Assembly: GCA_038897035.1 (NCBI GenBank)
Contig: JAWAXF010000006.1
Coordinates: forward strand, 3,773 to 67,772
Length of the DNA: 64,000 nucleotides
Direction of reading: 5' to 3'
Source of the DNA: Candidatus Bathyarchaeia archaeon
GTDB lineage: Archaea > Thermoproteota > Bathyarchaeia > Bathyarchaeales > DTEX01
Shown here piece by piece: positions 1 to 64,000 of the stretch (positions are counted from its first letter, which is position 1; every line of letters starts with the position of its first letter). Below the pieces are notes generated by a model that was not told the origin of the DNA, made no database searches, and saw only the letters and a program-made list of their open reading frames with translations. Both the position numbers and the translations under genes were made by a program.

Positions 1-2
1 AC

Positions 3-644
3 ATGTACCTTGTTAAAAACCCCGAGTGCGCCGACCTAACTCCCTATATGAATATAGTGGAGCGGGTTAAGGAGACTCATGAGAGCGGCTGGAAGACGGG
101 TTCTAGAGGTTGGGGATACAAGTTCTCAACGATGATAGCCGCTAGACTTGTCTTAAGAAGCCATACAACAGCCGTAAGCGCGAGGATGCTGATAAGTGAC
201 GATCTAGAGATACCGGGGAAGTATTTTGCAATAGGCCGCTGTTATAGGCCGGAGCTAATTGACAAGGCGCACTTAAGCGAGTTTAATCAGGTTGAGGGGA
301 TAGTTGTCGGCGAGGGGCTAACACTACGTGATCTGCTCGGCATACTCGAGCGCTTCGCCATAGATATTGCTGGTGCCGACAGAGTTAAGTTTAGGCCAGA
401 CTACTTCCCATTTACTGAGCCAAGTGTTGAGCTCTCAGCCTACAAGGAGGGCTGCGGCTGGATGGAGTTCGGTGGCGCAGGGATATTTAGACCGGAAGTA
501 ACCATGCCGCTTGGGGTAAACGTTCCAGTCCTAGCTTGGGGGCTCGGCGTGGACCGTCTCTTTATGATGTGGGCTAGAATAGATGACATACGATATATTT
601 TCACCCATGATCTAGATTGGCTAAGGCTTAAGGAGATGGTATAA
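3..644 (+). CDS. pheS: Phenylalanine--tRNA ligase alpha subunit, C-terminal part (5' end lies outside the window)
   Basis: The ORF is open to the window edge. It has class II aaRS core motifs ([32 protein letters not shown]). pheT starts 2 nt after its stop. Confidence 0.9.
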
Positions 645-645
645 T

Positions 646-2364
646 ATGCCGACGGTAGAAATCGAGAGGGAAGATCTAGAGGAACTCATCGGTCTAAGGT
701 TGCCGAGCAGCCAGGAGGAGTTAGATGAGCTACTATCATTTGTGAAGGGCGAGGTTAAACGCCTAGGTGAAGGTGAGATCCAGGTAGATATTAAGGATAG
801 CAACCGGGCAGACCTCTGGAGCGCTGAAGGGATAGCGCGGGCCCTTAGGGGGATACTAGGCATTGAGAAGGGGCTTAAGCGATATAAAGTTATTGGGGAG
901 TCTGGCGTAATAGTTCATGTTGACAGCAGACTCAGAAATATAAGACCATATATTGCATGCGCGGTAGTCAGGGGGGTTAGGCTAAGCGACGCCGCAATAC
1001 GCAACCTAGTGCGTTTCCAAGATAAACTGGATCAAACCTACGGCCGCGGTAGGCGTAGAACGTCAATAGGTCTATATAACTTTGATCTAATCGCGCCGCC
1101 ACTACATTATACTGTCTCAAAGCCAGATGAGGTGAAGTTCGTTCCGCTTGGCTTTAGTGAGGAGCTATCTTTAGCTGACATATTAGAGAAACACCCGAAG
1201 GGAGTGGAGTATGGGCACATAGTTAAGCCATTTGATCAATGGCCGATTTTTATAGATTCTAGGGGGAGGGTGTTATCCTTCCCGCCAATAATTAATTCAA
1301 ATGACCTTGGGAGGGTAACCGTTGATACAAGGAATGTTCTGGTTGAAGTTACTGGCACGTCCTTTGAGGCAGTTCTACATGCATTAACGAATGTTGCCTT
1401 AGCGCTTGCGGATAGAGGAGGGGCGATCTGCTCCGCCGAGATACGCTACCCATACGAGGATCTAGGAACCGTTGTCACCCCAGAGCTGGAGACCGAAAGG
1501 GTGGCGTTAGACGTTATGTATGCTAGTGGCATCATAGGTATACCGCTGAGCGTACAAGAGATTATAAATCTTCTCGAGAGGTCTAGATACGGCGTGCTAG
1601 AAGCAGATGAGAAGACGATTATCGTTGAGGTTCCATGCTACCGCACGGATATAATGCATCCAATAGATATCGTTGAGGATATCGCGATAGCCTATGACTT
1701 AAATAAGATTGAACCTAGATGGCCCCAAGTAACAACCGTCGGCGGATTAACAAAGGAGACCGAGCTAAGAAAGCTTGTTAGGGAGATAATGATCGGCTTA
1801 GGCTACCAAGAGGTCCTAACCTTCTCAATGAGTAATCTAATAACGCTCTTCGATAAGATGAATATCCCTCGTGAAAATATCATTGAGGTCGTTAATCCAA
1901 AAATCTCCTCGATGACATGCCTAAGAAACTGGCTCATACCGGGTCTAATGGAATTCTTAAGCCATAACACGCATGTAGAGTATCCGCAGAAAATTTTCGA
2001 GGTAGGCTACTGTGTTATACATGACGAAGGGCTACCTAACAAGGCTAGGGATGAAGAGAAGCTAGCATGCGTAACTATCCACTCAAGCGCCAGCTTCTCA
2101 GAGATAAAGTCAGTTTTAGATGCATTATTCATGAACCTCGGCCTAAAATATACGCTCAAGGAAGCTGAGCATGGAAGCTTCATTGAGGGGAGAACTGGAA
2201 AAATAACTGTAGAGGGGGAGGAGGTCGGAATATTGGGGGAAATACACCCACAGGTGCTAGAGAACTGGGGCTTGGAGAACCCCACAGCAGCGCTGGAAGT
2301 AGACCTCAGCAAAGTATGGCAAATCCTTAGAAGAAGACGCTGGAGAAAAATTTATTATCCCTAG
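646..2364 (+). CDS. pheT: Phenylalanine--tRNA ligase beta subunit (archaeal type)
   Basis: 572-aa ORF immediately downstream of pheS. Length and layout (B3/4-like and B5-like regions, C-terminal catalytic-like fold) are typical of archaeal PheT. Confidence 0.85.
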   Translation: MPTVEIEREDLEELIGLRLPSSQEELDELLSFVKGEVKRLGEGEIQVDIKDSNRADLWSAEGIARALRGILGIEKGLKRYKVIGESGVIVHVDSRLRNIRPYIACAVVRGVRLSDAAIRNLVRFQDKLDQTYGRGRRRTSIGLYNFDLIAPPLHYTVSKPDEVKFVPLGFSEELSLADILEKHPKGVEYGHIVKPFDQWPIFIDSRGRVLSFPPIINSNDLGRVTVDTRNVLVEVTGTSFEAVLHALTNVALALADRGGAICSAEIRYPYEDLGTVVTPELETERVALDVMYASGIIGIPLSVQEIINLLERSRYGVLEADEKTIIVEVPCYRTDIMHPIDIVEDIAIAYDLNKIEPRWPQVTTVGGLTKETELRKLVREIMIGLGYQEVLTFSMSNLITLFDKMNIPRENIIEVVNPKISSMTCLRNWLIPGLMEFLSHNTHVEYPQKIFEVGYCVIHDEGLPNKARDEEKLACVTIHSSASFSEIKSVLDALFMNLGLKYTLKEAEHGSFIEGRTGKITVEGEEVGILGEIHPQVLENWGLENPTAALEVDLSKVWQILRRRRWRKIYYP

Positions 2365-2374
2365 CGAGATTTAT

Positions 2375-2631
2375 GGAGAATTGGCAATGAAATGAGCCGA
2401 ATCCCGCCGGAACCTACTCTGGGGCCCGCATAGACGGACCTGACTGAGGGGGCGTTTAGGCGCCTTTCTATGAGGGAGGGGTTACCCAGGTGCGGGACAC
2501 GGCGGGCGTGGGGCGCCAAAATTCCACGTGAGAGAGAGCTCAGCTGAGGGGAGCGCGGCCCGCTCCGACTGTGAGACTGGGTGTTAGTCGCGTGGAACAC
2601 AGAGGCGCCCCACGATAATCCCATTTACTCC
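2375..2631 (+). ncRNA. G+C-rich structured RNA, class unresolved (size range of SRP or RNase P RNA, but I could not find the signature motifs of either)
   Basis: A sharp GC-rich island sits in an AT-rich spacer. Nested helices: 2403-2409/2500-2506, 2425-2430/2491-2496, 2439-2442/2487-2490, 2508-2517/2604-2613, 2522-2530/2589-2597, 2550-2555/2561-2566. A possible closing helix pairs 2375-2384 with 2621-2631. Four G-U pairs would be C-A mismatches on the other strand, which favours + sense. The only ORF here (2361..2624 -) translates to junk. Confidence 0.5.
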
Positions 2632-2932
2632 CTGACATTCTATTAATATTATAAGAGTTTAGTAGCTATTCCGAGAAGCTGGCGGTGTTTGAAGTTCGTA
2701 GGATTTTAAAAAGTTTGGCATAGGGATAATAATGGTGGAACAAAGGGCTCGGTTAGGGAAAACTAGGCCAAATATATTTAGTTCTAAAGCCCAGGAAATG
2801 CCCAGCTGAAATGCTCACACCAAATGGCGGATTAGACACAGATTAGTTGTTTAGGGCAACCAAAGACTATTTAGCTGGACTCATTAATAGTTTAGGAGGG
2901 CATCTTTCAATTAAGTATAAAGAAACTAAGCG

Positions 2933-4411
2933 TTATATTATCTGTGTTAGTTTTGGCATAAAATATCCTTTTGATACATCCATTTCAAGCGCGTAGAGGG
3001 GCGTCCTGGGCTTCACGCCATAAATGATGACGCAACCATATTTGCGTGTAATCTTTATGTGGGATTCCGCCAGCGCGCCCAGAACCTCAGAGATCCTTGG
3101 GTGGCCTGGCTTAAGCAGTATCATATATAGGTCTCCTCGCTCCCTCACTCTTGCAGCATGATTCCTGATCGCCGAGAGGGCTTCCCTCAGCCCATATGTG
3201 TCTATTAGCATATCCGCACCGACAAAATGTAATATCGGCCGACCTGTCCTCTCACGGAGCTCGCGCTCAATCTCTACATATTTTGCATAATCCTCCAAGA
3301 AACTATCGCCCCTACACGCTACAATATATGGGGCAGACCTAATCCCGGCATAATCCTTAATGAATATTCTCAGCAAATTGTTTATTTCATTCTCTTCTAA
3401 GCAGACTTCCTTAACGCGCCTCAGGATTAGGCTGTAGTCTATTCCGGCCGATGGGAATATCAATGCGCCCCTACCCTGCGCCAAGAAGTTCCATATTGTT
3501 GGATATATAAGTACATGGTACTGTAATATTGAAATGTACGGGTCGACGATCTCAATTAGGGCTGTAGATCCTTTCTGGTAGCCTCCGCCGAGCATCCTGT
3601 CCAAGTCTTGGGAGCCCGTGGAAAAGCACTCATCTGCATCTGGTCTCGGTCCGAACCTGCTTGGTTTCGCAGCTATTTTGGCCTCGAAGGGTGGTAGAGC
3701 CTTAAAGCCGTCCTTAAGCGTGAAGACGCTATGATTTTCTTGGATCGGAGTGCCCCTCATTTTTAGTATTTCTACTTCCCTAAAGATTCTACCGCCTTCA
3801 AGCTCACTTTTACTTAGGCGGATTATTCCGTCTGCAACGAATTCCTCTATGCCAAGCCCCATTTTATTCTCGCCGTATGGAACCTCCACCACCAGGATTA
3901 TTGTGCAGCCCAGGAGCCTTGTAACCCTGCTTATGATCGTATGTAGAGTTACCCTGGCTTCATGGGTATCTTTAAATGCTTGGGCCATGGCTGAGAAGGA
4001 ATCTATTACTAGGCGCTTAGCTCCAAACTCGCTTATCTCCCTAAGTATCGTCTCTATTATTGCTGGTGTAGCCTCCTCCCTCGCCGTCACTAGATCTAGG
4101 AAGCGGAACTCGCCTCTCTTCTCAAGTCCCTCGAAGTCTAGGCCTAGGCTAAGCATATTCTTGAGAAAGGTTTCTCGGCTCTCAGCAAAGCTGACATAGA
4201 CCCCCTTCTCGCCGTAATTTACCGCGCCATAGTAGAGGAAGCATGCGGAGAATATTGTCTTGCCGGTTCCGGGGTTCCCGGCTAAAATCACTATACCGCC
4301 CTTTGGGAGACCCCCACTAATAATTTCGTCTAGGCCATTTATTCCCGTGGGAACTTTGTCAACGCTTACTGATCTCACAATCTTATCGCCCTCCTCGGGC
4401 TTTGGCAACAC
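2933..4411 (-). CDS. KaiC-like (RecA-superfamily) ATPase with two domains; the second domain lacks a P-loop
   Basis: The N-terminal domain has VPTGINGLDEIISGGLPKGG and Walker A GNPGTGKT. The second KaiC-like half (DLDRMLGGGYQKGSTALIEI...) has no GxxGxGKT. It is the last gene of the pilus-like operon. Confidence 0.8.
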   Translation of the reverse strand: MLPKPEEGDKIVRSVSVDKVPTGINGLDEIISGGLPKGGIVILAGNPGTGKTIFSACFLYYGAVNYGEKGVYVSFAESRETFLKNMLSLGLDFEGLEKRGEFRFLDLVTAREEATPAIIETILREISEFGAKRLVIDSFSAMAQAFKDTHEARVTLHTIISRVTRLLGCTIILVVEVPYGENKMGLGIEEFVADGIIRLSKSELEGGRIFREVEILKMRGTPIQENHSVFTLKDGFKALPPFEAKIAAKPSRFGPRPDADECFSTGSQDLDRMLGGGYQKGSTALIEIVDPYISILQYHVLIYPTIWNFLAQGRGALIFPSAGIDYSLILRRVKEVCLEENEINNLLRIFIKDYAGIRSAPYIVACRGDSFLEDYAKYVEIERELRERTGRPILHFVGADMLIDTYGLREALSAIRNHAARVRERGDLYMILLKPGHPRISEVLGALAESHIKITRKYGCVIIYGVKPRTPLYALEMDVSKGYFMPKLTQII

Positions 4412-4799
4412 TTTCTATGAAGGAGCGTATCTCATTTATGGCGCTCTGGCCTCCATTATACATAAGCTCTAAAAAATACTCTGGGTCCATGCTCAGCCCG
4501 TATTCCCTATTAATATTTAAGATTAATATGCTAATTAAAATTTTTGTGCCCTCGCCAAAAAGCCTAACCATCTCATCATAAACTGCTCTTGGATTCTCCC
4601 ATAGGACCTCGATTGGGTCGCGCCTCAGGGTCTCCTTAATGAAGAATATTACTGCTTCTCCAGCGGACTCTCCAAGCGAGGAGCAGACGATCCTCCTGAA
4701 TGCCCAACGGAAAACTTCGAGAAGAATATCAGTAGAATCATTTATGCTGTGTGTGCTATTAGGTACGAATATTGACACCATAATCTCCGCCACTAGCAA
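4383..4799 (-). CDS. Small soluble protein of unknown function, overlapping the KaiC-like gene start
   Basis: 138-aa ORF with no TM segment that overlaps the KaiC-like gene start by 29 nt. A homologous N-terminal fragment (…FRGICRKTICYSFGESAGEA) sits upstream of the decayed KaiC copy at ~39.4 kb, which supports a conserved gene pair. Confidence 0.5.
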   Translation of the reverse strand: MLVAEIMVSIFVPNSTHSINDSTDILLEVFRWAFRRIVCSSLGESAGEAVIFFIKETLRRDPIEVLWENPRAVYDEMVRLFGEGTKILISILILNINREYGLSMDPEYFLELMYNGGQSAINEIRSFIESVAKARGGR

Positions 4800-4871
4800 T
4801 CAATCCCTCTGGGAAGAAGTTTATTTAAGCCTACGTAACATTTATCTATATACACGATACTTATCTAACAT

Positions 4872-6146
4872 CTACCAGAGTTCAATTCTTGATAATCCTT
4901 CACCGCATATTATGTGGAGAGTACCTCCACTGTCATTATCAAGACGTGTGAGAATTAAGACAATTATGCTGTTTTGGGGTATCGTACTAACGCCTGGACT
5001 AAAAGATAGATTATACTCTAATGGTGTCGAGGACTTACTAATTGTTATATTCTTGAAGCCGATCACGCAAAGAGCGCCTTCGTGAACGTAGGCTAAAGTG
5101 ACATTAACATCTATAGAACCTTGTTTCCCTTGCTTGGAGTAAAATGCATGTAATGTAATATTTATTGAATTACCAAGAGTCAGATTATTCGGCGTTGTTT
5201 CAACTGTGCGTCCAGTACGATTATCAAAGGGATTATTTAGTGGCGGTCTAACTTGCCCCTCCTCAGGTTCCAGCAGGAGCATAAAATCTTTACTCTTATT
5301 TTTAAACCTTTCAGGCGATATATAAAGAACCCTCCAGTCTTGCTCTTCGCTTCCTCCACCTTCTCCACCTCCTCCACCACCTTGGCTTCCAGGAATTCTT
5401 GCCCCAACTATTACACCATCACCTGTAGTAACCATTAGCATCGAGCCTCCCATATTTAAGTTGTCGGGCAGACTAAACTGTACAACATATTCTCCCCGAC
5501 CCATATACTCAGAAGAACACGCATTATAACTAGTTCCATTAATATATAGCTCTGCCTTCGCAATATCAGATATTGGCATATAATGTTCTCTAGCACCGCT
5601 CAAGCAAACTTTAAATCTAATAGTTCCTGTATCGGTCCAATTCCGTATATTAAGACGTACTGCTTTTCGCATTGCTACGGCTAAATTTCTGAGACCATAC
5701 GTCTCAACATTCATGCAAAATGTCGTGTAAACTGCGCTTATACCTGAATTATCTCCCCAGTTTATATACCAGCCTATGTTTTCTCCCGAGCTACCCTCAG
5801 TCTTCAATGAAATGTTCATGCCGAAACCATTATAGAGGGCTGGGAGGGCTCTATACCAATTTTCTGTTAATGCCCTTCCACATATTTTAGCCGATTCTTC
5901 GTTCCAAGTCTTACTATAATTCTGCGTTGCCATTGCTAATGCTCTTGTCAGGCATCTTTCGAAGTCGCTTGTTATTGCCAGGACTAGTTCGTCTATTGGC
6001 TCGTAGGCTACCCCCTGCCTACTCGTGCTTATCTGGCTTATTGTGTGAATTAGAGAGAACATGAATGCCGCCATTATAACTGCGGCCAGAATAACGAACT
6101 GCCCTCTCCTATCTCTCCTAAACCTATTCACAGGCAACCAACTCAA
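4872..6146 (-). CDS. Pilin-like or pilus-associated secreted protein (class III signal-like N-terminus, two domains joined by a Gly-rich linker)
   Basis: The N-terminus RRDRRGQ/FVILAAVIMAAFMF is a charged stretch, then G-Q, then a hydrophobic helix. There is an internal GSQGGGGGGEGGGSEE linker. The gene is co-oriented in the pilus-like operon. Confidence 0.5.
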   Translation of the reverse strand: MSWLPVNRFRRDRRGQFVILAAVIMAAFMFSLIHTISQISTSRQGVAYEPIDELVLAITSDFERCLTRALAMATQNYSKTWNEESAKICGRALTENWYRALPALYNGFGMNISLKTEGSSGENIGWYINWGDNSGISAVYTTFCMNVETYGLRNLAVAMRKAVRLNIRNWTDTGTIRFKVCLSGAREHYMPISDIAKAELYINGTSYNACSSEYMGRGEYVVQFSLPDNLNMGGSMLMVTTGDGVIVGARIPGSQGGGGGGEGGGSEEQDWRVLYISPERFKNKSKDFMLLLEPEEGQVRPPLNNPFDNRTGRTVETTPNNLTLGNSINITLHAFYSKQGKQGSIDVNVTLAYVHEGALCVIGFKNITISKSSTPLEYNLSFSPGVSTIPQNSIIVLILTRLDNDSGGTLHIICGEGLSRIELW

Positions 6147-6232
6147 ATATTATTCATGTTATATTATGCATTATTATATTGTGCATAATATAACCTTTAT
6201 GGTCTAATGATCTAAGCTAGCCTAAAAAGAAT

Positions 6233-6682
6233 TCATGTCAGCCCAGCTCGCGTGAGACTGAGGCATAAATAATATATTTTCCCATCCCTTGAAGTATATG
6301 TTATGCTGGCCGAGGCAACCTCGCTGGAAGTCTCAAAAACCTCTTCAGGGGCATTTGAGATAGTCCACTGGCCAGAATTATCCCTTATTATTAGATTGAA
6401 GTATATGTTTGGGGGTAGTAGGCTCTGGAGGGCACTAAATAATGTAGTACTGGAACTAGATTCAATCGTCTCATCGATTACGCCCGACTCTGCCAGGCGG
6501 TGTAGGACATTATATGCCAGCCTATTTAAGTCAACAGCCTCCTGCCTAAAGAATTTCTCTGACGAGAAGAGCATGAAGAACGCTGCCGTGAAGGCTATGA
6601 AAATCAGTATTGATGCTACAACAGCCTCTATTATCCTCGCCTGCCCAAGCCTCAGAGCACGCATCACCATGACATCCTCCAC
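6233..6682 (-). CDS. Small pilin-like protein
   Basis: The N-terminus MRALRLGQ/ARIIEAVVASILIFIAF is a prepilin-like signal with Glu at +5 if cleaved after GQ. 149 aa. Overlaps the upstream gene by 19 nt. Confidence 0.5.
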   Translation of the reverse strand: MEDVMVMRALRLGQARIIEAVVASILIFIAFTAAFFMLFSSEKFFRQEAVDLNRLAYNVLHRLAESGVIDETIESSSSTTLFSALQSLLPPNIYFNLIIRDNSGQWTISNAPEEVFETSSEVASASITYTSRDGKIYYLCLSLTRAGLT

Positions 6683-7737
6683 ACCCTTAACCTAACAGTG
6701 TACGTGGATAATCCTATCCTAACACTCCGCTCAAGCATATAAGATGATGGCGGATAAACTTCCCCAGCTATAAAACCATAGCTCCTTGGAATATCCTTCC
6801 ATGATACTACAAGGTTGTTATTATTTGTTAGCGCCACTACAGCAATAGCATATGGCTCCACACCACTCATATTATACACACTATAGTTATTAATTCCGCC
6901 ACCAGAAGCTAATTCCAATCCATATTTCGCTATTCCTACGCTGAATGAACTATTCGGGAACTTTGCGAGGAATATCTGGTAGGCTCCATTATCAGCATCT
7001 ATTTGATAGGATGAGTTCATAATGAGAAAGTTACCAATAAAATGAGCATTAATAACGCTGCCAACATTTTCTACCACTACCCTTTGCACTCCATAATGGT
7101 CCACAGCGGCAACTAAGAGCGCTAGACTGGAACTGGAGAAAGTTAAATTTAAAGCACAGTTCCCACCTCCATCAGTTTTCCCAGAAGACTGGCTCAGCCT
7201 AAGACCCCCATTTCCATCAAAGGAGATTGCGCCAACAGTTACCTTCGCGTTTGCGGCCGGCATACTTTGCTCAGAGACGACACTAACATTAACGTTATTT
7301 AAGCCTGAACGTAACGTTACATTTAATGCTGGAATGAATTCTATTTTTATGCCATAATCAAATCCAGTTTCACTAGAACCTAAATTCAACAACTCTAAAA
7401 CTCTCTCTGGCGGTATATAGAGCTGAGCTGGAAGATTTTGACTTAATCTCTGAACTTTATTTGGATCTAAGACGAATGCTTCTCGAGTGAAGAATGTGCT
7501 AACTGCCAGGCCGAAAGATGATAAATTCTCAGACCTTATGGTAATATTTTCTCCCCAGTCCTCCGGCTCCCCCGGACTTAAGAGCATCTGCGTCATTATC
7601 TTCTGCGCAACCATCTTCAGCTGCTCAACCTCAGCCATGCTCCTATAAAGTGGCGGCGATATACCAGTCAAGAAAATGGCCGCTAACAATATCGCGATCA
7701 TCACTATTGCCGCAAAAATATACTCATACGTTTCCAT
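6664..7737 (-). CDS. Pilus-associated membrane-anchored protein (N-terminal hydrophobic helix, Ser/Asn-rich beta-type ectodomain)
   Basis: The N-terminus METYEYIFAAIVMIAILLAAIFL is followed by 330 aa with no further TM segments. Lies in the same operon. Confidence 0.4.
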   Translation of the reverse strand: METYEYIFAAIVMIAILLAAIFLTGISPPLYRSMAEVEQLKMVAQKIMTQMLLSPGEPEDWGENITIRSENLSSFGLAVSTFFTREAFVLDPNKVQRLSQNLPAQLYIPPERVLELLNLGSSETGFDYGIKIEFIPALNVTLRSGLNNVNVSVVSEQSMPAANAKVTVGAISFDGNGGLRLSQSSGKTDGGGNCALNLTFSSSSLALLVAAVDHYGVQRVVVENVGSVINAHFIGNFLIMNSSYQIDADNGAYQIFLAKFPNSSFSVGIAKYGLELASGGGINNYSVYNMSGVEPYAIAVVALTNNNNLVVSWKDIPRSYGFIAGEVYPPSSYMLERSVRIGLSTYTVRLRVWRMSW

Positions 7738-7742
7738 TTATA

Positions 7743-8315
7743 TTAGCCCCTTTGGATGCCTAAGCCAGCATATATAGTTTCAACCTCTGCAGATTCGTTA
7801 TTCTTCATTATAGTTTCGATAACCTTCCGGCACCAGACGACAGTATTCGGGTTACCGCCGTAAACCCACGCTCTAGGCTCGATATCAGGGCCCGCTATGG
7901 ATGAAGAGCCACCAGTAAATATCACCATTATTCTTCTCTGCGTTGAACCCAACGCTATGGGGGACTCAGCATATAAGTCATTTCTCCCAATAATACTCAC
8001 GCGGACATGGTATCCACCATCCATCTCTAATATGCTGAGGTTGTAGGGTTTCCCGTTAATTGCTGCTGGAAGGTTTAGGTGCTTTGAGACTGCTTCGGTT
8101 TCTGAAAGCATGCCGTAGACGAAGTCCGTTAGGCTGATTATGTTAGTTATGCTCATTGAAGTATACTCTGCTATCTGGCTCAGCTGAGTTTTAATAACGT
8201 TCCCCTCAACATAGCCAACAACAATCTGGTAAGCTAGGGCAAGGGACACGGCCAAACCTATTAGGGCAACCGTCCCAATAATATGTTGTAGTGACACGTG
8301 CACCATCCCTGCCAC
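7743..8315 (-). CDS. Pilus-associated membrane-anchored protein
   Basis: Single N-terminal hydrophobic helix (IIGTVALIGLAVSLALAYQIVVGY). 190 aa, with 1-5 nt spacing to its neighbours. Confidence 0.4.
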   Translation of the reverse strand: MAGMVHVSLQHIIGTVALIGLAVSLALAYQIVVGYVEGNVIKTQLSQIAEYTSMSITNIISLTDFVYGMLSETEAVSKHLNLPAAINGKPYNLSILEMDGGYHVRVSIIGRNDLYAESPIALGSTQRRIMVIFTGGSSSIAGPDIEPRAWVYGGNPNTVVWCRKVIETIMKNNESAEVETIYAGLGIQRG

Positions 8316-8316
8316 C

Positions 8317-9099
8317 TCACATTATAGAAACATTTATAAGGACCTCCACAATCCTAACAATAGATACCCCCGATATCCCCGGATAGTCTGCATGATGTTC
8401 ATCGACATTAACGTGAACCATCAAGTCGCTGGATCCGCTAAGCTGTATTGACGCCATGTTTATATCTCTATTTTGAACCCTGACGGAAACTGTTCCCGAG
8501 CCACCAAATACCCCTGGCTCAAGGCGAATTAAGTAGATGTCTAATGTTCCAAGGTTCTCGTTTTTTATGATCCGCACCCTATTATAGTCCAGCACTATCC
8601 ACGCTTCGTTCCCAATCTCTATTCGAACATACCCCAGGGGCTTAGATAGGTCCGTAATTATTAGTCCGCCTGGATTTGTTAGGTTCATTTGCGCCACTGA
8701 GACCATGCTCCCCCCACGATACTTAATGATATAGGTGGAATTGACATAAGTGTATAGGGTGCGGCTTGGGCTAGAAATTGTTACATTAATTAGCCCGCCC
8801 TTATATACGCCTATTCCCCCGCTCCTTTGGTTGAATTGGACTGAGCTTGCGGCTCCAGGTCTCAGTGATACGTCCATTATTGTTTTGTCCAGTAGTAACA
8901 TGGCTGTCTTAGCCTGCTCGAACTCAGAGTTCTGCATCTGGATCTCCAGCAGGTTTGTTGCGAAGAAGGAGGCTATAACGAGAATTACGAGTAGCGTTGC
9001 GGTTATAATTACCATAGATATAACTGGTGAGACACCCCGCTTCACTAGGGTTCTACCATCATAAATTACTCTTAGCCTCCGCAATGCTCTGTTTAACAC
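8317..9099 (-). CDS. Archaeal pilin-like protein (class III signal peptide, DUF361-type N-terminus)
   Basis: KRG/VSPVISMVIITATLLVILVIA matches the archaeal prepilin motif [KR]G-[VI]SPVI. Confidence 0.6.
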   Translation of the reverse strand: MLNRALRRLRVIYDGRTLVKRGVSPVISMVIITATLLVILVIASFFATNLLEIQMQNSEFEQAKTAMLLLDKTIMDVSLRPGAASSVQFNQRSGGIGVYKGGLINVTISSPSRTLYTYVNSTYIIKYRGGSMVSVAQMNLTNPGGLIITDLSKPLGYVRIEIGNEAWIVLDYNRVRIIKNENLGTLDIYLIRLEPGVFGGSGTVSVRVQNRDINMASIQLSGSSDLMVHVNVDEHHADYPGISGVSIVRIVEVLINVSIM

Positions 9100-9130
9100 C
9101 TCCTATCTCTTTTCCCCCATTATGCCTATA

Positions 9131-10882
9131 CTAGAACTTTAGGAACATGCCGAAGAAACGCATGAATATTATCGAGAACATGGCAATGAGCGTGAGTATT
9201 ACAGCATGCCTAAAGCCTGCCGAAACATTTCCAGTGCTGACCTTCCCGGTCACTATACCCATTATATATGACTGGAAGACCAGTGCTGGAACAATTGTCA
9301 CCAGTATTTGCGTGAATGGGATCATTGCGCGTGCTATCGACATAACTGCGGAGCGCATGAAGTTTATCATCACAATTGTCGAGAAGACCATTAATGCCGC
9401 GCCTATGTATGGCATTATTATTAGTGGGCGGAGGGCAGCCATCTTCTCCTTCTCGAGGGAAGCCTGCATCTCACCGAACCTAGCCATAGTCTCAAGGGTT
9501 TCTGAGCTGCCCCCGCCAATTTCTATCGCATCGACAAGAAGATATAGATTGATTAAGGCGAACCAGGAGCTTATTCTCCTCTTCAGGGTCTCATATATAA
9601 CTCTTATCGGTTGGCCCCACCGCAACTGTCGGGCAACTATTCTCAAATGTCTACTGAAAGCCCCATAGGGTCTCGATGATAACTGTGTTATGCACGCCTC
9701 TGGTGAAGCGCCAGTTTTCCTAGCCTCCGTCATATCCCTAAGGAAGTTTGTTACTTCATTAACCACCTTCCTACCCCTGCGGCGCTCATAGTAGCTATGG
9801 GCTACCGCCGCTGGAACTGTTCCGGCTATTAAAGCTATCCCCATACCCAGTGAGGGTTCCAATCCCTGCTCTATATCCAGTAGCACTCTGAGGGAAGTCA
9901 AGAGGTCTTTGAATTGTTTTATTAAGGGTATCAGTGCGAGTTCTGGTGTGAGGTATGGGAGGACCATCGTGAAGATTAGGATGCTCATTATTGGTAATGA
10001 TGCCATGAAAATCCTGTACGGCATGGTCTCATATGTTGGCTCATTAAAGCTAGATAGATCCGATAGATAGATGAAGATTATTGAGAGGACCGGCACAAGG
10101 ATGTATGAGTACAATAGGAAGTTCTCGGCCGTGAAGCCCCCCTGCCAGTATCCACGGAAAGCTATTGAGGTTAAGTATACTATGCTTATGCCAAGGGTCC
10201 CCAGAATTATTATTGCGACGTATGATTCCAGGAGCATTGCGGCGCGCTCCCCAAATATCCTTATCTTCGCCGCCAGGTCCCTAAACATCATCTCCGTGCG
10301 CGTCAGAAGGTAATGCACAACGTCGCCGCCAGCCCTCAGCGTGTAAACGTAGCCCAAAAGGAACTCCTTATACTCCTTTGAGGGTGCCCTCTCAGATGAC
10401 TTCTCTATTGCCGCTATTGGATCCATGCCCTTTAAATGCACATCTATATCAATCTGCTTGGCTGTCTTAGATGTATGTGGAAGGAGCTCGCAGCCCTTCA
10501 GTCTCTTTAGGCTTGAGTATGGCGATAGGCCGCCCGTAGCCATGACGCTCACGTAAGCGGCCATGAATGGCGCCTCCATGTCTAGCTTTGATGCTCTATC
10601 CTGGGCCTTTACGCTTGGCAGGGCGTATCCGATTAGGAGGATTATTATAGGGACAATAGCTATTGGATAGAGGCCGGTAAGCCATATGAGGGCCGCTGAG
10701 GCTGCTACGGATATTACTAGGAAGAGGCCAATTAATGAGAGGTACGCTTCTGGGTATATTCTTATTCCAGCAGCCTCCAGTGAGTCCCTTAACCTGGATG
10801 AATTTCCACCATAAAATATTTTTATTAGGATGTTTGATAACCACCAGAAGCTCTGGTACGTTAGGCCTGTGAAAGAAACCAT
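9131..10882 (-). CDS. Type IV pilus/archaellum assembly platform membrane protein (FlaJ/TadC/PilC-like)
   Basis: 583-aa polytopic membrane protein with two similar halves. Sits directly downstream (3-nt gap) of the secretion ATPase, the canonical I-J arrangement. Confidence 0.8.
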   Translation of the reverse strand: MVSFTGLTYQSFWWLSNILIKIFYGGNSSRLRDSLEAAGIRIYPEAYLSLIGLFLVISVAASAALIWLTGLYPIAIVPIIILLIGYALPSVKAQDRASKLDMEAPFMAAYVSVMATGGLSPYSSLKRLKGCELLPHTSKTAKQIDIDVHLKGMDPIAAIEKSSERAPSKEYKEFLLGYVYTLRAGGDVVHYLLTRTEMMFRDLAAKIRIFGERAAMLLESYVAIIILGTLGISIVYLTSIAFRGYWQGGFTAENFLLYSYILVPVLSIIFIYLSDLSSFNEPTYETMPYRIFMASLPIMSILIFTMVLPYLTPELALIPLIKQFKDLLTSLRVLLDIEQGLEPSLGMGIALIAGTVPAAVAHSYYERRRGRKVVNEVTNFLRDMTEARKTGASPEACITQLSSRPYGAFSRHLRIVARQLRWGQPIRVIYETLKRRISSWFALINLYLLVDAIEIGGGSSETLETMARFGEMQASLEKEKMAALRPLIIMPYIGAALMVFSTIVMINFMRSAVMSIARAMIPFTQILVTIVPALVFQSYIMGIVTGKVSTGNVSAGFRHAVILTLIAMFSIIFMRFFGMFLKF

Positions 10883-10885
10883 GCT

Positions 10886-12511
10886 TTAGCTAACCCCCCT
10901 TCTTATAGCTACTGCTGGGAATGGGTTTAATAGGCGGTACCTTGTTATTTCGGTTCTAACATCTGTGTTGCTTCTGACGCCGCGACTCAGTAGGTCGCGG
11001 AAGAGTAGAGCTCTTCTGGTGAGCTCCTCTAAGACTTTTTCTACGCTTATGCCATATTTTATAGCTATTCTATTGAGCATCTCGCTCTTCCTAAAGCTGT
11101 GTGTATACGTGTCGGTTATTGGGTTCCAGGAGGCTATTGTCTCATATCTATCATAGTCGATTATCTCGTGGACCTCGCGTATTCTCCTGCCAAAGGTTAG
11201 CCCCATTCTAGGTCTCGGCAGCTGGGCTCTTTCCTGAACTATGGCGACGTTTACGAGCGGTATATAGCTCTCCGCCACGTTCATAGGCGGACTCGTCAGC
11301 CTCTTCACGGCGTGTTCTAGGCTCTCTGCGTGGATTGTTGTTAGACCTCCGTGGCCTGTAGCCATGGCCTGGAATAGTACGAATGCCTCTTCTCCTCTTA
11401 TCTCGCCTACTATGATGTAGTCTGGTCTGTATCTTAAGGAGACCTTGACTAGATCGAATAGGCTTATCTCGCCTGTCTTTGATGCACCGAGTCCGTAGCT
11501 GGTTCTGCCGACCAGCTGAACCCAGTTCTCATGGGGAAACATTAGCTCTGGTATCTCTTCGACCGTCACTATTTTCATTGATGGCTTAACTAGGCTTGCG
11601 ATTACGTTGAGGGTTGTTGTCTTGCCAGCGCCTGTTCCGCCTATCACCATCATCGTCATCCTGTTCTCGACTAATAGCCAGAAGTATGCCGCAAGCATCT
11701 CGTCAATTGTTCCCAGATTTATTAGGTCTATTATTGAGAATGGCTCCTCCCTAAACCTTCTTATACAGAATGTGCTCCCCCTCGGCGAGACCTCGTATCT
11801 GAATGTTGCAGCGAGCCTGTCCTTTGTTGGGAGCATTGCATCTAATATTGGGAAAGCTGTTGAGATGTGCTTCTGGGCTATGTGCGTGAGCTTTATTAGA
11901 ATGTTATCTAGCGTCTTTTCATCGATTATTTTCAGGTTTGTTGGCATGCTCTCATACTTTCTATGCCAAACGTATATGGGTATGTTGAGGCCGTTGACGG
12001 ATATGTCCTCGATCATCCTGTCGCTCATTATGACGTGTAGTGGGCCGAAGCCTATTAGGTTTCTATGCAAGTAGTATAGGATTTTACGCCAAGATTCCTC
12101 GCCAAGGCGCTTGATGTGTCTAGTTAAGCCATATTTTTTGGCGAGTCTCTCCGCCTCGCTCTCAACATATTTGTATGGGTCGACCGCCTCTTCGGGCGGG
12201 GGCTCGATCTCGACACTAACAATGTCGATAAGCTTATTGAAGATTATGTGTTCCTCGGGGGATAACTCAACCTCCTCAATAAAGTAGGCCCTTTCGCCGC
12301 CGAGGTCTGGGAGGGATGCTATTGTAACCTTAGAAAAGGGGTTATGGATCGGATAGGATTCTATTATCTTGGCATTTTCCGGGATCTTGGAAAAGACAGC
12401 TACTGGCGGTGGAGGGACAATCTTCTTCGCAAACAACTTCTTGAAGAGGGAGGAGAAAGCCCCTCGCCCACTACCCTCAACAACACCCACAAAATCCACC
12501 TCAACATCCAT
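10886..12511 (-). CDS. Type II/IV secretion-family assembly ATPase (FlaI/PilB/VirB11-like)
   Basis: Walker A GGTGAGKTT, then the VGEIRGEEA and TGHGGLTTIHA boxes typical of T2SSE/FlaI ATPases. 541 aa. Confidence 0.88.
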   Translation of the reverse strand: MDVEVDFVGVVEGSGRGAFSSLFKKLFAKKIVPPPPVAVFSKIPENAKIIESYPIHNPFSKVTIASLPDLGGERAYFIEEVELSPEEHIIFNKLIDIVSVEIEPPPEEAVDPYKYVESEAERLAKKYGLTRHIKRLGEESWRKILYYLHRNLIGFGPLHVIMSDRMIEDISVNGLNIPIYVWHRKYESMPTNLKIIDEKTLDNILIKLTHIAQKHISTAFPILDAMLPTKDRLAATFRYEVSPRGSTFCIRRFREEPFSIIDLINLGTIDEMLAAYFWLLVENRMTMMVIGGTGAGKTTTLNVIASLVKPSMKIVTVEEIPELMFPHENWVQLVGRTSYGLGASKTGEISLFDLVKVSLRYRPDYIIVGEIRGEEAFVLFQAMATGHGGLTTIHAESLEHAVKRLTSPPMNVAESYIPLVNVAIVQERAQLPRPRMGLTFGRRIREVHEIIDYDRYETIASWNPITDTYTHSFRKSEMLNRIAIKYGISVEKVLEELTRRALLFRDLLSRGVRSNTDVRTEITRYRLLNPFPAVAIRRGVS

Positions 12512-12583
12512 TCAAACCATAATCAAAAAATTAAATAAATATATTATGGAGAGCTACTAAAAGCTGTTTGATCTCAATAGTTC

Positions 12584-13072
12584 CTAAGGCAAGACTATAG
12601 TCTTAGGATACTGGTTGCCAGCAGCCGTTGCAATAGTTATTTCTAAGGCGATTCCAGGAGCTGGACTGTAAGTACCAATTTTTATAGATGAAGGAAGATT
12701 AATTAGGAACTTCATTGATTTGCCAGGATCTAATGAAACTCCAACAGTCGAATCAAAATCAGTATTATTGTATGTTATGGTCACGCTCCCATCACTTATC
12801 TCCTCAAAGGGGATTCCGTTGAAGAAGAAGTTTGATATTGTTGCTACCGCTGACCCTGTGTTCTTCACAATAATTGTTATATTCCAGCCACCACCTCCGG
12901 AAACTGCATATGCTGCTGTGTATTCTAGTTTTTCGTATCTTGTGAATGTTGTTGCCAGCCCCATCATCCAGTATGCAACCGCTATTGACATGACAATTGC
13001 CACTGCAACGATGATTATTGTCGCTATAACGGGGCTTATAGCCCTCCTATCGCTCCTAATATTCCTAACCAA
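12584..13072 (-). CDS. Archaeal type IV pilin (candidate major subunit), TTG start
   Basis: The N-terminus RSDRRA/ISPVIATIIIVAVAIVMSIAVAYW is a class III signal. 162 aa. It is the first gene of the operon, with a TTTAAAA box ~20 nt upstream. Confidence 0.7.
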   Translation of the reverse strand: MVRNIRSDRRAISPVIATIIIVAVAIVMSIAVAYWMMGLATTFTRYEKLEYTAAYAVSGGGGWNITIIVKNTGSAVATISNFFFNGIPFEEISDGSVTITYNNTDFDSTVGVSLDPGKSMKFLINLPSSIKIGTYSPAPGIALEITIATAAGNQYPKTIVLP

Positions 13073-13234
13073 ACTATTAATTCACCCTTTTAAACTAACT
13101 CCAAAAAAAGGTATAATGTTCATTTATTTAAGCTTTGCTATTATGCTAAAATCATATTGACAATCCAGTCTAATAATATAGACCACATACAATCATTACG
13201 CAGACATATTTAATGCCATGATTAGATGAGGAAA

Positions 13235-14323
13235 CTATGAGCTGGGTTGCTTCTCCCGCGCGCTCTCCTCAATCATCCTCATTACACAGTCTTTAACTTT
13301 AGCCGCAATCTCCTGAAGATCCTTACCCTCAACAACCTTCATATTATATGCCTCCGCCAAGTCTCTGCTGCCCTCATCAATGCCGCTCGGCGTCACCATA
13401 ATCTTATGCAGGATGCCAACGTCGGTAGCTTTAGCCCAGAGGGCCATGACGTCCGCCGCCGAGGCAGCCTTATCGGAGAGATAAAGTGAGCCAACAATGA
13501 TTGGTGGGGCATCATCACTATGCCACACGGCGAAGGAGAAATCGTGCTTAATACCAGACCTACCATAGAGGGTTACAGGAGCCTTAACAGTGAGACCTAC
13601 GTCCCTAATAGGCTTAAGAATAACCTCAATATCAAAGGTGAGGCGCTCAATCAAAACCCTCTTCTCAGGATTAACCTTAAATGCCATAACACTATAAACC
13701 ACAAGATCGTTCTCGCCGAAAACATGCCCACTGCTACACAGGTACTCAACCTTTGGATCCGAGAAGGCACTTTTACAGCTCAAGCACCTATAGAGGGAAC
13801 TGAAGACTCTATAGTCTACACCAAGCTGCCCAAGAGGCTTCCTGCAATTCAGGCAGAGTAAGCCCTCTCCACTCCTAAACTTATCCTCAAAATCTATGTG
13901 CCCACAAGCTAGGTGCTCAATCATCCTACCCCTAACGAGCCTAGAGGAGCCGCATGAGGGGCATTGATACCTAATCATAAGCCTATGAGACTGGCAGTGG
14001 GGGCAAATAGCAATATTATCCACAACCTCAGAGCTTAGTACGCCAGCCTCGCATAGAAGGTGAAGAGATTCCCTAATATCCTTCGCGGAGCCAACCGTAT
14101 TATTAAAAGCAGGGTATCTAACAGCATCTCTGAACTCAACTTTAGGTTCTATAACATCAATATCCATACCTTTTAAAGCCCTAAGTACCCTCTGAACCTT
14201 CTCACTTCCCAGCAAACTCAACATATCAGACAAGGGAAGGACACCAACAAAAAACGTTAGAACACAAAATACTATATAAGCATTACTAATTGAAGTAAAA
14301 ACATCCTCGCCCAGCAGCAACAT
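13235..14323 (-). CDS. Membrane-anchored protein with multiple zinc ribbons and a C-terminal alpha/beta (restriction-endonuclease-fold-like) domain
   Basis: N-terminal TM helix, then CPHCQSH..CPSCGS, CLNCRK and CLSCKS (three CxxC pairs). The C-terminal region GRSGIKHDFSFAVWH...IIVGSLYLSDK...KIMVTPSGI follows. Lies upstream of and co-oriented with the pilin gene. Confidence 0.45.
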   Translation of the reverse strand: MLLLGEDVFTSISNAYIVFCVLTFFVGVLPLSDMLSLLGSEKVQRVLRALKGMDIDVIEPKVEFRDAVRYPAFNNTVGSAKDIRESLHLLCEAGVLSSEVVDNIAICPHCQSHRLMIRYQCPSCGSSRLVRGRMIEHLACGHIDFEDKFRSGEGLLCLNCRKPLGQLGVDYRVFSSLYRCLSCKSAFSDPKVEYLCSSGHVFGENDLVVYSVMAFKVNPEKRVLIERLTFDIEVILKPIRDVGLTVKAPVTLYGRSGIKHDFSFAVWHSDDAPPIIVGSLYLSDKAASAADVMALWAKATDVGILHKIMVTPSGIDEGSRDLAEAYNMKVVEGKDLQEIAAKVKDCVMRMIEESAREKQPSS

Positions 14324-14423
14324 GGGTCCCCACCCATAGGCACAACCTTATTCCTGCAACCAAAAGTTACACTAAAGGTTATAGGCAAGGATTTAGTGAC
14401 CATATAAGGAGATAGCTGAACTG

Positions 14424-15254
14424 GTGGCTTATATGAGAGCCGTTGCCATCATCATGCTTTTATTGGCCATTAGCCTCGCCCAGCAAGGACCTTACAACGT
14501 GGAGAAGTGCCTTCTAACCGTCTATAGGGACGGTGTAGTCCACATATACCTCAAGACAACAGTTGACGAGCTTGAGCCGTACACGGTGCTCCCGTTACTA
14601 TCAAGCCCCGACAAAATAGACAATGTACTTGTCCTAGACGAAAATAATGAGACGCTAGTCTATGATTACGGCGAGAATAATACCATTATCATATATACTC
14701 TCGGTGCAAAGCAGGTTAAAATAGAATACGATACTAGCAGCTTAACATCAATGGAGTACGGCCTATGGAAACTTAAAATCACAGCACCCTTCAGCCTAAT
14801 CATTAGGCTCCCAGAAGACGCAACAATAATTTACATCAACGCACCCCCAACAGAGATAAGACCCATAGATAAACGGATCGAGTTAACCCTTAATCCAGGA
14901 GACTGGGAAATAAGCTATGAGATACCGATAACCCTGCCAACACCAAGCCAGCCACCAGCGATACCAGATTACTTGAAATATTACATTATCACCGGGGTAT
15001 GTGTTGCGTGCATATCCATCATATCAGTAATATACATTAAGAAGAGAAGGATTCTAGGGAGCCTCAGCAACGAGGAGATGGAGGTCTTAAAGTTCATCAG
15101 GGAGAGAGGTGGGAGAGCCCTAGAGGCTGAGCTTAGGGAAAGGTTCCCGCATATACCTAGGACGAGCATGTGGCGACTAATAAGGCGCTTAGAGAAGAGG
15201 AGTATAGTCCAGGTTAGGAAGGTCGGGCTACAAAATGTCGTAGAACTAAAATAA
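14424..15254 (+). CDS. Membrane-tethered winged-helix transcription regulator (signal/ectodomain - TM - cytoplasmic wHTH)
   Basis: N-terminal signal-like helix, ~170-aa ectodomain, and TM segment YYIITGVCVACISIISVIYI. The C-terminal LKFIRERGGRALEAELRERFPHIPRTSMWRLIRRLEKRSIV is MarR/TrmB-like. Divergent from the pilus locus. Confidence 0.55.
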   Translation: MAYMRAVAIIMLLLAISLAQQGPYNVEKCLLTVYRDGVVHIYLKTTVDELEPYTVLPLLSSPDKIDNVLVLDENNETLVYDYGENNTIIIYTLGAKQVKIEYDTSSLTSMEYGLWKLKITAPFSLIIRLPEDATIIYINAPPTEIRPIDKRIELTLNPGDWEISYEIPITLPTPSQPPAIPDYLKYYIITGVCVACISIISVIYIKKRRILGSLSNEEMEVLKFIRERGGRALEAELRERFPHIPRTSMWRLIRRLEKRSIVQVRKVGLQNVVELK

Positions 15255-15284
15255 GCTGGCCTACCAACGGTAGGAGAAAGTGGA

Positions 15285-18200
15285 CTACCAGTACTTGAAC
15301 AGGAGGCTATCCATGTACTCGTTCAAAGACCTAACAATAATGTCATTGTTACTTCTTATATACTTCAGAACCTTAACTATGGCCGAGGTCAGCTCAAGGG
15401 TTGTAACCACCGGAATATTATACTCAACGGCCAGCCTTCGGATCACATACTCATCTTTAGCAACCTCCGACGGAACACCATTTGGATTTCCAGCAGGAAT
15501 ATTAATGACAAGATCTATCTTGCGCTGAACAATATGGTCAACTATGTTCGGCTTCTTAGAGGGTTCACTAACCTTATAGAGGACAGTTACATTCTTTAAC
15601 CCGGCTTCATGGAGGGCATCCGCGGTATGCTCAGTTGCATATATCTTGAAGCCGATCTCACTTAGGCTTCTGGCCAAAGGAACCATCTTGTGTTTCATCT
15701 CCCGCCCACCGACGGTTATTAAGACCGAACCATCTTCCTCTGGGAACACGAACTCAACGGACTCAAGGGCCTTCATCAGCGCATCCGCAAAGTTCTCGCC
15801 TATACACGCAGCCTCGCCAGTGCTAACCATCTCGACACCGAGTACTGGGTCAGCGCCCGTCAAGCGCATGAAGCTAAACTGCGGAACCTTAACTGCCACG
15901 TACGGTATAGGCGGCAGCTCAAGTATGCCAATCTCTTTAAGGCTCTTGCCGAGAAAGACCTCCGTAGCGATGTCTATGAGGTGCACGCCCCTACTCTTAC
16001 TAACATATGGGAGGGATCTGGATGCCCTAAGATTGCACTCGATCACCATAACCTCGTTGCCCTTAACTAGGAACTGTATGTTAAATGGCCCCCTTATACA
16101 CAACGCCCTAGCTATCTCGTAGGCGTAGTCCTCAATCTTCTTGATCACGCCGCTACTCAGAGACAATGGAGGTATACACATAACCGCGTCTCCACTATGG
16201 ACCCCAGCCTGCTCAACATGCTCTATAACCGCGCCTATCAAAACATCTTCCCCATCAGATACGCCGTCGACCTCAACTTCCTTGGCACCCTCAATGAACT
16301 TCGATATTACAACCGGGTGCTCCTTAGAGACCCTCGCCGCCAGCTCAAGGTAATCTCTAAGCTCCTCCCTGCTATATGCAACCCTCATAGCTTCCCCAGA
16401 GAGGACGTAGCTCGGTCTAACCAGGACTGGATAGCCTATCTCCTCAGCAAACTTCTCCGCCCCCTCGATGGTTGTAAGCCTACTCCACTTGGGCTGTGAG
16501 ATGCCGAGCTTGTCTAACAATGCGCTAAATTTGGATCTATCCTCAGCGGCATCTATACTCTCACTTGAGGTTCCAAGGATCCTAACCCCTGCCCTAGAGA
16601 GATTTAAAGCCAAGTTATTGGGTATCTGCCCACCCACGCTCACTATGACGCCGAGCGGATTCTCCTTCTCATATATGTCCAGAACCCTCTCGAGGGTTAT
16701 CTCCTCAAAATATAGCTTATCTGATATATCGTAGTCAGTTGAGACCGTTTCTGGGTTATAATTTATTACTATCGCCTCATCTATGCCATACTTCTTGAGG
16801 GCCCAGACGGTGTTAACGCAGCTCCAGTCGAATTCAACGCTCGAACCTATCCTAAAGACGCCAGCGCCCAAAACTATAACCTTCTTCTTCCCAGTATCAA
16901 AGGGTATATCGTCTTCATCACCATTGTAGGTCACATAAAGGTAATTTGTCTTAGCGGGCCACTCGGCTGCAAGAGTGTCTATCTGCTTAACAACCGGTAT
17001 TATTCCATGGAGTTTTCTGAAGCGCCTAACCTCATCTTCACTTATGCCAAGGTACTTAGCGAGCTGCGCATCTGAAAAGCCTAGGCGCTTAGCCTCCCTA
17101 ATAACCTCAACGGCAGAACCATCGCCAAGCTTAAGCCTTCTAAGTTTCTTCTCCATCTCAATGATATTCCTTATTTTGTAAAGGAACCATGGGTCTATGC
17201 CGCTTAGACGGTAAATCTCTCTTACTGGCACGCCCATTTTTATAGCCTTAACTATCTTGAAAAGGCGCTCATCGGTTGGATTTCTCAAACAATCTTTTAT
17301 ATCTTCTATTGGCTCAGGCTCATCCTCATCGTCATTGCCGACTAAGCCTATCTTGCCTATATCAAGCATCCTAACAGCCTTCTGAAGAGCCTCCTCAAAC
17401 GTCCTCCCAATCGCCATAATTTCACCAACAGACTTCATCTGCGTGCCTATATGGCGATCAGCATTCCTAAACTTCTTTAAGTCCCAACGCGGAATCTTCA
17501 CCACAACATAATCTAGGGCTGGCTCAAAGCATGCTGTAGTTATCCCAGTAACTTTGTTAATAAGCTCTGGAAGTGTATAGCCTATTGCCAGCTTAGCCGC
17601 TATATAAGCTAACGGGTAGCCAGTGGCCTTACTGGCCAAGGCTGAGCTCCTCGACATCCTCGGGTTAACTTCTATAGCCCTATACTCCTCAGATCTCGGG
17701 TGGAGGGCCCATTGGATATTACACTCTCCGACAACACTGAGAGCCCGCACAGCCCTTATAGAGGCTGAGCGCAGGAGGTGGTACTCACGGTTAGTCAGCG
17801 TTTGAGAGGGTGCAATGACTATTGAGTCTCCAGTGTGAACACCCATCGGGTCAAAGTTCTCCATGTTACAAACAGTTATACAGTTATCCTTATAATCCCT
17901 CATAACCTCGTATTCAACTTCCTTCCAATGCCCAATCCACTCCTCAATCAAAACCTGCCTTATGAGACTATGCACCAGGGCCCTACTTACAATCTCCCTC
18001 AGCTCACGCTTGTTATACGCCACGCCGGAGCCCTTGCCACCTAAAGTATAGGCGACCCTAATCATCACAGGGTAACCTATCTCCTCGGCTACCTCCAGCG
18101 CCCCCTCAACGGATGTAGCGGACCCACTTTTGGGCACAGGCACGCCCGCATCCATCATCGTCCGTCTAAACAGTTCCCTATTCGATGCTCTCTCGATAGT

Positions 18201-18563
18201 CTCTACTGATGTGCCAAGAACCTTAACGCCATACTTGTCCAGAACACCCATCTTGGACAGCTGAACGCCACAGTTGAGAGCCGTTTGGCCACCGAATCCT
18301 AGCAATATGCCATCCGGTCTCTCCCTCTCAATAACCCTCGCAACGTACCTTGGCGTAACCGGAAGCAAGTAAACCCTGCCAGCTAGCCTAGGATCTGTCT
18401 GTATCGTTGCTATATTCGGGTTGACTAAGATCGTCTTTATGCCCTCCTCCCTAAGCGCCTTAAGACACTGGCTTCCCGAGTAGTCAAACTCCGCAGCCTC
18501 GCCTATCTTTATTGCGCCGCTCCCAAGCACAAGAACCTTTCTAACCCACTCAAACCTAGACAA
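15285..18563 (-). CDS. carB: Carbamoyl-phosphate synthase large subunit
   Basis: 1092 aa with duplicated ATP-grasp halves (VLVLGSGAIKIGEAAEFDYSGSQ and VIVLGAGVFRIGSSVEFDW). carA lies immediately upstream. Confidence 0.95.
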   Translation of the reverse strand: MSRFEWVRKVLVLGSGAIKIGEAAEFDYSGSQCLKALREEGIKTILVNPNIATIQTDPRLAGRVYLLPVTPRYVARVIERERPDGILLGFGGQTALNCGVQLSKMGVLDKYGVKVLGTSVETIERASNRELFRRTMMDAGVPVPKSGSATSVEGALEVAEEIGYPVMIRVAYTLGGKGSGVAYNKRELREIVSRALVHSLIRQVLIEEWIGHWKEVEYEVMRDYKDNCITVCNMENFDPMGVHTGDSIVIAPSQTLTNREYHLLRSASIRAVRALSVVGECNIQWALHPRSEEYRAIEVNPRMSRSSALASKATGYPLAYIAAKLAIGYTLPELINKVTGITTACFEPALDYVVVKIPRWDLKKFRNADRHIGTQMKSVGEIMAIGRTFEEALQKAVRMLDIGKIGLVGNDDEDEPEPIEDIKDCLRNPTDERLFKIVKAIKMGVPVREIYRLSGIDPWFLYKIRNIIEMEKKLRRLKLGDGSAVEVIREAKRLGFSDAQLAKYLGISEDEVRRFRKLHGIIPVVKQIDTLAAEWPAKTNYLYVTYNGDEDDIPFDTGKKKVIVLGAGVFRIGSSVEFDWSCVNTVWALKKYGIDEAIVINYNPETVSTDYDISDKLYFEEITLERVLDIYEKENPLGVIVSVGGQIPNNLALNLSRAGVRILGTSSESIDAAEDRSKFSALLDKLGISQPKWSRLTTIEGAEKFAEEIGYPVLVRPSYVLSGEAMRVAYSREELRDYLELAARVSKEHPVVISKFIEGAKEVEVDGVSDGEDVLIGAVIEHVEQAGVHSGDAVMCIPPLSLSSGVIKKIEDYAYEIARALCIRGPFNIQFLVKGNEVMVIECNLRASRSLPYVSKSRGVHLIDIATEVFLGKSLKEIGILELPPIPYVAVKVPQFSFMRLTGADPVLGVEMVSTGEAACIGENFADALMKALESVEFVFPEEDGSVLITVGGREMKHKMVPLARSLSEIGFKIYATEHTADALHEAGLKNVTVLYKVSEPSKKPNIVDHIVQRKIDLVINIPAGNPNGVPSEVAKDEYVIRRLAVEYNIPVVTTLELTSAIVKVLKYIRSNNDIIVRSLNEYMDSLLFKYW

Positions 18564-18566
18564 GTC

Positions 18567-19712
18567 TTAGCTGGCCCTCCAGACGCTCTTAATGAATTCA
18601 TCGAAGAGGAATTCTGTATCGTATGGCCCGGGCGAAGCCTCAGGGTGCCATTGCACGGCAAATGAGGGGCCATCTCTAAACTTTATGCCTTCAACAGTCC
18701 TGTCGTTGGCATTTATGAACCAGCACTCTAGGCCTGTCCCCTCAAGGGACTCTGCCCTAACCGCGTACCCGTGGTTCTGGATCGTTATGTAGCATAGACC
18801 TGTCTTTAGGTCTAGCGCTGGCTGGTTCTGGGACCTATGCCCATACCTGAGCTTATATGTATCCCCGCCCATGGCCAGCGCCATAATTTGGTTCCCAAGG
18901 CATATGCCCATCATGGGCAGCCCTTCCCCGATCAGGGCTCTAACTGTCTCAATAGTTCCCCCGCACATTTTCGGGTCCCCAGGACCATTACTTATTAGGA
19001 CCCCGCCTGGCTTGAGCTCAAGGATTTCCTTCGCTTGGAAATTATATGGGACTCTTACCACGTCCACGCTACGCTTGAGTAAGCACCTTAATATCCCAGC
19101 CTTAATGCCGCAGTCTATCACGACCACCCTAACCCTTCCACCACACTCATAGTATCCCGGTTCCTTAACCGAGACCTCTCCAACCAAGTTAGTTTTGTTT
19201 GGGTCTGGGACCCTCTTGACCTCCTCAAGAAGCCTATCTATATTTGGCTCCTCGCCCTCCCTGCAGACCTCAAGTATCCCGAGCATAACGCCCCTCTCTC
19301 TAAGCTTCTTTGTCAGACACCTAGTGTCAATTCCATATATTCCAGGGACACCCTCCTCCCTAAGCCACTCATCCAGAGTCTTCCTCGAAGCCCAGTGATG
19401 CGGTCTTAAGCATAGCTCTTGGATAACTAGGCCCCTAACCTTAATTCCGGTTGACTCAAAACTGATCGGTATGCCAAACTTGTCATAATCATATTCTGGG
19501 ACACCGTAATTTCCAACTAGCGGATATGTTAGAACGAGGATCTGGCCGAGGTAAGATGGATCTGTAAGGGACTCCGGGTAACCAACCATGCCAGTTGAGA
19601 ATACAACCTCGCCGGAAACCTTCTTTACGGCCCCAAAACCTCTGCCGATGAAGAAGGACCCGTCCTCGAGAACTAGGGCCGCCTTACCTGCCCTCACATG
19701 GCGCGAGCCCAT
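18567..19712 (-). CDS. carA: Carbamoyl-phosphate synthase small (glutaminase) subunit
   Basis: GATase-1 catalytic motif GICLGNQ and the HG..FAVQWHPE box. 381 aa. Confidence 0.95.
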   Translation of the reverse strand: MGSRHVRAGKAALVLEDGSFFIGRGFGAVKKVSGEVVFSTGMVGYPESLTDPSYLGQILVLTYPLVGNYGVPEYDYDKFGIPISFESTGIKVRGLVIQELCLRPHHWASRKTLDEWLREEGVPGIYGIDTRCLTKKLRERGVMLGILEVCREGEEPNIDRLLEEVKRVPDPNKTNLVGEVSVKEPGYYECGGRVRVVVIDCGIKAGILRCLLKRSVDVVRVPYNFQAKEILELKPGGVLISNGPGDPKMCGGTIETVRALIGEGLPMMGICLGNQIMALAMGGDTYKLRYGHRSQNQPALDLKTGLCYITIQNHGYAVRAESLEGTGLECWFINANDRTVEGIKFRDGPSFAVQWHPEASPGPYDTEFLFDEFIKSVWRAS

Positions 19713-19753
19713 TATCTTGGAAAAACCCTCCTTAAAACTTGAGGAAGCAATAT

Positions 19754-21262
19754 TTAAACGTTACTATCATGTTTGTACACCCCGGTTGATGCGGAAGCAT
19801 ATAGCCTCACTATTGAGCTAAGCTTACTCTTCGAGCTGGTAATCCGCTTCCTTAGGCTGGCCACCTCCTCCTTAAAACTGTCCAGTGAGTGTATCCTTTC
19901 AGAGAGCATCCTCTTAACCTCACTGCTAGAGGGGCCGCCTTTAACCCCGTGGGATTCGAGGAAGCCCTCTAAGCTTATAATCCGGCGTAAATCTTCCTCC
20001 CTGACATTGATTGGTTTCTTAAAAAGGTGAGACGAAACCTCCGCGAAGAGGGACGGTGTAACATCGCTTAACGTTTTCCCAGAATTTATCAACACCTTCA
20101 CTAGGTAGCCTACAATCTTATGCGCAACCCTGAAGGGAAGATTATATTCTCTTACGAGCATGTTAGCAATTTCCGTGGCGGCCATAAAGCCCAGAAAGGG
20201 TCTGTTAAAAACTTCAACCTTAACCCTTACACCTCTGATTAGATCTGAGAGAAGCTTAAGGGACTCGCGGGCGATATCACAGGCGTCCCAGAGCTTTGGG
20301 GTTGCCTCTTGAAAGTCCAGGTTGTAGGTTGATGGGAGCCCCTTTAATATCATTGACGCTGCCATGAAATCGCTTATAATGAGACTCATCCTAGCCCTCA
20401 TAACTTCTAGGACATCTGGGTTCTTCTTTTGCGGCATTATGCTGCTCGTTGATGTGAACTCTTCTGGGAGGTCTATTAGGTTGAACTCCATAGAGGACCA
20501 TAATATTAGATCCTCAATGAAGTGGCTTAGATTAACCGCCATAATGGATAGTGCCGCTAAAACCTCTAGAAGGAAATCCCTTGATCTAACTGCATCAATG
20601 GAATTCTCAACCAGCCCATTGAAGCCGAGCAGCTCTGCAACCCTCTCGCGGCTTATTGGGAAGCTTGTTGTCGCAAGGGCCCCGGCGCCCATTGGGCATA
20701 GGTTAGCACGTCTATAGGCGTCCAGAAGCCTCTCTATGTCTCTCTGTAAGGCATCAAACTGCGCCAGCAGGTAATGGGCGAATGTTGTTGGCTGGGCTGG
20801 CTGGAGGTGAGTGTAACCTGGGATTATTACGTCAATATTTTTCTCAGCAACCTCAAGTAATGACTCTTGGAGAGCTAGCGCCGCATCTAGTATGCCGAGG
20901 ATTTCATCTCGCAACGCCATTCTTATGGCCGTTGCCACCTGATCATTTCTACTTTTGGCAATGTTAATGTTTCCGCCGACATCCATTCCAGCCCTCCTTA
21001 TAACCTCCTCCTCGACAATGACGTGAACATCCTCGACGTCAGACCTTAAGGGGAAGCTCTCGTCCAACTCCAGAAGCACATTCAGAATTCTTAAGCCATC
21101 ATCCTTAGGGATTATCCCCCCTTCAATGAGCATTATTATATGAGCCTTGTTCACATCCAAGACATATTTAAGTATCTTCACATCAGACTTCACTGACGAG
21201 ACAAATTTTAGGGCATCTTCCTTTAGACCCGCTACTCTACCGCCCTTAAGAACCCCAGACAA
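19754..21262 (-). CDS. argH: Argininosuccinate lyase (with a ~40-aa C-terminal extension)
   Basis: Fumarase/lyase signature SSIMPQKKNPD. Adjacent to argG. Confidence 0.9.
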   Translation of the reverse strand: MSGVLKGGRVAGLKEDALKFVSSVKSDVKILKYVLDVNKAHIIMLIEGGIIPKDDGLRILNVLLELDESFPLRSDVEDVHVIVEEEVIRRAGMDVGGNINIAKSRNDQVATAIRMALRDEILGILDAALALQESLLEVAEKNIDVIIPGYTHLQPAQPTTFAHYLLAQFDALQRDIERLLDAYRRANLCPMGAGALATTSFPISRERVAELLGFNGLVENSIDAVRSRDFLLEVLAALSIMAVNLSHFIEDLILWSSMEFNLIDLPEEFTSTSSIMPQKKNPDVLEVMRARMSLIISDFMAASMILKGLPSTYNLDFQEATPKLWDACDIARESLKLLSDLIRGVRVKVEVFNRPFLGFMAATEIANMLVREYNLPFRVAHKIVGYLVKVLINSGKTLSDVTPSLFAEVSSHLFKKPINVREEDLRRIISLEGFLESHGVKGGPSSSEVKRMLSERIHSLDSFKEEVASLRKRITSSKSKLSSIVRLYASASTGVYKHDSNV

Positions 21263-21265
21263 TAC

Positions 21266-22468
21266 TTAAGTCCTCCGAGCCCTCCTAAGAGCTCTCGCAA
21301 CCCTAGTTGCCAACCCCCATAGCTCTATGAAGCCGCTCGCGGCGCTCTGGTCAAACGTTGAATCAATGCTGTATGTGGCTAAGCTCATATCATAGAGCGA
21401 GTAGGGTGACAATCTGCCAACAACTTGGGCGTAGCCCTTATACAGTTTGACCCTAACCTCACCGACAACCCTCTCTTGGGTCTTATCAATAAAAACGTCT
21501 AAGTCCTCCCTCAGCGGATCCATCCATAACCCAGCATATACAAGGTAAGCCCATTCTAAATCAACATGCTGCTTAAAGAGGACTTCGTGCCTAGTAAAAA
21601 CGAGTTTCTCAAGATCCCTGTGAGCCTCTATTATCACGGTTGCAGCCGGGCACTCATAGACCTCGCGGGACTTTATCCCAACAAGGCGATCCTCCATGTG
21701 ATCTATTCTCCCAATACCATGCTTCCCAGCAATTTTGTTAAGTGTTTCGATCAGCTCAACTGGGTTCATGAGTACGCCGTTAAGGGACTTTGGGACGCCT
21801 TCCTCGAAGCCAATTGTCACATATTCAGGCTCTTCAGGAGCCTTCTCCGGGGGAACTGTCCATTCGAATGCGTCTTCCGGGGGCTCTCTCTCCGGGTAAT
21901 CAAGCACACCGCATTCTATTGAGCGGCCCCAGAGGTTCTGGTCTATGCTATAGGGTTTATCCTTATCCACCGGGATTGGTATGCCGTGTTTTTTGGCATA
22001 TTCTATCTCAGCGTCACGTGTCATCCCCCACTCCCTAATGGGCGCTATAATCTTGAGCTTCGGGTTTAACGCCTTAACCGAAATTTCTATTCTGACCTGG
22101 TCATTGCCTTTTCCGGTACACCCGTGTGCAACAGCATCAGCGCCTTCCAGCTCGGCGACCTCAACAAGCTTGGAAGCTATGAGTGGTCTGGAGAGAGCAG
22201 TACTGACGGGATACTTCCCCTCATAAAGCGCGTTCGCCCTAATCGCCGGAAAAACATAGTTTTTAACGAACTCTTCCTTAGTGTCTATAGAATGATGCCT
22301 TAACACGCCAAGCTTATAGGCCTTCTCTTCAATAGCTTTCAAATTCTCCTTTTGTCCAACGTCAAGCGTAACGGTTATGACATCAGCGTCATATTTCTCC
22401 TGAAGCCATTTTATCATCACAGATGTATCGAGCCCGCCGGAATAGGCCAAGACTATTTTCTTTCTCAT
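21266..22468 (-). CDS. argG: Argininosuccinate synthase
   Basis: N-terminal ATP-binding AYSGGLDTS, plus the [11 protein letters not shown] motif. Confidence 0.95.
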
Positions 22469-22562
22469 TTATCCAGCACCTGCTTAGGTAGTTTGCTGAG
22501 GAATAAGAATATATTTACTTTTCGACTAAAGTTATGACTGAGGTTATTTAAAGTGACCAAAA

Positions 22563-23255
22563 TTGGTCAAGCAATCATTAACGAAGATAGTTCAGGAAAT
22601 TGTTGAGGATGACGTCTTAATCAAAGATGCTTTGGAGAGAGACTATGCTAACGTCAGCGCGCTAGCGCGTCTTCTAAAACTTAAAGTGGAGGGTATTACC
22701 GGGGAAAGGGTAAATCTAAGTGGAATAATAACGGCCTTAAGGAGGGCTAAGGCGAAGCTAAAACCACTAATGGGAAAACATGTAGACGTCATAGCCAACA
22801 GCGTTATAACTATCAGAACCAGCCTGGCTAAAATATCTCTCGAAAAAACCAGAAAGAACCTCGAAAGGGCAAGGGCCCTATCCATAAAGTTTCCAGAGGC
22901 TTTCTTTCAGGTACTTGAGGGAATAGAAACTCTAACCCTAATAGTGGACCAAAGGATCCATGGTGGAGTTAGGCCAAAATTTAGGGGGGACGAAATTATT
23001 GATGAGAAGTTAGACTTGGCAGCTATAATAATTCAGAGCCCAAAGGAGATAGTTGAGACGCCGGGCTGCATAGCAGAGTTCTACGGAGCATTAGCGAGAA
23101 AAGGAATAAATATAGAAGAAACCATAAGCTGCTCCACAGAGACTATAATAGTGTTAGAAACGAGGGACTCGTTAAGAGCCTACGACACACTAATGAGTTT
23201 AATAGAAGAGTTCAGAGGGAAAATAGGTGCACCAAAAATATCAAAGTTAACTTAG
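22563..23255 (+). CDS. ACT-domain-containing putative amino-acid-responsive regulator
   Basis: The C-terminal PGCIAEFYGALARKGINIEETISCSTETIIVLE looks like an ACT fold. Divergent from the arg/car cluster. TTG start. Confidence 0.4.
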   Translation: MVKQSLTKIVQEIVEDDVLIKDALERDYANVSALARLLKLKVEGITGERVNLSGIITALRRAKAKLKPLMGKHVDVIANSVITIRTSLAKISLEKTRKNLERARALSIKFPEAFFQVLEGIETLTLIVDQRIHGGVRPKFRGDEIIDEKLDLAAIIIQSPKEIVETPGCIAEFYGALARKGINIEETISCSTETIIVLETRDSLRAYDTLMSLIEEFRGKIGAPKISKLT

Positions 23256-23304
23256 TTAATATCTCATTTTTAAGTTAACTCCATTATGCGAATTAGTTGA
23301 TGAC

Positions 23305-24594
23305 TTATATATTGCATTGAGAGATATTCGCGCTATACAGACACTCGCTACAGCTCGGCTTATTCATAAAGCAGTCCATACTGTTGGTCTCTGTGAAGAA
23401 GCATTTAAACATGGAATATAGACAATCGCCACACCATGGTACATTTTCAGGCATTTTCTCTCTAACTTCTCTAAAGGCTGCATACTCCTTTTTATTCCAT
23501 ATATTTATGATGCCCTCACGCTTTGAGTCTCCGAATATAACGGGATTTACGATTTTAGTGTGCATGTTGACATAAACTGGATGTTTATAGGCAAACTCTT
23601 GGCAAGGCGCAATTGCACCATCCGACCTAATAAACGCTGCTTTTTTATCAACGTAGGGACATCTTCTATCTTTGGCATCCGGATACAAGTTTGGAAGGCT
23701 TAAAAATACGCCATTTTCGCGGGCTATTTTCCGGCTTAACTCAAATATCTTTTCAATTTCCTCGATTATAGAGACCCTTTCTATAGATTCAAACAGAAGC
23801 GGAAGGTTAATCCAGTATCCGGCCTCCTCAGCCTCCCTCCAAAACTTATCGATAATTCTGGAGAGACTAGACTCGATTTCGGCACTATAGATGACACTAA
23901 ACATTTCATAAATTGCATCTAATATGGCTCTACGCCCATACTTTAGAATCGGTTTAACTATTTCCAGTGGTTTTTTGCTTATTGTGACGTATAAGGCTTC
24001 ATGAGACATTTTCTCCGTATATGGTATAATGTTGGAGACCATGATATAATCAACATCTTCTTTGGCCATCCTCTCAACTAAAGATGGAAGATCTTTAAAG
24101 TTATCTTTCATTAAAACGACCTCAATGCCCAATTTAGAATGAATTTTATAGAGTTTTTTCATCTTCGCAATAAAGTGGATATTCTCAAGAAGCATTTTTG
24201 GTTCAGATCCCTTCCTAACACGCTTAAGCTTATGGATATCAATTGTGTCTATTGAGAAGGAAATATTATCAACACCAATCTTTAGCACTCTCTCAGATAA
24301 GTTCGCGTTTAACATAGATCCATTTGTGCTTACGACGATTTCAGAGTCCTTCGGCAGGATTTCTCTTGCAATTTTGAGCATCTTGATGAAATTTGGGTTA
24401 ATGAATGGCTCACCGAACCCATAAAGTATAATCTTTCTTAGATATTGAGAAATGGACCTGAGAACCCTTCTATATAGATCCAAGCTCAAGTCCACGAGGT
24501 TAGCACCCCAAAAATGTCTTATGCACATATAACAGTTAAAGTTACATCTATTCGTAACTTCTATCTGTAGGGCTTCTGGGTAATCCTTATCCAT
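23305..24594 (-). CDS. Radical SAM protein with a C-terminal SPASM/twitch-type Cys-rich domain (tungsten-cofactor-oxidoreductase-associated maturase type)
   Basis: CNFNCYMC (CxxxCxxC) lies near the N-terminus. The C-terminal part has multiple Cys (CPYV, APCQEF, CGDCLYSMFKC, CSEC). Downstream of the AOR and MoaD-like genes on the same strand. Confidence 0.8.
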   Translation of the reverse strand: MDKDYPEALQIEVTNRCNFNCYMCIRHFWGANLVDLSLDLYRRVLRSISQYLRKIILYGFGEPFINPNFIKMLKIAREILPKDSEIVVSTNGSMLNANLSERVLKIGVDNISFSIDTIDIHKLKRVRKGSEPKMLLENIHFIAKMKKLYKIHSKLGIEVVLMKDNFKDLPSLVERMAKEDVDYIMVSNIIPYTEKMSHEALYVTISKKPLEIVKPILKYGRRAILDAIYEMFSVIYSAEIESSLSRIIDKFWREAEEAGYWINLPLLFESIERVSIIEEIEKIFELSRKIARENGVFLSLPNLYPDAKDRRCPYVDKKAAFIRSDGAIAPCQEFAYKHPVYVNMHTKIVNPVIFGDSKREGIINIWNKKEYAAFREVREKMPENVPWCGDCLYSMFKCFFTETNSMDCFMNKPSCSECLYSANISQCNI

Positions 24595-24616
24595 AAGCGC
24601 GCCCTTTAGGTGATGT

Positions 24617-24910
24617 TTAGCCGCCAGCTAATGGCGGGAAAATGGCTACTACATCCTGGTCTTTTAGCACGATGTTTCCTTTTAGATCCTTAATGTTTCT
24701 GCCGTTAATCATGAGGGTGATATCCTCTCTAATTTTCCCAAGTTCCTCGTCATAAATGTCCCTAAGGAACTCTTTGCCAAGAACCTCTGACGCGCTCTCA
24801 ATTAAACTCTTTATAGAACCATTACAATTAACCACAAGTTCCTTAGTATGATACTTATCCCTAAGGGTAGCAAAAAGCAATATTTTGACTGATACGCTAG
24901 GCATTTCCAC
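24617..24910 (-). CDS. MoaD/ThiS/SAMP-type small ubiquitin-fold protein
   Basis: 97 aa ending ...VAIFPPLAGG-stop (C-terminal di-glycine). Lies between the AOR and radical SAM genes. Confidence 0.7.
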   Translation of the reverse strand: MEMPSVSVKILLFATLRDKYHTKELVVNCNGSIKSLIESASEVLGKEFLRDIYDEELGKIREDITLMINGRNIKDLKGNIVLKDQDVVAIFPPLAGG

Positions 24911-24971
24911 ATCACTAGGTTATTACTAGTTGAAAACAAAAATAAAAGAATATAGAGGGAAAATGCCTGTT

Positions 24972-26834
24972 CTAAAATTCGATTTCGAGTTCTTTTAGTT
25001 TCTCAGCCGTCGGCGCCCCGTTAACCCAGCCTCTAAGCCTATAATATTCTTCCTTAATATCTTCTAGTTTAATCACATGCCCCTTAGCCGGTCCTTCAGG
25101 CATTGGTTCCTCAAGCAAGCGCTTAGGTAGGGTATCATCTTTGCCATCAAAACCGAGCTTATTTATTATAATCCTCTCCAAATTATATATTCTCTCACCG
25201 ATCCTTAGGATATCATCCTCAGATAAAGACCAGCCTGTAACGGCTGAAAGTAGCTCAGCATAGTCTTTTACCCCTAGGGCGAAAGTTGCGAATAAGCAAT
25301 TAACTGTTGAGTTGACGACGCATGTAAAGTCCTGGAAGAGTTTAACCCATTTAGCCTTACCTTCCAGCTTCAGGGGATCCGTTTTCTCCGGGATCCCTAA
25401 AATCTCCGATGAAATAGTATATCCAGATACATGGCACCCTCCCCTATTCGCCGTAGCATAATCCAAGCCTATACCTTTTATAGCTCTAGGATCGTAGGCT
25501 GGCATCTCAAGCCCTTTAACACTCATCGAAAGCTCCGGGTGGCCATAGATTTCACATAACTTTTTTGAGCCAAGGGCCAAATACTTGCCGAACCCAGCCT
25601 TATACGCTGTCCGCCAAGTAGCCTCAACAAGGGCGGTAGAGTTTCCAAATCTTAAATCTAGGCCCTGAAGATCCTCCTTAGGTATATAGCCCCTTTCATT
25701 CAATTCCATTGCGGCCGCTATTGTTGAGCCTAAGCTAATGGGATCCATTCCAAACTCATCACAGTAATGGTTAGCCTTAACTATCGCATCCAGGTCACTA
25801 ACACCCGTTGCGCTTCCCAGCGCCCATATTGACTCATATTCTGGGCCCTCCGTTTCAAGAATTTGGAAGGGGCCGGAGGGGACTCTCGTAACTCTTCCGC
25901 ATCCTATAATGCATCCCCAGCAAGCTCTTCTATGAATTAAGTAAGTCGCGGCTAGTGTCTCACCACTTATTTTGTCAGCATCCGGGTTCACGCCACTCTG
26001 CCAATTTTTGTAGGGCAAAGCTCCGGCAGCATTTATGATGTTTATTAAGATTGATGTACCATAGGTTGGCAGCCCCTCGCCAGTAACTCGGTTCTTCCTC
26101 ATAGTTTCTAGGCATCTTCTAGAAACCTCCTTAAATTTATCCGGATTCGCTATCGGAACCTCTTTCTCGCCGGAGACGACTATAGCCTTTAGCTTCTTCG
26201 AGCCCATGACTGCGCCCAACCCGGTTCTTCCAGCGGCCCTATGCTCATCGTTCATTATACATGCCATGCTGACAAGGTTCTCGCCGGCCGGCCCGATGCA
26301 TGCAACACTAACATTTTTGCCACCTACCCTTCTAGCCAATATTCTACACGTATCAAAGACATTTTTACCCCAAAGATCCCTCGCGCTCCTCAACTCAACG
26401 GAGCCATCAATAATTGAGAGGTAAACCGGGCTCTCCGCCGCACCTTCAATAACAATCATATCATAACCTGAGAATTTTAAGAAGGGACCCCACTCACCGC
26501 CCGAATTAGCGCTTCCAATAGAGCCAGTCAAGGGAGACCTTAAAGCCATAACATGATATCTGCCAGAGCACGGAAAACCCTGTATGCCCGTTCCCGGACC
26601 AGTCGCAAAGATTAGTATATTTTCTGGCCCCAGAGGGTTTATGTCCGCTGGCAAAATACCTTTTGATTCATACTCCTTTAAATATCTATGGAGTAGGTAG
26701 ACCGTATAGCCCTTCCCGCCAAGATACTTCTTGGCAATGTCCTCTAAAACCAGCTCAGACTTTAATGACCCGGCAGATAAATCAACCTTTAAAATTTTCC
26801 CCATATATCCGCCTGGCATTCTAGAAACACCCAA
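24972..26834 (-). CDS. aor: Aldehyde:ferredoxin oxidoreductase family (tungstopterin enzyme); the true start is probably the third Met (~26804)
   Basis: GKILKVDLS N-terminus, CWGCIIGCGR and GLDYATANRGGCH boxes, ~610 aa. Confidence 0.9.
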   Translation of the reverse strand: MGVSRMPGGYMGKILKVDLSAGSLKSELVLEDIAKKYLGGKGYTVYLLHRYLKEYESKGILPADINPLGPENILIFATGPGTGIQGFPCSGRYHVMALRSPLTGSIGSANSGGEWGPFLKFSGYDMIVIEGAAESPVYLSIIDGSVELRSARDLWGKNVFDTCRILARRVGGKNVSVACIGPAGENLVSMACIMNDEHRAAGRTGLGAVMGSKKLKAIVVSGEKEVPIANPDKFKEVSRRCLETMRKNRVTGEGLPTYGTSILINIINAAGALPYKNWQSGVNPDADKISGETLAATYLIHRRACWGCIIGCGRVTRVPSGPFQILETEGPEYESIWALGSATGVSDLDAIVKANHYCDEFGMDPISLGSTIAAAMELNERGYIPKEDLQGLDLRFGNSTALVEATWRTAYKAGFGKYLALGSKKLCEIYGHPELSMSVKGLEMPAYDPRAIKGIGLDYATANRGGCHVSGYTISSEILGIPEKTDPLKLEGKAKWVKLFQDFTCVVNSTVNCLFATFALGVKDYAELLSAVTGWSLSEDDILRIGERIYNLERIIINKLGFDGKDDTLPKRLLEEPMPEGPAKGHVIKLEDIKEEYYRLRGWVNGAPTAEKLKELEIEF

Positions 26835-26971
26835 AAATAATTTTTCTTCAACAACGGCATATATAGTTTAGGGTTAAATTCTTTAAAGGATAAAACTGGG
26901 AATGTATTTTGACGATCCATAAAATTAGAACTCGCTGAAAAAGCAATATCAGGGTAGATGGGGGATGATGG

Positions 26972-27478
26972 TTATGCCCTTTCATTTAGCATATTTACTG
27001 CAAGAGAAAGTGCCCTTTCAATATTGTTCTTAAGCTTCATGTTATATAGCGCTGCCGCGGGATGGTAAGAGGGAACTAAATAAGTTTTCTCCCCCCAAAA
27101 CCTGGTTTCAAGCGTTTTCCCTTGAACTTCGCTTAAAGTCATGAATTTTATGCCAGCCTTTGAAAAAATGTATGCTGTTGAGTGCCTACCAAACGAGACT
27201 ATTATTTTAGGTCTTATTAAATCCAGCTGCCTATTAAGGTAAGGGTCGCAAGCTTTAACTTCTTCTGAACGTGGATCTCTGTTTCCTGGCGGTCTGCACT
27301 TAACCACATTAGGTATATAAACGCTTTCTCTTATGAGACCGACCTTCCTAAGAAGCTCGTTAAGTAGCCTTCCAGCGGAGCCTACAAAGGGCTTGCCCTT
27401 AATATCCTCCCAGTAGCCTGGGGCCTCACCGACGAAAATGATGTTGGCGTTTATATCGCCGTCGCCTACAACGGGCAT
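26972..27478 (-). CDS. udg: Family-4-type uracil-DNA glycosylase; the N-terminal CxxC segment lies in another frame (27469..27549)
   Basis: Motifs GEAPG, FVGSAGRLL, KCRPP and HPAAALY. See the finding on the frame break. Confidence 0.8.
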   Translation of the reverse strand: MPVVGDGDINANIIFVGEAPGYWEDIKGKPFVGSAGRLLNELLRKVGLIRESVYIPNVVKCRPPGNRDPRSEEVKACDPYLNRQLDLIRPKIIVSFGRHSTAYIFSKAGIKFMTLSEVQGKTLETRFWGEKTYLVPSYHPAAALYNMKLKNNIERALSLAVNMLNERA

Positions 27479-27627
27479 TTCTTACATTTGCTTACTTCCT
27501 CAGATAATTGCCTAAAAGCCTCTAGTTTTAATTGATAATCTGAGACCATTTTTAGTAAGCCCTCCCGCTTTCATACATGTGGTCCAGATATTATAGCTTA
27601 GAGCGCCTAAATTAATAGCCATGCTGG

Positions 27628-29178
27628 CTATACTTCTATAAATTGAACATTATTTTCGGTCAATTTTAGGAAAACCTTCATAGCGATTAAGGAGTAGATG
27701 AGTGCGCCCGAGGGGGCTACTATATTTGAGATTACATTTAAATTGGGAGGAGACAATGCGGCCAGAACATATATTGGTGCTAAGAGAAGAAATAGGAGTG
27801 ACATTGATAACCAGCCTACGAGGAATGATGGAGCGCCTTTTCGCCTTTTCCTGAGAAATTTAACAGCCACGTAGAGGTTTACTGAGCAGCCTATTAGTGA
27901 AGTTGGAATTAAAATTGCTAATGCCGGGATGGGATTAACGCCATAGAAAACCGACATTGGTAATATTATTGCTGTGGGGATGCCGAGGGATACTGTTATG
28001 AAACTATACAATGTTGCCTTAATAATTGATCGAACATCGGCTCCAGAAGATAACGGCAACCAAAGATTCCTCGATTCCAAAATTCTCCAGTTGCCAGTAA
28101 GCATTACTGGTATTATCGCTGAATAAATGCTAAGTATAAAGAGGAGGGGGGAGGACCCAGACGCAAATGGAAAACCAACGGCGGCAAAGACAACGGAGAG
28201 AATCGCATATATCAGAATTATTGTAAAGAGACTTCCCTCACGCGCTATCCTAATAATCTCCTTTTTTATCAAAAAGGCGAGTAAGGATTTTGATTCAAGG
28301 CTCAGGGAGAGAGGTATATTCACTCTGGAGAAAAACCGAATATTACTCTCCATCTTAAATGCCTGCGTTCTTGCTGAAACGTCAAAAGGCGATATTAGCG
28401 GAATTTGGGTCGTGAATGGAAAGAAATTTCTTCTGGATGCAAAAGTAAAGAGGGTGAGTGAAATTATGAAGAAGAGTGCAAAGCCCAAGAGATCTGGGAG
28501 ATAAAAGCTCCCATGTAGGATCGTATTAATTAGGATCCTCGCAAAGAGGGATGAAGGGTAGGGTAACATATTATACCTAGGCAGTGACTGCATAAAGATG
28601 CCGACGGTGGGGAACATGAGAATAAAGGCGGTAATTAGCATTAGAGCGCTAACCCACATCTTGCCATAGAACGCTTTCACCATAGAAAAGAACATTTTTA
28701 GGAAAATGATGGATATGGCAAGAAGGACTGAGGACAAGAAAATAATGGCTGCTTGAGCCAGTGAGAGACTAAGCGAGAGAATGATAAGCACGTATAGAAC
28801 GGATAATGGGGATGCGAAGATGATCAGATAGGTTAAATTGGTGAGGAAGTTTGCGATTAGGAACTCACCCGGGCGTAATGGCGATGTGAAAATAATATTC
28901 TGCTCATACTCGAAAGCGGTAACCCCCCTCAGAGATAACAGAATAGAAAACGCCATTAAAGCGCTAACTACGGCAGCTAAAATATCTATGTATAGCTCCG
29001 CATTAACGCCGCCCTGTCTTATAGCATCAGTGACGGTCAATGAAATACCAATCATGCTCGGGAGAAAAACAAAAACATAAACGAGTAACAGAGCTATGCT
29101 GGCCTTAGAAGCCCTAAGGGCCCCGAAGAAGACCTTAGTTTTAAGGGCATACAAATTCAAAATCATGCTTAGCCTCAT
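27628..29178 (-). CDS. Polytopic membrane protein, putative permease partner of the ABC ATPase
   Basis: 516 aa with >10 hydrophobic segments. Overlaps the stop of the upstream ABC ATPase gene by 4 nt. Confidence 0.6.
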   Translation of the reverse strand: MRLSMILNLYALKTKVFFGALRASKASIALLLVYVFVFLPSMIGISLTVTDAIRQGGVNAELYIDILAAVVSALMAFSILLSLRGVTAFEYEQNIIFTSPLRPGEFLIANFLTNLTYLIIFASPLSVLYVLIILSLSLSLAQAAIIFLSSVLLAISIIFLKMFFSMVKAFYGKMWVSALMLITAFILMFPTVGIFMQSLPRYNMLPYPSSLFARILINTILHGSFYLPDLLGFALFFIISLTLFTFASRRNFFPFTTQIPLISPFDVSARTQAFKMESNIRFFSRVNIPLSLSLESKSLLAFLIKKEIIRIAREGSLFTIILIYAILSVVFAAVGFPFASGSSPLLFILSIYSAIIPVMLTGNWRILESRNLWLPLSSGADVRSIIKATLYSFITVSLGIPTAIILPMSVFYGVNPIPALAILIPTSLIGCSVNLYVAVKFLRKRRKGAPSFLVGWLSMSLLFLLLAPIYVLAALSPPNLNVISNIVAPSGALIYSLIAMKVFLKLTENNVQFIEV

Positions 29179-29918
29179 GATCTTGCCTCTTCAGTTAATT
29201 TGAGGAAAACCTCCTCGAGTGTAGCATTTTCTTCTGATCTCGACATTTTTCGAAGGCTTTCTAGACTACCAGACGCTATATTCTGCCCTTTATAAATTAT
29301 TGCGACTCTGTCGCATAGTCTCTCAGCCGTATCAAGAAGATGCGTGGATATGAAGATAGCCCCACCCCTCCTAACCCTTTCAACGAATACATTTTTAATT
29401 ATACGCTGCCCAGCTGGATCAATACCAACAAAAGGCTCATCTAAGATCAATATCTCTGGATCATGAATAAGAGCCGATATAATTGCTGCTTTTTGTCGCA
29501 TACCCCGAGAGAGTGAGAGCAGCAAGGACCTCCGTTTCTCTTCCAATTCAAACAGCTCAATATAGTGATCTAGTCTCTCCCTAAGTTGACCCTTTGGAAC
29601 ATTGCGGATTCTCCCAGAGTATATAAGAAACTCCTCAATTGTCAAGTATTCTGGCAGAGAAAGATTCTCTGGGACATAGCCAATAAACTTCTTATATTCG
29701 TAGGGCTCACTGTTTATGTTGATACCCTTAACCCTAACTATACCTCTGTCCATCCTAAGAAGACCAACGATAATTTTAAGCGTTGTCGTCTTTCCGGCGC
29801 CATTTGGCCCTAGAAGCCCAAAAATCTCTCCGCCTCTAACCTCCAGATTTAAACCCCTAAGCGCTTGAAATCCATCATAGGACTTCCATACATTGATCAA
29901 TTCAATAACGGGCGTCAT
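29175..29918 (-). CDS. ABC transporter ATP-binding protein (ABC-2/exporter type)
   Basis: Walker A GPNGAGKTT, signature LSRGMRQK, Walker B ILILDEP. Confidence 0.9.
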   Translation of the reverse strand: MTPVIELINVWKSYDGFQALRGLNLEVRGGEIFGLLGPNGAGKTTTLKIIVGLLRMDRGIVRVKGININSEPYEYKKFIGYVPENLSLPEYLTIEEFLIYSGRIRNVPKGQLRERLDHYIELFELEEKRRSLLLSLSRGMRQKAAIISALIHDPEILILDEPFVGIDPAGQRIIKNVFVERVRRGGAIFISTHLLDTAERLCDRVAIIYKGQNIASGSLESLRKMSRSEENATLEEVFLKLTEEARS

Positions 29919-29933
29919 GACTCTTCTCTAGAT

Positions 29934-30416
29934 TCACCTCTTATAGCCAATCCTTCTTAGAAAATCTTTGCGCCACTTAACATCTTTTTCACTCTCAATC
30001 CCTTGCGGCTTAAACCCATCTATCACGCCCAGTATGCCCCTGCCCTGCTCCGTCTCCGCAACAATAACCTGCAGTGGATTAGCCGTAGCCGCATGTATCG
30101 CACATACTTCTGGAACAAGTTTTATAGCATTAAGTACATTTATTGGATAGGCGCCCCGCATAATTATTAGGAAAGAGTGGCCGCAGCCAAGCTTAAGCAT
30201 GTTTTCGGCGGCGATCTTTTTAAGCTCCTCATCGGTACCTTCAACCCTAACCAGCCTCTCACCACTAGCCTCACAGAAAGCCAGGCCAAACTTTATTCCA
30301 GGAACAGAGTTAACCATAGCCTCATAGATATCTTCAACGGACTTTATGAAGTGTGATGCCCCAAGAATAATATTGCAATCCTTTGGAAACTCTATGCCCA
30401 CAACCTTAATCTCCAT
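29934..30416 (-). CDS. Conserved archaeal 'adenosine-specific kinase'-family protein (Pfam Adenosine_kinase/PAE2307-like)
   Basis: 160 aa. The pattern [15 protein letters not shown]...[10 protein letters not shown]...GHSFLI...[11 protein letters not shown] matches my recollection of this family. Not verified. Confidence 0.55.
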
Positions 30417-30480
30417 ATTAAACCGCCCCCTAAAAATACTTAGCTTATGTCAGAGCTAATCAATGTTTTGGTGTTACAGA

Positions 30481-31194
30481 TCAGCGCACTGGCTCCCAGG
30501 ACCTTGATATTGTCCTGTTAAATAGAAGTAGAGAAATATAGTCGCGAGCCCACATCTTAAGAACATTTAGGAAGCCCGTCCTTCTAAATCTTCTCATGGA
30601 CTCATAGACCACTAAATCCCGAAGGAGGATTATTCTGCCAACTTTTGAGAGGCGGAAAGCTAACTCATGGTCCTCACAGCATGGAAGATCCTCGTTAAAA
30701 CCGCCGATCTTCATGAAGGCATCCCGCCTAACCGCAAGAAACTCTCCTCGTAGATGCGGCTTAAGGAGAAGAAGAATGGAGAAGATAAAATTGTAGAGCT
30801 TGAAGAACACTTGCTCATGCGGAAGCGGGTCTTTAGGCATAATGTTACATGTTGTACCAACAACGTTCTCATTTCTTTTAAATGCGGAGAGAACTTTTTC
30901 AAGGAAGCTTGGTGGTAGGTCTATGTCCGCATCCACAAAAATTATTATGTCCCCGCTAGCCCTGCTGGCACCATAATTCCTCGCCCTACCTATACCCCGC
31001 TCCCTCAATACAAATACTTTCTCGGTAAACCTCCTAGCAATCTCCACAGTTCTATCAGCGCTACCACCATCAACGATAATTATCTCTAAGCTAGAGTCAA
31101 TATTAACAAGTTTAGAGAGAATACTGCCAATATATTTCTCCTCTTGAAGCGTTGGAATAACTACTGAGACCGATAGCCCACTCTTTCCCCGCAT
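30481..31194 (-). CDS. Family 2 glycosyltransferase
   Basis: VVIPTLQEE, IVDGGSADRT and the DxD motif in FVDADIDL. Confidence 0.85.
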   Translation of the reverse strand: MRGKSGLSVSVVIPTLQEEKYIGSILSKLVNIDSSLEIIIVDGGSADRTVEIARRFTEKVFVLRERGIGRARNYGASRASGDIIIFVDADIDLPPSFLEKVLSAFKRNENVVGTTCNIMPKDPLPHEQVFFKLYNFIFSILLLLKPHLRGEFLAVRRDAFMKIGGFNEDLPCCEDHELAFRLSKVGRIILLRDLVVYESMRRFRRTGFLNVLKMWARDYISLLLFNRTISRSWEPVR

Positions 31195-31305
31195 CTACCA
31201 TCGATTAAAAACGAATTTTAATAGACTAAAACATTTCCTATCATAAAATCTCATTATTTCTTTAATAAATTTGATGCCCTTTTAAGATATTTTATAAAAT
31301 CCCAG

Positions 31306-31470
31306 CTATAGCATCCAGTTTTGACCCGGCTTCCTTCTTAATACTATGCGCTTTTCATAATTCCTCTTAACTCTCCCTCTTGGAAGAGGACTGGTCTTAG
31401 GCCTAGGAGGAATTTTCGGGGTTTGTGACCGCACTTTCCCAGCCTTTGAAAGGCTACCATGAGTTGGCAT
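31306..31470 (-). CDS. rps30e: 30S ribosomal protein S30e (54 aa; below the ORF-track length cutoff)
   Basis: My translation of the minus strand gives [54 protein letters not shown]-stop. HGSL.KAGKVR.QTPK is the eS30 signature. Confidence 0.8.
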
Positions 31471-31477
31471 CTAACTT

Positions 31478-32029
31478 TCACCACCTAGCTATCATTTCTA
31501 CTTCCCTCTTATTTATATTTTTAGAGGAAGTACCCTTAGAGCAGATGGCAATATAGCATTTAATATCTTCTTCATCATCCAGCAGAAAGAAATTAAGATG
31601 AGCCCTTCTTAAAGCATCTGAGAGGGACTTCCTCGAAAAGGTCTTTTTAAGCCCAGTTATAACAATCACCGAATCATCTTTTGCGACCCTAGCTATTTCA
31701 TTGAAAGTTAATAGATAGATTGACATGTTTTGTAGCAGTGTTATTGCGAAGACTTTATCAAAGACCCCGTCCCTGAATGGCAGAAAGTCCGCATCTGCTC
31801 TAACCAGAAATACTTCATTAAGCCTAGAATTTTTAATCAACTTTTTTGCAATGTTAAGTAGCTCCCTAGCGATATCAACGCCCACGATTACGCCAATGGG
31901 ATCAACTATATGCTTAAAGAGAAGCCCAGCCCCACATCCCACATCTAAAATAGTCTCAAAGGGCTTAAAGCCCAAGCAGTATAGAGCCTTTCTTAATCTT
32001 TTGGTTCTGCTCGTATCCATACAACTCAT
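31478..32029 (-). CDS. Class I SAM-dependent methyltransferase
   Basis: Motif I ILDVGCGAGLL, motif II VGVDIA, post-II FDKVFAITLLQ. Confidence 0.8.
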   Translation of the reverse strand: MSCMDTSRTKRLRKALYCLGFKPFETILDVGCGAGLLFKHIVDPIGVIVGVDIARELLNIAKKLIKNSRLNEVFLVRADADFLPFRDGVFDKVFAITLLQNMSIYLLTFNEIARVAKDDSVIVITGLKKTFSRKSLSDALRRAHLNFFLLDDEEDIKCYIAICSKGTSSKNINKREVEMIARW

Positions 32030-32163
32030 TATAGAGGGGGTGCGATCCTATCATAGTGCTGGATTACCTTACGCTTGATCCTCCACAGCCTACTGCTTGA
32101 CATAATTAGATTTCAGAAGATATTTATGGAGAAGGACCTCTAAAAATTTACTGGAGAAATCCC

Positions 32164-32949
32164 TTGCATAGCGATCGTAGAATTGTTGTATGCGAGAACC
32201 CGGACATTGATGAGGCTGTAAATAGGCTTAATGAGGCTTTTAGCGAGAAGAGGGTGGTCATAGTTGTTGGTAGCTGTTGGGTTGACTATCGTGGTAGGGC
32301 CAGCTCTAAGCTCGAGCCCGGCGAGAGAATAGTTATAGTGAAGGAGGATGGAGCCGTCCTGGTTCATAGGTCTAAGGGGTATGAGCCAATTAATTGGCAG
32401 CCCTCCGGCTGCATTTTACAGGTCTTTAAGGAGGAAGACAACCTTGTTATTAAGGCTGTCAAGAGAACCCCGCACGAAGTCGTGACAATGTTCTTCGATA
32501 GGATACATTTCCTCTCAACCTTTAAGCTCGTTGATGAGGGTGAATTCTCACTATATGCTAGCGAGGAGGATATGCAGAGGGCAATACTAGCGGAGCCATC
32601 GCTGATCGAAGATGGCTTCAAACCAATCGATTATGAGAGGAAGGTTAAGCCGGGCTTCGTGGACGTATATGGTATTGATAGGGATGGGCGTATAGTTGTT
32701 GTGGAGATAAAGCGGAGAACCGCTGGAAAAGAAGCCGTCTTACAGCTGGCAAAATACGTTGAAACCCTGAGGAGGAGCCTAGGCAGGGAGGTAAGGGGTA
32801 TACTTGCAGCCCCAGAAATCTCAAGGGATGCGCGGCAACTTCTGCTGTCTCTGGGCCTAGATTTCAGGAGAGTTGACCCAAAAAAGTGCTCTGAGCTGCT
32901 TAGGAGGAAAGAAGAGAGAAGAATTGTAGACTTCTTTTATCATCCCTAA
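32164..32949 (+). CDS. nucS: Endonuclease NucS/EndoMS
   Basis: GRASSKLEPGERIVIVKEDGAVLVH...YEPINWQP in the N-domain. The RecB-like C-domain has VDVYGIDRDGRIVVVEIKRR. TTG start. Confidence 0.85.
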   Translation: MHSDRRIVVCENPDIDEAVNRLNEAFSEKRVVIVVGSCWVDYRGRASSKLEPGERIVIVKEDGAVLVHRSKGYEPINWQPSGCILQVFKEEDNLVIKAVKRTPHEVVTMFFDRIHFLSTFKLVDEGEFSLYASEEDMQRAILAEPSLIEDGFKPIDYERKVKPGFVDVYGIDRDGRIVVVEIKRRTAGKEAVLQLAKYVETLRRSLGREVRGILAAPEISRDARQLLLSLGLDFRRVDPKKCSELLRRKEERRIVDFFYHP

Positions 32950-32964
32950 GCATTTGAAGATGGG

Positions 32965-33342
32965 TTAATCTTCTGTGCAAAGGGAAGTCATTAGGTCGAC
33001 TATTTTTGATGCTGCTGAAAGTATATTATCCAGCTCTCTAAAGGATACGCTGCTTAAGTGATCTTGCAAGATACTTTCTAGCCTCTTTACGGTCTTCTTT
33101 ATCTCCACTAAGCATTTAAGGATGGGATCTTTTGGCGTAAGGCCCCTCTCAACGAACTCCTCAACAATATCTTCTATAAGTGAGGGCTCCCCTAAGCAAC
33201 AGCATACCGCCATCTCAACTTTCCTTAGAGCATCAAATATAAGGCTGAACGCTCTACTGTCCTTCTGTGCAATCTTTATTTCATCGGTAGCCTCCCTTAA
33301 ATATCTTAAAGCCCAACCCTTTCGGCATACATCCATCAACAA
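32965..33342 (-). CDS. Hypothetical all-helical protein (possibly HEPN/PaREP1-like)
   Basis: 125-aa ORF with coding-like composition and no recognisable catalytic motif. Confidence 0.3.
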   Translation of the reverse strand: MLMDVCRKGWALRYLREATDEIKIAQKDSRAFSLIFDALRKVEMAVCCCLGEPSLIEDIVEEFVERGLTPKDPILKCLVEIKKTVKRLESILQDHLSSVSFRELDNILSAASKIVDLMTSLCTED

Positions 33343-33365
33343 TCACTTAGCACGTCTCCTCATCC

Positions 33366-33590
33366 CTATTTTAGCGATTGGGAAGATAACCCCTTACTCT
33401 GCGCCTGAGATATAACCATCAGGTGGGTTATGTAGCCAGCAATGCTATTTCTAAGCTTAATAGATGGAAAGCGTGCTAAGCTTGATAATATCTTTTTGTT
33501 TTCCTCAAAGCTTGTCGTGAATTTATCGGGATACCTTTCGATTAGCTCACGCGCTATTCTTTTGATCATCTCCGGACGCACATTTCCCAA
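33366..33590 (-). CDS. rps17e: 30S ribosomal protein S17e
   Basis: MGNVRPEMIKRIARELIERYPDKFTTSFEENKK is the conserved eS17 N-terminus. 74 aa. Confidence 0.85.
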   Translation of the reverse strand: MGNVRPEMIKRIARELIERYPDKFTTSFEENKKILSSLARFPSIKLRNSIAGYITHLMVISQAQSKGLSSQSLK

Positions 33591-33777
33591 GCATCATCAT
33601 CCTTTCCAACCCGGTTCAAACCTCGTGTAAATATCACGAAGGGTTTCATAACTTTTACTTTAAAAGTCATATATAAAGATTAATAAAGACCTAAAAAGCT
33701 TAGAGAAAGACTTTTAACCGAATAAGACAATAAAATATTTGTATTTGATGAGCAAAATTTGAAAAGAGGGAAAAATT

Positions 33778-33993
33778 ATGGGAGAGTTGGCAATAGCAGC
33801 AATGCATAGGATCTGTAAGAAAGCTGGGGCGGAGAGAGTTAGTGAGACTGCGGCGATACAGCTGGCAAAGATTCTTGAAGAGATAGGTATAAAGATCTGT
33901 AAAGAGGCAATAGACTTCGCAATGCATGCTGGTAGAAAGACTGTGAAGGCTGAAGATATAGAGATAGCCGCAAAGAAAGTTTTGAGTAGATAA
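33778..33993 (+). CDS. Archaeal histone (single histone fold)
   Basis: 71 aa. LAIAAMHRICKKAGAERVSETAAIQLAKILEEIG...AGRKTVKAEDIEIA matches the HMf-type histone fold. Confidence 0.9.
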   Translation: MGELAIAAMHRICKKAGAERVSETAAIQLAKILEEIGIKICKEAIDFAMHAGRKTVKAEDIEIAAKKVLSR

Positions 33994-34220
33994 GGAGAAC
34001 AAGAAGCGATACTCCTTAATTCCTTTTTATACCTTTGTTAGTTTATAAAGGATGCAAGTAAGCTTATGGATATAGCGAGGAGCGAGGTTTATTTCCAGGC
34101 TCTTAATAAAGAGGATTATACGGCATAAGAAGATTTTAAAGGAAGTAGAACTATAGACGAGTGGTAGGGAGACACGGTAACCTTAAATCCCGGTCTTTAA
34201 CATCAAAAACATGATATTGG

Positions 34221-35603
34221 ATGATTGATGCAAGCAGGAGCGGAAAAAGTAGCGCTATCAAGTACTCAATGTTAGCTATTCTAAGTGTTTTCCTCGTTGA
34301 ATCTTCCCTAGGTTTAGCTATTGGCAGCTTGGCGATCTTGAGCGATGGATTCCATGCGCTGTTCGACTTTATCTCGATGCTTATACTCTTCATCTCGATC
34401 CAAGCATCCTCTAAACCCCCAGACGAAGATCATATGTATGGTCATGAAAAGTTTGAATATCTAGGCGGCATGGTTGGCGGAATCACGCTGATCATCCTGG
34501 CAGCCGCCATAACCCTAGAGGCAACCTTGAGGATAATAGCTGGGGAGCCCTATATAAGAGGGGATCTAAGTTTAATAGGGTATATTGCCCTAGCCTATAC
34601 TTTCTCTATAGACATAGTTAGGGTATTCATTTTAGGACCAAGAGTAAGTGAGGACACACCGGTGGTCAAAGCCGCATTCTATCACGCCTTCTCAGATTTA
34701 TGCTCGACATTAATTGCGCTCCTTGGGCTCTGGTCCTCATCTTATGGGGTATTCTATGGGGACCCGCTGACATCCCTTATACTAAGCGCAGTGCTGATTT
34801 TTCTGAGCGTTAGGCTCGTTTGGAGCAACATTATGGAGCTAAGCGACATGGCACCAAAGGAAGCTGTTGAAAAGATAAGAGAACAAATTATAGAAACGTC
34901 TGGCATGTTACTTGCATACGAGAACTTAAAAATTAGAAAGGTTGGAAAAAGGTTCTTTATTAGGGCAACACTAAAATTTCCAGATTACATTGGGCTTGAG
35001 GAAGCCCATAATATTGCAACGGAGATAGAAAAGAATATTTCAAGAGTTCTTGGGGAGGCCGACGTATCCTTTCATATCGAGCCAAGTGGTACTGAAGGTG
35101 TGTCTACGAGGGAATTCATCAGGAGGATAGCGAGCGGAGTTGAGGGTGTCGTTGATGCCCACGATGTGGACATTGCGCGCCACGACGGGAGGACTTATGT
35201 TTCATTACATATTCGGGTGGACCCGAACAAACCATTGAGCAAAGCCCATGAAGTTGCCGAGAAGGTGGAGGAGGCAATCTACGTGAGCATGAAGGACGTT
35301 GAAGGCGTGTTCGTTCATATAGAGCCCTCCAACATCGAACTAAGCAGAGGAAGCATGATAAGCGACCAAGAAATGAATAGAATTATCCAGTCAATCATTG
35401 AAGAGTATGGGGGTAAAATAAAGGCGAAATACGTGGTAACTTACTTGACAGAGGGGAAACGCCAGGTGAATATTAAGTGTACCTTCGATGAGGATGTTCC
35501 AATTGAGGAGGCCCATAAAGTGGCTCTTGAGATAGAAGACGGAATTGAGAGGAAGCTTTCAGAGACGAAGGTTACAGTGCATATGGAGCCAGGAGGAGAT
35601 TAG
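34221..35603 (+). CDS. Cation diffusion facilitator (CDF) metal efflux transporter with three tandem cytoplasmic C-terminal domains
   Basis: TM2 SDGFHALFD and TM5 FYHAFSD metal-site motifs. Three repeats end in ...AHNIATEIE..VSFHIEP, ...AHEVAEKVE..VFVHIEP and ...AHKVALEIE..VTVHMEP. Confidence 0.85.
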   Translation: MIDASRSGKSSAIKYSMLAILSVFLVESSLGLAIGSLAILSDGFHALFDFISMLILFISIQASSKPPDEDHMYGHEKFEYLGGMVGGITLIILAAAITLEATLRIIAGEPYIRGDLSLIGYIALAYTFSIDIVRVFILGPRVSEDTPVVKAAFYHAFSDLCSTLIALLGLWSSSYGVFYGDPLTSLILSAVLIFLSVRLVWSNIMELSDMAPKEAVEKIREQIIETSGMLLAYENLKIRKVGKRFFIRATLKFPDYIGLEEAHNIATEIEKNISRVLGEADVSFHIEPSGTEGVSTREFIRRIASGVEGVVDAHDVDIARHDGRTYVSLHIRVDPNKPLSKAHEVAEKVEEAIYVSMKDVEGVFVHIEPSNIELSRGSMISDQEMNRIIQSIIEEYGGKIKAKYVVTYLTEGKRQVNIKCTFDEDVPIEEAHKVALEIEDGIERKLSETKVTVHMEPGGD

Positions 35604-36262
35604 GATCCAGTGCCGCCCGCAGGGCTAGCTGAGGGGCAAAGATTGTTTAAGATGCATTCGCTACACTTTGGGTTTCTAGCCTTACATATTTTCCTCCCAT
35701 GAAATATGAGAAGATTCGCAAATCTGAGCCACTTCTCCCTCGGGACAAGCTCCATTAAGTCCTTTTCAATCTCATCCGGGTCAGTCTTATCTGTTAAGCC
35801 AAGCCTCTTGGAAACCCTACTCACGTGCGTCTCAACAATTATCCCCTCAATTATGCCGAAAGCATTTGAGAGCACAACGTTTGCAGTTTTCCTTCCAACG
35901 CCAGGCAGACTCAGCAGCTCCTCCATGGTTTTTGGGACCTCACCATTATATTTCTTAAGGAGTATTCTGCATGCCTCTTTTATGTTCTTAGCCTTGGCGC
36001 GGTGGAACCTAACAGATTTTATGTCGTTTTCGAACTCCTCTAGGTTAGCGTAGGCATAATTCGCCGCGGTTCTATACTTTTTAAATAGGTTTTCGGTAAC
36101 CCTGTTAACGATATCGTCATTAAATTGAGCTGCAAGCATAGCTGCCACAAGCAGCTCTAAAGGATTACTCCACTTTAAGATCAATTTTGCATCTGGGTGG
36201 ACGCTCTCTAAAAGACTAATTATTTGGACAATTTTCTCTTTCAGCTCTTCTTTCCCAGGCAA
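35600..36262 (-). CDS. nth: Endonuclease III (HhH-GPD DNA glycosylase/lyase)
   Basis: HhH LPGVGRKTANVV and a C-terminal Fe-S cluster loop CKARNPKCSECILNNLC. Confidence 0.9.
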   Translation of the reverse strand: MPGKEELKEKIVQIISLLESVHPDAKLILKWSNPLELLVAAMLAAQFNDDIVNRVTENLFKKYRTAANYAYANLEEFENDIKSVRFHRAKAKNIKEACRILLKKYNGEVPKTMEELLSLPGVGRKTANVVLSNAFGIIEGIIVETHVSRVSKRLGLTDKTDPDEIEKDLMELVPREKWLRFANLLIFHGRKICKARNPKCSECILNNLCPSASPAGGTGS

Positions 36263-36376
36263 GCCTCATACCCCCTCTAACCAAATATAACTCGCATCTA
36301 AGGTAACTTAAGGCTTATCAGCCAGAATTTACAGAAAATTATAACTGTAGAAAGATGAGAATGTGCGTGAATTATA

Positions 36377-36655
36377 TTGCCATTAGACCGCATGATCGAG
36401 AAGGCTTATGAGCTTATACGCGACAGGAGGATCGAGCAGATAAGCGAGGATACATTTAATGTTGTTGGGATACATGGAACCTATACTGTTGTTAGGGGCG
36501 TTAATGGAACCGTAACGTGTAGTTGCCCCGGCTTCCTCACTAAGAGGAGATGCTCCCACTCGCTCGCAGTAATTATATTGATGCAGCCAGCATTACTGAA
36601 GAGCGTAGGGAAGGAGATAGAGAGGGAGAGAAGGAGACGGAAAAGTAAACGCTAA
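36377..36655 (+). CDS. Small SWIM zinc-finger protein
   Basis: CSCPGFLTKRRCSHSLA is a CxCx(n)CxH SWIM signature. Basic C-terminal tail. Confidence 0.6.
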   Translation: MPLDRMIEKAYELIRDRRIEQISEDTFNVVGIHGTYTVVRGVNGTVTCSCPGFLTKRRCSHSLAVIILMQPALLKSVGKEIERERRRRKSKR

Positions 36656-36704
36656 TTAAGAGCCAGTTAATTTAAGGCTAACTATAGGAGGATAGGCAGC
36701 TATA

Positions 36705-37967
36705 ATGAACTCAAAGAGAACATCGCTTGAAATGTATAGACTCAAGAAGATGCTGGAGACTCTAGCCTCTAAGGAGGGCAGGGGAACAGAGCTTATATCC
36801 CTTTATATCCCTCCGGGGAGGCAGATAAGTGAAGTAATATCTATGCTTAGGGAGGAGTGGGGCACGGCTGCGAACATAAAGTCAACAACGACAAGGAAGA
36901 ATGTTCAGGATGCTCTTGTAAGGGTTATGCAGAGATTGAAACTCTTTAAGGAGGTTCCTGAGACCGGGCTTGTAATATTTTGCGGTGCGATACCGCAGAG
37001 CGGGCCGGGAAGCGAGAAGATGGAGACCTATGTTATCATACCACCGGAGCCAATAAACATATACCTGTACAGATGTGACTCAAGGTTCCATATAGAGCAC
37101 TTGAAGGATCTAATCAAGGAGAAGGAGACCTATGGTGTCATACTTGTCGACACGAGTGAGGCGACATTCGCGACCATAAAGGGGAGGAGGATGGACATAG
37201 TTGAGGAGATAACCTCTGGGATACCTGGAAAGCACCGAGCCGGTGGGCAGTCAGCCAGGAGGTTTGAGCGTATACGTGAGATGCAAGTTAACGAATTCTT
37301 TAAGAGAGTTGGCTCCCATGCCAACGAGATCTTTCTACCGATAGAGGATTTAAAGGGCATAATTATTGGTGGGCCGGGGCCAACAAAGTATGATTTTGAG
37401 GGAGGCGATTACCTAGATTATAGGCTTAAGGCTAAGGTAATAGCCGTTGTGGACACGGCTTACACTGGGGAGCAAGGTGTGAAGGAGGTTCTTGAGAGAG
37501 CTCCGGACATAATGAGGAACGTGAGGTATGTTGAGGAGAGGCAGTTGGTTCAGAAATTCCTATATGAGGTTGGGCATGACACCGGCTTAGCGACATATGG
37601 CGAAATGGAGGTTAGAAGAACTCTTGAGTTAGGCATAGTTGATATACTTCTGTTATCTGAGGCCCTAGACACTGTTCGCGTAACCGTGAGCTGCTCCTCA
37701 TGTGGTTATACATATAAAGAGACTCTGAAGAGCTCTGAGGTTTTAGGCTTAACACAATCGCTTATCGGTAAACCTTGCCCCAAATGTAACAATCAAACTC
37801 TAGAAGTAGCCGATGAGAAGGAGCTCATTGAGGAGCTTGCGGAGTTGGCTGAGAAGTCTGGTTCAAGGGTCGAGATAATTTCTCCCGAAACTGAGGAGGG
37901 CCAGATGCTGGTGAAGTCATTTGGCGGGGTAGCCGCTATCTTAAAATATAAAGCTGAGAGTTATTAG
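36705..37967 (+). CDS. prf1: Peptide chain release factor aRF1
   Basis: NIKS motif (AANIKSTTTRKN) and GGQ motif (HRAGGQSARRF). The C-domain has a CxxC...CxxC insertion. Confidence 0.95.
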   Translation: MNSKRTSLEMYRLKKMLETLASKEGRGTELISLYIPPGRQISEVISMLREEWGTAANIKSTTTRKNVQDALVRVMQRLKLFKEVPETGLVIFCGAIPQSGPGSEKMETYVIIPPEPINIYLYRCDSRFHIEHLKDLIKEKETYGVILVDTSEATFATIKGRRMDIVEEITSGIPGKHRAGGQSARRFERIREMQVNEFFKRVGSHANEIFLPIEDLKGIIIGGPGPTKYDFEGGDYLDYRLKAKVIAVVDTAYTGEQGVKEVLERAPDIMRNVRYVEERQLVQKFLYEVGHDTGLATYGEMEVRRTLELGIVDILLLSEALDTVRVTVSCSSCGYTYKETLKSSEVLGLTQSLIGKPCPKCNNQTLEVADEKELIEELAELAEKSGSRVEIISPETEEGQMLVKSFGGVAAILKYKAESY

Positions 37968-38002
37968 TCAGGCGTCTAGACCCAAAACGACACACTTATA
38001 AT

Positions 38003-38431
38003 ATGGCTGATAAAGAAATACTCTTTAAGATATGGGTAAGTGGTTCTAGGATGTCTGACCGCGAGCTGGAGATGATTAGGTATAAGAAGATGATGGAGCT
38101 TAGGAGACAGATTGAAAAGAAAAGGGTAGAGGGCGAGGGGCCGAAGGAGGTTAATCCACGGGAGATCCTAGACAGGTTCTTTGCTGACAGGGCGTGGGAG
38201 GTTTTTAATGCTGCAAAGCATCAATATCCCGAGGTTGCGAACTACGTTGAGAGAGTCCTTGTTAAGCTAATTCTGGAGGGGAAGATAAGGGAGAAGATAA
38301 GTGGTGAGGAGCTTTATGGAACCTTCTTACGCCTAGGCTACAGAGTTAGGCTGCCAACACGCATCAGTATTATAGAGGATGGAAAAGTTAAAAGCCTAGA
38401 ACAGAAGATTAGGGAAGCTACAAATGAATAA
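38003..38431 (+). CDS. PDCD5/TFAR19-like double-stranded DNA-binding protein (the likely true start is the internal Met at ~38051)
   Basis: MSDRELEMIRYKKMMELRRQIEKKR... is the typical N-terminal helix of the archaeal PDCD5 family. Confidence 0.6.
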   Translation: MADKEILFKIWVSGSRMSDRELEMIRYKKMMELRRQIEKKRVEGEGPKEVNPREILDRFFADRAWEVFNAAKHQYPEVANYVERVLVKLILEGKIREKISGEELYGTFLRLGYRVRLPTRISIIEDGKVKSLEQKIREATNE

Positions 38432-38543
38432 ACGCTCAGGCCCCCTTCAAGATAATTCTATGTTCCCAGAGACAAAGGGAAAACTTTTTACACAGCAACG
38501 CAGATAGCTTATTCTCTTACATAGTTTTGTAAAAGCCCTCGTT

Positions 38544-39506
38544 TTAGATTATTGGCGTAAGCTTCGGCATAGAATAGCCCATTGAGGTGTCCATTTCCAG
38601 TGCATATAAGTTTGTTCTAAGCTTTATGCCATGGACAAGTACAATTTCATACTTCCGCGTGATCTTCAAGTGCACATCTGCTGTTGCCCCGAGGATCTTT
38701 GTCAGCTCTGGGTATCCTGGCTTAAGCAATAGTATGCTTAAATCCCCAGTCTCCCTCATCTTTGCAACATAGCCTTTTACGGCCGAGACCGTCTCCTTCA
38801 CGCCATACATGTCCGCGACCACGTCTACACCAGTAATATGGAGTATCGGCTGTCCTGTTCTCTCCCTAAGCTCCCTCTCAACCTCCAGGTACTTGGCATA
38901 GTCCTCTGAGAAGCTCTCGCCCCTAAATATTACGAGAGAGGGCTCCAGCTTGAGCTTGGGGAAGGCTTTAACGCATACTCTTAAAAGATTATTTACCTCG
39001 TCCCCAGTGAAGCCAGCCTCCTCAGCCCTAATCCTCAAAATATTATGGTCCACACCGGCCGAGGGAAGTATCATAACGCCTCTCCCCTGAGCCGTAAAAT
39101 TCCATGCCGTTGGAGCCGTAACCAAATGGTATTGTAGTATTGAAACATTCTCATCTATCTCAAAGAGAACTAGTGAACCTCTTGGATAGCCTCCGCCAAG
39201 CGCCTCGTCTAAACACGATGAGCCTGTTGAGAAAAGTTCTTTAGTGTCTGGCTGGGGCTGGAACCTGCGTGGTTTCTCGACTGGCTTGGGCTTAAATGGC
39301 GGGAAGGCTTTGAAGCCATCCTTAAGCGTGAAGATCAGCCGCGCCTTCAGGGGTTGAGGTACCCCTCATCTTGAGTATCTCCATCTCCCTAAGGAGCCTC
39401 CCGCCCTCAAACTCGCTTCTCCAGCAGACTCGCCAAATGAGTAGCAAATAGTCTTTCTACAGATCCCGCGAAAGGTCTCAATGACAGAATAATTATTCTC
39501 AAACAT
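38544..39506 (-). pseudogene. Decayed second copy of the small-partner/KaiC-like gene pair (internal deletion fusing the two genes, plus a frameshift)
   Basis: 38544..~39340 aligns to residues ~225-492 of the 2933..4411 protein (…LIFTLKDGFKAFPPF…WNFTAQGRGVMILPSAG…). The frame switches at the C-run 39362-39365. Upstream, MFENNYSVIETFRGICRKTICYSFGESAGEA matches the 4383..4799 protein. The Walker A domain is absent. Confidence 0.75.
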
Positions 39507-39853
39507 TAACTTAAGTATTGCTCAATAAATATATTAAAACTTTGCTTATAATCGATATATATTAAGACACCGTATATTGACTTAAAATTCACCTTTTAAA
39601 AGTCTCTTATTCAAAATGATTGGAATAGGACCCTTTATCATAAATTTATATTTTAGGACTTTTCCGCATTTTATTCGCGTGAAAAGATTTTAAATATTTT
39701 GCCTAGAAAGCTATCATATTTATATTTATCATCCTTTAGGAATTATATGCGGAGCCGATGTTTGGATGGAAGGGGGTTTGAGCAGGCGCCAAGTACATTA
39801 GCCCTTCCCCGTAAAGAGGAAGCGCTGAAACCGAGCTCTAATTTTGATGGCTG

Positions 39854-42325
39854 GTGGTGCTCATGGGAGAGACTCTAACTTTTAAGCCTAGAATAAAGGA
39901 TAAGACATGGGACCCATCAAAGGAGATAATCCTGTTCAAGAAGTGGCGGGAGGAAGGCATCTACAAGTTTGACGAGAAATCCCAAAAAGAAATTTTTAGT
40001 ATTGATACGCCGCCACCATACGTTAATACACCAATCCATATAGGACAGGCCTACACTTACGTCTGGATGGATATATTCGCCCGGTATAAGCGCATGATGG
40101 GCTACAACGTACTCTTCCCAATAGGTTTAGATAAGAATGGGCTGCCAATAGAAGTCCAGGCCGAAAAAACATTTGGCATAGCCATGCATGAGACCCCAAG
40201 AGAAATATTCATAGAGAAGTGTAAGCAGCTGCTTAAGGAGAGCGGTGATGTATCCCTTGAAATATTTAAGCGGCTCGGTCTGAGCTGTAACTCATGGGAT
40301 CTCGAGTACAAGGTTGGCGGGAGATACGAGACAGACGACCCCGAATACAGGCGCCTAACCCAAGAGACCTTCATAGAGCTCTGGAGGAGGGGTCTAATCT
40401 ATGAGGATGAAAAGGTAACAAATTATTGTCCAGTATGCCGCACAACAATATCCGATGCTGAAGTCGAATACGAGGAAGAGGAGACCCTCCTAAACTACAT
40501 AAAATTTAAGGTTCAGGAGAACAGCGAGGAAATAATTATAGCCACGACTAGGCCGGAGCTCCTATGCTCATGTCGAATAATCCTATTTAATCCAGAAGAT
40601 GAGCGCTATCAAAAACTTAACGGTAAGCATGCAACCGTCCCGATATATGGGCATATAGCCCCAATAATACCGCACCCATATGCTAAGCCAGAGTTTGGAA
40701 CAGGTCTAGTTATGATCTGCAGCTTTGGGGATCACAGCGATATAAGGATACTGAGGGAGCTCGACGTAAAGCCCATCTTCGCCATAAACGAGAGGGGTGA
40801 GATGAACGAGAACGCTGGTAAATATGCTGGCTTAAAGGTTGAGGAGGCTAGGAGGCAAATAATAGAGGATTTAAGGGCTCAAGGTCTCCTCGTTAAGCAA
40901 GAAAGGATAGTTCAGCGCAGGCCGATCTGCTGGAGATCGAAGAACCCAATAGAGTTTATCCCGATGAAGGAGCTTTACTTGAAGCAAGTTGAGTTTAAAG
41001 AGATGATGCTTAAGCTGGCTGACAAGATGGTATTCTTCGCCCCGGAGAGCAAGCAGATACTCGTGGACTGGATTAACTCGCTTGACATCGATTGGGTTAT
41101 ATCAAGGCGAAGGTACTATGGAACCGAGATACCGCTCTGGTACTGTAAAACATGCGGTTACATTTACGTGCCTGAGCCCATAAGATACTATCAGCCCTGG
41201 AGGGAGAAGCCGCCAATAGAAACGTGCCCGAGTTGCGGTGGGACAGAGTTTAAGGGTGAGGAGAGGACATTTGATACGTGGTTTGACTCCGCCACATCAG
41301 AGGTTTATATACTTGGCTACCTATGGAACAAGAAGTTCTTTCATAGAAACTTCCCATGCTCCCTAAGACCCCAGGGCAAGGAGATCGTCAGGAACTGGTT
41401 GTACTTCACGATCCTAAAGTCTTTCTTGCTTTTCGGCAGGGAACCCTTCAGAAACGTCTGGATACACATGCATGTGGTCGATGAGCATGGCAGGAAGATG
41501 AGTAAGAGCGCTGGAAACGTTATCGATCCACAGGATGTAATAAAGATGTTTGGAAGCGAAGCTTTTAGAATATGGTCAGCCTTGGAGGGAAACATCACCA
41601 AGGGTGACATAAGATGCTCTTTTGAGAGGATAAGGGGGACATCAAGGTTTCTGACGAAGCTGTGGAATATAGCCCGCTTTATATCCTCCTTCCCAGAGGT
41701 AAGCGACAACTTTGAGCTGGCCCCATTGGACAGAATGATACTCGCCAAGCTAAATGAGATTATAGTTGAATGCCGCAGAGGCTACGAGGACTTCAATGCA
41801 AATCAAGCGGCCACGGCAATAAGGCTATTCACGTGGAATATCTTTGCAGACCACTACATTGAGGCAGTGAAGTCGAGGGCATACAATAAAGACAAGGTAT
41901 TCAGCGAGAAGCTACAGCGCGGCGCATGGTACACGCTACACGAGTGCCTTAGGACAATACTTAAGCTGCTGGCACCCATATGCCCATTTATAACAGAGGC
42001 AATATGGCTTGAACTCTACTCAAAGGAGAGCATACACATTCAGCGCTTCCCAGAGGAGAGGGAGGAGAGGAGAGACCCTATAGTTAACCTATTGCCAAAA
42101 TTTATGGAATTTAATAATGTAATATGGCAATATAAGAAGGAGCGTAAGATCGCGTTAAACCAGGAGCTCAATGCTGTGGTTTATGCGCCAATGGATTTGA
42201 AGCCCTTTGACGATGATTTAAGGGCTATGCATGGGATTAAGGCGCTCGTTTTCGGCGAGCCCAAGGGGGTAAGCGCGGAGAAGGTCTCTGAGGGCATTTA
42301 TATATTAGCCGAAGAAGCTGGTTAA
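39854..42325 (+). CDS. valS: Valine--tRNA ligase
   Basis: IDTPPPYVNTPIHIGQAY (HIGH region, here HIGQ), editing-domain TTRPE and GTGLVMICSFGD, KMSKS present. 823 aa. Confidence 0.8.
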   Translation: MVLMGETLTFKPRIKDKTWDPSKEIILFKKWREEGIYKFDEKSQKEIFSIDTPPPYVNTPIHIGQAYTYVWMDIFARYKRMMGYNVLFPIGLDKNGLPIEVQAEKTFGIAMHETPREIFIEKCKQLLKESGDVSLEIFKRLGLSCNSWDLEYKVGGRYETDDPEYRRLTQETFIELWRRGLIYEDEKVTNYCPVCRTTISDAEVEYEEEETLLNYIKFKVQENSEEIIIATTRPELLCSCRIILFNPEDERYQKLNGKHATVPIYGHIAPIIPHPYAKPEFGTGLVMICSFGDHSDIRILRELDVKPIFAINERGEMNENAGKYAGLKVEEARRQIIEDLRAQGLLVKQERIVQRRPICWRSKNPIEFIPMKELYLKQVEFKEMMLKLADKMVFFAPESKQILVDWINSLDIDWVISRRRYYGTEIPLWYCKTCGYIYVPEPIRYYQPWREKPPIETCPSCGGTEFKGEERTFDTWFDSATSEVYILGYLWNKKFFHRNFPCSLRPQGKEIVRNWLYFTILKSFLLFGREPFRNVWIHMHVVDEHGRKMSKSAGNVIDPQDVIKMFGSEAFRIWSALEGNITKGDIRCSFERIRGTSRFLTKLWNIARFISSFPEVSDNFELAPLDRMILAKLNEIIVECRRGYEDFNANQAATAIRLFTWNIFADHYIEAVKSRAYNKDKVFSEKLQRGAWYTLHECLRTILKLLAPICPFITEAIWLELYSKESIHIQRFPEEREERRDPIVNLLPKFMEFNNVIWQYKKERKIALNQELNAVVYAPMDLKPFDDDLRAMHGIKALVFGEPKGVSAEKVSEGIYILAEEAG

Positions 42326-42429
42326 GTCCCTACCCTTACCGGCCCTCCCGCCTATAGTTATTTCTTTGCCCAAGAGGACCCGCATTCCATCAAATGCAGC
42401 CCTAGTCGGCACGCCAGTCCTCTTCTCTA

Positions 42430-43149
42430 TTAGCTCCGCCTCCTTCTCCGGCCCCTATAAATCATTTGCATGCCGAAATGCGTTATTATAACCATCTTCG
42501 GGCGCACATCCTCTACTATCTTTATGGCATCATCAATGGTCATATGCCCCTCCCACGGCTGACCGGAGGGTCTTAAAACAGAGAGTATTATTAGCCTCAG
42601 CCCACTATAGAATTTTGATACGTCGCTGAAGTATTCTGAGTCGGGCATGTACGCGAAGCTCCCGAAGTTTTTAATGTTGAAGCGGAAGCCAACAGTGTCC
42701 GGGTCTGAGTGAACTGCCTTGCAAACGGAGACCTCTAATCCATCAACCTCAAATGATGAACCAACGGTCGCCTCTACAACTCTCTCCGGCATAGCTTGAT
42801 GATATCTTGAGATGGAGCTCTCGCAGATCTCGTTGCCCCTTAAAACGCTCTTGGAGGCTACGAGGACGCCCCGTTTCCTTACCGTCCCCTCACTCATGGC
42901 TTCTATCAGGGGCTCAGCGTCGTTCGCATGATCCATGTGGGAGTGTGAAACAAATATCGCCCTAATCTTCTGCGGATCTAAGCCCATCTCAAGCGAGTAT
43001 ATTAGGGCTCCAGGCCCGGGATCGATATGAGCATTAACCCTATCATGCTCAGAAATTAATCTAATGCCCCCAGTCCTTCTCTTCTGCGTTATCGCTGCAA
43101 AGCGTCCACCACCAGTCCCAAGAAAAATTAGCTCTATCATTGCATCCAC
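42430..43149 (-). CDS. Metallo-beta-lactamase-fold hydrolase; the coding signal continues in another frame to ~42305
   Basis: HSHMDHAND (HxHxDH) motif. See the finding on the 3' frame break. Confidence 0.7.
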   Translation of the reverse strand: MDAMIELIFLGTGGGRFAAITQKRRTGGIRLISEHDRVNAHIDPGPGALIYSLEMGLDPQKIRAIFVSHSHMDHANDAEPLIEAMSEGTVRKRGVLVASKSVLRGNEICESSISRYHQAMPERVVEATVGSSFEVDGLEVSVCKAVHSDPDTVGFRFNIKNFGSFAYMPDSEYFSDVSKFYSGLRLIILSVLRPSGQPWEGHMTIDDAIKIVEDVRPKMVIITHFGMQMIYRGRRRRRS

Positions 43150-43246
43150 AAACCTGCAACACTATACTTATGGGAAAGAGGGAAATAAAGGTTAATCTCT
43201 ACTAAATATTGAGAAATTTATGAGGGAAAATTGAGGCGTATACTAG

Positions 43247-43921
43247 ATGAGACTTGTTATAAGGATTGGGGGGTCAATTATAGCCTCCCCACCAAACCCG
43301 GATCTAATGCGTAGGTACGTAGATCTAATTAAGTGTTTGAGGGATAAAGGACACGAGGTTGCGGTTGTTGTGGGCGGGGGCAGACTTGCTAGGGAGTTTA
43401 TTGAGCTGGCGCGCTCACTAGGATTGCCCGAGCGGGAACAGGATGAGCTAGCAATATCGGTCTCAAGGCTCTTTGCCCAAGCCCTCTCAATGATGATCGG
43501 CGGATACCAGTGGAGGGGTATCCCAGCCACTGTTGAAGAGGCTGTTAGAACTCTAAGGGATAGAGGGATCGTCATTATGGGCGGCATTAGGCCCGGCATG
43601 ACAACGGATGCCGTAGCAGCATTAATAGCCTCGGAAGTTGGGGCCGATTTAATTATAAAAGCAACCGACCAAGACGGGATCTACACGAAGGATCCTAGAA
43701 AGTATCCGGATGCAAAGAAGCTGGATAAGGTAAGCTTCGAAGATCTAGAAAAAATATTAGCTGAAGGAAAGCATAGGGCTGGAATACACCAAATAATTGA
43801 CCCAGAGGCGGCTCACATACTAAAGGGGAAGCGAATAAAAACCATCGTGGTTAACGGCTTTGACCCAGAAAATATTCTTCTCGCAGTAAGCGGGATAAAA
43901 GTTGGGACATTAATCCAATAA
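43247..43921 (+). CDS. pyrH: UMP kinase (archaeal type)
   Basis: VIRIGGS, VVGGG and PGMTTDA motifs of the amino-acid-kinase fold. 224 aa. Confidence 0.9.
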   Translation: MRLVIRIGGSIIASPPNPDLMRRYVDLIKCLRDKGHEVAVVVGGGRLAREFIELARSLGLPEREQDELAISVSRLFAQALSMMIGGYQWRGIPATVEEAVRTLRDRGIVIMGGIRPGMTTDAVAALIASEVGADLIIKATDQDGIYTKDPRKYPDAKKLDKVSFEDLEKILAEGKHRAGIHQIIDPEAAHILKGKRIKTIVVNGFDPENILLAVSGIKVGTLIQ

Positions 43922-43970
43922 AATGTGGGGAGAAGCTCTTAACACGAATTGCCTAATTGGGTGCCTCACT

Positions 43971-44243
43971 TCACTTGTTAACAACCTCGGCTTCGGCAAA
44001 CTTTCTACCTATCCTCGTTATTCGAACTCTGACGTGATCACCGGGCTTAGCGTTGGGTATAAATGTTACGAGGCCTTGTATTCGGGCCACGCCATCTCCC
44101 CTCTTACTGACCTCGCGAACCTCAACATCATACTCTTTTCCCAACTCAACTGGCTTAGGGGGGAAACGCCTACCACGGACCCCTTGAAATCTCCTTCCCG
44201 CACCCCTTTCGCTTCTCTTCTCATTCTCCATAATTTTTCTCAC
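43971..44243 (-). CDS. TRAM-domain RNA-binding protein
   Basis: The basic N-terminus is followed by YDVEVREVSKRGDGVARIQGLVTFIPNAKPGDHVRVRITRI, the TRAM beta-barrel pattern. Confidence 0.75.
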   Translation of the reverse strand: MRKIMENEKRSERGAGRRFQGVRGRRFPPKPVELGKEYDVEVREVSKRGDGVARIQGLVTFIPNAKPGDHVRVRITRIGRKFAEAEVVNK

Positions 44244-44252
44244 CTCCGTATA

Positions 44253-44576
44253 TTATTTCCCACGATACAGGACAGTCAATTTGCCAAACCTACCAACATT
44301 AAGCTGCTTCTCTCCCCTAAAAGACCTCACATAACCATTCTCAATCTTTATCGTATCGTTGATGCTTACGCGCTCAATCTGCTCATTCCACAAGGAAAGC
44401 TTTATTGTTCCTGTTTCGTCGCCTATAATCGCATCAGCAACTTTATAAGCGCGGCCGTCAAACCTTGAGACGACCTCACGCGGCTCAGAAATCTCTAGAA
44501 CCTTCGCGACCAAATTCACGCCCCGCATACCATCCTTTAGATCACTAATCCTCACCCTCAAACCACCCCCCTTCAC
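44253..44576 (-). CDS. Single OB-fold nucleic-acid-binding protein (SSB/RPA-like)
   Basis: VNLVAKVLEISEPREV...KVADAIIGDETGTIKLSLWNEQ is the typical RPA-type OB-fold pattern. 107 aa. Confidence 0.6.
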   Translation of the reverse strand: MKGGGLRVRISDLKDGMRGVNLVAKVLEISEPREVVSRFDGRAYKVADAIIGDETGTIKLSLWNEQIERVSINDTIKIENGYVRSFRGEKQLNVGRFGKLTVLYRGK

Positions 44577-44863
44577 ATACTTTTCCGCGATTCCAGGAAC
44601 AGGAGTTACATGGTAGCAAAGAAATTTTGGATGCTGGCAGAGAATAGCGTGGCGACCTACGTATTCTTACGAGGAAGAACTTAACAGCTAGGGCAATTAA
44701 CTTTCTTAGCAGGTTTAATATTACTAACATCTGTTCCTTCGTCCTGTATCGCGGAGCTAACACCAAAGCAGAAAGCCGAGAAGGGGCCCTCCCCGACTTA
44801 ACTGCTTCGATGCTAGCGGTTAAATAAAGATGAGTATGACGGATATAAACTTTTCCTTGCTGG

Positions 44864-46375
44864 TTAAAGCCCCTCTTTAAACGCTCTGTACGTTGCATAG
44901 TCCACGTAGTTGATGAATTTGCTCTCCGCCTGATACTTAACGGTGAACTTCTGCCTGTCCCTCTTATCCTTAATCTGGCTTGTGGTTACGAGGAGGTAGG
45001 CATCGCTCCCCGCTCCTGAGCCATAGCTGACGATCATTATCCTCTTGTGGGGCTCAGCTTGATCTAATACTGCGGCTAAGCCTATAAGCGAGGAAGCTGA
45101 GTAGGTGTTGCCAAACTTTGTCACCTGTATCCCCGGCAAATACTGCTCTGGCTTAAAGCCTAGTGCAGCAGCCGCCCTCGCTGGGAAGGTTGGGTTTGGC
45201 TGGTGGCAAACGAAGTAGTCTATGTCGCTTGGCTTAAGGTTCATCTTCTCCATGAGCTTCTTGCCAGCCTTAAGGACATGCTTAAAGTATGCCGGTTCCC
45301 CGGTGAAGCGGCCTCCATGTCGCGGGTATGGCTCCATGTCCCTCCTCCAGAAGTCCGGCGTATCAGATGTGCAGGAGCACCAGCCCTCAACCTCTGCAAT
45401 AACATCTTTTTTACTGAATATGAAGGCCGCTCCCCCGTATCCAACAAAATAGTCCAGCTCCCCGCCCGGCTCACATCTGGGCGCTGCTTGGGAATTATCG
45501 GCGCCAATAACCATTACATATTCCATTGGATTCTTGGGATAAAATGTTAAGGCCACCGCATCCTTAAACATGCTAGAAGCGGCCTTACAGGCAAATTCTG
45601 TGTCAACCGCGTCCACCACCTGCACTCCATCAGGATCATCCTCGCCGAGCTTTAGAACCTGCGCTACTTTAGAGGCTATTGGATTAACGGCATATGGATT
45701 AGATTCCGTGCCAACGTAAACCTTGCCTATAAGCCCGCTATCCACGCCTGAGTGTATTAGCGCTAGCTTCCCAGCCTCAACTGCGGCTGTTATCGCATCC
45801 TCGTCTATAAACGGGACTGAGCGCTCCAAATTCGCTTCTTTGATTCTAAACTTTGAGACATATACGCCGTAGCTCACTATCCCCGGGGCGTCGTACTCCT
45901 TCTTTGGTTTGAGTACTTCATATCGCTGGTACGGGTAATATTCATCAGCAAAAGTGAAGGCTAGCGAGATTGTTGGTATGATATCGCTTTTGCCAACCGA
46001 GCACCTACGCCTAAACCTCGGCACAACTTCCCTACCCTCAAGTTCATCCAGGTCTATTTCCTTATCAACGGTGTAGACCACGTCAGTTAATCGGCCGGGA
46101 ACTCTCACTTTCCCATTATGGAAGGATATTATTCCGTATATAAAGGGAGCGAGCTTCATAAACCTGTTCGTTGGCTCTCTGATGATAGTGCACGCCTCAA
46201 GCACGCCCTTCTCATAGAAGAGATCTATCTCCTCCATCTTTCCCAGACTCTTTCTACCACAGTTCCCACAGTATCTTTTTGGCTTAAAGTACTCTCTACC
46301 GCAGATTGGGCACCTACTGCCCTTAAGCCTATCGCCTACATAGGTAACCCTTCTCTCCATCGGTTCGCTACTCAT
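44864..46375 (-). CDS. Fusion protein: DUF35 (zinc-ribbon + OB) N-terminal domain plus HMG-CoA synthase
   Basis: RCPICGREYFKPKRYCGNCGR plus an OB segment, then an HMGCS core with VGTESNPY and catalytic Cys in DTEFACKAA. I chose the start at MSSEPMERR, which overlaps the thiolase stop by 8 nt. The ORF track extends to 46459. Confidence 0.8.
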   Translation of the reverse strand: MSSEPMERRVTYVGDRLKGSRCPICGREYFKPKRYCGNCGRKSLGKMEEIDLFYEKGVLEACTIIREPTNRFMKLAPFIYGIISFHNGKVRVPGRLTDVVYTVDKEIDLDELEGREVVPRFRRRCSVGKSDIIPTISLAFTFADEYYPYQRYEVLKPKKEYDAPGIVSYGVYVSKFRIKEANLERSVPFIDEDAITAAVEAGKLALIHSGVDSGLIGKVYVGTESNPYAVNPIASKVAQVLKLGEDDPDGVQVVDAVDTEFACKAASSMFKDAVALTFYPKNPMEYVMVIGADNSQAAPRCEPGGELDYFVGYGGAAFIFSKKDVIAEVEGWCSCTSDTPDFWRRDMEPYPRHGGRFTGEPAYFKHVLKAGKKLMEKMNLKPSDIDYFVCHQPNPTFPARAAAALGFKPEQYLPGIQVTKFGNTYSASSLIGLAAVLDQAEPHKRIMIVSYGSGAGSDAYLLVTTSQIKDKRDRQKFTVKYQAESKFINYVDYATYRAFKEGL

Positions 46376-47606
46376 TTCTCTCTCTCCCCAGTATATGAAC
46401 GTAGATCTTCGTCCCAAAACCCTCCATCTCTTGGACGCAGCCATAAAGTAGGTCGCCATCCGTCTTTACCTGCCTCTGACCAGCCTCGCCCCTAAGCTGC
46501 TTAACAACCTCAAAGATTTGGGCTCCGCCAGTTGCGCCAAGCGGATTTCCATCAGCCTTTAATCCGCCATCGCTGTTCACAAAAATCTCTCTACCACAAA
46601 AATCATAGTAGCCATTGAAGTCATTAAAGTTCTCATAGAGCTTTATCCACGCAGTCCCCCTCTCAACGAACCCGAGATCCTCAAGTGAGACCATTTCAAG
46701 TATTGTTGATTGGTCGTAGACCTCCAGCAAATTTATGTCATCAAGGCTTATTTTCGCCATTTTCAGCGCCTTCTCCATGGCTATTCTGCTCGCTATGAAA
46801 CCGGATCTGTATGGTCTGGAGGGGTAGGAGATGTAATCGGTCGCTGATGCCGATGCGAGCACGTAAATTGGTTCACTAGCATATTCTTTAGCTCTCCTCG
46901 AGCTCGTTAATACGAGGGCTGTTGCGCCGTCAGATATCGGAGCAAAGTCATATATGCCAAGAAGTTTGCGCTCCTCCCTCCTGGCCGCTAAAACCCTTTC
47001 AACATCGATCTCCCTTCTGAGGTGGGCATACTCGTTCCATAGGGCATTGCGGTGATTTTTAACTGAGATTTGCGCTAATGTCAGCATGAGCTTCTCGCGG
47101 TCATCTCGGCTAATCTTATATTCCTTAATGTATTCTCTGAGGAGGAGCTCGTGGTCGGATTCGGGCGTTCCGCCGGAATAATAGCTCCAGCGGTCCGTGA
47201 AGAGCATGAGGTCATCCCTTATTTTACTCAATCTATCAGTCATCTTCTCGATCCCGCCAACAAGGACAACGTCGTATTTGCCAGCCTCTATAGCATGACA
47301 GGCATTCATGAGCGCCGAGCTAAAGGAGCGCATCCTCTCAATCGGTATATTCATTTCTAGTAGCTGAGAGATGAAACCCTCTTCCAGACCCATTTTGCTG
47401 GTGATTTGGAGCAGGTAGTCTGAAATGTAACATGCTTCTAAATCCTTCCGCTCAATCCCAGCGGACTCAAGGGCCATCAACCCCGCCTCATCAATAAGAT
47501 CCTCGGGGTCTACCTCAAAATGCTCACCAAACCTAGTCCTACCAACACCAACTATCGCGGGTGGACCACCGCTCATAACTTCTCCCAGCACTTCTTTTAG
47601 GCGCAA
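46368..47606 (-). CDS. Archaeal acetyl-CoA acetyltransferase (thiolase)
   Basis: IVGVGRTRFGE N-terminus, thiolase-fold length, and GNPLGATGGAQIFE near the C-terminus. Confidence 0.85.
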   Translation of the reverse strand: MRLKEVLGEVMSGGPPAIVGVGRTRFGEHFEVDPEDLIDEAGLMALESAGIERKDLEACYISDYLLQITSKMGLEEGFISQLLEMNIPIERMRSFSSALMNACHAIEAGKYDVVLVGGIEKMTDRLSKIRDDLMLFTDRWSYYSGGTPESDHELLLREYIKEYKISRDDREKLMLTLAQISVKNHRNALWNEYAHLRREIDVERVLAARREERKLLGIYDFAPISDGATALVLTSSRRAKEYASEPIYVLASASATDYISYPSRPYRSGFIASRIAMEKALKMAKISLDDINLLEVYDQSTILEMVSLEDLGFVERGTAWIKLYENFNDFNGYYDFCGREIFVNSDGGLKADGNPLGATGGAQIFEVVKQLRGEAGQRQVKTDGDLLYGCVQEMEGFGTKIYVHILGRERNE

Positions 47607-47684
47607 TCACCTTAAAAAATTTCTTCTATTTTGGGAAATTTCCTAATATAACAAAGAGTATAATTATTTTTTGGTGGGTGCTCA

Positions 47685-49115
47685 ATGGAGCGCGTCGGGA
47701 TTCTTGTGGTCTCCTATGGTTCTAGGGAGGCTGCTATGGTCGATGCCTTCGTGAGGAGCCGTGAATATAAGGTTGACCTCTACATAGCCGATAGGCAGAG
47801 AAACCCATTTAATCTCCGTAGAGCAAAGGAGCATGCCGTCATACCCGACCTCAACATTAACGCCATATATAAGTTCGCCGAGAGGCACAGAGGTGAAATA
47901 GACTTCGGCATAGTTGGCCCAGAGAAGCCAATAATTGAGGGGATAAGGGACCTAATCGAGGGCCGCCTTGGCATACCAATGATATGCCCGACAAAAGAGT
48001 ATTCCCTCGAGAGAAGCAAGGTTCTACAGAGGATTCTGTTTCAAGAGGTTGTTCCTGAGGCGAATCCGAGGTTTAAAGTGTTTGATCCAAAAGATTATAG
48101 CAGTACAGAGGAGGTTAAAAGGGACCTATATAGATGGCTTGACGAGCTCGGCGATAGGGTGGCTGTTAAGCCGGATGCCCCAGCGGCTGGTAAGGGAGTT
48201 GGGGTTTGGGGAGATCACTTCAACACCCGAGAAGAACTCCTGGAGCATTTCCTAGCGAACTTTAAGGTTGGGCCAGTAATAGTTGAAGAGAAGATTGAGG
48301 GCGAGGAATCTAGCTTCCAAGCCTTTTGTGATGGGAAGCATATCGTACCCCTGCCGGAGACAAGGGACTATAAGAGGGCCTTCGACGGAGATAGGGGACC
48401 GAACACCGGCGGGATGGGGACGTATAAGGATAGGGGGTATATCCTACCCTTCATGAGAACCAAAGATTGGGAGGAGGAAAAGAGGTTAATTGAGAGAATC
48501 TTTGAGAGGCTCAAGGGCGGCGGATCAAACCCAAACCTGAGGGGGATGCCCTTCTATGAAGCTTTTATCCACACTGGTAGGGGGCCGATGATACTTGAGA
48601 ACAATAGTAGGCCAGGCGACCCGGAGATAATACCAATACTGGCCCTATTAAAGGACGACTTCGTCAACATATGCTTCAGGATTATTGAGGGCACCTTAAC
48701 ACGCATCGACATTGAGGATAAAGCGGCGGTTGTCGTCTATAAGGTTCCGCCAGCCTACGGCGGATACATAAACACCTTCCCGCACCTAGTTAACAAGGAT
48801 GAGGTTGGAACCCCAGTTATCTTAGAAGAGGCTGAGAGGCTTTCGGAGAAGTATGGTGACAAAATTAGGATTTATCCCGGCTCAATGGAGCTACGCGATG
48901 ATGGAAGAACTTACGCGCTTTCCTCCAGGGCAGTCGCGGTTCTGGGAGTGGCAGACAGTATCCAAGGTGCCCGCGAGATAGCCATGGATGGCATAAGGAC
49001 CATTAGGGGCGGGTCTCTGTGGTATAGGGGCGACATAGCCTCGAGGGAGCACATTGAGCGGAGCATAAGGCACATGGAGGACTTGAGGAGGAGGGCTCGG
49101 TGGCAATCTACATAA
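47685..49115 (+). CDS. PurD-family (phosphoribosylamine--glycine ligase-like) ATP-grasp protein, divergent
   Basis: FGIVGPEKPIIEGI, AAGKGVGVWG, NTGGMGTY and C-terminal YRGDIA all parallel PurD. The N-terminal GGREHA box reads GSREAA. Confidence 0.7.
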   Translation: MERVGILVVSYGSREAAMVDAFVRSREYKVDLYIADRQRNPFNLRRAKEHAVIPDLNINAIYKFAERHRGEIDFGIVGPEKPIIEGIRDLIEGRLGIPMICPTKEYSLERSKVLQRILFQEVVPEANPRFKVFDPKDYSSTEEVKRDLYRWLDELGDRVAVKPDAPAAGKGVGVWGDHFNTREELLEHFLANFKVGPVIVEEKIEGEESSFQAFCDGKHIVPLPETRDYKRAFDGDRGPNTGGMGTYKDRGYILPFMRTKDWEEEKRLIERIFERLKGGGSNPNLRGMPFYEAFIHTGRGPMILENNSRPGDPEIIPILALLKDDFVNICFRIIEGTLTRIDIEDKAAVVVYKVPPAYGGYINTFPHLVNKDEVGTPVILEEAERLSEKYGDKIRIYPGSMELRDDGRTYALSSRAVAVLGVADSIQGAREIAMDGIRTIRGGSLWYRGDIASREHIERSIRHMEDLRRRARWQST

Positions 49116-50176
49116 CTGACTGCGAGGGACCGATCTCAAAGAACGATAACGCATTTGAATTCACGAGTTGGCTTATACCAAACGGCGATAAACTATTCAC
49201 CATAGTGAGTAGGTACGATGATATCCTAGCCGATATTGTTAAGAGACCGGGGTATAAGGCTGGCGACACGCTTAAGCTAATAATTCCGTTCCTAAAGGCT
49301 TATGGGGCGACAAATGATCTTATGAGACGCTTCTCCTCGGAGACACTATTGCTCATGCCGGGATCCGCCGAGGCGCTGCACTACATTAAGTCGATTATGC
49401 CATCCTTTATAGTCAGCACAAGCTATGAGCCCTATATAGATGCTCTCTGCAGGGCCATAGACTTCCCGAAGGAAAATGTTTACTGCACGGGGGTAAACAT
49501 GGACGGATTTGAGGTTACAGACAAGGAGATAGAGAGACTGAGGGTGTTGAAGGAAGAGATCGTGGGGATGCCGATGATAGAGGTTCCAGCGGAGGCTAGG
49601 TCGCTGGAGGATCTACCTCCTAGAACACGGGATGTAATTAGACGCCTCGATGAAATCTTCTGGAGTGAGATAATGGGTATGAGGGTTGGCAGGGCGCTGA
49701 GGGAAGTGAATCCGATTGGTGGATATGAGAAGGCTAGGGCTGTTGAGGAGATAGTCACATTAACTTATGGGAGATTATCGTCAGTCATCTATATTGGAGA
49801 CAGTATAACCGATGTGGAGCCCTTCAGGCTGGTTAGGGCCGGGGGCGGCCTAACAATATCATTTAATGGAAACCAATATGCTATCAGGGAGGCTGAGGTG
49901 GCTGTCCTATCACATGACGCAATCATCCTGGCGGTGATAGCTGAGCAATTCAAGAGGTACGGTAAGGAGCATGTGCTAAGCTTAGCGGAGGAGTGGGACA
50001 TATCTTCCCTAGAGGATCACTGTAATCCCTCTCTACTGGAGCGCCTTAGATGTCTTTATCCGGAAAGGGCGCCATGGGTTGAGAAGATAACGCCGGAAAA
50101 CATGGAGCGCCTAGCGCATGAGAGCACCGCCTTCAGGAAGACTGTTAGGGGAGAAGCGATAGGATCCTTAGGCTAA
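49100..50176 (+). CDS. HAD-fold-like protein (from memory, resembles proteins annotated EhaR in methanogens)
   Basis: Motif I-like ITDCEGP and motif IV-like GDSITD. GTG start overlapping the PurD-like gene by 16 nt. Confidence 0.5.
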   Translation: MAIYITDCEGPISKNDNAFEFTSWLIPNGDKLFTIVSRYDDILADIVKRPGYKAGDTLKLIIPFLKAYGATNDLMRRFSSETLLLMPGSAEALHYIKSIMPSFIVSTSYEPYIDALCRAIDFPKENVYCTGVNMDGFEVTDKEIERLRVLKEEIVGMPMIEVPAEARSLEDLPPRTRDVIRRLDEIFWSEIMGMRVGRALREVNPIGGYEKARAVEEIVTLTYGRLSSVIYIGDSITDVEPFRLVRAGGGLTISFNGNQYAIREAEVAVLSHDAIILAVIAEQFKRYGKEHVLSLAEEWDISSLEDHCNPSLLERLRCLYPERAPWVEKITPENMERLAHESTAFRKTVRGEAIGSLG

Positions 50177-50309
50177 AGGTTAATAGCCTCTCTCCCTCCT
50201 GAGGAGGTTCTCAGGCGGATAAATTTGTCAAGGTGCTGTGTCTCAAGGCGAAAGAAGACTGGGAGGAGAAAAAGAGGCAGCCTCAGGCGCCGATCAATAC
50301 AACATAGTC

Positions 50310-51260
50310 ATGGTTATTTTTTATAATTTCTTGTTTCTATTTTGGGGATCAAATTTGGGCGTGTTCATCGAGGATACATATGCTGAGGCCTTTGAGGGCC
50401 TATACTTCAGGATAATTGTCACGGCGGATGACCTCTGGACCCTTAGGAGGGCCGCTGAGGACTCGACTGCCACACCCTCAACTGTAATAGGCAGGATAGA
50501 GGGTGGGATAGAGCGCTGGATCCCCGGGAGTGAGACGCCCGATGGAAGACCCGGAGTCATACTACAGTTCTGGAGTGGAATAGATGAAAATAAGCCCCTA
50601 AATGATACCGTGATGAGATTCTACAGGGAATTTTCTTATAGGGTTAGGCAGGACGTCCTCGTTAAGCCTTTCACAGCGGTCTTTGACGCGTGCCCAAACC
50701 CGATAGGTAGGGTTGACACGATGGAGTTTATAGGGCACTGCGGCGACGGTTACGAGTGGATCGAGAGCCTATATGGCCGGGAAATGATAGTTGTCCCAAT
50801 AATGGTTCCGGACTTCAAGATTGAGCGCTACCTAGGCTATGGGCGCGGGGTCATGGGCGGAAACTTCTGGTACATGTGCCGAACAAAAAGGGCTGTCCTA
50901 AGAGCGGGAAAGAAGATCCTAAAGGCTATAAGTGAGGTTGGGGGCGCGGTTACGCCATTCGACATATGCTCAGCGGGCTCCAAGCCAGAGACGAAGTTCC
51001 CGCACATAGGCCCAACGACAAACCACCCCTACTGCCCATCACTAAAGAAGAGGCTGGGCCCGGAGTCAAGGGTTCCAGAGGGTGTGCGTTATATCCCGGA
51101 GATAGTGATAAATGGGTTGACCTTGGACTCCGTTAAAGAGGTTATGAAGGTTGGGATAAAGGCAGCCTCCTCAGTTGAGGGTGTTGTGAGGATCTCCGCC
51201 GGAAACTATGGAGGTAAACTGGGTAAGTATAAGATTTACTTGAGGGATCTTTTGCCATGA
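50310..51260 (+). CDS. ftr: Formylmethanofuran--tetrahydromethanopterin formyltransferase family protein (start uncertain: ORF opens at 50238, ATG at 50310, TTG/GTG at 50355/50361)
   Basis: [37 protein letters not shown] and [20 protein letters not shown] all parallel canonical Ftr. A TTTTTATAA box lies at ~50318. Confidence 0.85.
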
Positions 51261-52171
51261 CTCTAGATGTCATCTGTTTCGGCGCCCTGAACATGGATAA
51301 GCTCTATAGGGTTGATAGGCTGGCTGGGGCTGATGAGGAGAGCATAATACTCGACTTTAAGGAGGCTCCGGGCGGCTCCGCCGCTAACACGGCTGTGGGT
51401 TTGGCGAGGCTTGGCGTGAGTGTTGGCTATATTGGAAAGGTAGCTGACGACAGGGAGGGGAGGTTACTACTCAAATCCTTTATAGATGAGGGTGTGAACA
51501 TCGGCGGAATAATTGTCTCAAAGACCAGCAGGAGTGGAACCGTTATAGGCTTTGTGGATCAGCGGGGTAACAGGGCGCTGTATCTAGACCCAGGGGCAAA
51601 CGATACATTAGAGTTTAATGAAATCAACATAGAATACGCTAGGAACGCCAAAGTACTACATCTGACCTCATTCGCCGGCAAATCCCCCTTCGAGGCGCAG
51701 AAAAATCTTCTAGAAAGCTTACCTGAGAGCGTTAAGGTGACAATTGATCCAGGAAGAATATATGCTCGAAAGGGGTTTGATGCGCTTAAGCCGATGATTA
51801 GAAGGAGCTACGCATTCCTACCGAGCGAGGAGGAGCTATGTCTCCTGACTGGCGAGGACGATTATAGGAGGGGGGCAAAAATCCTCTTGGAGGAGGGCGT
51901 GAAGGTCGTTGCCGTAAAGCTTGGTGAGAAGGGCTGCTATGTTACAGACGGATCGGAGAGCCATATCCTCAGGCCCTTCAAAGTTGAGGTAGTTGATACG
52001 ACCGGTGCAGGGGACGCCTTCTGCGCAGGCTTCATATATGGGCTCCTCAGGGGAAAAAGCCTCAGGGACTGTGGAATCCTGGGGAACTTTGTTGCCTCAA
52101 GATGCCTAACAAGAATGGGAGCCAGAGAGGGCCTCCCAAGGCTAGAGGATCTACCAAGCGATCTACGCTAA
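51257..52171 (+). CDS. PfkB-family (ribokinase-like) sugar/nucleoside kinase
   Basis: GGSAANTA N-terminal motif and DTTGAGDAF catalytic motif. ATGA overlap with ftr. Confidence 0.85.
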
Positions 52172-52249
52172 TCTAGAAACCTAATAAACCTCCTTCAAGC
52201 AACTTTTAAATTCATGTTCAGATAAATAAAATACTAAGGTGCTGTGTGA

Positions 52250-52882
52250 GTGCATCTAATGAGTACGGTGAATCCCCGAAGCAGGCTATTCTCGCTTCTA
52301 GCTAAGGAGTTTGAGACTTTTATTCCACAATTTAAGCCATATACTACAGACTATCAAATGGTCGCTTACGCCTCAAAGGATCTGGAGACATGGTTGAAAG
52401 TTAAGATGGGAATTGACGATGCCGAGGCCCTCTACAAGATGGTTGAGGAGACATATAGAGGGGGACCTAGGGACCCCAGGACCCCAGTGGGCTTCTGGGC
52501 TGACATGTGGCTTAAAAAGTGGCGGGAGCGCGTTAAAATCCTCTCAACAAAATTTGAGGAGCCGAGGGATCATGTCGAGAGAGTCAAGAGGGCCAGGAAA
52601 ATATTCCAGGAAATGGATTGGAGAAATGAGCTAAGAAAGATGATCATTAAGAAGCTTATAGAGCACGGCGAGATCTGCATGACGGAGTTCATAGCCGATA
52701 ACCTGATAATTGAGGAGATAGCAAGGCGCCTACAGAGGGCTGACAATAATAGCATAATAGCCTTAGATCCACTAAGCATATACAATGCTGTTAGCTCAAG
52801 AATTGTAAGATTATCAAAGGAGAAGGGGCCACTGGTATATTTAAGTATAAAGCCCGGCTTATTTCAGCATAATAATTACTAA
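52250..52882 (+). CDS. Hypothetical protein (possible C-terminal wHTH)
   Basis: 210-aa ORF with coding-like composition and no motif I recognise. Lies upstream of a single-domain KaiC-like gene. Confidence 0.3.
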   Translation: MHLMSTVNPRSRLFSLLAKEFETFIPQFKPYTTDYQMVAYASKDLETWLKVKMGIDDAEALYKMVEETYRGGPRDPRTPVGFWADMWLKKWRERVKILSTKFEEPRDHVERVKRARKIFQEMDWRNELRKMIIKKLIEHGEICMTEFIADNLIIEEIARRLQRADNNSIIALDPLSIYNAVSSRIVRLSKEKGPLVYLSIKPGLFQHNNY

Positions 52883-52930
52883 TTTATTAGTCTCTCCCAA
52901 GATATTGATTATTGGGGACTGAAAAATACC

Positions 52931-53722
52931 ATGCGTGTTGAACGGTTATCAACCGGCATCCCAGAACTAGATGCCATGCTTGAGGGCGGCATACCGAAGG
53001 GCTTTATGGTAGCGATCACCGGCGAGCCTGGCACAGGAAAAACAATACTTTGTATACACTTTATTGCACAAGGCGTTAATGAGGGGGATAAATGCATCTA
53101 CGTCACAACCGAGGAGAGCAGAGAGTCTATTATTACACAGGCAGCCCAGTTCGGCTTCAGCTTTTCAAGCGGCATCTCCGAAAAGAAGATGATAATAATT
53201 GATGCTCTAATGGGGCGCCAGGATGAGTGGTCGCTGCAAAGCCTGGATGTCGAGGAGCTCATGAATAAAGTTATTGAGGCTAAGAGGGCCTTGGGTTACG
53301 GCAGGGCGCGCCTAGTAATAGATTCGTTATCGGCGTTCTGGCTTGATAAGCCGGCGATGGCGAGGAGATATTCATACTTCGTGAAGAAGGTCCTCTCAAA
53401 GTGGGACTTCACAGTCATGGCAACCTCACAGTACGCTATAACAACCTCCGAGGCCTTCGGATGGGGTGTAGAGCACATAGCAGACGGCATAATAAGGTTC
53501 AGAAGATTCGTTAGGAACGGCATTTTAAGGCGCTATTTACTCATTGAGAAGATGAGGCAGACAAACCACAGCCTACAGATGCACGAGATACTGATCTTAC
53601 CCGGCAGGGGCCTAACAATAATCGGCCCGGTCGAGATGAGGAAAGAGGACATAGCTCTACCAAGACACATCATGGAACGGATCCAAAAGGCGGCGGAGAG
53701 GAGAGAGGCTGAGGCGCCATAA
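52931..53722 (+). CDS. Single-domain KaiC/RadA-like ATPase
   Basis: STGIPELDAMLEGGIPKG, Walker A GEPGTGKT, Walker B-like RLVIDSLS. 263 aa. Confidence 0.8.
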   Translation: MRVERLSTGIPELDAMLEGGIPKGFMVAITGEPGTGKTILCIHFIAQGVNEGDKCIYVTTEESRESIITQAAQFGFSFSSGISEKKMIIIDALMGRQDEWSLQSLDVEELMNKVIEAKRALGYGRARLVIDSLSAFWLDKPAMARRYSYFVKKVLSKWDFTVMATSQYAITTSEAFGWGVEHIADGIIRFRRFVRNGILRRYLLIEKMRQTNHSLQMHEILILPGRGLTIIGPVEMRKEDIALPRHIMERIQKAAERREAEAP

Positions 53723-53851
53723 AAGAGAAATTACCTAAAAACAAGCAAACCTGCATACCAAAAAAGTAAGCATCACATTATGTATTTCATCCACCATCTT
53801 ATCATACAGTCAGCAAACTTCCATAGCGATTGAGTATTATTTTGGGCTGAT

Positions 53852-54246
53852 ATGGTCTCTAGGACGAGGGACTGGCTTAGACAGGCAATAAAGGATTATA
53901 AGCATGCCAAGACCTCACTCGAGGTTGGCGATTATGAATGGGCTTGCTTCGTCTCACACCAAGCTGCCGAGAAGGCCGTTAAAGCGCTATACCCAATCAA
54001 TTGGGGTTGAGGGCTGGGGTCACTCAGTTAGCAGGATGCTCGAGAACCTCCCAGAAAACTTTAAGCCGCTGGCGGAGATAATTAATATGGCTAAGGAGAT
54101 GGATAGGCATTACATCCCATCAAGCTACCTAAACTTCCATTCAGAGGGCGCCCCACTAGACTATTACACTAGGGGGAGCCGAAAGAGCTATAAAGTTTGC
54201 CGGTGAGATGATTGAATTCGTCAGAGGTAAAACTATTCAATCTTAA
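53852..54246 (+). pseudogene. HEPN-domain protein gene interrupted by two +1 frame breaks
   Basis: Three consecutive frames together read DWLRQAIKDYKHAKTSLEVGDYEWACFVSHQAAEKAVKALY / QSIGVEGWGHSVSRMLE...MDRHYIPSSY...DYYTRG / AERAIKFAGEMIEFVRGK. The breaks are at the C-run 53992-53994 and the G-run ~54171-54175. Confidence 0.75.
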
Positions 54247-54576
54247 CTATGAGACAATGATCGGCGAGCTTAGAGAGTATGCCAAAAGATCTGTAGATAA
54301 AGGAGCACTATCAGTTATATTGGTTGGATCGCTGGTCAGAGGAGACCACACAGCGTTCTCCGACGCAGACGTGATAATCATAATTAAAGAATCCAAGGAA
54401 AGGCCGATAGACAGAGTTGCTAAGTTCATGGAGACAAAAGCATCAGTAGATGTCAACGTGAGAGTATTACTGTGAGTGAAATTAGGGATATGATGAAGCG
54501 CAAAAGTAGGATCCTACATGAGATAGCCGAGCAGGGGATACTGTTCGGAGGGAACCCAAAAATCATAGAAGAATAA
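54212..54576 (+). pseudogene. Minimal nucleotidyltransferase (MNT) gene, frame broken near its 3' third
   Basis: ILVGSLVRGDHTAFSDADVIIII is the GSxxRG...DxD motif. The C-terminal TVSEIRDMMKRKSRILHEIAEQGILFGG continues in another frame after the stop at 54473-54475. Confidence 0.7.
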
Positions 54577-54669
54577 AGCAGATGATTGAGCAGAACCCAA
54601 AAGCCAGGAAGATCTAAAAAATAAGCCTTATAATTATATAAAAACTTAATTCTGAAATCGGGGTTCTCA

Positions 54670-55410
54670 TTGGAGCGTTATCCTGTCGAGTTTTACGTGG
54701 GCGGTCATAGGATCCGCGGGAACCTACATCTACTATATACCGGGGCGCCATGCATAATTACCCTGCATGGCTTAGAGGGCAATAAAGATTCTGGTAAGTG
54801 GCCAATCGTCGCCTCAAAGCTCGTCAGCGAGGGCTACGCGTGCCTAAGATTCAACTTCAGGGGGTGCGGTGAAGGGCCCGAGAGAAGCGACGGCTCCTTT
54901 GAGGATACAACTCTAACAAGTAGAATTGAGGACTATAGGGCTGCCCTCCAATTTCTGCAAAAAACTGGAAGGATTGATGCTAGAAGAATAGGCGCCATAG
55001 GCTCGAGCTTCGGCGGGATGGTAGCCATAGCGGCCCAGGAAAAGGAGATAAAAACCCTAGTTGCAATCTCAACACCCTACGTGATCCCAAGTCTAGGCGA
55101 GACAAGATTTACATGCGGTGGAGAAACATATTATGTGCTCCCCTCGGGGAGGAGACTAAAAGCGAAGTTTTATGAGGATTTGAGGAAATATGATCTGCTG
55201 GAGGCCATAAAGAGGGTGCCCCCCATTTTAATCATACAGGGCAGCGCGGATGAACTCGTCCCATTGGACCACGCGCTAAAGCTCTACGAGACCGCACCTG
55301 AGCCAAAGGGGATCGAGATAATAGATAGCGCAGACCACTCCTTCACGAGACCGGAGCACTTAGATAAGGCGATAAACTTGGCAGTAGAATGGTTTAAAAA
55401 GTATCTGTAG
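54670..55410 (+). CDS. Alpha/beta-fold hydrolase
   Basis: Nucleophile elbow GSSFGG, an acid in GSADELV and His in SADHSF. 246 aa. Confidence 0.8.
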   Translation: MERYPVEFYVGGHRIRGNLHLLYTGAPCIITLHGLEGNKDSGKWPIVASKLVSEGYACLRFNFRGCGEGPERSDGSFEDTTLTSRIEDYRAALQFLQKTGRIDARRIGAIGSSFGGMVAIAAQEKEIKTLVAISTPYVIPSLGETRFTCGGETYYVLPSGRRLKAKFYEDLRKYDLLEAIKRVPPILIIQGSADELVPLDHALKLYETAPEPKGIEIIDSADHSFTRPEHLDKAINLAVEWFKKYL

Positions 55411-55497
55411 CTCCCGGTCCATGGCCAGAATATTTGCTGAAGAGTCCAAGGATGTTATGAAATCCTTTAAGAGTGTAAGTAGTTAGAATTTGATGCG

Positions 55498-56373
55498 TTG
55501 GCAATGGATGAGATGGCTAGAGTAGATCCCCTAAGCATTGCACGGAAGCATTACTTAAGTAGCGATGTTCAAAAGGAGATTATAGACTTCTGCAGGGGCA
55601 GATGGGTTGCAGCGCACCACCTAACCCCTTCGGGTAAACTCGTCTTGAGGAGGTATATCTCTGGAAAGCCGATGAAGATTGAAAGGAGAGAAGACATAGA
55701 AGAGTTGACCAATTATATGGGGAGGTCCGTCTACGCCACAGCTAACGTTTATGGGAAAATTGAAGATCCTTTTGACCCCTACGATCGAGACAACATAATT
55801 TACTCCACGCCCACATGGGACATCGACTGCGACCTACCAAGATGGAAGGCTACTCTTAAAGCCGCAAAGGAGATTATAGAGTTTTTGGGCGATTGGGGGA
55901 TAAGAGAGTCCGTTTACGTTAAATGGTCCGGAAATGGATGTCACTTACATATAAACGAGAGAAGCATTTCAGAGGGACTCCTCGAAAAATATGGCCCCCT
56001 AGACATAGCCTACGCAATAGTCGAGTACGTGAACATAAAGCTAGCCAAACTATTCATAATGGACGAAGTAAAAGTAGAGAACAAGATGGACCCCGCAAGA
56101 GTCTTCACATGCCCACTAAGCCTGCACCGAGAATTAAATGTGGCATGCGTCTGTATAAAGCCAGAAGACTTAAGCAAATTCACTCCTGAATGGATCAATC
56201 CCCAGAGCTTTAGGCATGATCCAAGGTGGCGCGAATTCAGGGAGGGAGAGACTGACAGGCTTGCGGAGGCGGCCTATAAGACGGTGGGAGGATATCCACT
56301 TAAACCCGGGCGGAGGCGGCGGAAGACGAAACCATTAGATGAACAGATAGTAGAGTGGCTACAAAGAGATTAA
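55498..56373 (+). CDS. Archaeo-eukaryotic primase (AEP) superfamily protein, PriS-like, with no zinc-knuckle insert
   Basis: Motif I TWDIDCD, motif II KWSGNGCHLHI, motif III KMDPARVFTCPLSLH. The N-terminal layout parallels PriS. Basic C-terminal tail PGRRRRKTKP. Confidence 0.6.
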   Translation: MAMDEMARVDPLSIARKHYLSSDVQKEIIDFCRGRWVAAHHLTPSGKLVLRRYISGKPMKIERREDIEELTNYMGRSVYATANVYGKIEDPFDPYDRDNIIYSTPTWDIDCDLPRWKATLKAAKEIIEFLGDWGIRESVYVKWSGNGCHLHINERSISEGLLEKYGPLDIAYAIVEYVNIKLAKLFIMDEVKVENKMDPARVFTCPLSLHRELNVACVCIKPEDLSKFTPEWINPQSFRHDPRWREFREGETDRLAEAAYKTVGGYPLKPGRRRRKTKPLDEQIVEWLQRD

Positions 56374-56385
56374 AAGAGGATCATT

Positions 56386-56964
56386 TTACGCTGTTTTCCG
56401 ATTTTCTAAGCCCATAAAAGCCCATAGAAACTCATTAAAGCCTTTATTCCCTAGTAACGTGACCATGAAGAAGCTTATTATAACTATCTCTGCCAGAGCC
56501 TTCGGCAATATGTAATAGAGGAAGATCAGAGCCCCACCACTTCCAATGAAGAAGGGCAATAGCCACTCGAAGACGGCATATGTAAATACCCCTTCTGGAA
56601 CGTAGGCCATAAGTGAAACTGGAATCGCAAAGAGGGAGGATCTCTTATTCTGTCTCAGACCTACGCTTTCTGATATGGCTCCAACCGTCAAACCCGTTAA
56701 ACTTTTTCCAATGGGTAAGACGATTAGACCAAGCCAGCCACACATGCCCATCGGCCCAAACATTATTCCCGGAAGAACTCCTACCAATAAACCCGATATA
56801 AAGCCAATTAGCGGCCCCCCATAGAACCCTGCTATATAGGCTGGCAATAGAGAAAAGTCTAAGGCAACTCCAGGAGCTATCTGCCCCACATAATATGTAA
56901 TAACAAATAGCGCATTCCCAAGAGCCCCCATCATTAATGTGAACCCAACTGTTTTTGCTCTCAT
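56386..56964 (-). CDS. Small polytopic membrane protein (ECF S-component-like?)
   Basis: 192 aa with ~6 hydrophobic, Gly-rich segments. Function not inferable from sequence. Confidence 0.35.
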   Translation of the reverse strand: MRAKTVGFTLMMGALGNALFVITYYVGQIAPGVALDFSLLPAYIAGFYGGPLIGFISGLLVGVLPGIMFGPMGMCGWLGLIVLPIGKSLTGLTVGAISESVGLRQNKRSSLFAIPVSLMAYVPEGVFTYAVFEWLLPFFIGSGGALIFLYYILPKALAEIVIISFFMVTLLGNKGFNEFLWAFMGLENRKTA

Positions 56965-57066
56965 AGTTAATCCTCAATCCACAATTTTTATCTCAACTAG
57001 AATTTAAGAGTAGCTACTTAAAAATGAGTAATATAGATTTATCTATCTTATCAGTTTGTCTTAAAA

Positions 57067-57702
57067 ATGGCGAAAGACATGTTCTCCTTCCTGAAACGTA
57101 TCATAGAAGGTAGAAGGAGCATTAGACTCTATTTATCAAGGGATGTGCCGCAAGAGACTATTCTTAGAATTACTGATGCTAGCAGATGGGCTCCATCTGC
57201 GCATAATGCTCAGCCATGGCGCTTTGTAATAATATTTGATCCAAGTGTTAAGAGGAGGTTGGCTGAGGCGATGGCTTCGGATTGGCTAAAGGATCTTGAA
57301 GGAGATGGTGTCCCCGCAGAAGAGGCTAAGAGACTAGCCGAGGAGTCTATTAAGCGCTTTTCGGAGGCGCCAGTCCTAATAGTTGCTGCAATAACTATGA
57401 GGGAGATGCATAAATATCCTGATAGGCGGAGACAGAAATCTGAGCATTTGATGGCGACTCAGAGCTTAGCCGCAGCAATACAGAATATTCTTTTGGCCGC
57501 TCACGCTGAGGGGCTAGGTGCATGTTGGTTCTGCGCACCCCTCTTCTGCCAAGAAACCGTTAGAAGAATCTTAAAAATGCCCCGCGATATTGAGCCCCAA
57601 GCTTTAATAACAATCGGTTACCCAGCCGAGAGCCCCAGGCCTCCGCCTAGAAAGCCACTTAAGGAAATAGCCTTTAAAGATTATTGGGGTAAAAGCCTAT
57701 GA
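57067..57702 (+). CDS. Nitroreductase-fold flavoprotein (FbiB C-terminal-domain-like), coupled to cofD
   Basis: RRSIRLY...APSAHNAQPWRFVII is the nitroreductase signature. The stop overlaps the cofD start (ATGA). Confidence 0.75.
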   Translation: MAKDMFSFLKRIIEGRRSIRLYLSRDVPQETILRITDASRWAPSAHNAQPWRFVIIFDPSVKRRLAEAMASDWLKDLEGDGVPAEEAKRLAEESIKRFSEAPVLIVAAITMREMHKYPDRRRQKSEHLMATQSLAAAIQNILLAAHAEGLGACWFCAPLFCQETVRRILKMPRDIEPQALITIGYPAESPRPPPRKPLKEIAFKDYWGKSL

Positions 57703-58628
57703 TAACTGCCTTAGCTGGCGGCGTAGGCGCCGCAAAGTTTCTCTCAGGACTCGTCAAAGTGATCCCGGAAGAAGAGCTGACGATTATCGTTAATACTGGA
57801 GATGACATAGAACTCTATGGATTGCATATTTCACCGGACTTAGACATAGTTACTTATACCTTGGCCGGCATAGTCGATGAGGAGAGAGGCTGGGGTATAA
57901 GGAATGATACATTCAACTGTCTAGAGATGCTGCGGAGGTACGGTTATGAGACATGGTTTAATTTGGGCGATAGGGACCTTGCAACACATATCCATAGAAC
58001 ACTCCTTTTAAAGAGGGGCTTAAAGCTATCCCAAGTAACAAGGGAAATATGTAAAAGCTTAGGCGTGAAAACTAACATAATCCCGATGACAGACGATAAA
58101 TTTGAAACATGGATTGAAACCGACGCTGGACTAATGCATTTTCAAGAGTATCTGGTCAAAAAGGGCGCTAGAGATAGGGTTTTGGGAGTAAAATATTTAG
58201 GCGCTGAGGAGGCTAAGCCCGCCGAGGGCGTTATTGAGGCAATCCTTAACAGCAGGCTAGTGATCATTTGCCCAAGCAACCCCATCGTGAGCATAGGCAC
58301 GATATTATCTATTAGGGGTGTAAGAGAAGCTCTAAGAGACAGCAGAGCCCCTAAAATAGCCATAAGCCCAATAGTTGGGGGAATGCCGATAAAGGGTCCT
58401 GCGGATAAATTGATGAGAGGTCTTGGGTTAGAAGTTTCAGCATACTCAGTGGCATACTTATATAGGGACTTTTTAGATAACTTTGTTCTAGACAACATAG
58501 ATAAAGAAGAAAAGGATAAAATAGAGAGCCTCGGGATAAAGGTTATCTTAACTAATACCATAATGAAAACACCAGAAGATAGGGTGAAGCTCGCTAAATT
58601 AGTCCTTGAAGAAGGCCTTAGAAAATAA
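57699..58628 (+). CDS. cofD: 2-phospho-L-lactate transferase (F420 biosynthesis, CofD/FbiA)
   Basis: ALAGGVGAAKF, VNTGDD and SPDLDIVTYTLAG are typical CofD motifs. Confidence 0.85.
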   Translation: MITALAGGVGAAKFLSGLVKVIPEEELTIIVNTGDDIELYGLHISPDLDIVTYTLAGIVDEERGWGIRNDTFNCLEMLRRYGYETWFNLGDRDLATHIHRTLLLKRGLKLSQVTREICKSLGVKTNIIPMTDDKFETWIETDAGLMHFQEYLVKKGARDRVLGVKYLGAEEAKPAEGVIEAILNSRLVIICPSNPIVSIGTILSIRGVREALRDSRAPKIAISPIVGGMPIKGPADKLMRGLGLEVSAYSVAYLYRDFLDNFVLDNIDKEEKDKIESLGIKVILTNTIMKTPEDRVKLAKLVLEEGLRK

Positions 58629-58758
58629 CTTGATAATCCTCTTATTCGCCCATCACCTTTTAACCGCTTCGGCATAATTCAGAAAAGTTTATTAGTTAAT
58701 TAATATAACCAAAATTAAAGAGACATGCGGTGTCATCAAGCTTTTCCCCAGCCAGGTT

Positions 58759-59055
58759 GTGTTGATATTGTCCGGGGTAAGAAAGTGCTCTTCTAAGTGC
58801 AGTAAGTTTAAGTGTGGAAAGGGCTTTTTGGCGTTTCATGGAAAGACCCCGTGGTGCCGATTAACTGAGGAGCCCTGCAATCCCATAAACTGCAACTATG
58901 CCATATGTATAGCAAGACGCTTACTTTCACAAGGTATTTGCGGGGAGACCATGAAAAGGAGAACCATAGAGAGAAGTCCGGAGGAGGAAGAAATTCCAGC
59001 AATAAGGGTCAGGGGAAAGGTTCTTAGAAAGATCGGTGAGAAAGAGATCTTCTAA
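58759..59055 (+). CDS. Hypothetical Cys-rich small protein with a basic C-terminal tail
   Basis: 98-aa ORF with 9 Cys in the first 62 residues (KCSSKCSKFKCGKG...WCRL..PCNPINCNYAIC). No family recognised and the start is uncertain. Confidence 0.3.
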   Translation: MLILSGVRKCSSKCSKFKCGKGFLAFHGKTPWCRLTEEPCNPINCNYAICIARRLLSQGICGETMKRRTIERSPEEEEIPAIRVRGKVLRKIGEKEIF

Positions 59056-59076
59056 AGACTTAGCTAGCATCAATAG

Positions 59077-60060
59077 CTAAAGTTCTCTAGAGCTCGTTAG
59101 ATCAGATATATCAACGCTACAATCATATATACGATTAAGTAGAGATAAAACCATAATTAGATCCCGCGTCTTCTCAAAAAGTAATGTAGTTGCTACTGAC
59201 TCAATTTTACTAATTAATTCCCTAATGCCAGATTCCTTTTCTTTCACAGAGACCGCAAGAGAGACGTTACGGGACATGAATGATATGACCGCGTCATCAT
59301 AAATCTCGAAAATTATTTTGCGAAGGTCGCTTAGGGCTCCCGAGATTTCATCAGCAAACTTTATATCTTTAAATTTGATCGCATACATAGCTATTTGGGA
59401 CGATTGATCGGCAACTAGTTCAACAAGACTTGCCACTAACCTATAATCTAAGCAGTCTATTGGGTGCATGTTGAATTTCTCGCTGAGACCTGGGTTCTGT
59501 ACAATTGTTCTCAAAACCCTGACCAATAGGAAATAGAGCCTATCAACTTCGTTATCTCGGGCTATAACATTTCTAGCTAAATGAGTGTCTCTCTCAAGTA
59601 ACGCTGTAACGGAGTCCTTACACATACTCAAGGTAATCAAATGCTCCCGACGCAGAATCTTCTCAGGAGAAAGTGCCGAGGGTTCTAAGAGACACTGCAT
59701 AACAACTCTACTCTGATCCTCCTCAATTATCTCTAAGCCTACGAGCTGACTTGATGTCTGCTTAATTATATCTCTTTGCTCAGGCATAATTCTGTCCTTC
59801 GCCTCAATCGTAATGATGTCGTAGCCGAGAAGGTAGCTGCTGACTATATCACGGCTGAGATACGGCCCAACCCTGATAACTGTTGCTCGTGGTGTAGGTT
59901 CAGCCGTATACTTTGGATCAATTATTATCTTATTATCCGGAGTTACTAAGCTCGCAACAACCGAACCACGGTGTAGGTGATTGCGAAGAGCCCAATCTTT
60001 AGGTAATGTGATGAAGAATGTCCCACTTCTAGTTATCTGTATCTTCCGAAACTCTAACAT
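59077..60060 (-). CDS. AbrB/SpoVT-type DNA-binding domain fused to PhoU-like repeats (putative phosphate-responsive regulator)
   Basis: The N-terminal IQITRSGTFFITLPKDWA is a swapped-hairpin AbrB pattern. It is followed by two helical PhoU-like repeats. I chose the start at MLEFRK; the ORF track extends to 60096. Confidence 0.65.
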   Translation of the reverse strand: MLEFRKIQITRSGTFFITLPKDWALRNHLHRGSVVASLVTPDNKIIIDPKYTAEPTPRATVIRVGPYLSRDIVSSYLLGYDIITIEAKDRIMPEQRDIIKQTSSQLVGLEIIEEDQSRVVMQCLLEPSALSPEKILRREHLITLSMCKDSVTALLERDTHLARNVIARDNEVDRLYFLLVRVLRTIVQNPGLSEKFNMHPIDCLDYRLVASLVELVADQSSQIAMYAIKFKDIKFADEISGALSDLRKIIFEIYDDAVISFMSRNVSLAVSVKEKESGIRELISKIESVATTLLFEKTRDLIMVLSLLNRIYDCSVDISDLTSSREL

Positions 60061-60233
60061 TTTACATCGCTTCAAACAGACAAAATTTTGTCCCAAAATT
60101 TATGTGCTAATCAGTATAATATAAACATTATTTATTTAAAATACTACCACAGTAACTATAATTTTCGTCGTGTATTTAAACATGACATAAATTGCTTTGT
60201 ACTATGAAAGAAATCTATAGGTACTGAAGGATA

Positions 60234-61760
60234 ATGTCTGTAAGTGAAGATGGTCTCAAGAGAGCCGTATCCTTAATTATTGGGGCTGGCTATCAAATCG
60301 ATAGGGAAGCCTTTGAACTCCTAAAGGTTCTATCTAATCAAATAGATCTAGATTCCCTTATTAGGGACCTGCTTGAAGAAGTTAAAACCCTCTCAGAGAA
60401 GCCGCTACTCATAACCCGCATAATCATAGAGGAAGGGATCGCAAAGAGAAGTTTACTAAAAGAGCCCGAGATGGCTCCTAAGGTTAGTGGAAAAACTACC
60501 TTCAGGCCCTATGCGAAGGATATTGAACCCGACCTCAAAGTTATAAGTGACCCAACTGACAAGATAAGCGCAACTGGATCCCTCAATGACTGCATAGAGT
60601 ATTTTAGGAGCCGATTTAGGAAGATCAGTAGGATATTAAGGAGCCGGATGGATACAAAAGATGCTAGCACTATAACGGATGCCCTGAAAGCCCCCGAAAA
60701 TTCTGAGGTTAAGGTTATTTGCATCATTATGGACAAGCGCGAGACGAAACGGGGAATCTTTTTTAGGATTGAAGATTTAGAGAATCAGGCAATAGCCTTT
60801 ATTCCAGCAGAGAACCGCGAAATATACATAAAAGCTCAGAGAACCCTTCTAGACCAGGTTATCTGTATAGCTGCTACAAGGGGAAAAGAGGACCTTCTCA
60901 TAGTAAAGGACATAATATTACCAGACGTGCCCCTGAAGAAGCCGAATAAATCACCCATATCAGTCTACGCGGCGCTCCTTTCAGATCTGCACATCGGAAG
61001 CAAAATGTTCATGGAGAGGGTTTTTAAGCGGTTCGTGACATGGTTAAAGGGCGGAATTGGCGACAACCACCTTAGAGAAATAGCTGGTTACATTAAGTAT
61101 CTGGTGATAGCAGGCGACATTGTTGACGGGGTGGGAATATACCCGCAGCAATATAATGAGCTTGAAATAAAGGATCTTTATAAACAATATGAGGCTGCGG
61201 CGGATTTCCTCAAAGAAATACCAGAATATACTGAAATTATTATTATACCTGGAAACCATGATGCTACTAGGAGGGCTTTACCGCAACCAGCTATTCCCAG
61301 AGACTACGCCGAGCCCCTCTATGACCTTGGGAGGGTTCATATGCTGGGTGATCCATCAGTTATAAGCCTACATGGTGTAACCTTTCTTTTAACCCATGGG
61401 AGAAGCCTGGATGATATTATAGCATCCGTCCCAAACATGAGCTTCCAATCACCAGATGAAGCCATGAAGGTCCTTTTACAGTGTAGGCACCTAGCACCAA
61501 CCTACGGCATGAGGACTATGATAGCCCCTGAAAAAGTCGATTACTTAGTTATAGAGCATATTCCAGACGTATTTCATGCGGGACATGTACACTTAATGAA
61601 GTACAGCATATATAGGGGGGTGCTTGTAGTCAACTCAGGAGCATTCCAAGAGCAAACTGAGTATCAGAGGGAGATGGGACACATACCCAACCCAGGCATA
61701 ATTCCAATAATAAACCTGAACACATTAGAGGTCACCTCAATAAACTTCACTTCCACTTAA
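60234..61760 (+). CDS. DNA polymerase D (Pol II) small subunit DP1
   Basis: Calcineurin-like phosphoesterase motifs LSDLHIGS, GDIVDG, GNHD and HAGHVH, with an OB region upstream. 508 aa. Lies next to cdc6/oriC. Confidence 0.85.
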   Translation: MSVSEDGLKRAVSLIIGAGYQIDREAFELLKVLSNQIDLDSLIRDLLEEVKTLSEKPLLITRIIIEEGIAKRSLLKEPEMAPKVSGKTTFRPYAKDIEPDLKVISDPTDKISATGSLNDCIEYFRSRFRKISRILRSRMDTKDASTITDALKAPENSEVKVICIIMDKRETKRGIFFRIEDLENQAIAFIPAENREIYIKAQRTLLDQVICIAATRGKEDLLIVKDIILPDVPLKKPNKSPISVYAALLSDLHIGSKMFMERVFKRFVTWLKGGIGDNHLREIAGYIKYLVIAGDIVDGVGIYPQQYNELEIKDLYKQYEAAADFLKEIPEYTEIIIIPGNHDATRRALPQPAIPRDYAEPLYDLGRVHMLGDPSVISLHGVTFLLTHGRSLDDIIASVPNMSFQSPDEAMKVLLQCRHLAPTYGMRTMIAPEKVDYLVIEHIPDVFHAGHVHLMKYSIYRGVLVVNSGAFQEQTEYQREMGHIPNPGIIPIINLNTLEVTSINFTST

Positions 61761-61763
61761 AAG

Positions 61764-63005
61764 TCATTGAGGAGGAGACAAAAACTTAGGCTTATAATTT
61801 AGCATACTTTTAAGTATCTCATCTTCAGAGAAAACTTCCGCAATAATCTTTCGCGGAACCCCCAAGATTATCTTTTTTGTTCGGCCATACCTCCCAAGGC
61901 TAATAACACGCGAGTTTAGGAGACCCATAACATCCAATTCATTTATTAGCTCGCTCACCCTCCTCTGGGTTAACGGGCCTATGCCCAACTGATCACAGAT
62001 CTCCGAGTAAAGGTTATAGATCTCCCCGGTCATCGAGCGGTCTGGATCAAATTTACTGAGCAGAAAAGCGCTTAGAAGAACTACCTTCGAATGTGTTGGC
62101 AGACTCTTTATGCTCTCATAGACTCTATCATGTTCTATTCTCTTCTGAGCCTCCCGAACGTGCTCCTCCGAAATTTCTATGTCGCCCTTTCGCTCGGCTA
62201 TCTCACCAGCAACCCTTAAAAGATCAAGGGCCCTCCTAGCGTCGCCGTGTTCAGCAGCCGCCAATGCAGCACATAATTTAAGGGCGCCCTCACTCAAGAC
62301 TCTATCATAAAAGGCGATTTTAGCTCTCTCCATCAGAATGTCTTGAAGCTCCTCAGCAGTATATGGTTTAAAGACCATCTCCTCCTCACTCAACGTACTC
62401 AGAACTCTTGGATCAAGAAATTCCTTAAACTTTAAGTCATTAGATATACCTATGATTGAGACCTTGCTCCTGCCGAGATTCTCATTTATTCTGGTAAGCT
62501 CATATAAGAGCGTATCGCCGCGCATCTTAACCAGCGCATCGATTTCGTCCAATGCGACAAGGAGAATTATTCCTTGGCTTTCAAGGCTTTTCCTAAACCT
62601 ATCAAAAAGCTCCCCGACAGCTAGCCCAGTAAAGGGAACCTTCTCATTAATGCTTAAGCAGAGAGAAGCTAAAATTCTATACTCGGTTCCAGCTAGCCGG
62701 CAATTTATTACACAAACCCGAACTGAAGATTTAATCTCTTTGGCTTTTTGAGCAATTCTATTTAGGACAAATTTAGCAACCGCAGTCTTACCCGTGCCAG
62801 TCTTTCCATAAATGAAAATGTTAGAGCATGGTGAGCCCCTAAGTACAGGAGCAGTGATTTCACCTAAGCGGAGGATCTCTTCCTCCCTATGTGGAAGATA
62901 GTCTGGTACATAATCATGTCTTAAGACTTTCCTATTCCTAAATATTCTAGAGCCTCTGAGGAACTGCGCAAACACATTATCTAAGATATCAGCCTGCTTC
63001 CTCAT
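61764..63005 (-). CDS. cdc6: Orc1/Cdc6 replication initiator
   Basis: Walker A GKTGTGKT, Walker B LVALDEID, sensor regions and a C-terminal winged helix (QRRVSELINELDVMGLL). Confidence 0.95.
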   Translation of the reverse strand: MRKQADILDNVFAQFLRGSRIFRNRKVLRHDYVPDYLPHREEEILRLGEITAPVLRGSPCSNIFIYGKTGTGKTAVAKFVLNRIAQKAKEIKSSVRVCVINCRLAGTEYRILASLCLSINEKVPFTGLAVGELFDRFRKSLESQGIILLVALDEIDALVKMRGDTLLYELTRINENLGRSKVSIIGISNDLKFKEFLDPRVLSTLSEEEMVFKPYTAEELQDILMERAKIAFYDRVLSEGALKLCAALAAAEHGDARRALDLLRVAGEIAERKGDIEISEEHVREAQKRIEHDRVYESIKSLPTHSKVVLLSAFLLSKFDPDRSMTGEIYNLYSEICDQLGIGPLTQRRVSELINELDVMGLLNSRVISLGRYGRTKKIILGVPRKIIAEVFSEDEILKSMLNYKPKFLSPPQ

Positions 63006-63111
63006 GCCCTCCGCCAGCTCCCACTCGCAACATTATAGAGAAATTCCTAAATTAAGGGCTCCCATACAAAAAAGTAGATTAAAGAGTGAAAAGTCCTAAA
63101 GAAAAGGGACT

Positions 63112-63137
63112 CCCACCCCTCTATTTCTATTGGAAAC
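63112..63137 (-). repeat. ORB-like origin recognition box 1
   Basis: The minus strand reads GTTTCCAATAGAAATAGAGGGGTGGG. Confidence 0.7.
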
Positions 63138-63322
63138 AGCCTAAAAATATTACAATAATTTCTTTATAATGAAAAACAGCCTCCCATTTAATTTAGGTCT
63201 AAGTAATATTTAATGTCATTTATACAAAAATTTGTACATATCTTTAAAGGTTAATTTAGAATGAAGTGATCAGAATCCCTCATTTTAACTTAAAACAAAT
63301 GAGTACAAGACATAAGAATTTG

Positions 63323-63349
63323 CTTCCAGTGGAAATCGCGGGGTCCCCC
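63323..63349 (+). repeat. ORB-like origin recognition box 2
   Basis: The plus strand reads CTTCCAGTGGAAATCGCGGGGTCCCCC. This is the closest of the three to the classical archaeal ORB core TTCCAGTGGAAA followed by a G-string. Confidence 0.75.
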
Positions 63350-63497
63350 TCTGATATTCTCATACGCAAATATTTTTTCAAGAATAATTGCAGTTAACTT
63401 TTATGTGAAGTATCTGTTAAACCTATATCTATAGACAATTATTTCTTTGAGTAATTTTTAATTAAAGCATTTTTCGCGCTTAATTTTTCGTTAAAAG

Positions 63498-63522
63498 CCA
63501 CCCCTTCATTTCCATTGGAAAT
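63498..63522 (-). repeat. ORB-like origin recognition box 3
   Basis: The minus strand reads ATTTCCAATGGAAATGAAGGGGTGG. Confidence 0.7.
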
Positions 63523-63735
63523 AAGAAAAGAAATCATTTTATTTTATTATCTTAAATGCTCTCTCAAATGTTAACCTTGTTAACCAAAATCTTTGAAATT
63601 TTTTCTCATTTTTGGAAAATAACTGAAAATTTTCTTTTTTATCAGATAATGGTTAACCGAATAATTTATAACTTGTGAAGTAGTAAATTGTTAATTGTTG
63701 GGATTGTGGTGAATGTTTAGTTGCCTGTTAGGAAG

Positions 63736-64000
63736 ATGAAAGTTGAAGTTTATGATGAGTCTGGGAATAGATACACGATAAGTTTTGAGGGTAGAGTTAC
63801 TAGGGAGAAGGTTCAGAAAATATTTGACATGGTTGAATTACTTGGTGGAATACCTCTTATAGAATCGGCAAGTGATTTTTCAAAGGAGACCTCGAAGATG
63901 GATAAAGTTCTCCTTATAGTTAAGAAGAGTTTCCCTATAACATGGTTTTCAGCAAGGGATGTTCAGGAATTGTATGAGAGGGAAATTAAAGAGCCGATTA
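63736..64000 (+). CDS. Hypothetical protein, N-terminal part (runs off the window)
   Basis: ATG at 63736, open to the window end. Reads MKVEVYDESGNRYTISFEGRVTREKVQKIFDMVELLGG... No family recognised. Confidence 0.4.
   Translation, partial: MKVEVYDESGNRYTISFEGRVTREKVQKIFDMVELLGGIPLIESASDFSKETSKMDKVLLIVKKSFPITWFSARDVQELYEREIKEPI

Follow-up and report, generated by a model that had tools for sequence, protein, structure and literature searches.

An optional KaiC-like/p138 cassette at the 3′ end of a TACK-type type IV pilus locus in Bathyarchaeia

What is a KaiC-like ATPase doing at the end of an archaeal pilus operon? The question is raised by a stretch of 64,000 nucleotides from a hot-spring Bathyarchaeia organism (hereafter the window), in which ten open reading frames, all on the minus strand, occupy positions 2933–13072. 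From 5′ to 3′ they encode a pilin, an assembly ATPase, a platform protein, p260, p190, p357, p149, p424, p138 and the KaiC-like ATPase. A preliminary description had taken them as one operon, with the KaiC-like protein ‘hard-wired’ to the pilus machine and p138 as its dedicated partner. Its genes and coordinates stand, its family assignments agree with profile results and every N-terminal string that it quoted is found in the sequence. Its upper limit for the intergenic spacings (+90) has to be corrected, as the computed values range from -29 to +86 nt, and its gene list is incomplete: it omitted a gene of the conserved locus at 13235–14323, on the same strand.

These genes make up a TACK-type archaeal type IV pilus (T4P) locus. 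Its conserved core consists of a TackOD1 zinc-ribbon protein, a pilin with a class III signal, a GspE/FlaI-type ATPase, a TadC platform and five membrane-anchored accessory proteins. TackOD1, the product of the omitted gene, is an arCOG06883-type multi-CXXC zinc ribbon (PF18551, 117.6 bits for a cut-off of 32) the translation of which probably begins some 30 codons after the first ATG. Of 18 informative loci, 8 have this gene immediately 5′ of the pilin gene and in the same orientation, as do L160–L162, and the family has been reported in thaumarchaeal T4P loci (PMC5847659, PMC4858521). The pilin (12584–13072, minus strand; 162 aa) is the candidate major pilin. It carries the signal RRA/ISPVIATIIIV and matches the archaellin/type IV pilin N-terminal domain (TIGR02537, 29.1 bits, cut-off 20); the N-terminus KA/VSPVIATIII is kept in 33 homologues. 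Upstream of its gene is found a GCTTAAATA motif (13125–13133), and a T6 run lies 3′ of it. The FlaI/GspE-type assembly ATPase follows (10886–12511, minus strand; 541 aa; Pfam T2SSE, E 3e-36). Its nearest solved structure is Archaeoglobus fulgidus GspE (afGspE, 2oap), at 322 bits versus 243 bits for FlaI. Then comes the polytopic platform protein of the TadC/FlaJ type (9131–10882, minus strand; 583 aa), with two T2SSF stretches (Pfam).

In the preliminary description each of the five accessory proteins, all encoded on the minus strand, had a prepilin-like or single hydrophobic N-terminal helix, which with the pilin made six N-termini for cleavage-site prediction. A class-III-type motif is conserved in four of these (the pilin, p260, p149 and p424), while p190 and p357 display a hydrophobic helix only. 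p260 (8317–9099; signal KRG/VSPVIS, weak DUF7289 match) shares its RG/VSPVISTVIIT motif with 60 homologues and keeps a fixed position in about 60 loci. p190 (7743–8315) begins with an N-terminal hydrophobic helix (start MDVPIQHIIG) devoid of a canonical prepilin motif; the consensus of its N-terminus is MDVPIQHIIGTVALIGL, and the position of its gene is conserved across loci. p357 (6664–7737) goes from an MxxYEY start straight into a hydrophobic helix, without leader; counted from Met1, the Glu is residue 5. The protein is specific to the pilus system described here (48 clusters, Bathyarchaeia and Nezhaarchaeota) and served as anchor of the synteny search. The small pilin-like p149 (6233–6682) has the motif KGQxRILEAV, in which G, Q, R and E reach about 90% conservation among 67 homologues, and its gene position is conserved as well. 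Pilin-like p424 (4872–6146; RRGQ/FVIL, with a conserved RGQFVI motif and a weak DUF7261 match) has homologues of about 260 to about 1600 aa. Their ends are conserved and the middle varies in size, with inserted repeated beta-domain motifs. p424 is a candidate tip adhesin. From pilin to p424, the order of the genes is strongly kept in about 80 related loci of Bathyarchaeia and Nezhaarchaeota.

Is this a system that already has a name? With the Ups, Aap and bindosome (Bas) pili of Sulfolobales it has in common the core of clade-4 archaeal T4P, made up of ATPase, TadC and class III pilin. Its accessory gene set is different from theirs, and the Ups and Bas equivalog models stay far under their cut-offs: 31 for 130 with UpsA (pilin), 90 for 400 with UpsF and 74 for 1300 with BasF (platform), 240 for 1000 with BasE (ATPase). 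An Ups or bindosome identity, which the preliminary description had held out as a case against its own view, is ruled out.

The KaiC-like protein itself (2933–4411, minus strand) has two domains. PF06745 spans residues 20–234 (208 bits) and GvpD_bR2 residues 256–322 (51.9 bits, cut-off 27.9); the P-loop model of GvpD stays at 19.1, short of its cut-off of 24. The first RecA/KaiC domain looks active; K51, T52, E77 and D137 are invariant. It had been proposed that the second RecA-like domain has lost its P-loop, and this is borne out: it reads EIVDPYISI where the first reads AGNPGTGKT. The N-domain matches cyanobacterial KaiC at E 1e-81, and the AlphaFold model aligns to that protein over its full length (about 500 columns, E 1e-32). 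As for the start of the gene, GTG 4378 is the likely one. The stop codon of the p138 gene precedes it by 4 nt and a GGAGG by about 11 nt, the homologues are 476–482 aa long and in the orthologous pairs of L160 and L161 the two genes abut or overlap by 4 nt. Hence the -29 overlap with p138 is probably an artefact of taking the first possible start codon.

p138 (4383–4799, minus strand; 138 aa, likely start ATG 4781) is a small cytoplasmic all-alpha protein, PH0832/NitrOD5-like, the AlphaFold model of which has seven helices (pLDDT 87). Its closest relatives, PH0832 (PDB 2p9x), which is without known function, and NitrOD5, are archaeal ‘Death-domain-like’ KaiC partners. The family profile of p138 matches PH0832 at E 5e-9 (Foldseek probability 0.99). 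NitrOD5 (PF11537) is weakly matched by 13 of 35 family members, every score being below the Pfam gathering score. Foldseek results for the model contain no eukaryotic Death domain, and the Death-domain assignment of p138 rests on sub-threshold matches.

With a gap of 4 nt and a Shine-Dalgarno-like GGAGG between them, p138 and the KaiC-like gene form a translationally coupled, separate two-gene cassette at the 3′ end of the pilus operon. This cassette probably has its own promoter, to judge from the intergenic block at 4800–4871 (minus strand), where a TATA-like element, GCTTAAATAAA, stands at 4830–4820. The window and L001 share the conserved string ATATAGATrAATGTTACGTAGGCTTAAATAAA, which also precedes the cassette of L162; there the block moved along with the cassette upon inversion. 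TTAAAT-type boxes are present in L160 and L161, and the TATA-like 9-mer recurs upstream of the pilin gene. No oligo-T run was found between p424 and the TATA-like block, so that read-through from the pilus genes is possible. Metatranscriptome contigs of relatives reach a depth of 86–420 over the 5′ part of the pilin gene and no more than 26 at all other positions of the operon; the RNA data are too sparse for transcripts to be delimited.

How tightly, then, is the cassette tied to the pilus? That p138 is really a partner of the KaiC-like protein is confirmed: about 50 of 80 KaiC loci have a p138-like gene as the immediate neighbour of KaiC, on either side and in the same orientation. These loci are mostly distant from pilus genes, and the partner is not a dedicated one: a genome has several cassettes, in contexts unrelated to one another, and a second, decayed copy is present in the window. 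No other conserved neighbour of the cassette was found. TackOD1 homologues adjoin it away from pilus genes in L014, L024 and L068, and the distance between a p138-like gene and an archaellum cluster is 3 kb in L164. Next to the pilus, synteny is limited to one subclade, comprising Bathyarchaeia and Nezhaarchaeota with p357 identity down to about 52%, and to one independent case. In the subclade the cassette lies 3′ of p424 in the window, L001, L160 and L161, and in L162 it is inverted and convergent. The independent case is the distant L047, where the cassette again comes after p424, its two genes in swapped order and its KaiC belonging to a remote clade. Sampling through p357 gave 25 informative loci, all of which lack the cassette, and even inside the positive subclade L086–L088 are without it; the pilus clearly works in its absence. 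Together with the inversion and the promoter block, this speaks against the claim of a hard-wired KaiC.

Could the locus nonetheless encode an archaellum, the rotary organelle of swimming, in a divergent form, with the KaiC-like protein as an enlarged ArlH? The FlaI model is the best NCBIfam match of the ATPase, and the pilin has a weak Arch_flagellin match (Pfam, E 0.05). Yet the FlaI score, 348 bits, is under the cut-off of 550, the platform reaches 30 for 550 with ArlJ, the ATPase is nearer to afGspE than to FlaI, the gene order differs, no ArlF/G/X/CDE equivalents were found at the locus and the true archaellum cluster of a related genome (L164) looks quite different. An archaellum is very improbable, and the operon is, as had been recognized, of a non-archaellum T4P-like type. 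It is likewise rather unlikely that the KaiC-like protein, with p138 as a dedicated subunit, is a hard-wired component that works like ArlH, binding to the assembly ATPase and gating extension, retraction or twitching. The common strand, the short spacings, the synteny of one subclade and the kinship of the KaiC domain with ArlH would fit such a role, but most pilus loci of this type lack the cassette while keeping all their other genes in order. The convergent orientation in L162, the scatter of paralogous cassettes over the genome, the ArlH score (76.8 bits, far below the cut-off of 215) and the promoter-like block 5′ of p138 argue in the same direction.

Incidental adjacency, a general-purpose signalling module lodged between the pilus operon and pheST without specific pilus role, is possible, if doubtful. 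KaiC-family genes are dense, with three loci in the 64-kb window, one of them decayed, so that some adjacency is expected by chance, and linkage within the positive subclade could be plain inheritance. The many unrelated contexts, with no other conserved neighbour, the 25 negative loci, the inversion and the probable promoter go the same way. Against this, adjacency survives across Bathyarchaeia and Nezhaarchaeota despite inversion and 40–50% protein divergence, L047 offers a second, independent juxtaposition in which the KaiC is distant and the order of the two genes is swapped, T4P-associated TackOD1 adjoins cassettes elsewhere too, and KaiC–T4P linkage recurs in other archaea (PMC4858521). 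Because the cassette follows p424 across the subclade and, independently, in L047, and because TackOD1 lies beside cassettes elsewhere, the link with the pilus appears non-random. We therefore lean towards the reading that the pair, where adjacent, is an accessory, separately promoted pilus regulator and not a motor part.

The association is of a known kind. The preliminary description had called the apparatus uncharacterised, which is true experimentally, but KaiC-family ATPases in archaeal T4P loci were already described by Makarova, Koonin and Albers (2016; PMC4858521), and the cassette is optional in pilus loci. In the Thermoproteales T4P subclade 4B, a KaiC-like ATPase (arCOG01174) accompanies an alpha-helical DEATH-like protein (arCOG03758), the latter proposed to replace KaiB as second component of a T4P regulator (PMC4858521). 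Like the window locus, these loci have a TACK-type T4P operon followed by a KaiC-family ATPase and a small all-alpha protein. Their published description lists two TadC genes, a pair of PilA pilins and an S-layer-like protein (PMC4858521); TadC and pilin are single in the window locus, which further comprises five conserved accessory proteins and TackOD1 and whose hosts are Bathyarchaeia and Nezhaarchaeota. ArlH (FlaH) is also a KaiC/RecA-like ATPase of a type IV filament locus; with one domain and about 230 aa, it belongs to the obligatory core and binds ArlI, whereas the window protein has two domains, about 480 aa, and is optional. Cyanobacterial KaiC has the same double RecA-like fold. The window protein scores 179 for a cut-off of 408 with the circadian equivalog, and no KaiA or KaiB is present; as its second domain is without Walker A motif, a CII-type kinase site is absent. 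GvpD, the haloarchaeal gas-vesicle regulator, which acts through protein partners, resembles the window protein in that a P-loop KaiC-like domain precedes a region matching the C-terminal domain of the latter (GvpD_bR2), and differs in genomic context and in a P-loop model that is sub-cut-off on the window protein. By analogy, the best experimental counterpart of a neighbouring KaiC-like regulator is CirA of Haloferax volcanii, KaiC-like, adjoining filament genes, transcribed separately and, by genetics, lowering arl transcription (PMC10983859). CirA is euryarchaeal, acts on the archaellum and has no DEATH-like partner described.

For these organisms, the picture would be as follows. The pilin would build an adhesive filament that the minor pilins p260, p149 and p424 would prime or cap, with size-variable p424 as adhesin. 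The cassette would stay outside the structure of the machine and, from its own promoter, would serve as accessory pilus regulator in the lineages where the two adjoin. A KaiC hexamer might cycle through ATP-dependent states, which p138, as adaptor or output, may relay to pilus gene expression or assembly, T4P-associated TackOD1 being possibly part of the relay. Such a scheme would be akin to those of KaiC with KaiB, of GvpD, or of CirA on archaellum genes.

The preliminary description of this locus, ten minus-strand reading frames forming a type IV pilus (T4P) operon that is not an archaellum and that ends in a KaiC-family ATPase, is borne out frame by frame, and the gene identities it proposed agree with the Pfam and NCBIfam scores. 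From the pilin gene to the KaiC-like gene, the spacings derived from the coordinates are +72, +3, +31, +1, +5, -19, +86, +72 and -29 nt. The pilin (12584-13072) carries the N-terminal domain TIGR02537 (29.1 bits, cut-off 20). The ATPase (10886-12511) matches T2SSE, PF00437, at 125 bits (cut-off 24.9); of its solved relatives, the A. fulgidus GspE (2oap) is the nearer with 322 bits, FlaI reaching 243 bits. The adjoining platform protein (9131-10882) is of the TadC type, with T2SSF, PF00482, recognized over two stretches (69.9 bits, cut-off 25.2). No family of Pfam or NCBIfam is matched above threshold by the 138-residue protein p138 or by four of the five accessory proteins, and none of these five matches the ArlF, ArlG, ArlX or ArlCDE families in the same collections. 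An archaellum is rejected by the equivalog models of ArlI (348 bits, cut-off 550) and ArlJ (30, cut-off 550), and the KaiC-like protein is rejected as ArlH (76.8, cut-off 215). Models of the named alternatives also stay far under their cut-offs, be it the Ups pilus (UpsA 31 against 130, UpsF 90 against 400, with no UpsX-like match) or the bindosome, Bas (BasE 240 against 1000, BasF 74 against 1300). Since the ATPase lies nearer GspE and all these equivalog scores fall so short, we place the machine among the TACK-type T4P, outside archaellum, Ups and Bas. That the locus encodes a T4P is very probable.

The accessory protein p357 (6664-7737) is specific to this pilus system. Used as a query, it returned 48 protein clusters, from Bathyarchaeia and Nezhaarchaeota, and 79 metagenome loci. 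Profile searches over all fetched loci recovered the order pilin-ATPase-TadC-p260-p190-p357-p149-p424, invariable in essentially all contigs of sufficient length. Immediately upstream of the operon and on the same strand lies a gene (13235-14323) for a multi-CXXC zinc-ribbon protein, TackOD1 (PF18551/arCOG06883; 117.6 bits for PF18551, cut-off 32), which occupies this place in eight of 18 informative loci and in the loci L160-L162 as well. TackOD1 homologues also adjoin copies of the KaiC-p138 gene pair that have no pilus genes beside them (L014 7806-8579, L024 4922-5992, L068 2470-3546), and this adjacency ties TackOD1 to the pair independently of the operon.

The N-termini were compared by aligning 33 to 86 homologues per family. 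Class-III-type motifs are kept in the pilin (KA/VSPVIATIII), p260 (8317-9099; RG/VSPVIS), p149 (6233-6682; KGQxRILEAV) and p424 (4872-6146; RGQFVI); p190 (7743-8315) begins with MDVPIQHIIG, without a canonical cleavage motif. The reading frame of p357 is leaderless: it opens with MxxYEY, directly followed by a hydrophobic helix, with an in-frame stop shortly upstream, and the glutamate at position 5 from the initiator methionine is conserved in about 80% of some 85 homologues. This looks like the N-terminus of a mature pilin that would not need a prepilin peptidase. Homologues of p424 are between about 260 and about 1600 aa long, with conserved ends and a middle part filled by inserted, repeated beta-domain motifs, which fits a variable tip adhesin, making p424 a candidate for this role.

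The KaiC-like protein (2933-4411, minus strand) has two domains, the second deprived of its P-loop, as had been proposed. Its first domain matches PF06745 over residues 20-234 (208.5 bits, cut-off 26.6), with an invariant Walker A (G45-T52), catalytic glutamate (E77) and Walker B aspartate (D137) among homologues. The second domain can be aligned to the first as far as the P-loop position, where it reads EIVDPYISI as against AGNPGTGKT. In the model (pLDDT 87) about 500 columns align to cyanobacterial KaiC (E 1e-32), so that both halves are predicted to be KaiC-like folds. A circadian KaiC proper is nevertheless rejected: the second P-loop is missing, the equivalog model reaches 179 where its cut-off is 408, and neither kaiA nor kaiB is found near the KaiC-like gene. 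The C-terminal half scores 51.9 bits with GvpD_bR2 (cut-off 27.9), and 19.1 with GvpD_P-loop (cut-off 24). Scoring 8000 candidates gave a family of at least 975 members at E <= 1e-10, mostly from Bathyarchaeia, the rest belonging to Nezhaarchaeota, Nitrososphaerales and Jordarchaeales. The start is placed at GTG 4378, 4 nt past the p138 stop, on the strength of homologue lengths, a GGAGG motif and the spacing seen in L160 and L161 between the orthologous genes.

Its small neighbour p138 (4383-4799, minus strand) is modelled by AlphaFold as a seven-helix bundle, a confident, all-alpha fold (pLDDT 87). A 35-member profile finds PH0832 (2p9x) with an E value of 5e-9, and Foldseek, queried with the model, returned PH0832 at probability 0.99 and nothing else, in particular no eukaryotic Death domain; for this reason we do not claim a Death fold for p138. 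[quoted passage not shown] NitrOD5 gives 15.6 bits with the p138 of the window (cut-off 27), and 13 of the 35 family members match it weakly (best E 2e-4). A word-indexed search for homologues retrieved 11 proteins only, and iterated HMMs on the fetched loci together with an exhaustive profile search were required, the latter giving 93 clusters of small stand-alone p138-like proteins. In L164, from Nezhaarchaeales, a stand-alone p138-like gene (10001-10402) and a canonical archaellum cluster (13393-20204) with archaellins, an ArlH-like KaiC of 234 aa, ArlI and ArlJ lie some 3 kb apart, separated by a TrmB/HTH-like gene.

Among 80 genome loci obtained through KaiC, about 50 have a p138-like gene immediately 5′ or 3′ of KaiC on the same strand, and KaiC has no other conserved neighbour in this set. 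The two genes thus in all likelihood form a cassette. It is multi-copy within genomes (one MAG, for example, accounts for both L001 and L006), and the window holds a second, decayed copy at 38544-39860 on the minus strand. There, an internal deletion has fused a p138-like N-terminal fragment, VIETFRGICRKTICYSFGESAGEA, with the last part of the KaiC N-domain; beyond a stop codon, an intact reading frame (38544-39125) encodes the P-loop-less C-terminal domain only. A third KaiC-family locus (52250-53722, plus strand) begins with the gene of a 210-aa protein without assigned family, after which comes that of a KaiC-like ATPase of 263 aa with one domain (52931-53722).

How tightly is this cassette bound to the pilus? 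Among KaiC-anchored loci, direct joining to T4P genes was seen in L001 and L047 only, the cassette and the T4P genes being 6 kb apart in L027, and none of the 25 informative p357-anchored loci has the cassette. L160 (from Nezhaarchaeota), L161 and L162 were selected because their KaiC and p357 matches lay on contigs of equal length; the first two have an eleven-gene layout identical to that of the window, and in L162 the cassette is at the same site, inverted. The KaiC of this inverted cassette is called in two pieces of 439 and 52 aa (13667-15514), so that a frameshift or an error in the assembly is suspected. In the p357 tree, the window, L001 and L160-L162 fall into one subclade, where L086-L088, devoid of the cassette, are also found. 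L047 is far off; its KaiC belongs to a distant clade of the KaiC tree, and the gene order is KaiC then p138. By these trees and layouts, the association is old and has for the most part persisted in one pilus subclade; it arose independently at least once more, and it is absent elsewhere. In L096, L097, L103 and L107, p138-like genes follow the operon at distances of 0.6-2.8 kb and were not counted as linked: that of L097 lies beyond an opposite-strand DNA ligase gene, without an adjacent KaiC, and for the other three no KaiC turned up nearby in the profile search. A KaiC HMM match after the operon of L143, a distantly related locus of this pilus type, is not the cassette. The post-p424 gene there (14497-17979) encodes a 1160-aa AAA(STAND-like)-TPR protein whose C-terminus is a degenerate KaiC-like domain, a different putative regulator in the same position.

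The intergenic gaps bear on the same question. A scan for sigma-70 promoters and hairpin terminators gave the counts of shuffled sequence, its models being inapplicable to archaea, and the gaps were read instead for TATA-like boxes and oligo-T runs. The 72-nt gap 5′ of p138 contains GCTTAAATAAA, a 9-mer present identically upstream of the pilin gene. The block around it, ATATAGATrAATGTTACGTAGGCTTAAATAAA, is kept in L001 and also 5′ of the inverted cassette of L162, and at the corresponding site of L160 and L161 there are boxes of the TTAAAT type. The promoter-like element is that of the cassette, not that of the operon. Oligo-T runs lie 3′ of the pilin and p149 genes and none lies 3′ of p424, so that read-through from p424 into the cassette could occur. 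X14, the one indexed metatranscriptome, consists of short contigs only; it gives a strong signal solely at the pilin 5′ region, with traces at KaiC, p138 and the ATPase, from which transcripts cannot be defined. Raw reads of the source study (0 in two runs, 71 in a third) amount to about 1x or less over the genes, too thin to join or separate transcripts. The view that the KaiC pair is hard-wired to the pilus was therefore overstated, given a cassette missing from all 25 p357-anchored loci, inverted in L162 and endowed with a promoter-like element of its own; synteny with pilus genes holds within one subclade and in L047, and fails in the p357-anchored set.

The interval that separates the KaiC-like gene from pheT (646-2364) holds, besides, a structured, GC-rich element some 225 nt long (2390-2625). 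It is about 90% identical in L001, L002, L161 and L162, the neighbouring proteins reaching only 55-75%, and a consensus fold with 68 pairs can be drawn. Its RNA depth is 473 in the X14 contigs and about 11x in the X19 reads, where its neighbours are at about 1x or less; read direction suggests the plus strand, and a back-joint from 2601 to 2485 occurs in three reads. It has no Rfam match even at E<=1 and is no tRNA. We consider it a candidate for an unannotated non-coding RNA linked to pheST.

It has been proposed that KaiC-like ATPases, together with small partners of the Death-domain-like sort, serve as signalling hubs in archaea. A strong association between T4P loci of archaea and ATPases of the KaiC family was reported in 2016 (Makarova, Koonin and Albers, PMC4858521). 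In subclade 4B, a KaiC-like ATPase (arCOG01174) and an alpha-helical DEATH-like protein (arCOG03758) were proposed as a regulatory pair replacing KaiB (PMC4858521), a pair which, by its description, is like that of the window; zinc-ribbon proteins of arCOG06883 are noted in T4P loci in that work as well. In Haloferax, CirA, a KaiC-like protein whose gene adjoins filament genes and is separately transcribed, represses them (PMC10983859). We found no paper on this type of Bathyarchaeia locus. The novelty first ascribed to the arrangement was overstated all the same, the KaiC/DEATH-like pair in T4P loci having been reported already (PMC4858521): the finding extends a published computational observation and is not a new kind of system, a system of this kind having been predicted computationally beforehand.

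Most likely, then, the locus encodes an adhesive T4P accompanied by an optional, separately promoted KaiC/Death-like regulatory cassette. On whether the cassette acts on the pilus, we see the chances as evenly divided. It is also conceivable, and we think improbable, that in the cassette-bearing pilus subclade of Bathyarchaeia and Nezhaarchaeota a KaiC-iKaiC hexamer with a small helical adaptor makes a post-translational switch, toggling the machine between extension and disassembly. The docking site of such a switch would be the single assembly ATPase or TadC, with the TackOD1 protein perhaps mediating the contact. Were this true, it would amount to retraction-like control in archaea, where we know of no retraction ATPase.

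Bathyarchaeia are abundant, uncultured archaea of sediments and hot springs. For them and for Nezhaarchaeota a pilus locus type is now defined, with nine genes in a fixed order, among them that of the candidate adhesin, which varies in size, and that of a pilin-like protein unusual in being leaderless. The cassette, with its recognizable promoter, present, absent or inverted among otherwise identical pilus loci, offers a concrete test case for the proposal that KaiC proteins act as hubs.

Follow-up and report, generated by a model that had tools for sequence, protein, structure and literature searches.

A purD-linked EhaR-Ftr2-PfkB gene set as a candidate for the missing GAR formyltransferase step of archaeal purine biosynthesis

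Our analysis points to a set of four linked genes in Bathyarchaeia, encoding a divergent PurD, the HAD-fold protein EhaR, the formyltransferase EhaS/Ftr2, and the PfkB kinase EhaT, which may serve de novo purine biosynthesis by converting GAR to FGAR without PurN or PurT. From genomic context and phyletic pattern, we put at about even the chances that the last three supply step 3 of the pathway, with Ftr2 as a formylmethanofuran-dependent GAR transformylase. Earlier work had met this trio only as uncharacterised genes at the end of eha hydrogenase operons in methanogens. In related genomes, it occupies the purine-cluster spot expected for the long-missing archaeal GAR formyltransferase gene, and this position makes the question of the missing enzyme testable.

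Organization of the Locus

The window, by which we mean the whole 64,000-nucleotide stretch analysed, comes from a hot-spring Bathyarchaeia genome. All four ORFs are present on its + strand, co-directional and overlapping, with the following layout.

47685..49115, + strand: purD-like ATP-grasp ligase (gene 1), 476 aa, with GARS_N/GARS_A/GARS_C domains
49100..50176, + strand: EhaR-like HAD-fold protein (gene 2), 358 aa, COG4030/K14109 family
50177..50354, + strand: intergenic spacer, AT-rich, with a TATA-like stretch at ~50310-50345 before the likely ftr2 start
50355..51260, + strand: ftr2/ehaS-type formyltransferase (gene 3), 301 aa from TTG 50355, with FTR and FTR_C domains
51257..52171, + strand: ehaT-type PfkB sugar kinase (gene 4), 304 aa, with a PfkB domain at 194 bits

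Gene 2 starts with a GTG preceded, as read from the sequence, by GGAGGAGGG; it overlaps by 16 nt the end of gene 1, whose TAA stop lies at 49113-49115. Genes 3 and 4 are joined via an ATGA overlap. The mechanical ORF of gene 3 begins at GTG 50238, which is too long a version since every alignment begins at residue 41 and Ftr2 homologs are 301-303 aa long. The true start is most likely TTG 50355, which leaves a 178-nt AT-rich gap behind gene 2 that is possibly an internal promoter, to judge from the TATA-like stretch. Among relatives, the ehaR-ftr2 gap ranges from 8 nt to 1.7 kb, and some carry inserted genes there. Our window scan covered ORFs of at least 150 aa, with about ten mid-size ORFs outside it, together with tblastn using pur proteins. 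Within this scope, no other purine or C1 genes were found near the module, and there was no hydrogenase gene among the ORFs scanned, as the initial annotation had stated.

Family Assignment of the Four Proteins

Gene 1 scores 239.8 bits against the purD model TIGR00877, below the cutoff of 288. Its identity to PurDs of solved structure is ~30%, and it retains the catalytic motifs of ATP-grasp enzymes. Its N-terminal box is SYGSREAA, one of the subfamily-specific loops that it displays (sYGsReaA, ICP, RDYKR, EnNSRPGDPE, and ALkSRaV). Gene 2 matches HAD sequence models weakly (Pfam 25.7 bits, cutoff 27), and its AlphaFold (AF2) model, with a pLDDT of 97, has a clear HAD-IB fold. Clustering of its homologs at 50% identity gives 639 clusters. 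Its motif I is DCEGP, of the DxE type, a feature that does not vary within the family; the motifs DxEGP, STSY, GGxEK, and GDSITD are present, and a C-terminal RGxxIGxLG forms the protein end. Its best PDB match is 1Y8A (AF1437), followed by SerB/ThrH/MtnX. JGI labels its homologs "energy-converting hydrogenase A subunit R."

Gene 3 scores above the cutoff of NF002554 (339.6 versus 297 bits) and conserves "PEIVINGL," the Glu of which we take to be the catalytic residue. It is closer to a Methanobacteriaceae EhaS (59% identity) than to the solved Ftrs from A. fulgidus and M. barkeri (40%), a pair with 68% mutual identity; by this difference (59 versus 40%), gene 3 falls within the EhaS/Ftr2 clade. 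Ftr2 is a separate paralog clade in a published tree (Chadwick 2022, PMC9012536). Public annotation of Ftr2 is Ftr. Gene 4, which is 39% identical to a Methanobacteriaceae EhaT, finds its best NCBIfam match in ribokinase (165 bits, far under the 299.65 cutoff), and its scores against ribose-1-phosphate kinase models (143 and 123 bits) are also far under cutoff. It keeps the GAGD catalytic motif and has GGSAAN where ribokinase has GGKGAN.

Domain and profile matches, together with the AlphaFold HAD fold, bear out the four family assignments of the initial annotation (PurD, HAD-like, Ftr, and PfkB), and its more detailed readings, namely GSREAA in place of GGREHA, the atypical motif I DCE, the 16-nt overlap, and the ATGA ftr/pfkB junction, were also right.

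The Set Is Conserved and Adjoins Purine Genes in Bathyarchaeia

We surveyed 80 species-level Bathyarchaeia genomes, the denominators differing by feature. The purD-like gene and ehaR are adjacent in 60/61, and Ftr2-PfkB follows them in 55 of 70 loci. Because the same order recurs in 55/80 species-level genomes, the four-gene linkage is far beyond chance. Since purF lies directly upstream of the purD-like gene in 29/58 relatives, gene 1 probably represents a divergent GAR-synthetase subfamily and is the lineage's real PurD, not a paralog with a new job. Directly behind the kinase, purQ-purL(-purM) converges on the set in 33 of the 80 species. Many Bathyarchaeia show both sides together, as in locus L061, where purF-purD-ehaR-ftr2-pfkB converges on purQ-purL-purM, and in a BA2 locus (L026), the set adjoins purF, purJ, and purM. 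No PurN/PurT homolog was found in any ±10 kb flank of the Bathyarchaeia loci. Two observations count against a role in step 3: Ftr2-PfkB is absent beside purD-ehaR in 11/70 loci, and no other pur genes are found near the module in the window's own sub-lineage. An autonomous module without adjacent purine genes, as first described, is thus what this sub-lineage has, and not what related genomes have, many of which place purF and purQ/L/M at its sides.

A PurN-Type Enzyme Takes the Place of Ftr2 in Other Lineages

A separate survey covered 80 metagenome EhaR loci. In independent lineages, EhaR-Ftr2 adjoins purF and a canonical-type purD (50% to Aquifex PurD) in L114, L115, L126, L128, and L132, and the order purF-purD-EhaR with a 4-nt overlap is found in L121 and L165. 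In bacteria and archaea (L090, and 11 of the 80 metagenome loci), the order is PurN-like-EhaR-PfkB or PfkB-PurN-like-EhaR. On Methanomethylophilaceae-type (Methanomassiliicoccales) contigs (L084-L087), a PurN-like gene overlaps an EhaR-like gene, and one protein, P0171, is a PurN-like::EhaR fusion. These PurN-like partners match the PurN model only and keep the Asn/His/Asp triad. In these other lineages, a PurN-type formyltransferase stands beside the same partners in place of the Ftr-type enzyme, a non-homologous displacement.

Several features of the EhaR loci count against step 3. The most frequent EhaR partner is PfkB; EhaR-PfkB pairs occur without a nearby formyltransferase (L091, L101, L104, L105, and others); about half of the 80 loci, among them an Aenigmarchaeota locus and those of the nearest AF1437 relatives, have no adjacent partner; and Methanomethylophilaceae-type EhaR-like proteins lack the catalytic Asp.

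EhaR homologs occur in two lineages without known GAR formyltransferase, Methanobacteriaceae (L088) and A. fulgidus (AF1437). L088 is an eha operon that ends EhaR (HAD)-EhaS (Ftr)-EhaT (PfkB) and has no PurD-like gene, and L089 has the trio without any hydrogenase gene. EhaR-EhaS-EhaT are likewise the last three genes of the Methanothermobacter ehaA-T operon (Tersteegen & Hedderich 1999; Kaster 2011, PMC3087415). The initial annotation had placed an EhaR-like protein, a PurD-like protein, and a second Ftr at this end; the first and last are there, and the remaining member is not PurD-like but the PfkB kinase EhaT (Kaster 2011, PMC3087415).

GAR formyltransferase is missing in Archaeoglobi, Methanothermobacter, Methanobrevibacter, Methanosphaera, and Methanopyrus (Brown 2011, PMC3261824, where the second to fourth of these are printed as "Methanomicrobiales"). 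PurN and PurT are both absent from ANME-1, Archaeoglobales, and Methanobacteriales, for which "an as yet unidentified enzyme" was invoked, and Ftr2 is present in Archaeoglobales, M. kandleri, Methanothermobacter, and ANME-1/2a/2b (Chadwick 2022, PMC9012536). ANME-2a/2b, with both PurN and Ftr2, are a partial exception that counts against step 3 (Chadwick 2022, PMC9012536). In the searchable literature, we found no paper tying Ftr2 occurrence to PurN/PurT absence. The pur synteny, the PurN-type displacement, and Ftr2 in lineages lacking PurN/PurT give strong contextual support, not proof, to the earlier suggestion of a methanofuran/H4MPT-linked replacement for PurN/PurT.

Proposed Function and Alternatives

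In the pathway that we envisage, PurF would make phosphoribosylamine, to which the divergent PurD would add glycine to give GAR, as homology and gene order suggest. Ftr2 would move the formyl group from formylmethanofuran (formyl-H4MPT being a less likely donor) onto the glycine amine of GAR, yielding FGAR for PurL/PurQ, and in folate-using lineages a PurN-type enzyme would perform this step beside the same partners. EhaR and EhaT would act on the ribose-phosphate part, and two readings fit: (a) a phosphate-off/formylate/phosphate-on cycle around the formyl transfer, making the step ATP-driven, or (b) conversion of ribose-1-phosphate via ribose-1,5-bisphosphate to ribose-5-phosphate, feeding PRPP. 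A plain transformylase requires neither kinase nor phosphatase, which counts against the assignment. Eha has an anaplerotic role in methanogens, and with the trio at the end of its operon, the drain of formyl-methanofuran into purines would be coupled to that role.

It is unlikely that the trio acts on a purine-related ribosyl compound other than GAR, through a kinase step, a formyl transfer or removal to a C1 carrier, and a phosphatase step, its closeness to pur genes then reflecting shared metabolism. The trio might salvage glycinamide riboside or AICA-riboside, or it might strip the formyl group from a formamido-pyrimidine nucleotide, for instance the product of archaeal GTP cyclohydrolase III. 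The three activities suit such a small-molecule conversion better than a single transformylation, and the same scheme is favoured by the EhaR-PfkB pairs without formyltransferase, by bacterial versions adjoining sugar-transport and LacI-type genes, by purJ (an IMP-cyclohydrolase-only gene) next to Ftr2 in BA2, and by EhaR alone on a contig of Aenigmarchaeota (DPANN), a type of organism usually without de novo purine synthesis. However, the recurrent partners purF/purD (steps 1-2) and purL/Q/M (steps 4-5) bracket step 3 specifically, the PurN-type substitutes match the PurN model only, PurP is the assigned AICAR formylation enzyme in comparable archaea, and the phyletic match of Ftr2 with missing PurN/PurT would be coincidence.

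We regard as quite unlikely that Ftr2 is a second formylmethanofuran:H4MPT formyltransferase isoenzyme for the anabolic C1 pool, where it might provide formyl-H4MPT or, in the end, the formate that PurP-type enzymes use, with EhaR/EhaT as unrelated ribose-phosphate housekeeping enzymes (e.g., making ribose-5-P from ribose-1-P to supply PRPP) whose genes lie by pur genes. Ftr2 does score above the NCBIfam Ftr subfamily cutoff, keeps "PEIVINGL," and is annotated as Ftr; the kinase, ribokinases aside, most resembles archaeal ribose-1-phosphate kinases; sugar 1-phosphates are substrates of HAD relatives such as MtnX; and fusion or clustering is common among enzymes of one pathway even when their steps are not successive. 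Against this, a normal Ftr role was deemed unlikely by Kaster et al. 2011 (PMC3087415), and the identity to characterised Ftr is only 40%, where those share 68%. This explanation would also provide no enzyme for step 3 in lineages that carry Ftr2 and would not account for the EhaR fusion or for the PurN-type replacement of Ftr2 beside the same partners in folate organisms.

H4MPT contains a ribosyl phosphate, and the late part of its biosynthesis is only partly assigned to enzymes, which counts for a role in building or modifying a cofactor (methanofuran, H4MPT, or a related ribosylated molecule). This role, also raised in the initial annotation, is unlikely because the same set carries folate-type (PurN-type) formyltransferases in bacteria and Methanomethylophilaceae-type archaea, which are not known to have methanofuran or H4MPT. 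Together with the idea of energy-converting hydrogenase accessory subunits, prompted by the historical EhaR/S/T names, operon L088, and cotranscription with ehaA-R in Methanothermobacter (Kaster 2011, PMC3087415), it is highly improbable, given pur genes rather than cofactor genes as recurrent neighbours, the L089 trio, and the scanned window ORFs, both free of hydrogenase genes.

Comparison with Known Systems

Gene 1 shares with canonical PurD (PDB 1GSO, 2YW2, 2YRW) the three-domain architecture, the ATP-grasp catalytic residues, the GDPE motif, and, in relatives, a place directly after purF. It differs in its low identity and subequivalog score, in having five otherwise near-invariant loops swapped for subfamily-specific ones, and in a stop codon that overlaps the ehaR start. 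Gene 2 and the structural-genomics protein AF1437 (PDB 1Y8A), from Archaeoglobus fulgidus, are members of one family (profile E 1e-72; Foldseek TM 0.79/0.90), and both carry DxEGP, STSY, GDSIxD, and C-terminal RGxxGxLG motifs. Unlike gene 2, AF1437 is of a "DWEGPW" subtype, the nearest relatives of which stand alone (L096-L100).

Ftr2 has the two-lobe FTR fold of Ftr1 from methanogens and Archaeoglobus (PDB 1FTR, 1M5H, 1M5S), is alignable to it over the full length with "PEIVINGL" kept, and probably still binds formylmethanofuran; unlike Ftr1, to which it is 40% identical, its genomic partners are pur genes, not fwd/mch/mtd. With folate-dependent PurN and formate/ATP-dependent PurT, Ftr2 would share the reaction, GAR to FGAR, and it shares the purine-cluster position; in other lineages, PurN-type proteins stand in for it next to EhaR and PfkB. 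Its fold (FTR family) is unrelated to theirs, its donor would be formylmethanofuran, and PurN/PurT systems have no counterpart of the conserved phosphatase-like and kinase partners.

Finally, Methanothermobacter ehaR-ehaS-ehaT matches the trio described here family by family and in gene order (HAD-like, Ftr-like, and PfkB), and a Methanobacteriaceae eha operon encodes an Ftr and a kinase that are 59 and 39% identical, respectively, to the ones here. Unlike that operon, the locus described here has no hydrogenase genes and has purD joined upstream, overlapping ehaR; its sister lineages have purF and purQ/L/M on either side of the four genes, and the module is a free-standing unit in hundreds of genomes.

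The locus joins purD to the EhaR-EhaS-EhaT gene set

ORF inspection bore out the four co-directional genes described by the initial annotation, together with the 16-nt overlap between genes 1 and 2 and the ATGA junction between genes 3 and 4.

Features of the four-gene locus
47685-49115, + strand: gene 1, purD-like, with three GAR-synthetase domains
49100-50176, + strand: gene 2, EhaR-like, GTG start
50355 (likely TTG start; longest ORF from GTG 50238), + strand: gene 3, Ftr homolog passing the Ftr subfamily cutoff
51257-52171, + strand: gene 4, PfkB kinase, with a PfkB domain

The GTG start of gene 2 is preceded by a Shine-Dalgarno-like run, GGAGGAGGG. For gene 3, the ORF that opens at GTG 50238 is too long, since every alignment starts only at residue 41 and Ftr homologs (n = 120) measure 301-311 aa; the matches listed in our Ftr2 profile search, which was informative on protein length, were dominated by Bathyarchaeia. 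Judged from these alignments, the true ftr2 start is most likely TTG 50355, which puts 178 nt of AT-rich spacer, including a TATA-like stretch, between genes 2 and 3. The 39-codon N-terminal extension of the longest ORF (window 50238-50354) occurs in no homolog, and automatic gene callers may mis-start this gene. The window organism is a hot-spring member of the Bathyarchaeia, and its sequence is present in hot-spring metagenomes, with best homologs 83% identical. Metatranscriptomes from the same hot-spring study gave 0-5 reads over 7.5 kb, too few to show expression or operon structure, and PADLOC returned nothing meaningful for the four proteins of the locus.

The order of a COG4030/K14109 HAD-like protein, an Ftr paralog and a PfkB kinase is the same in the window as in the surveyed loci L088 and L089. 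On an EhaR contig named Methanobacteriaceae, the eha operon ends with ehaK, M, N and O, two polyferredoxins, EhaR (HAD-like), an Ftr-like protein and PfkB. The same arrangement was reported by Kaster et al. 2011 (PMC3087415): EhaS and EhaT, whose earlier annotations were formyltransferase and ribokinase, share a transcript with ehaA-R. By gene content and order, the window module is purD plus EhaR-EhaS-EhaT, a known, uncharacterised gene set in a new and informative context. The initial annotation's statement that eha operons end in a trio that includes a PurD-like protein was mistaken, their tail being EhaR, the Ftr-like EhaS and the PfkB kinase EhaT. That no hydrogenase lies near the module holds for the scanned window ORFs of at least 150 aa (about ten mid-size ORFs fell outside the scan), among which we found neither hydrogenase nor polyferredoxin genes; a hydrogenase link for the window locus was rejected for this reason.

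Gene 3 is an EhaS/Ftr2-type formyltransferase

Gene 3 belongs to the Ftr family as proposed, with FTR (144.8 bits) and FTR_C (188.5 bits) domains and a score of 339.6 bits against NF002554, above the cutoff of 297. Against TIGR03119 (fhcD) it scores 226.6 bits, below the cutoff of 292.6. It is 59% identical to Methanobacteriaceae EhaS and 40% identical to the solved Ftrs 1M5H and 1M5S, which share 68% identity with each other, and these values point to an EhaS/Ftr2 ortholog distinct from catabolic Ftr. The 'PEIVINGL' motif is retained, with the Glu that we take to be the catalytic residue of Ftr. In Chadwick et al. 2022 (PMC9012536), Ftr2 forms a clade apart, and the characterised enzymes are all Ftr1. 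Public annotation names all close homologs of the window Ftr2 'formylmethanofuran--tetrahydromethanopterin N-formyltransferase'.

Gene 1 is predicted to be the PurD of its lineage

The architecture of gene 1, GARS_N (44.2 bits), GARS_A (ATP-grasp, 110.1 bits) and GARS_C (26.4 bits, below its own cutoff of 34.8), is that of PurD/GAR synthetase (TIGR00877, EC 6.3.4.13). Its score on TIGR00877 is 239.8 bits, below the curated equivalog cutoff of 288, and its ortholog in BA2, the genome of locus L026, reaches 264.4 bits. Alignment with four solved PurDs places AAGKGV, LENNSRPGDPE and GPNTGGMG in register, and the catalytic motifs (AAGKGV loop, ExN Mg ligands and RxGDPE with its conserved Asp) are intact. 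The Bathyarchaeia proteins are about 30% identical to solved PurDs and have five near-invariant loops replaced. Among these, GGREHA, QDHKR and sGGRvL, which presumably take part in substrate binding, read sYGsReaA, RDYKR and ALkSRaV in 64/64 Bathyarchaeia sequences, with the Arg residues retained. Gene 1 represents a distinct PurD subfamily with predicted GAR-synthetase activity, and the purF/purL/purQ/purM context of related loci makes it most likely the real PurD of the lineage.

Genes 2 and 4 encode a HAD protein and a sugar kinase-like protein

Homologs of gene 2 carry the JGI annotation 'energy-converting hydrogenase A subunit R' (EhaR, K14109/COG4030), a family of 639 clusters at 50% identity. 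Its AF2 model (pLDDT 97) has a Rossmannoid HAD core with motifs I-IV of the HAD-IB type, and the nearest Foldseek match is AF1437, the A. fulgidus EhaR-family protein (PDB 1Y8A), followed by SerB, ThrH and MtnX. D7, S/T106-108, K211 and D234/D238 show little or no variation. The atypical motif I was confirmed as DxE (DCEGP) instead of DxD; it is invariant in the EhaR family and leaves the nucleophile Asp intact. Such a DxE variant occurs in enolase-phosphatase E1. Throughout the family, including window 49100-50176, a conserved ...RKxVRGxxIGxLG forms the very C-terminus. This tail varies in step with the catalytic motifs and could either contribute to the active site or serve to dock a partner.

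The kinase encoded by gene 4 is 39% identical to EhaT. It scores 165 bits against ribokinase RbsK (TIGR02152), below the equivalog cutoff of 299.65, and has GGSAAN where ribokinase has GGKGAN, the Lys of which we assume to bind ribose.

The module is conserved among purine genes in Bathyarchaeia

We scanned one genome per GTDB species for EhaR, found a relative in at least 594 of them and examined the best 80, all Bathyarchaeia. Within this set, a PurD-like gene lies directly upstream of ehaR in 60/61 assessable loci, ftr2 lies within 2.5 kb downstream in 59/70, and ftr2 and pfkB both follow in 55/70. The ehaR-ftr2 spacer ranges from 8 nt to 1.7 kb among relatives, with inserted genes in some, which fits two sub-operons, purD-ehaR and ftr2-pfkB.

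Purine genes recur around these loci. The order in BA2 is purF-like, purD-like, ehaR, a membrane protein, purJ (IMP cyclohydrolase only), ftr2, pfkB and purM, and in locus L061 purF-purD-ehaR-ftr2-pfkB stands head-on to purQ-purL-purM, i.e. steps 1 and 2, the trio, and steps 4 and 5. Across the 80 Bathyarchaeia loci, purF immediately precedes the PurD-like gene in 29/58, purL/purQ converge on the kinase in 33/80 and purM lies within 10 kb in 24/80, while no flank contains a PurN or PurT homolog. The earlier statement that no purine genes are adjacent is correct for the window's sub-lineage (L001-L013), in which a thiolase/HMG-CoA synthase pair takes their place upstream, and it fails for the relatives.

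In other lineages a PurN-like protein takes the place of Ftr2

An Aerophobetes-like bacterial contig carries PfkB, a 269-aa PurN-like protein and EhaR, the last two overlapping, and on Methanomethylophilaceae-type contigs a PurN-like gene of 272-275 aa overlaps an EhaR-like gene. One bacterial protein (P0171, n = 1) is a PurN-like::EhaR fusion. These PurN-like partners match the PurN model only, and residues equivalent to Asn106, His108 and Asp144 of E. coli PurN are retained. A second survey covered 80 metagenome loci seeded with AF1437.

Genes beside EhaR in the 80 metagenome loci
PfkB: about 20 loci
PurN-like: 11 loci
Ftr2: 6 loci
Canonical-type purD (50% to Aquifex PurD), with or without purF: 8 loci

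Two of the 8 purD loci read purF-purD-EhaR with a 4-nt overlap. About half of the 80 loci are solitary, including the nearest relatives of AF1437 and an Aenigmarchaeota locus, and EhaR-PfkB pairs without a formyltransferase exist. Since the same partners are accompanied by one or the other of two unrelated formyltransferase folds, and purF/purD recur in both settings, GAR is the simplest candidate for a shared acceptor. The cofactor-biosynthesis branch offered as a second possibility by the initial annotation was rejected, given these folate-type variants in bacteria and Methanomethylophilaceae-type archaea.

Four Methanomethylophilaceae-type loci (L084-L087) share the arrangement archease, PurN-like, EhaR-like and eIF-1A, with the PurN-like and EhaR-like genes overlapping. 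Their EhaR-like protein has lost motif IV, the nucleophile Asp of HAD enzymes and the C-terminal tail conserved in the family, and is likely a pseudo-enzyme partner. Loss of the catalytic Asp with the overlap kept suggests a physical complex between EhaR-like protein and formyltransferase.

An EhaR side branch occurs with a distinct ATP-grasp protein

In a side branch of EhaR (motif SDWEGPW; loci L082, L083, L092, L093, L110-L113 and L125; proteins P0194, P0216 and P0328-P0346), the protein is fused or adjacent to an ATP-grasp protein of 550-570 aa with distant similarity to PurT/PurK (E 2.4e-8 in a profile comparison with PurT; E about 1e-16 in Foldseek). In the EhaR fusions of 900-970 aa, the N-terminal part was considered as PurD-like and showed no such similarity, being this distant PurT/PurK-type ATP-grasp. 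Two small ORFs always precede the EhaR/ATP-grasp pair, and restriction-modification, OLD-family, ThiF/ubiquitin-like and methylase genes are neighbours; among the homologs, P0341 has a ThsB-like TIR domain and P0345 has a KaiC domain. This branch may be an undescribed defence-type system, and with its defence-island-like neighbourhoods and the TIR domain in one homolog it was set aside as a third line of support.

Other genes in the window

Upstream, on the - strand (44864-47606), lie acetoacetyl-CoA thiolase-like and HMG-CoA synthase-like ORFs, the archaeal mevalonate pair, identified by eye. The 531-aa ORF there has an apparent N-terminal zinc-ribbon (CPICG...CGNCG) like that of a DUF35 scaffold protein, which, by eye, suggests a DUF35-HMGS fusion. 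Directly downstream of the module come a 210-aa protein with no family match (52250-52882) and a single-domain KaiC (TIGR03881, 52931-53722), found in the window and its 12 closest relatives (59-75% identity) and rarely elsewhere. CofD (2-phospho-L-lactate transferase, F420 biosynthesis; 57699-58628), 5.5 kb downstream of the module, is the only other window gene that hints at methanogen-type cofactors. Genes for T2SSE-type ATPase and T2SSF-type membrane proteins, clustered with four ORFs without family match (4872-12511, - strand), probably form a type IV pilus or archaellum-like locus, and a TackOD1-domain protein is encoded nearby at 13235-14323.

A candidate route to GAR formylation from formylmethanofuran

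A methanofuran/H4MPT-linked replacement for PurN/PurT, as the initial annotation had proposed, is the best-supported explanation of the module, and from homology and gene context we hold it with moderate confidence. Ftr2 would move the formyl group of formylmethanofuran onto GAR. Eha restores the formylmethanofuran that is drawn off from the methanogenic cycle, so the trio's place in eha operons would make sense.

Neither PurN nor PurT was found in Archaeoglobi, Methanopyrus and four 'Methanomicrobiales' species by Brown et al. 2011 (PMC3261824), the last being M. thermautotrophicus, Methanobrevibacter and Methanosphaera, i.e. Methanobacteriales. Chadwick et al. (PMC9012536) likewise describe ANME-1, Archaeoglobales and Methanobacteriales as without PurN and PurT and refer to 'an as yet unidentified enzyme'; in the same paper, Ftr2 is assigned to Archaeoglobales, M. 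kandleri, Methanothermobacter and ANME-1/2a/2b. We found no paper that ties the Ftr2 lineages to this absence, which neither Brown 2011 nor Chadwick 2022 does, and full-text literature searches returned no published function for EhaR/S/T or Ftr2 and no methanofuran-dependent GAR transformylase. Ftr2-bearing and PurN/PurT-lacking lineages nearly coincide, the exception being ANME-2a/b, which have PurN. Methanococcales have PurT and are not known to carry more than a single ftr.

Two readings would account for a phosphatase and a kinase beside a transformylase. In the first, GAR would be dephosphorylated, the riboside formylated and the product then re-phosphorylated, which is matched by the Bathyarchaeia gene order purD-ehaR-ftr2-pfkB. 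In the second, ribose-1-P would be converted via ribose-1,5-bisphosphate to ribose-5-P, supplying PRPP, which fits the ribose-1-P kinases among the best NCBIfam matches of gene 4, all far below cutoff. A bolder proposal, that Ftr2/EhaS is a new class of formylmethanofuran-dependent GAR transformylase and that step 3 (GAR to FGAR) is an ATP-driven process of EhaR, a formyltransferase and EhaT, strikes us as unlikely. EhaR would strip the 5'-phosphate of GAR, Ftr2 or the PurN-like enzyme would formylate glycinamide riboside, and the EhaT kinase would re-phosphorylate the product to FGAR, placing a non-phosphorylated intermediate in de novo purine synthesis.

The missing GAR-formylation enzyme of Archaeoglobi, Methanobacteriales, Methanopyrus and ANME-1 has been listed since at least 2011, and the locus and its relatives join this loose end to the roles of Ftr2 and of EhaR/S/T in one testable proposal. 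If true, a universal biosynthetic step would have a third, unrelated enzyme class, methanofuran would be an anabolic formyl donor, the EhaR/S/T genes would have a reason to be in an anaplerotic hydrogenase operon, and COG4030 and PDB entry 1Y8A would gain a function. Should Ftr2 not be catabolic, its routine counting as 'Ftr' towards an archaeal (H4MPT) Wood-Ljungdahl pathway in Bathyarchaeia reconstructions would have to be looked at again.

Comparison with known formyltransferases

Canonical Ftr (Ftr1, EC 2.3.1.101) has its domains and family cutoff in common with gene 3, but gene 3 is not orthologous to the characterised enzymes. The four proteins of the locus all lie outside the PurN and PurT families of GAR transformylases, defined by the Formyl_trans_N fold with its Asn/His/Asp triad and by the PurT ATP-grasp, respectively. 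The likeness that we propose is one of function rather than of family membership: Ftr2 would work like PurN and PurT.
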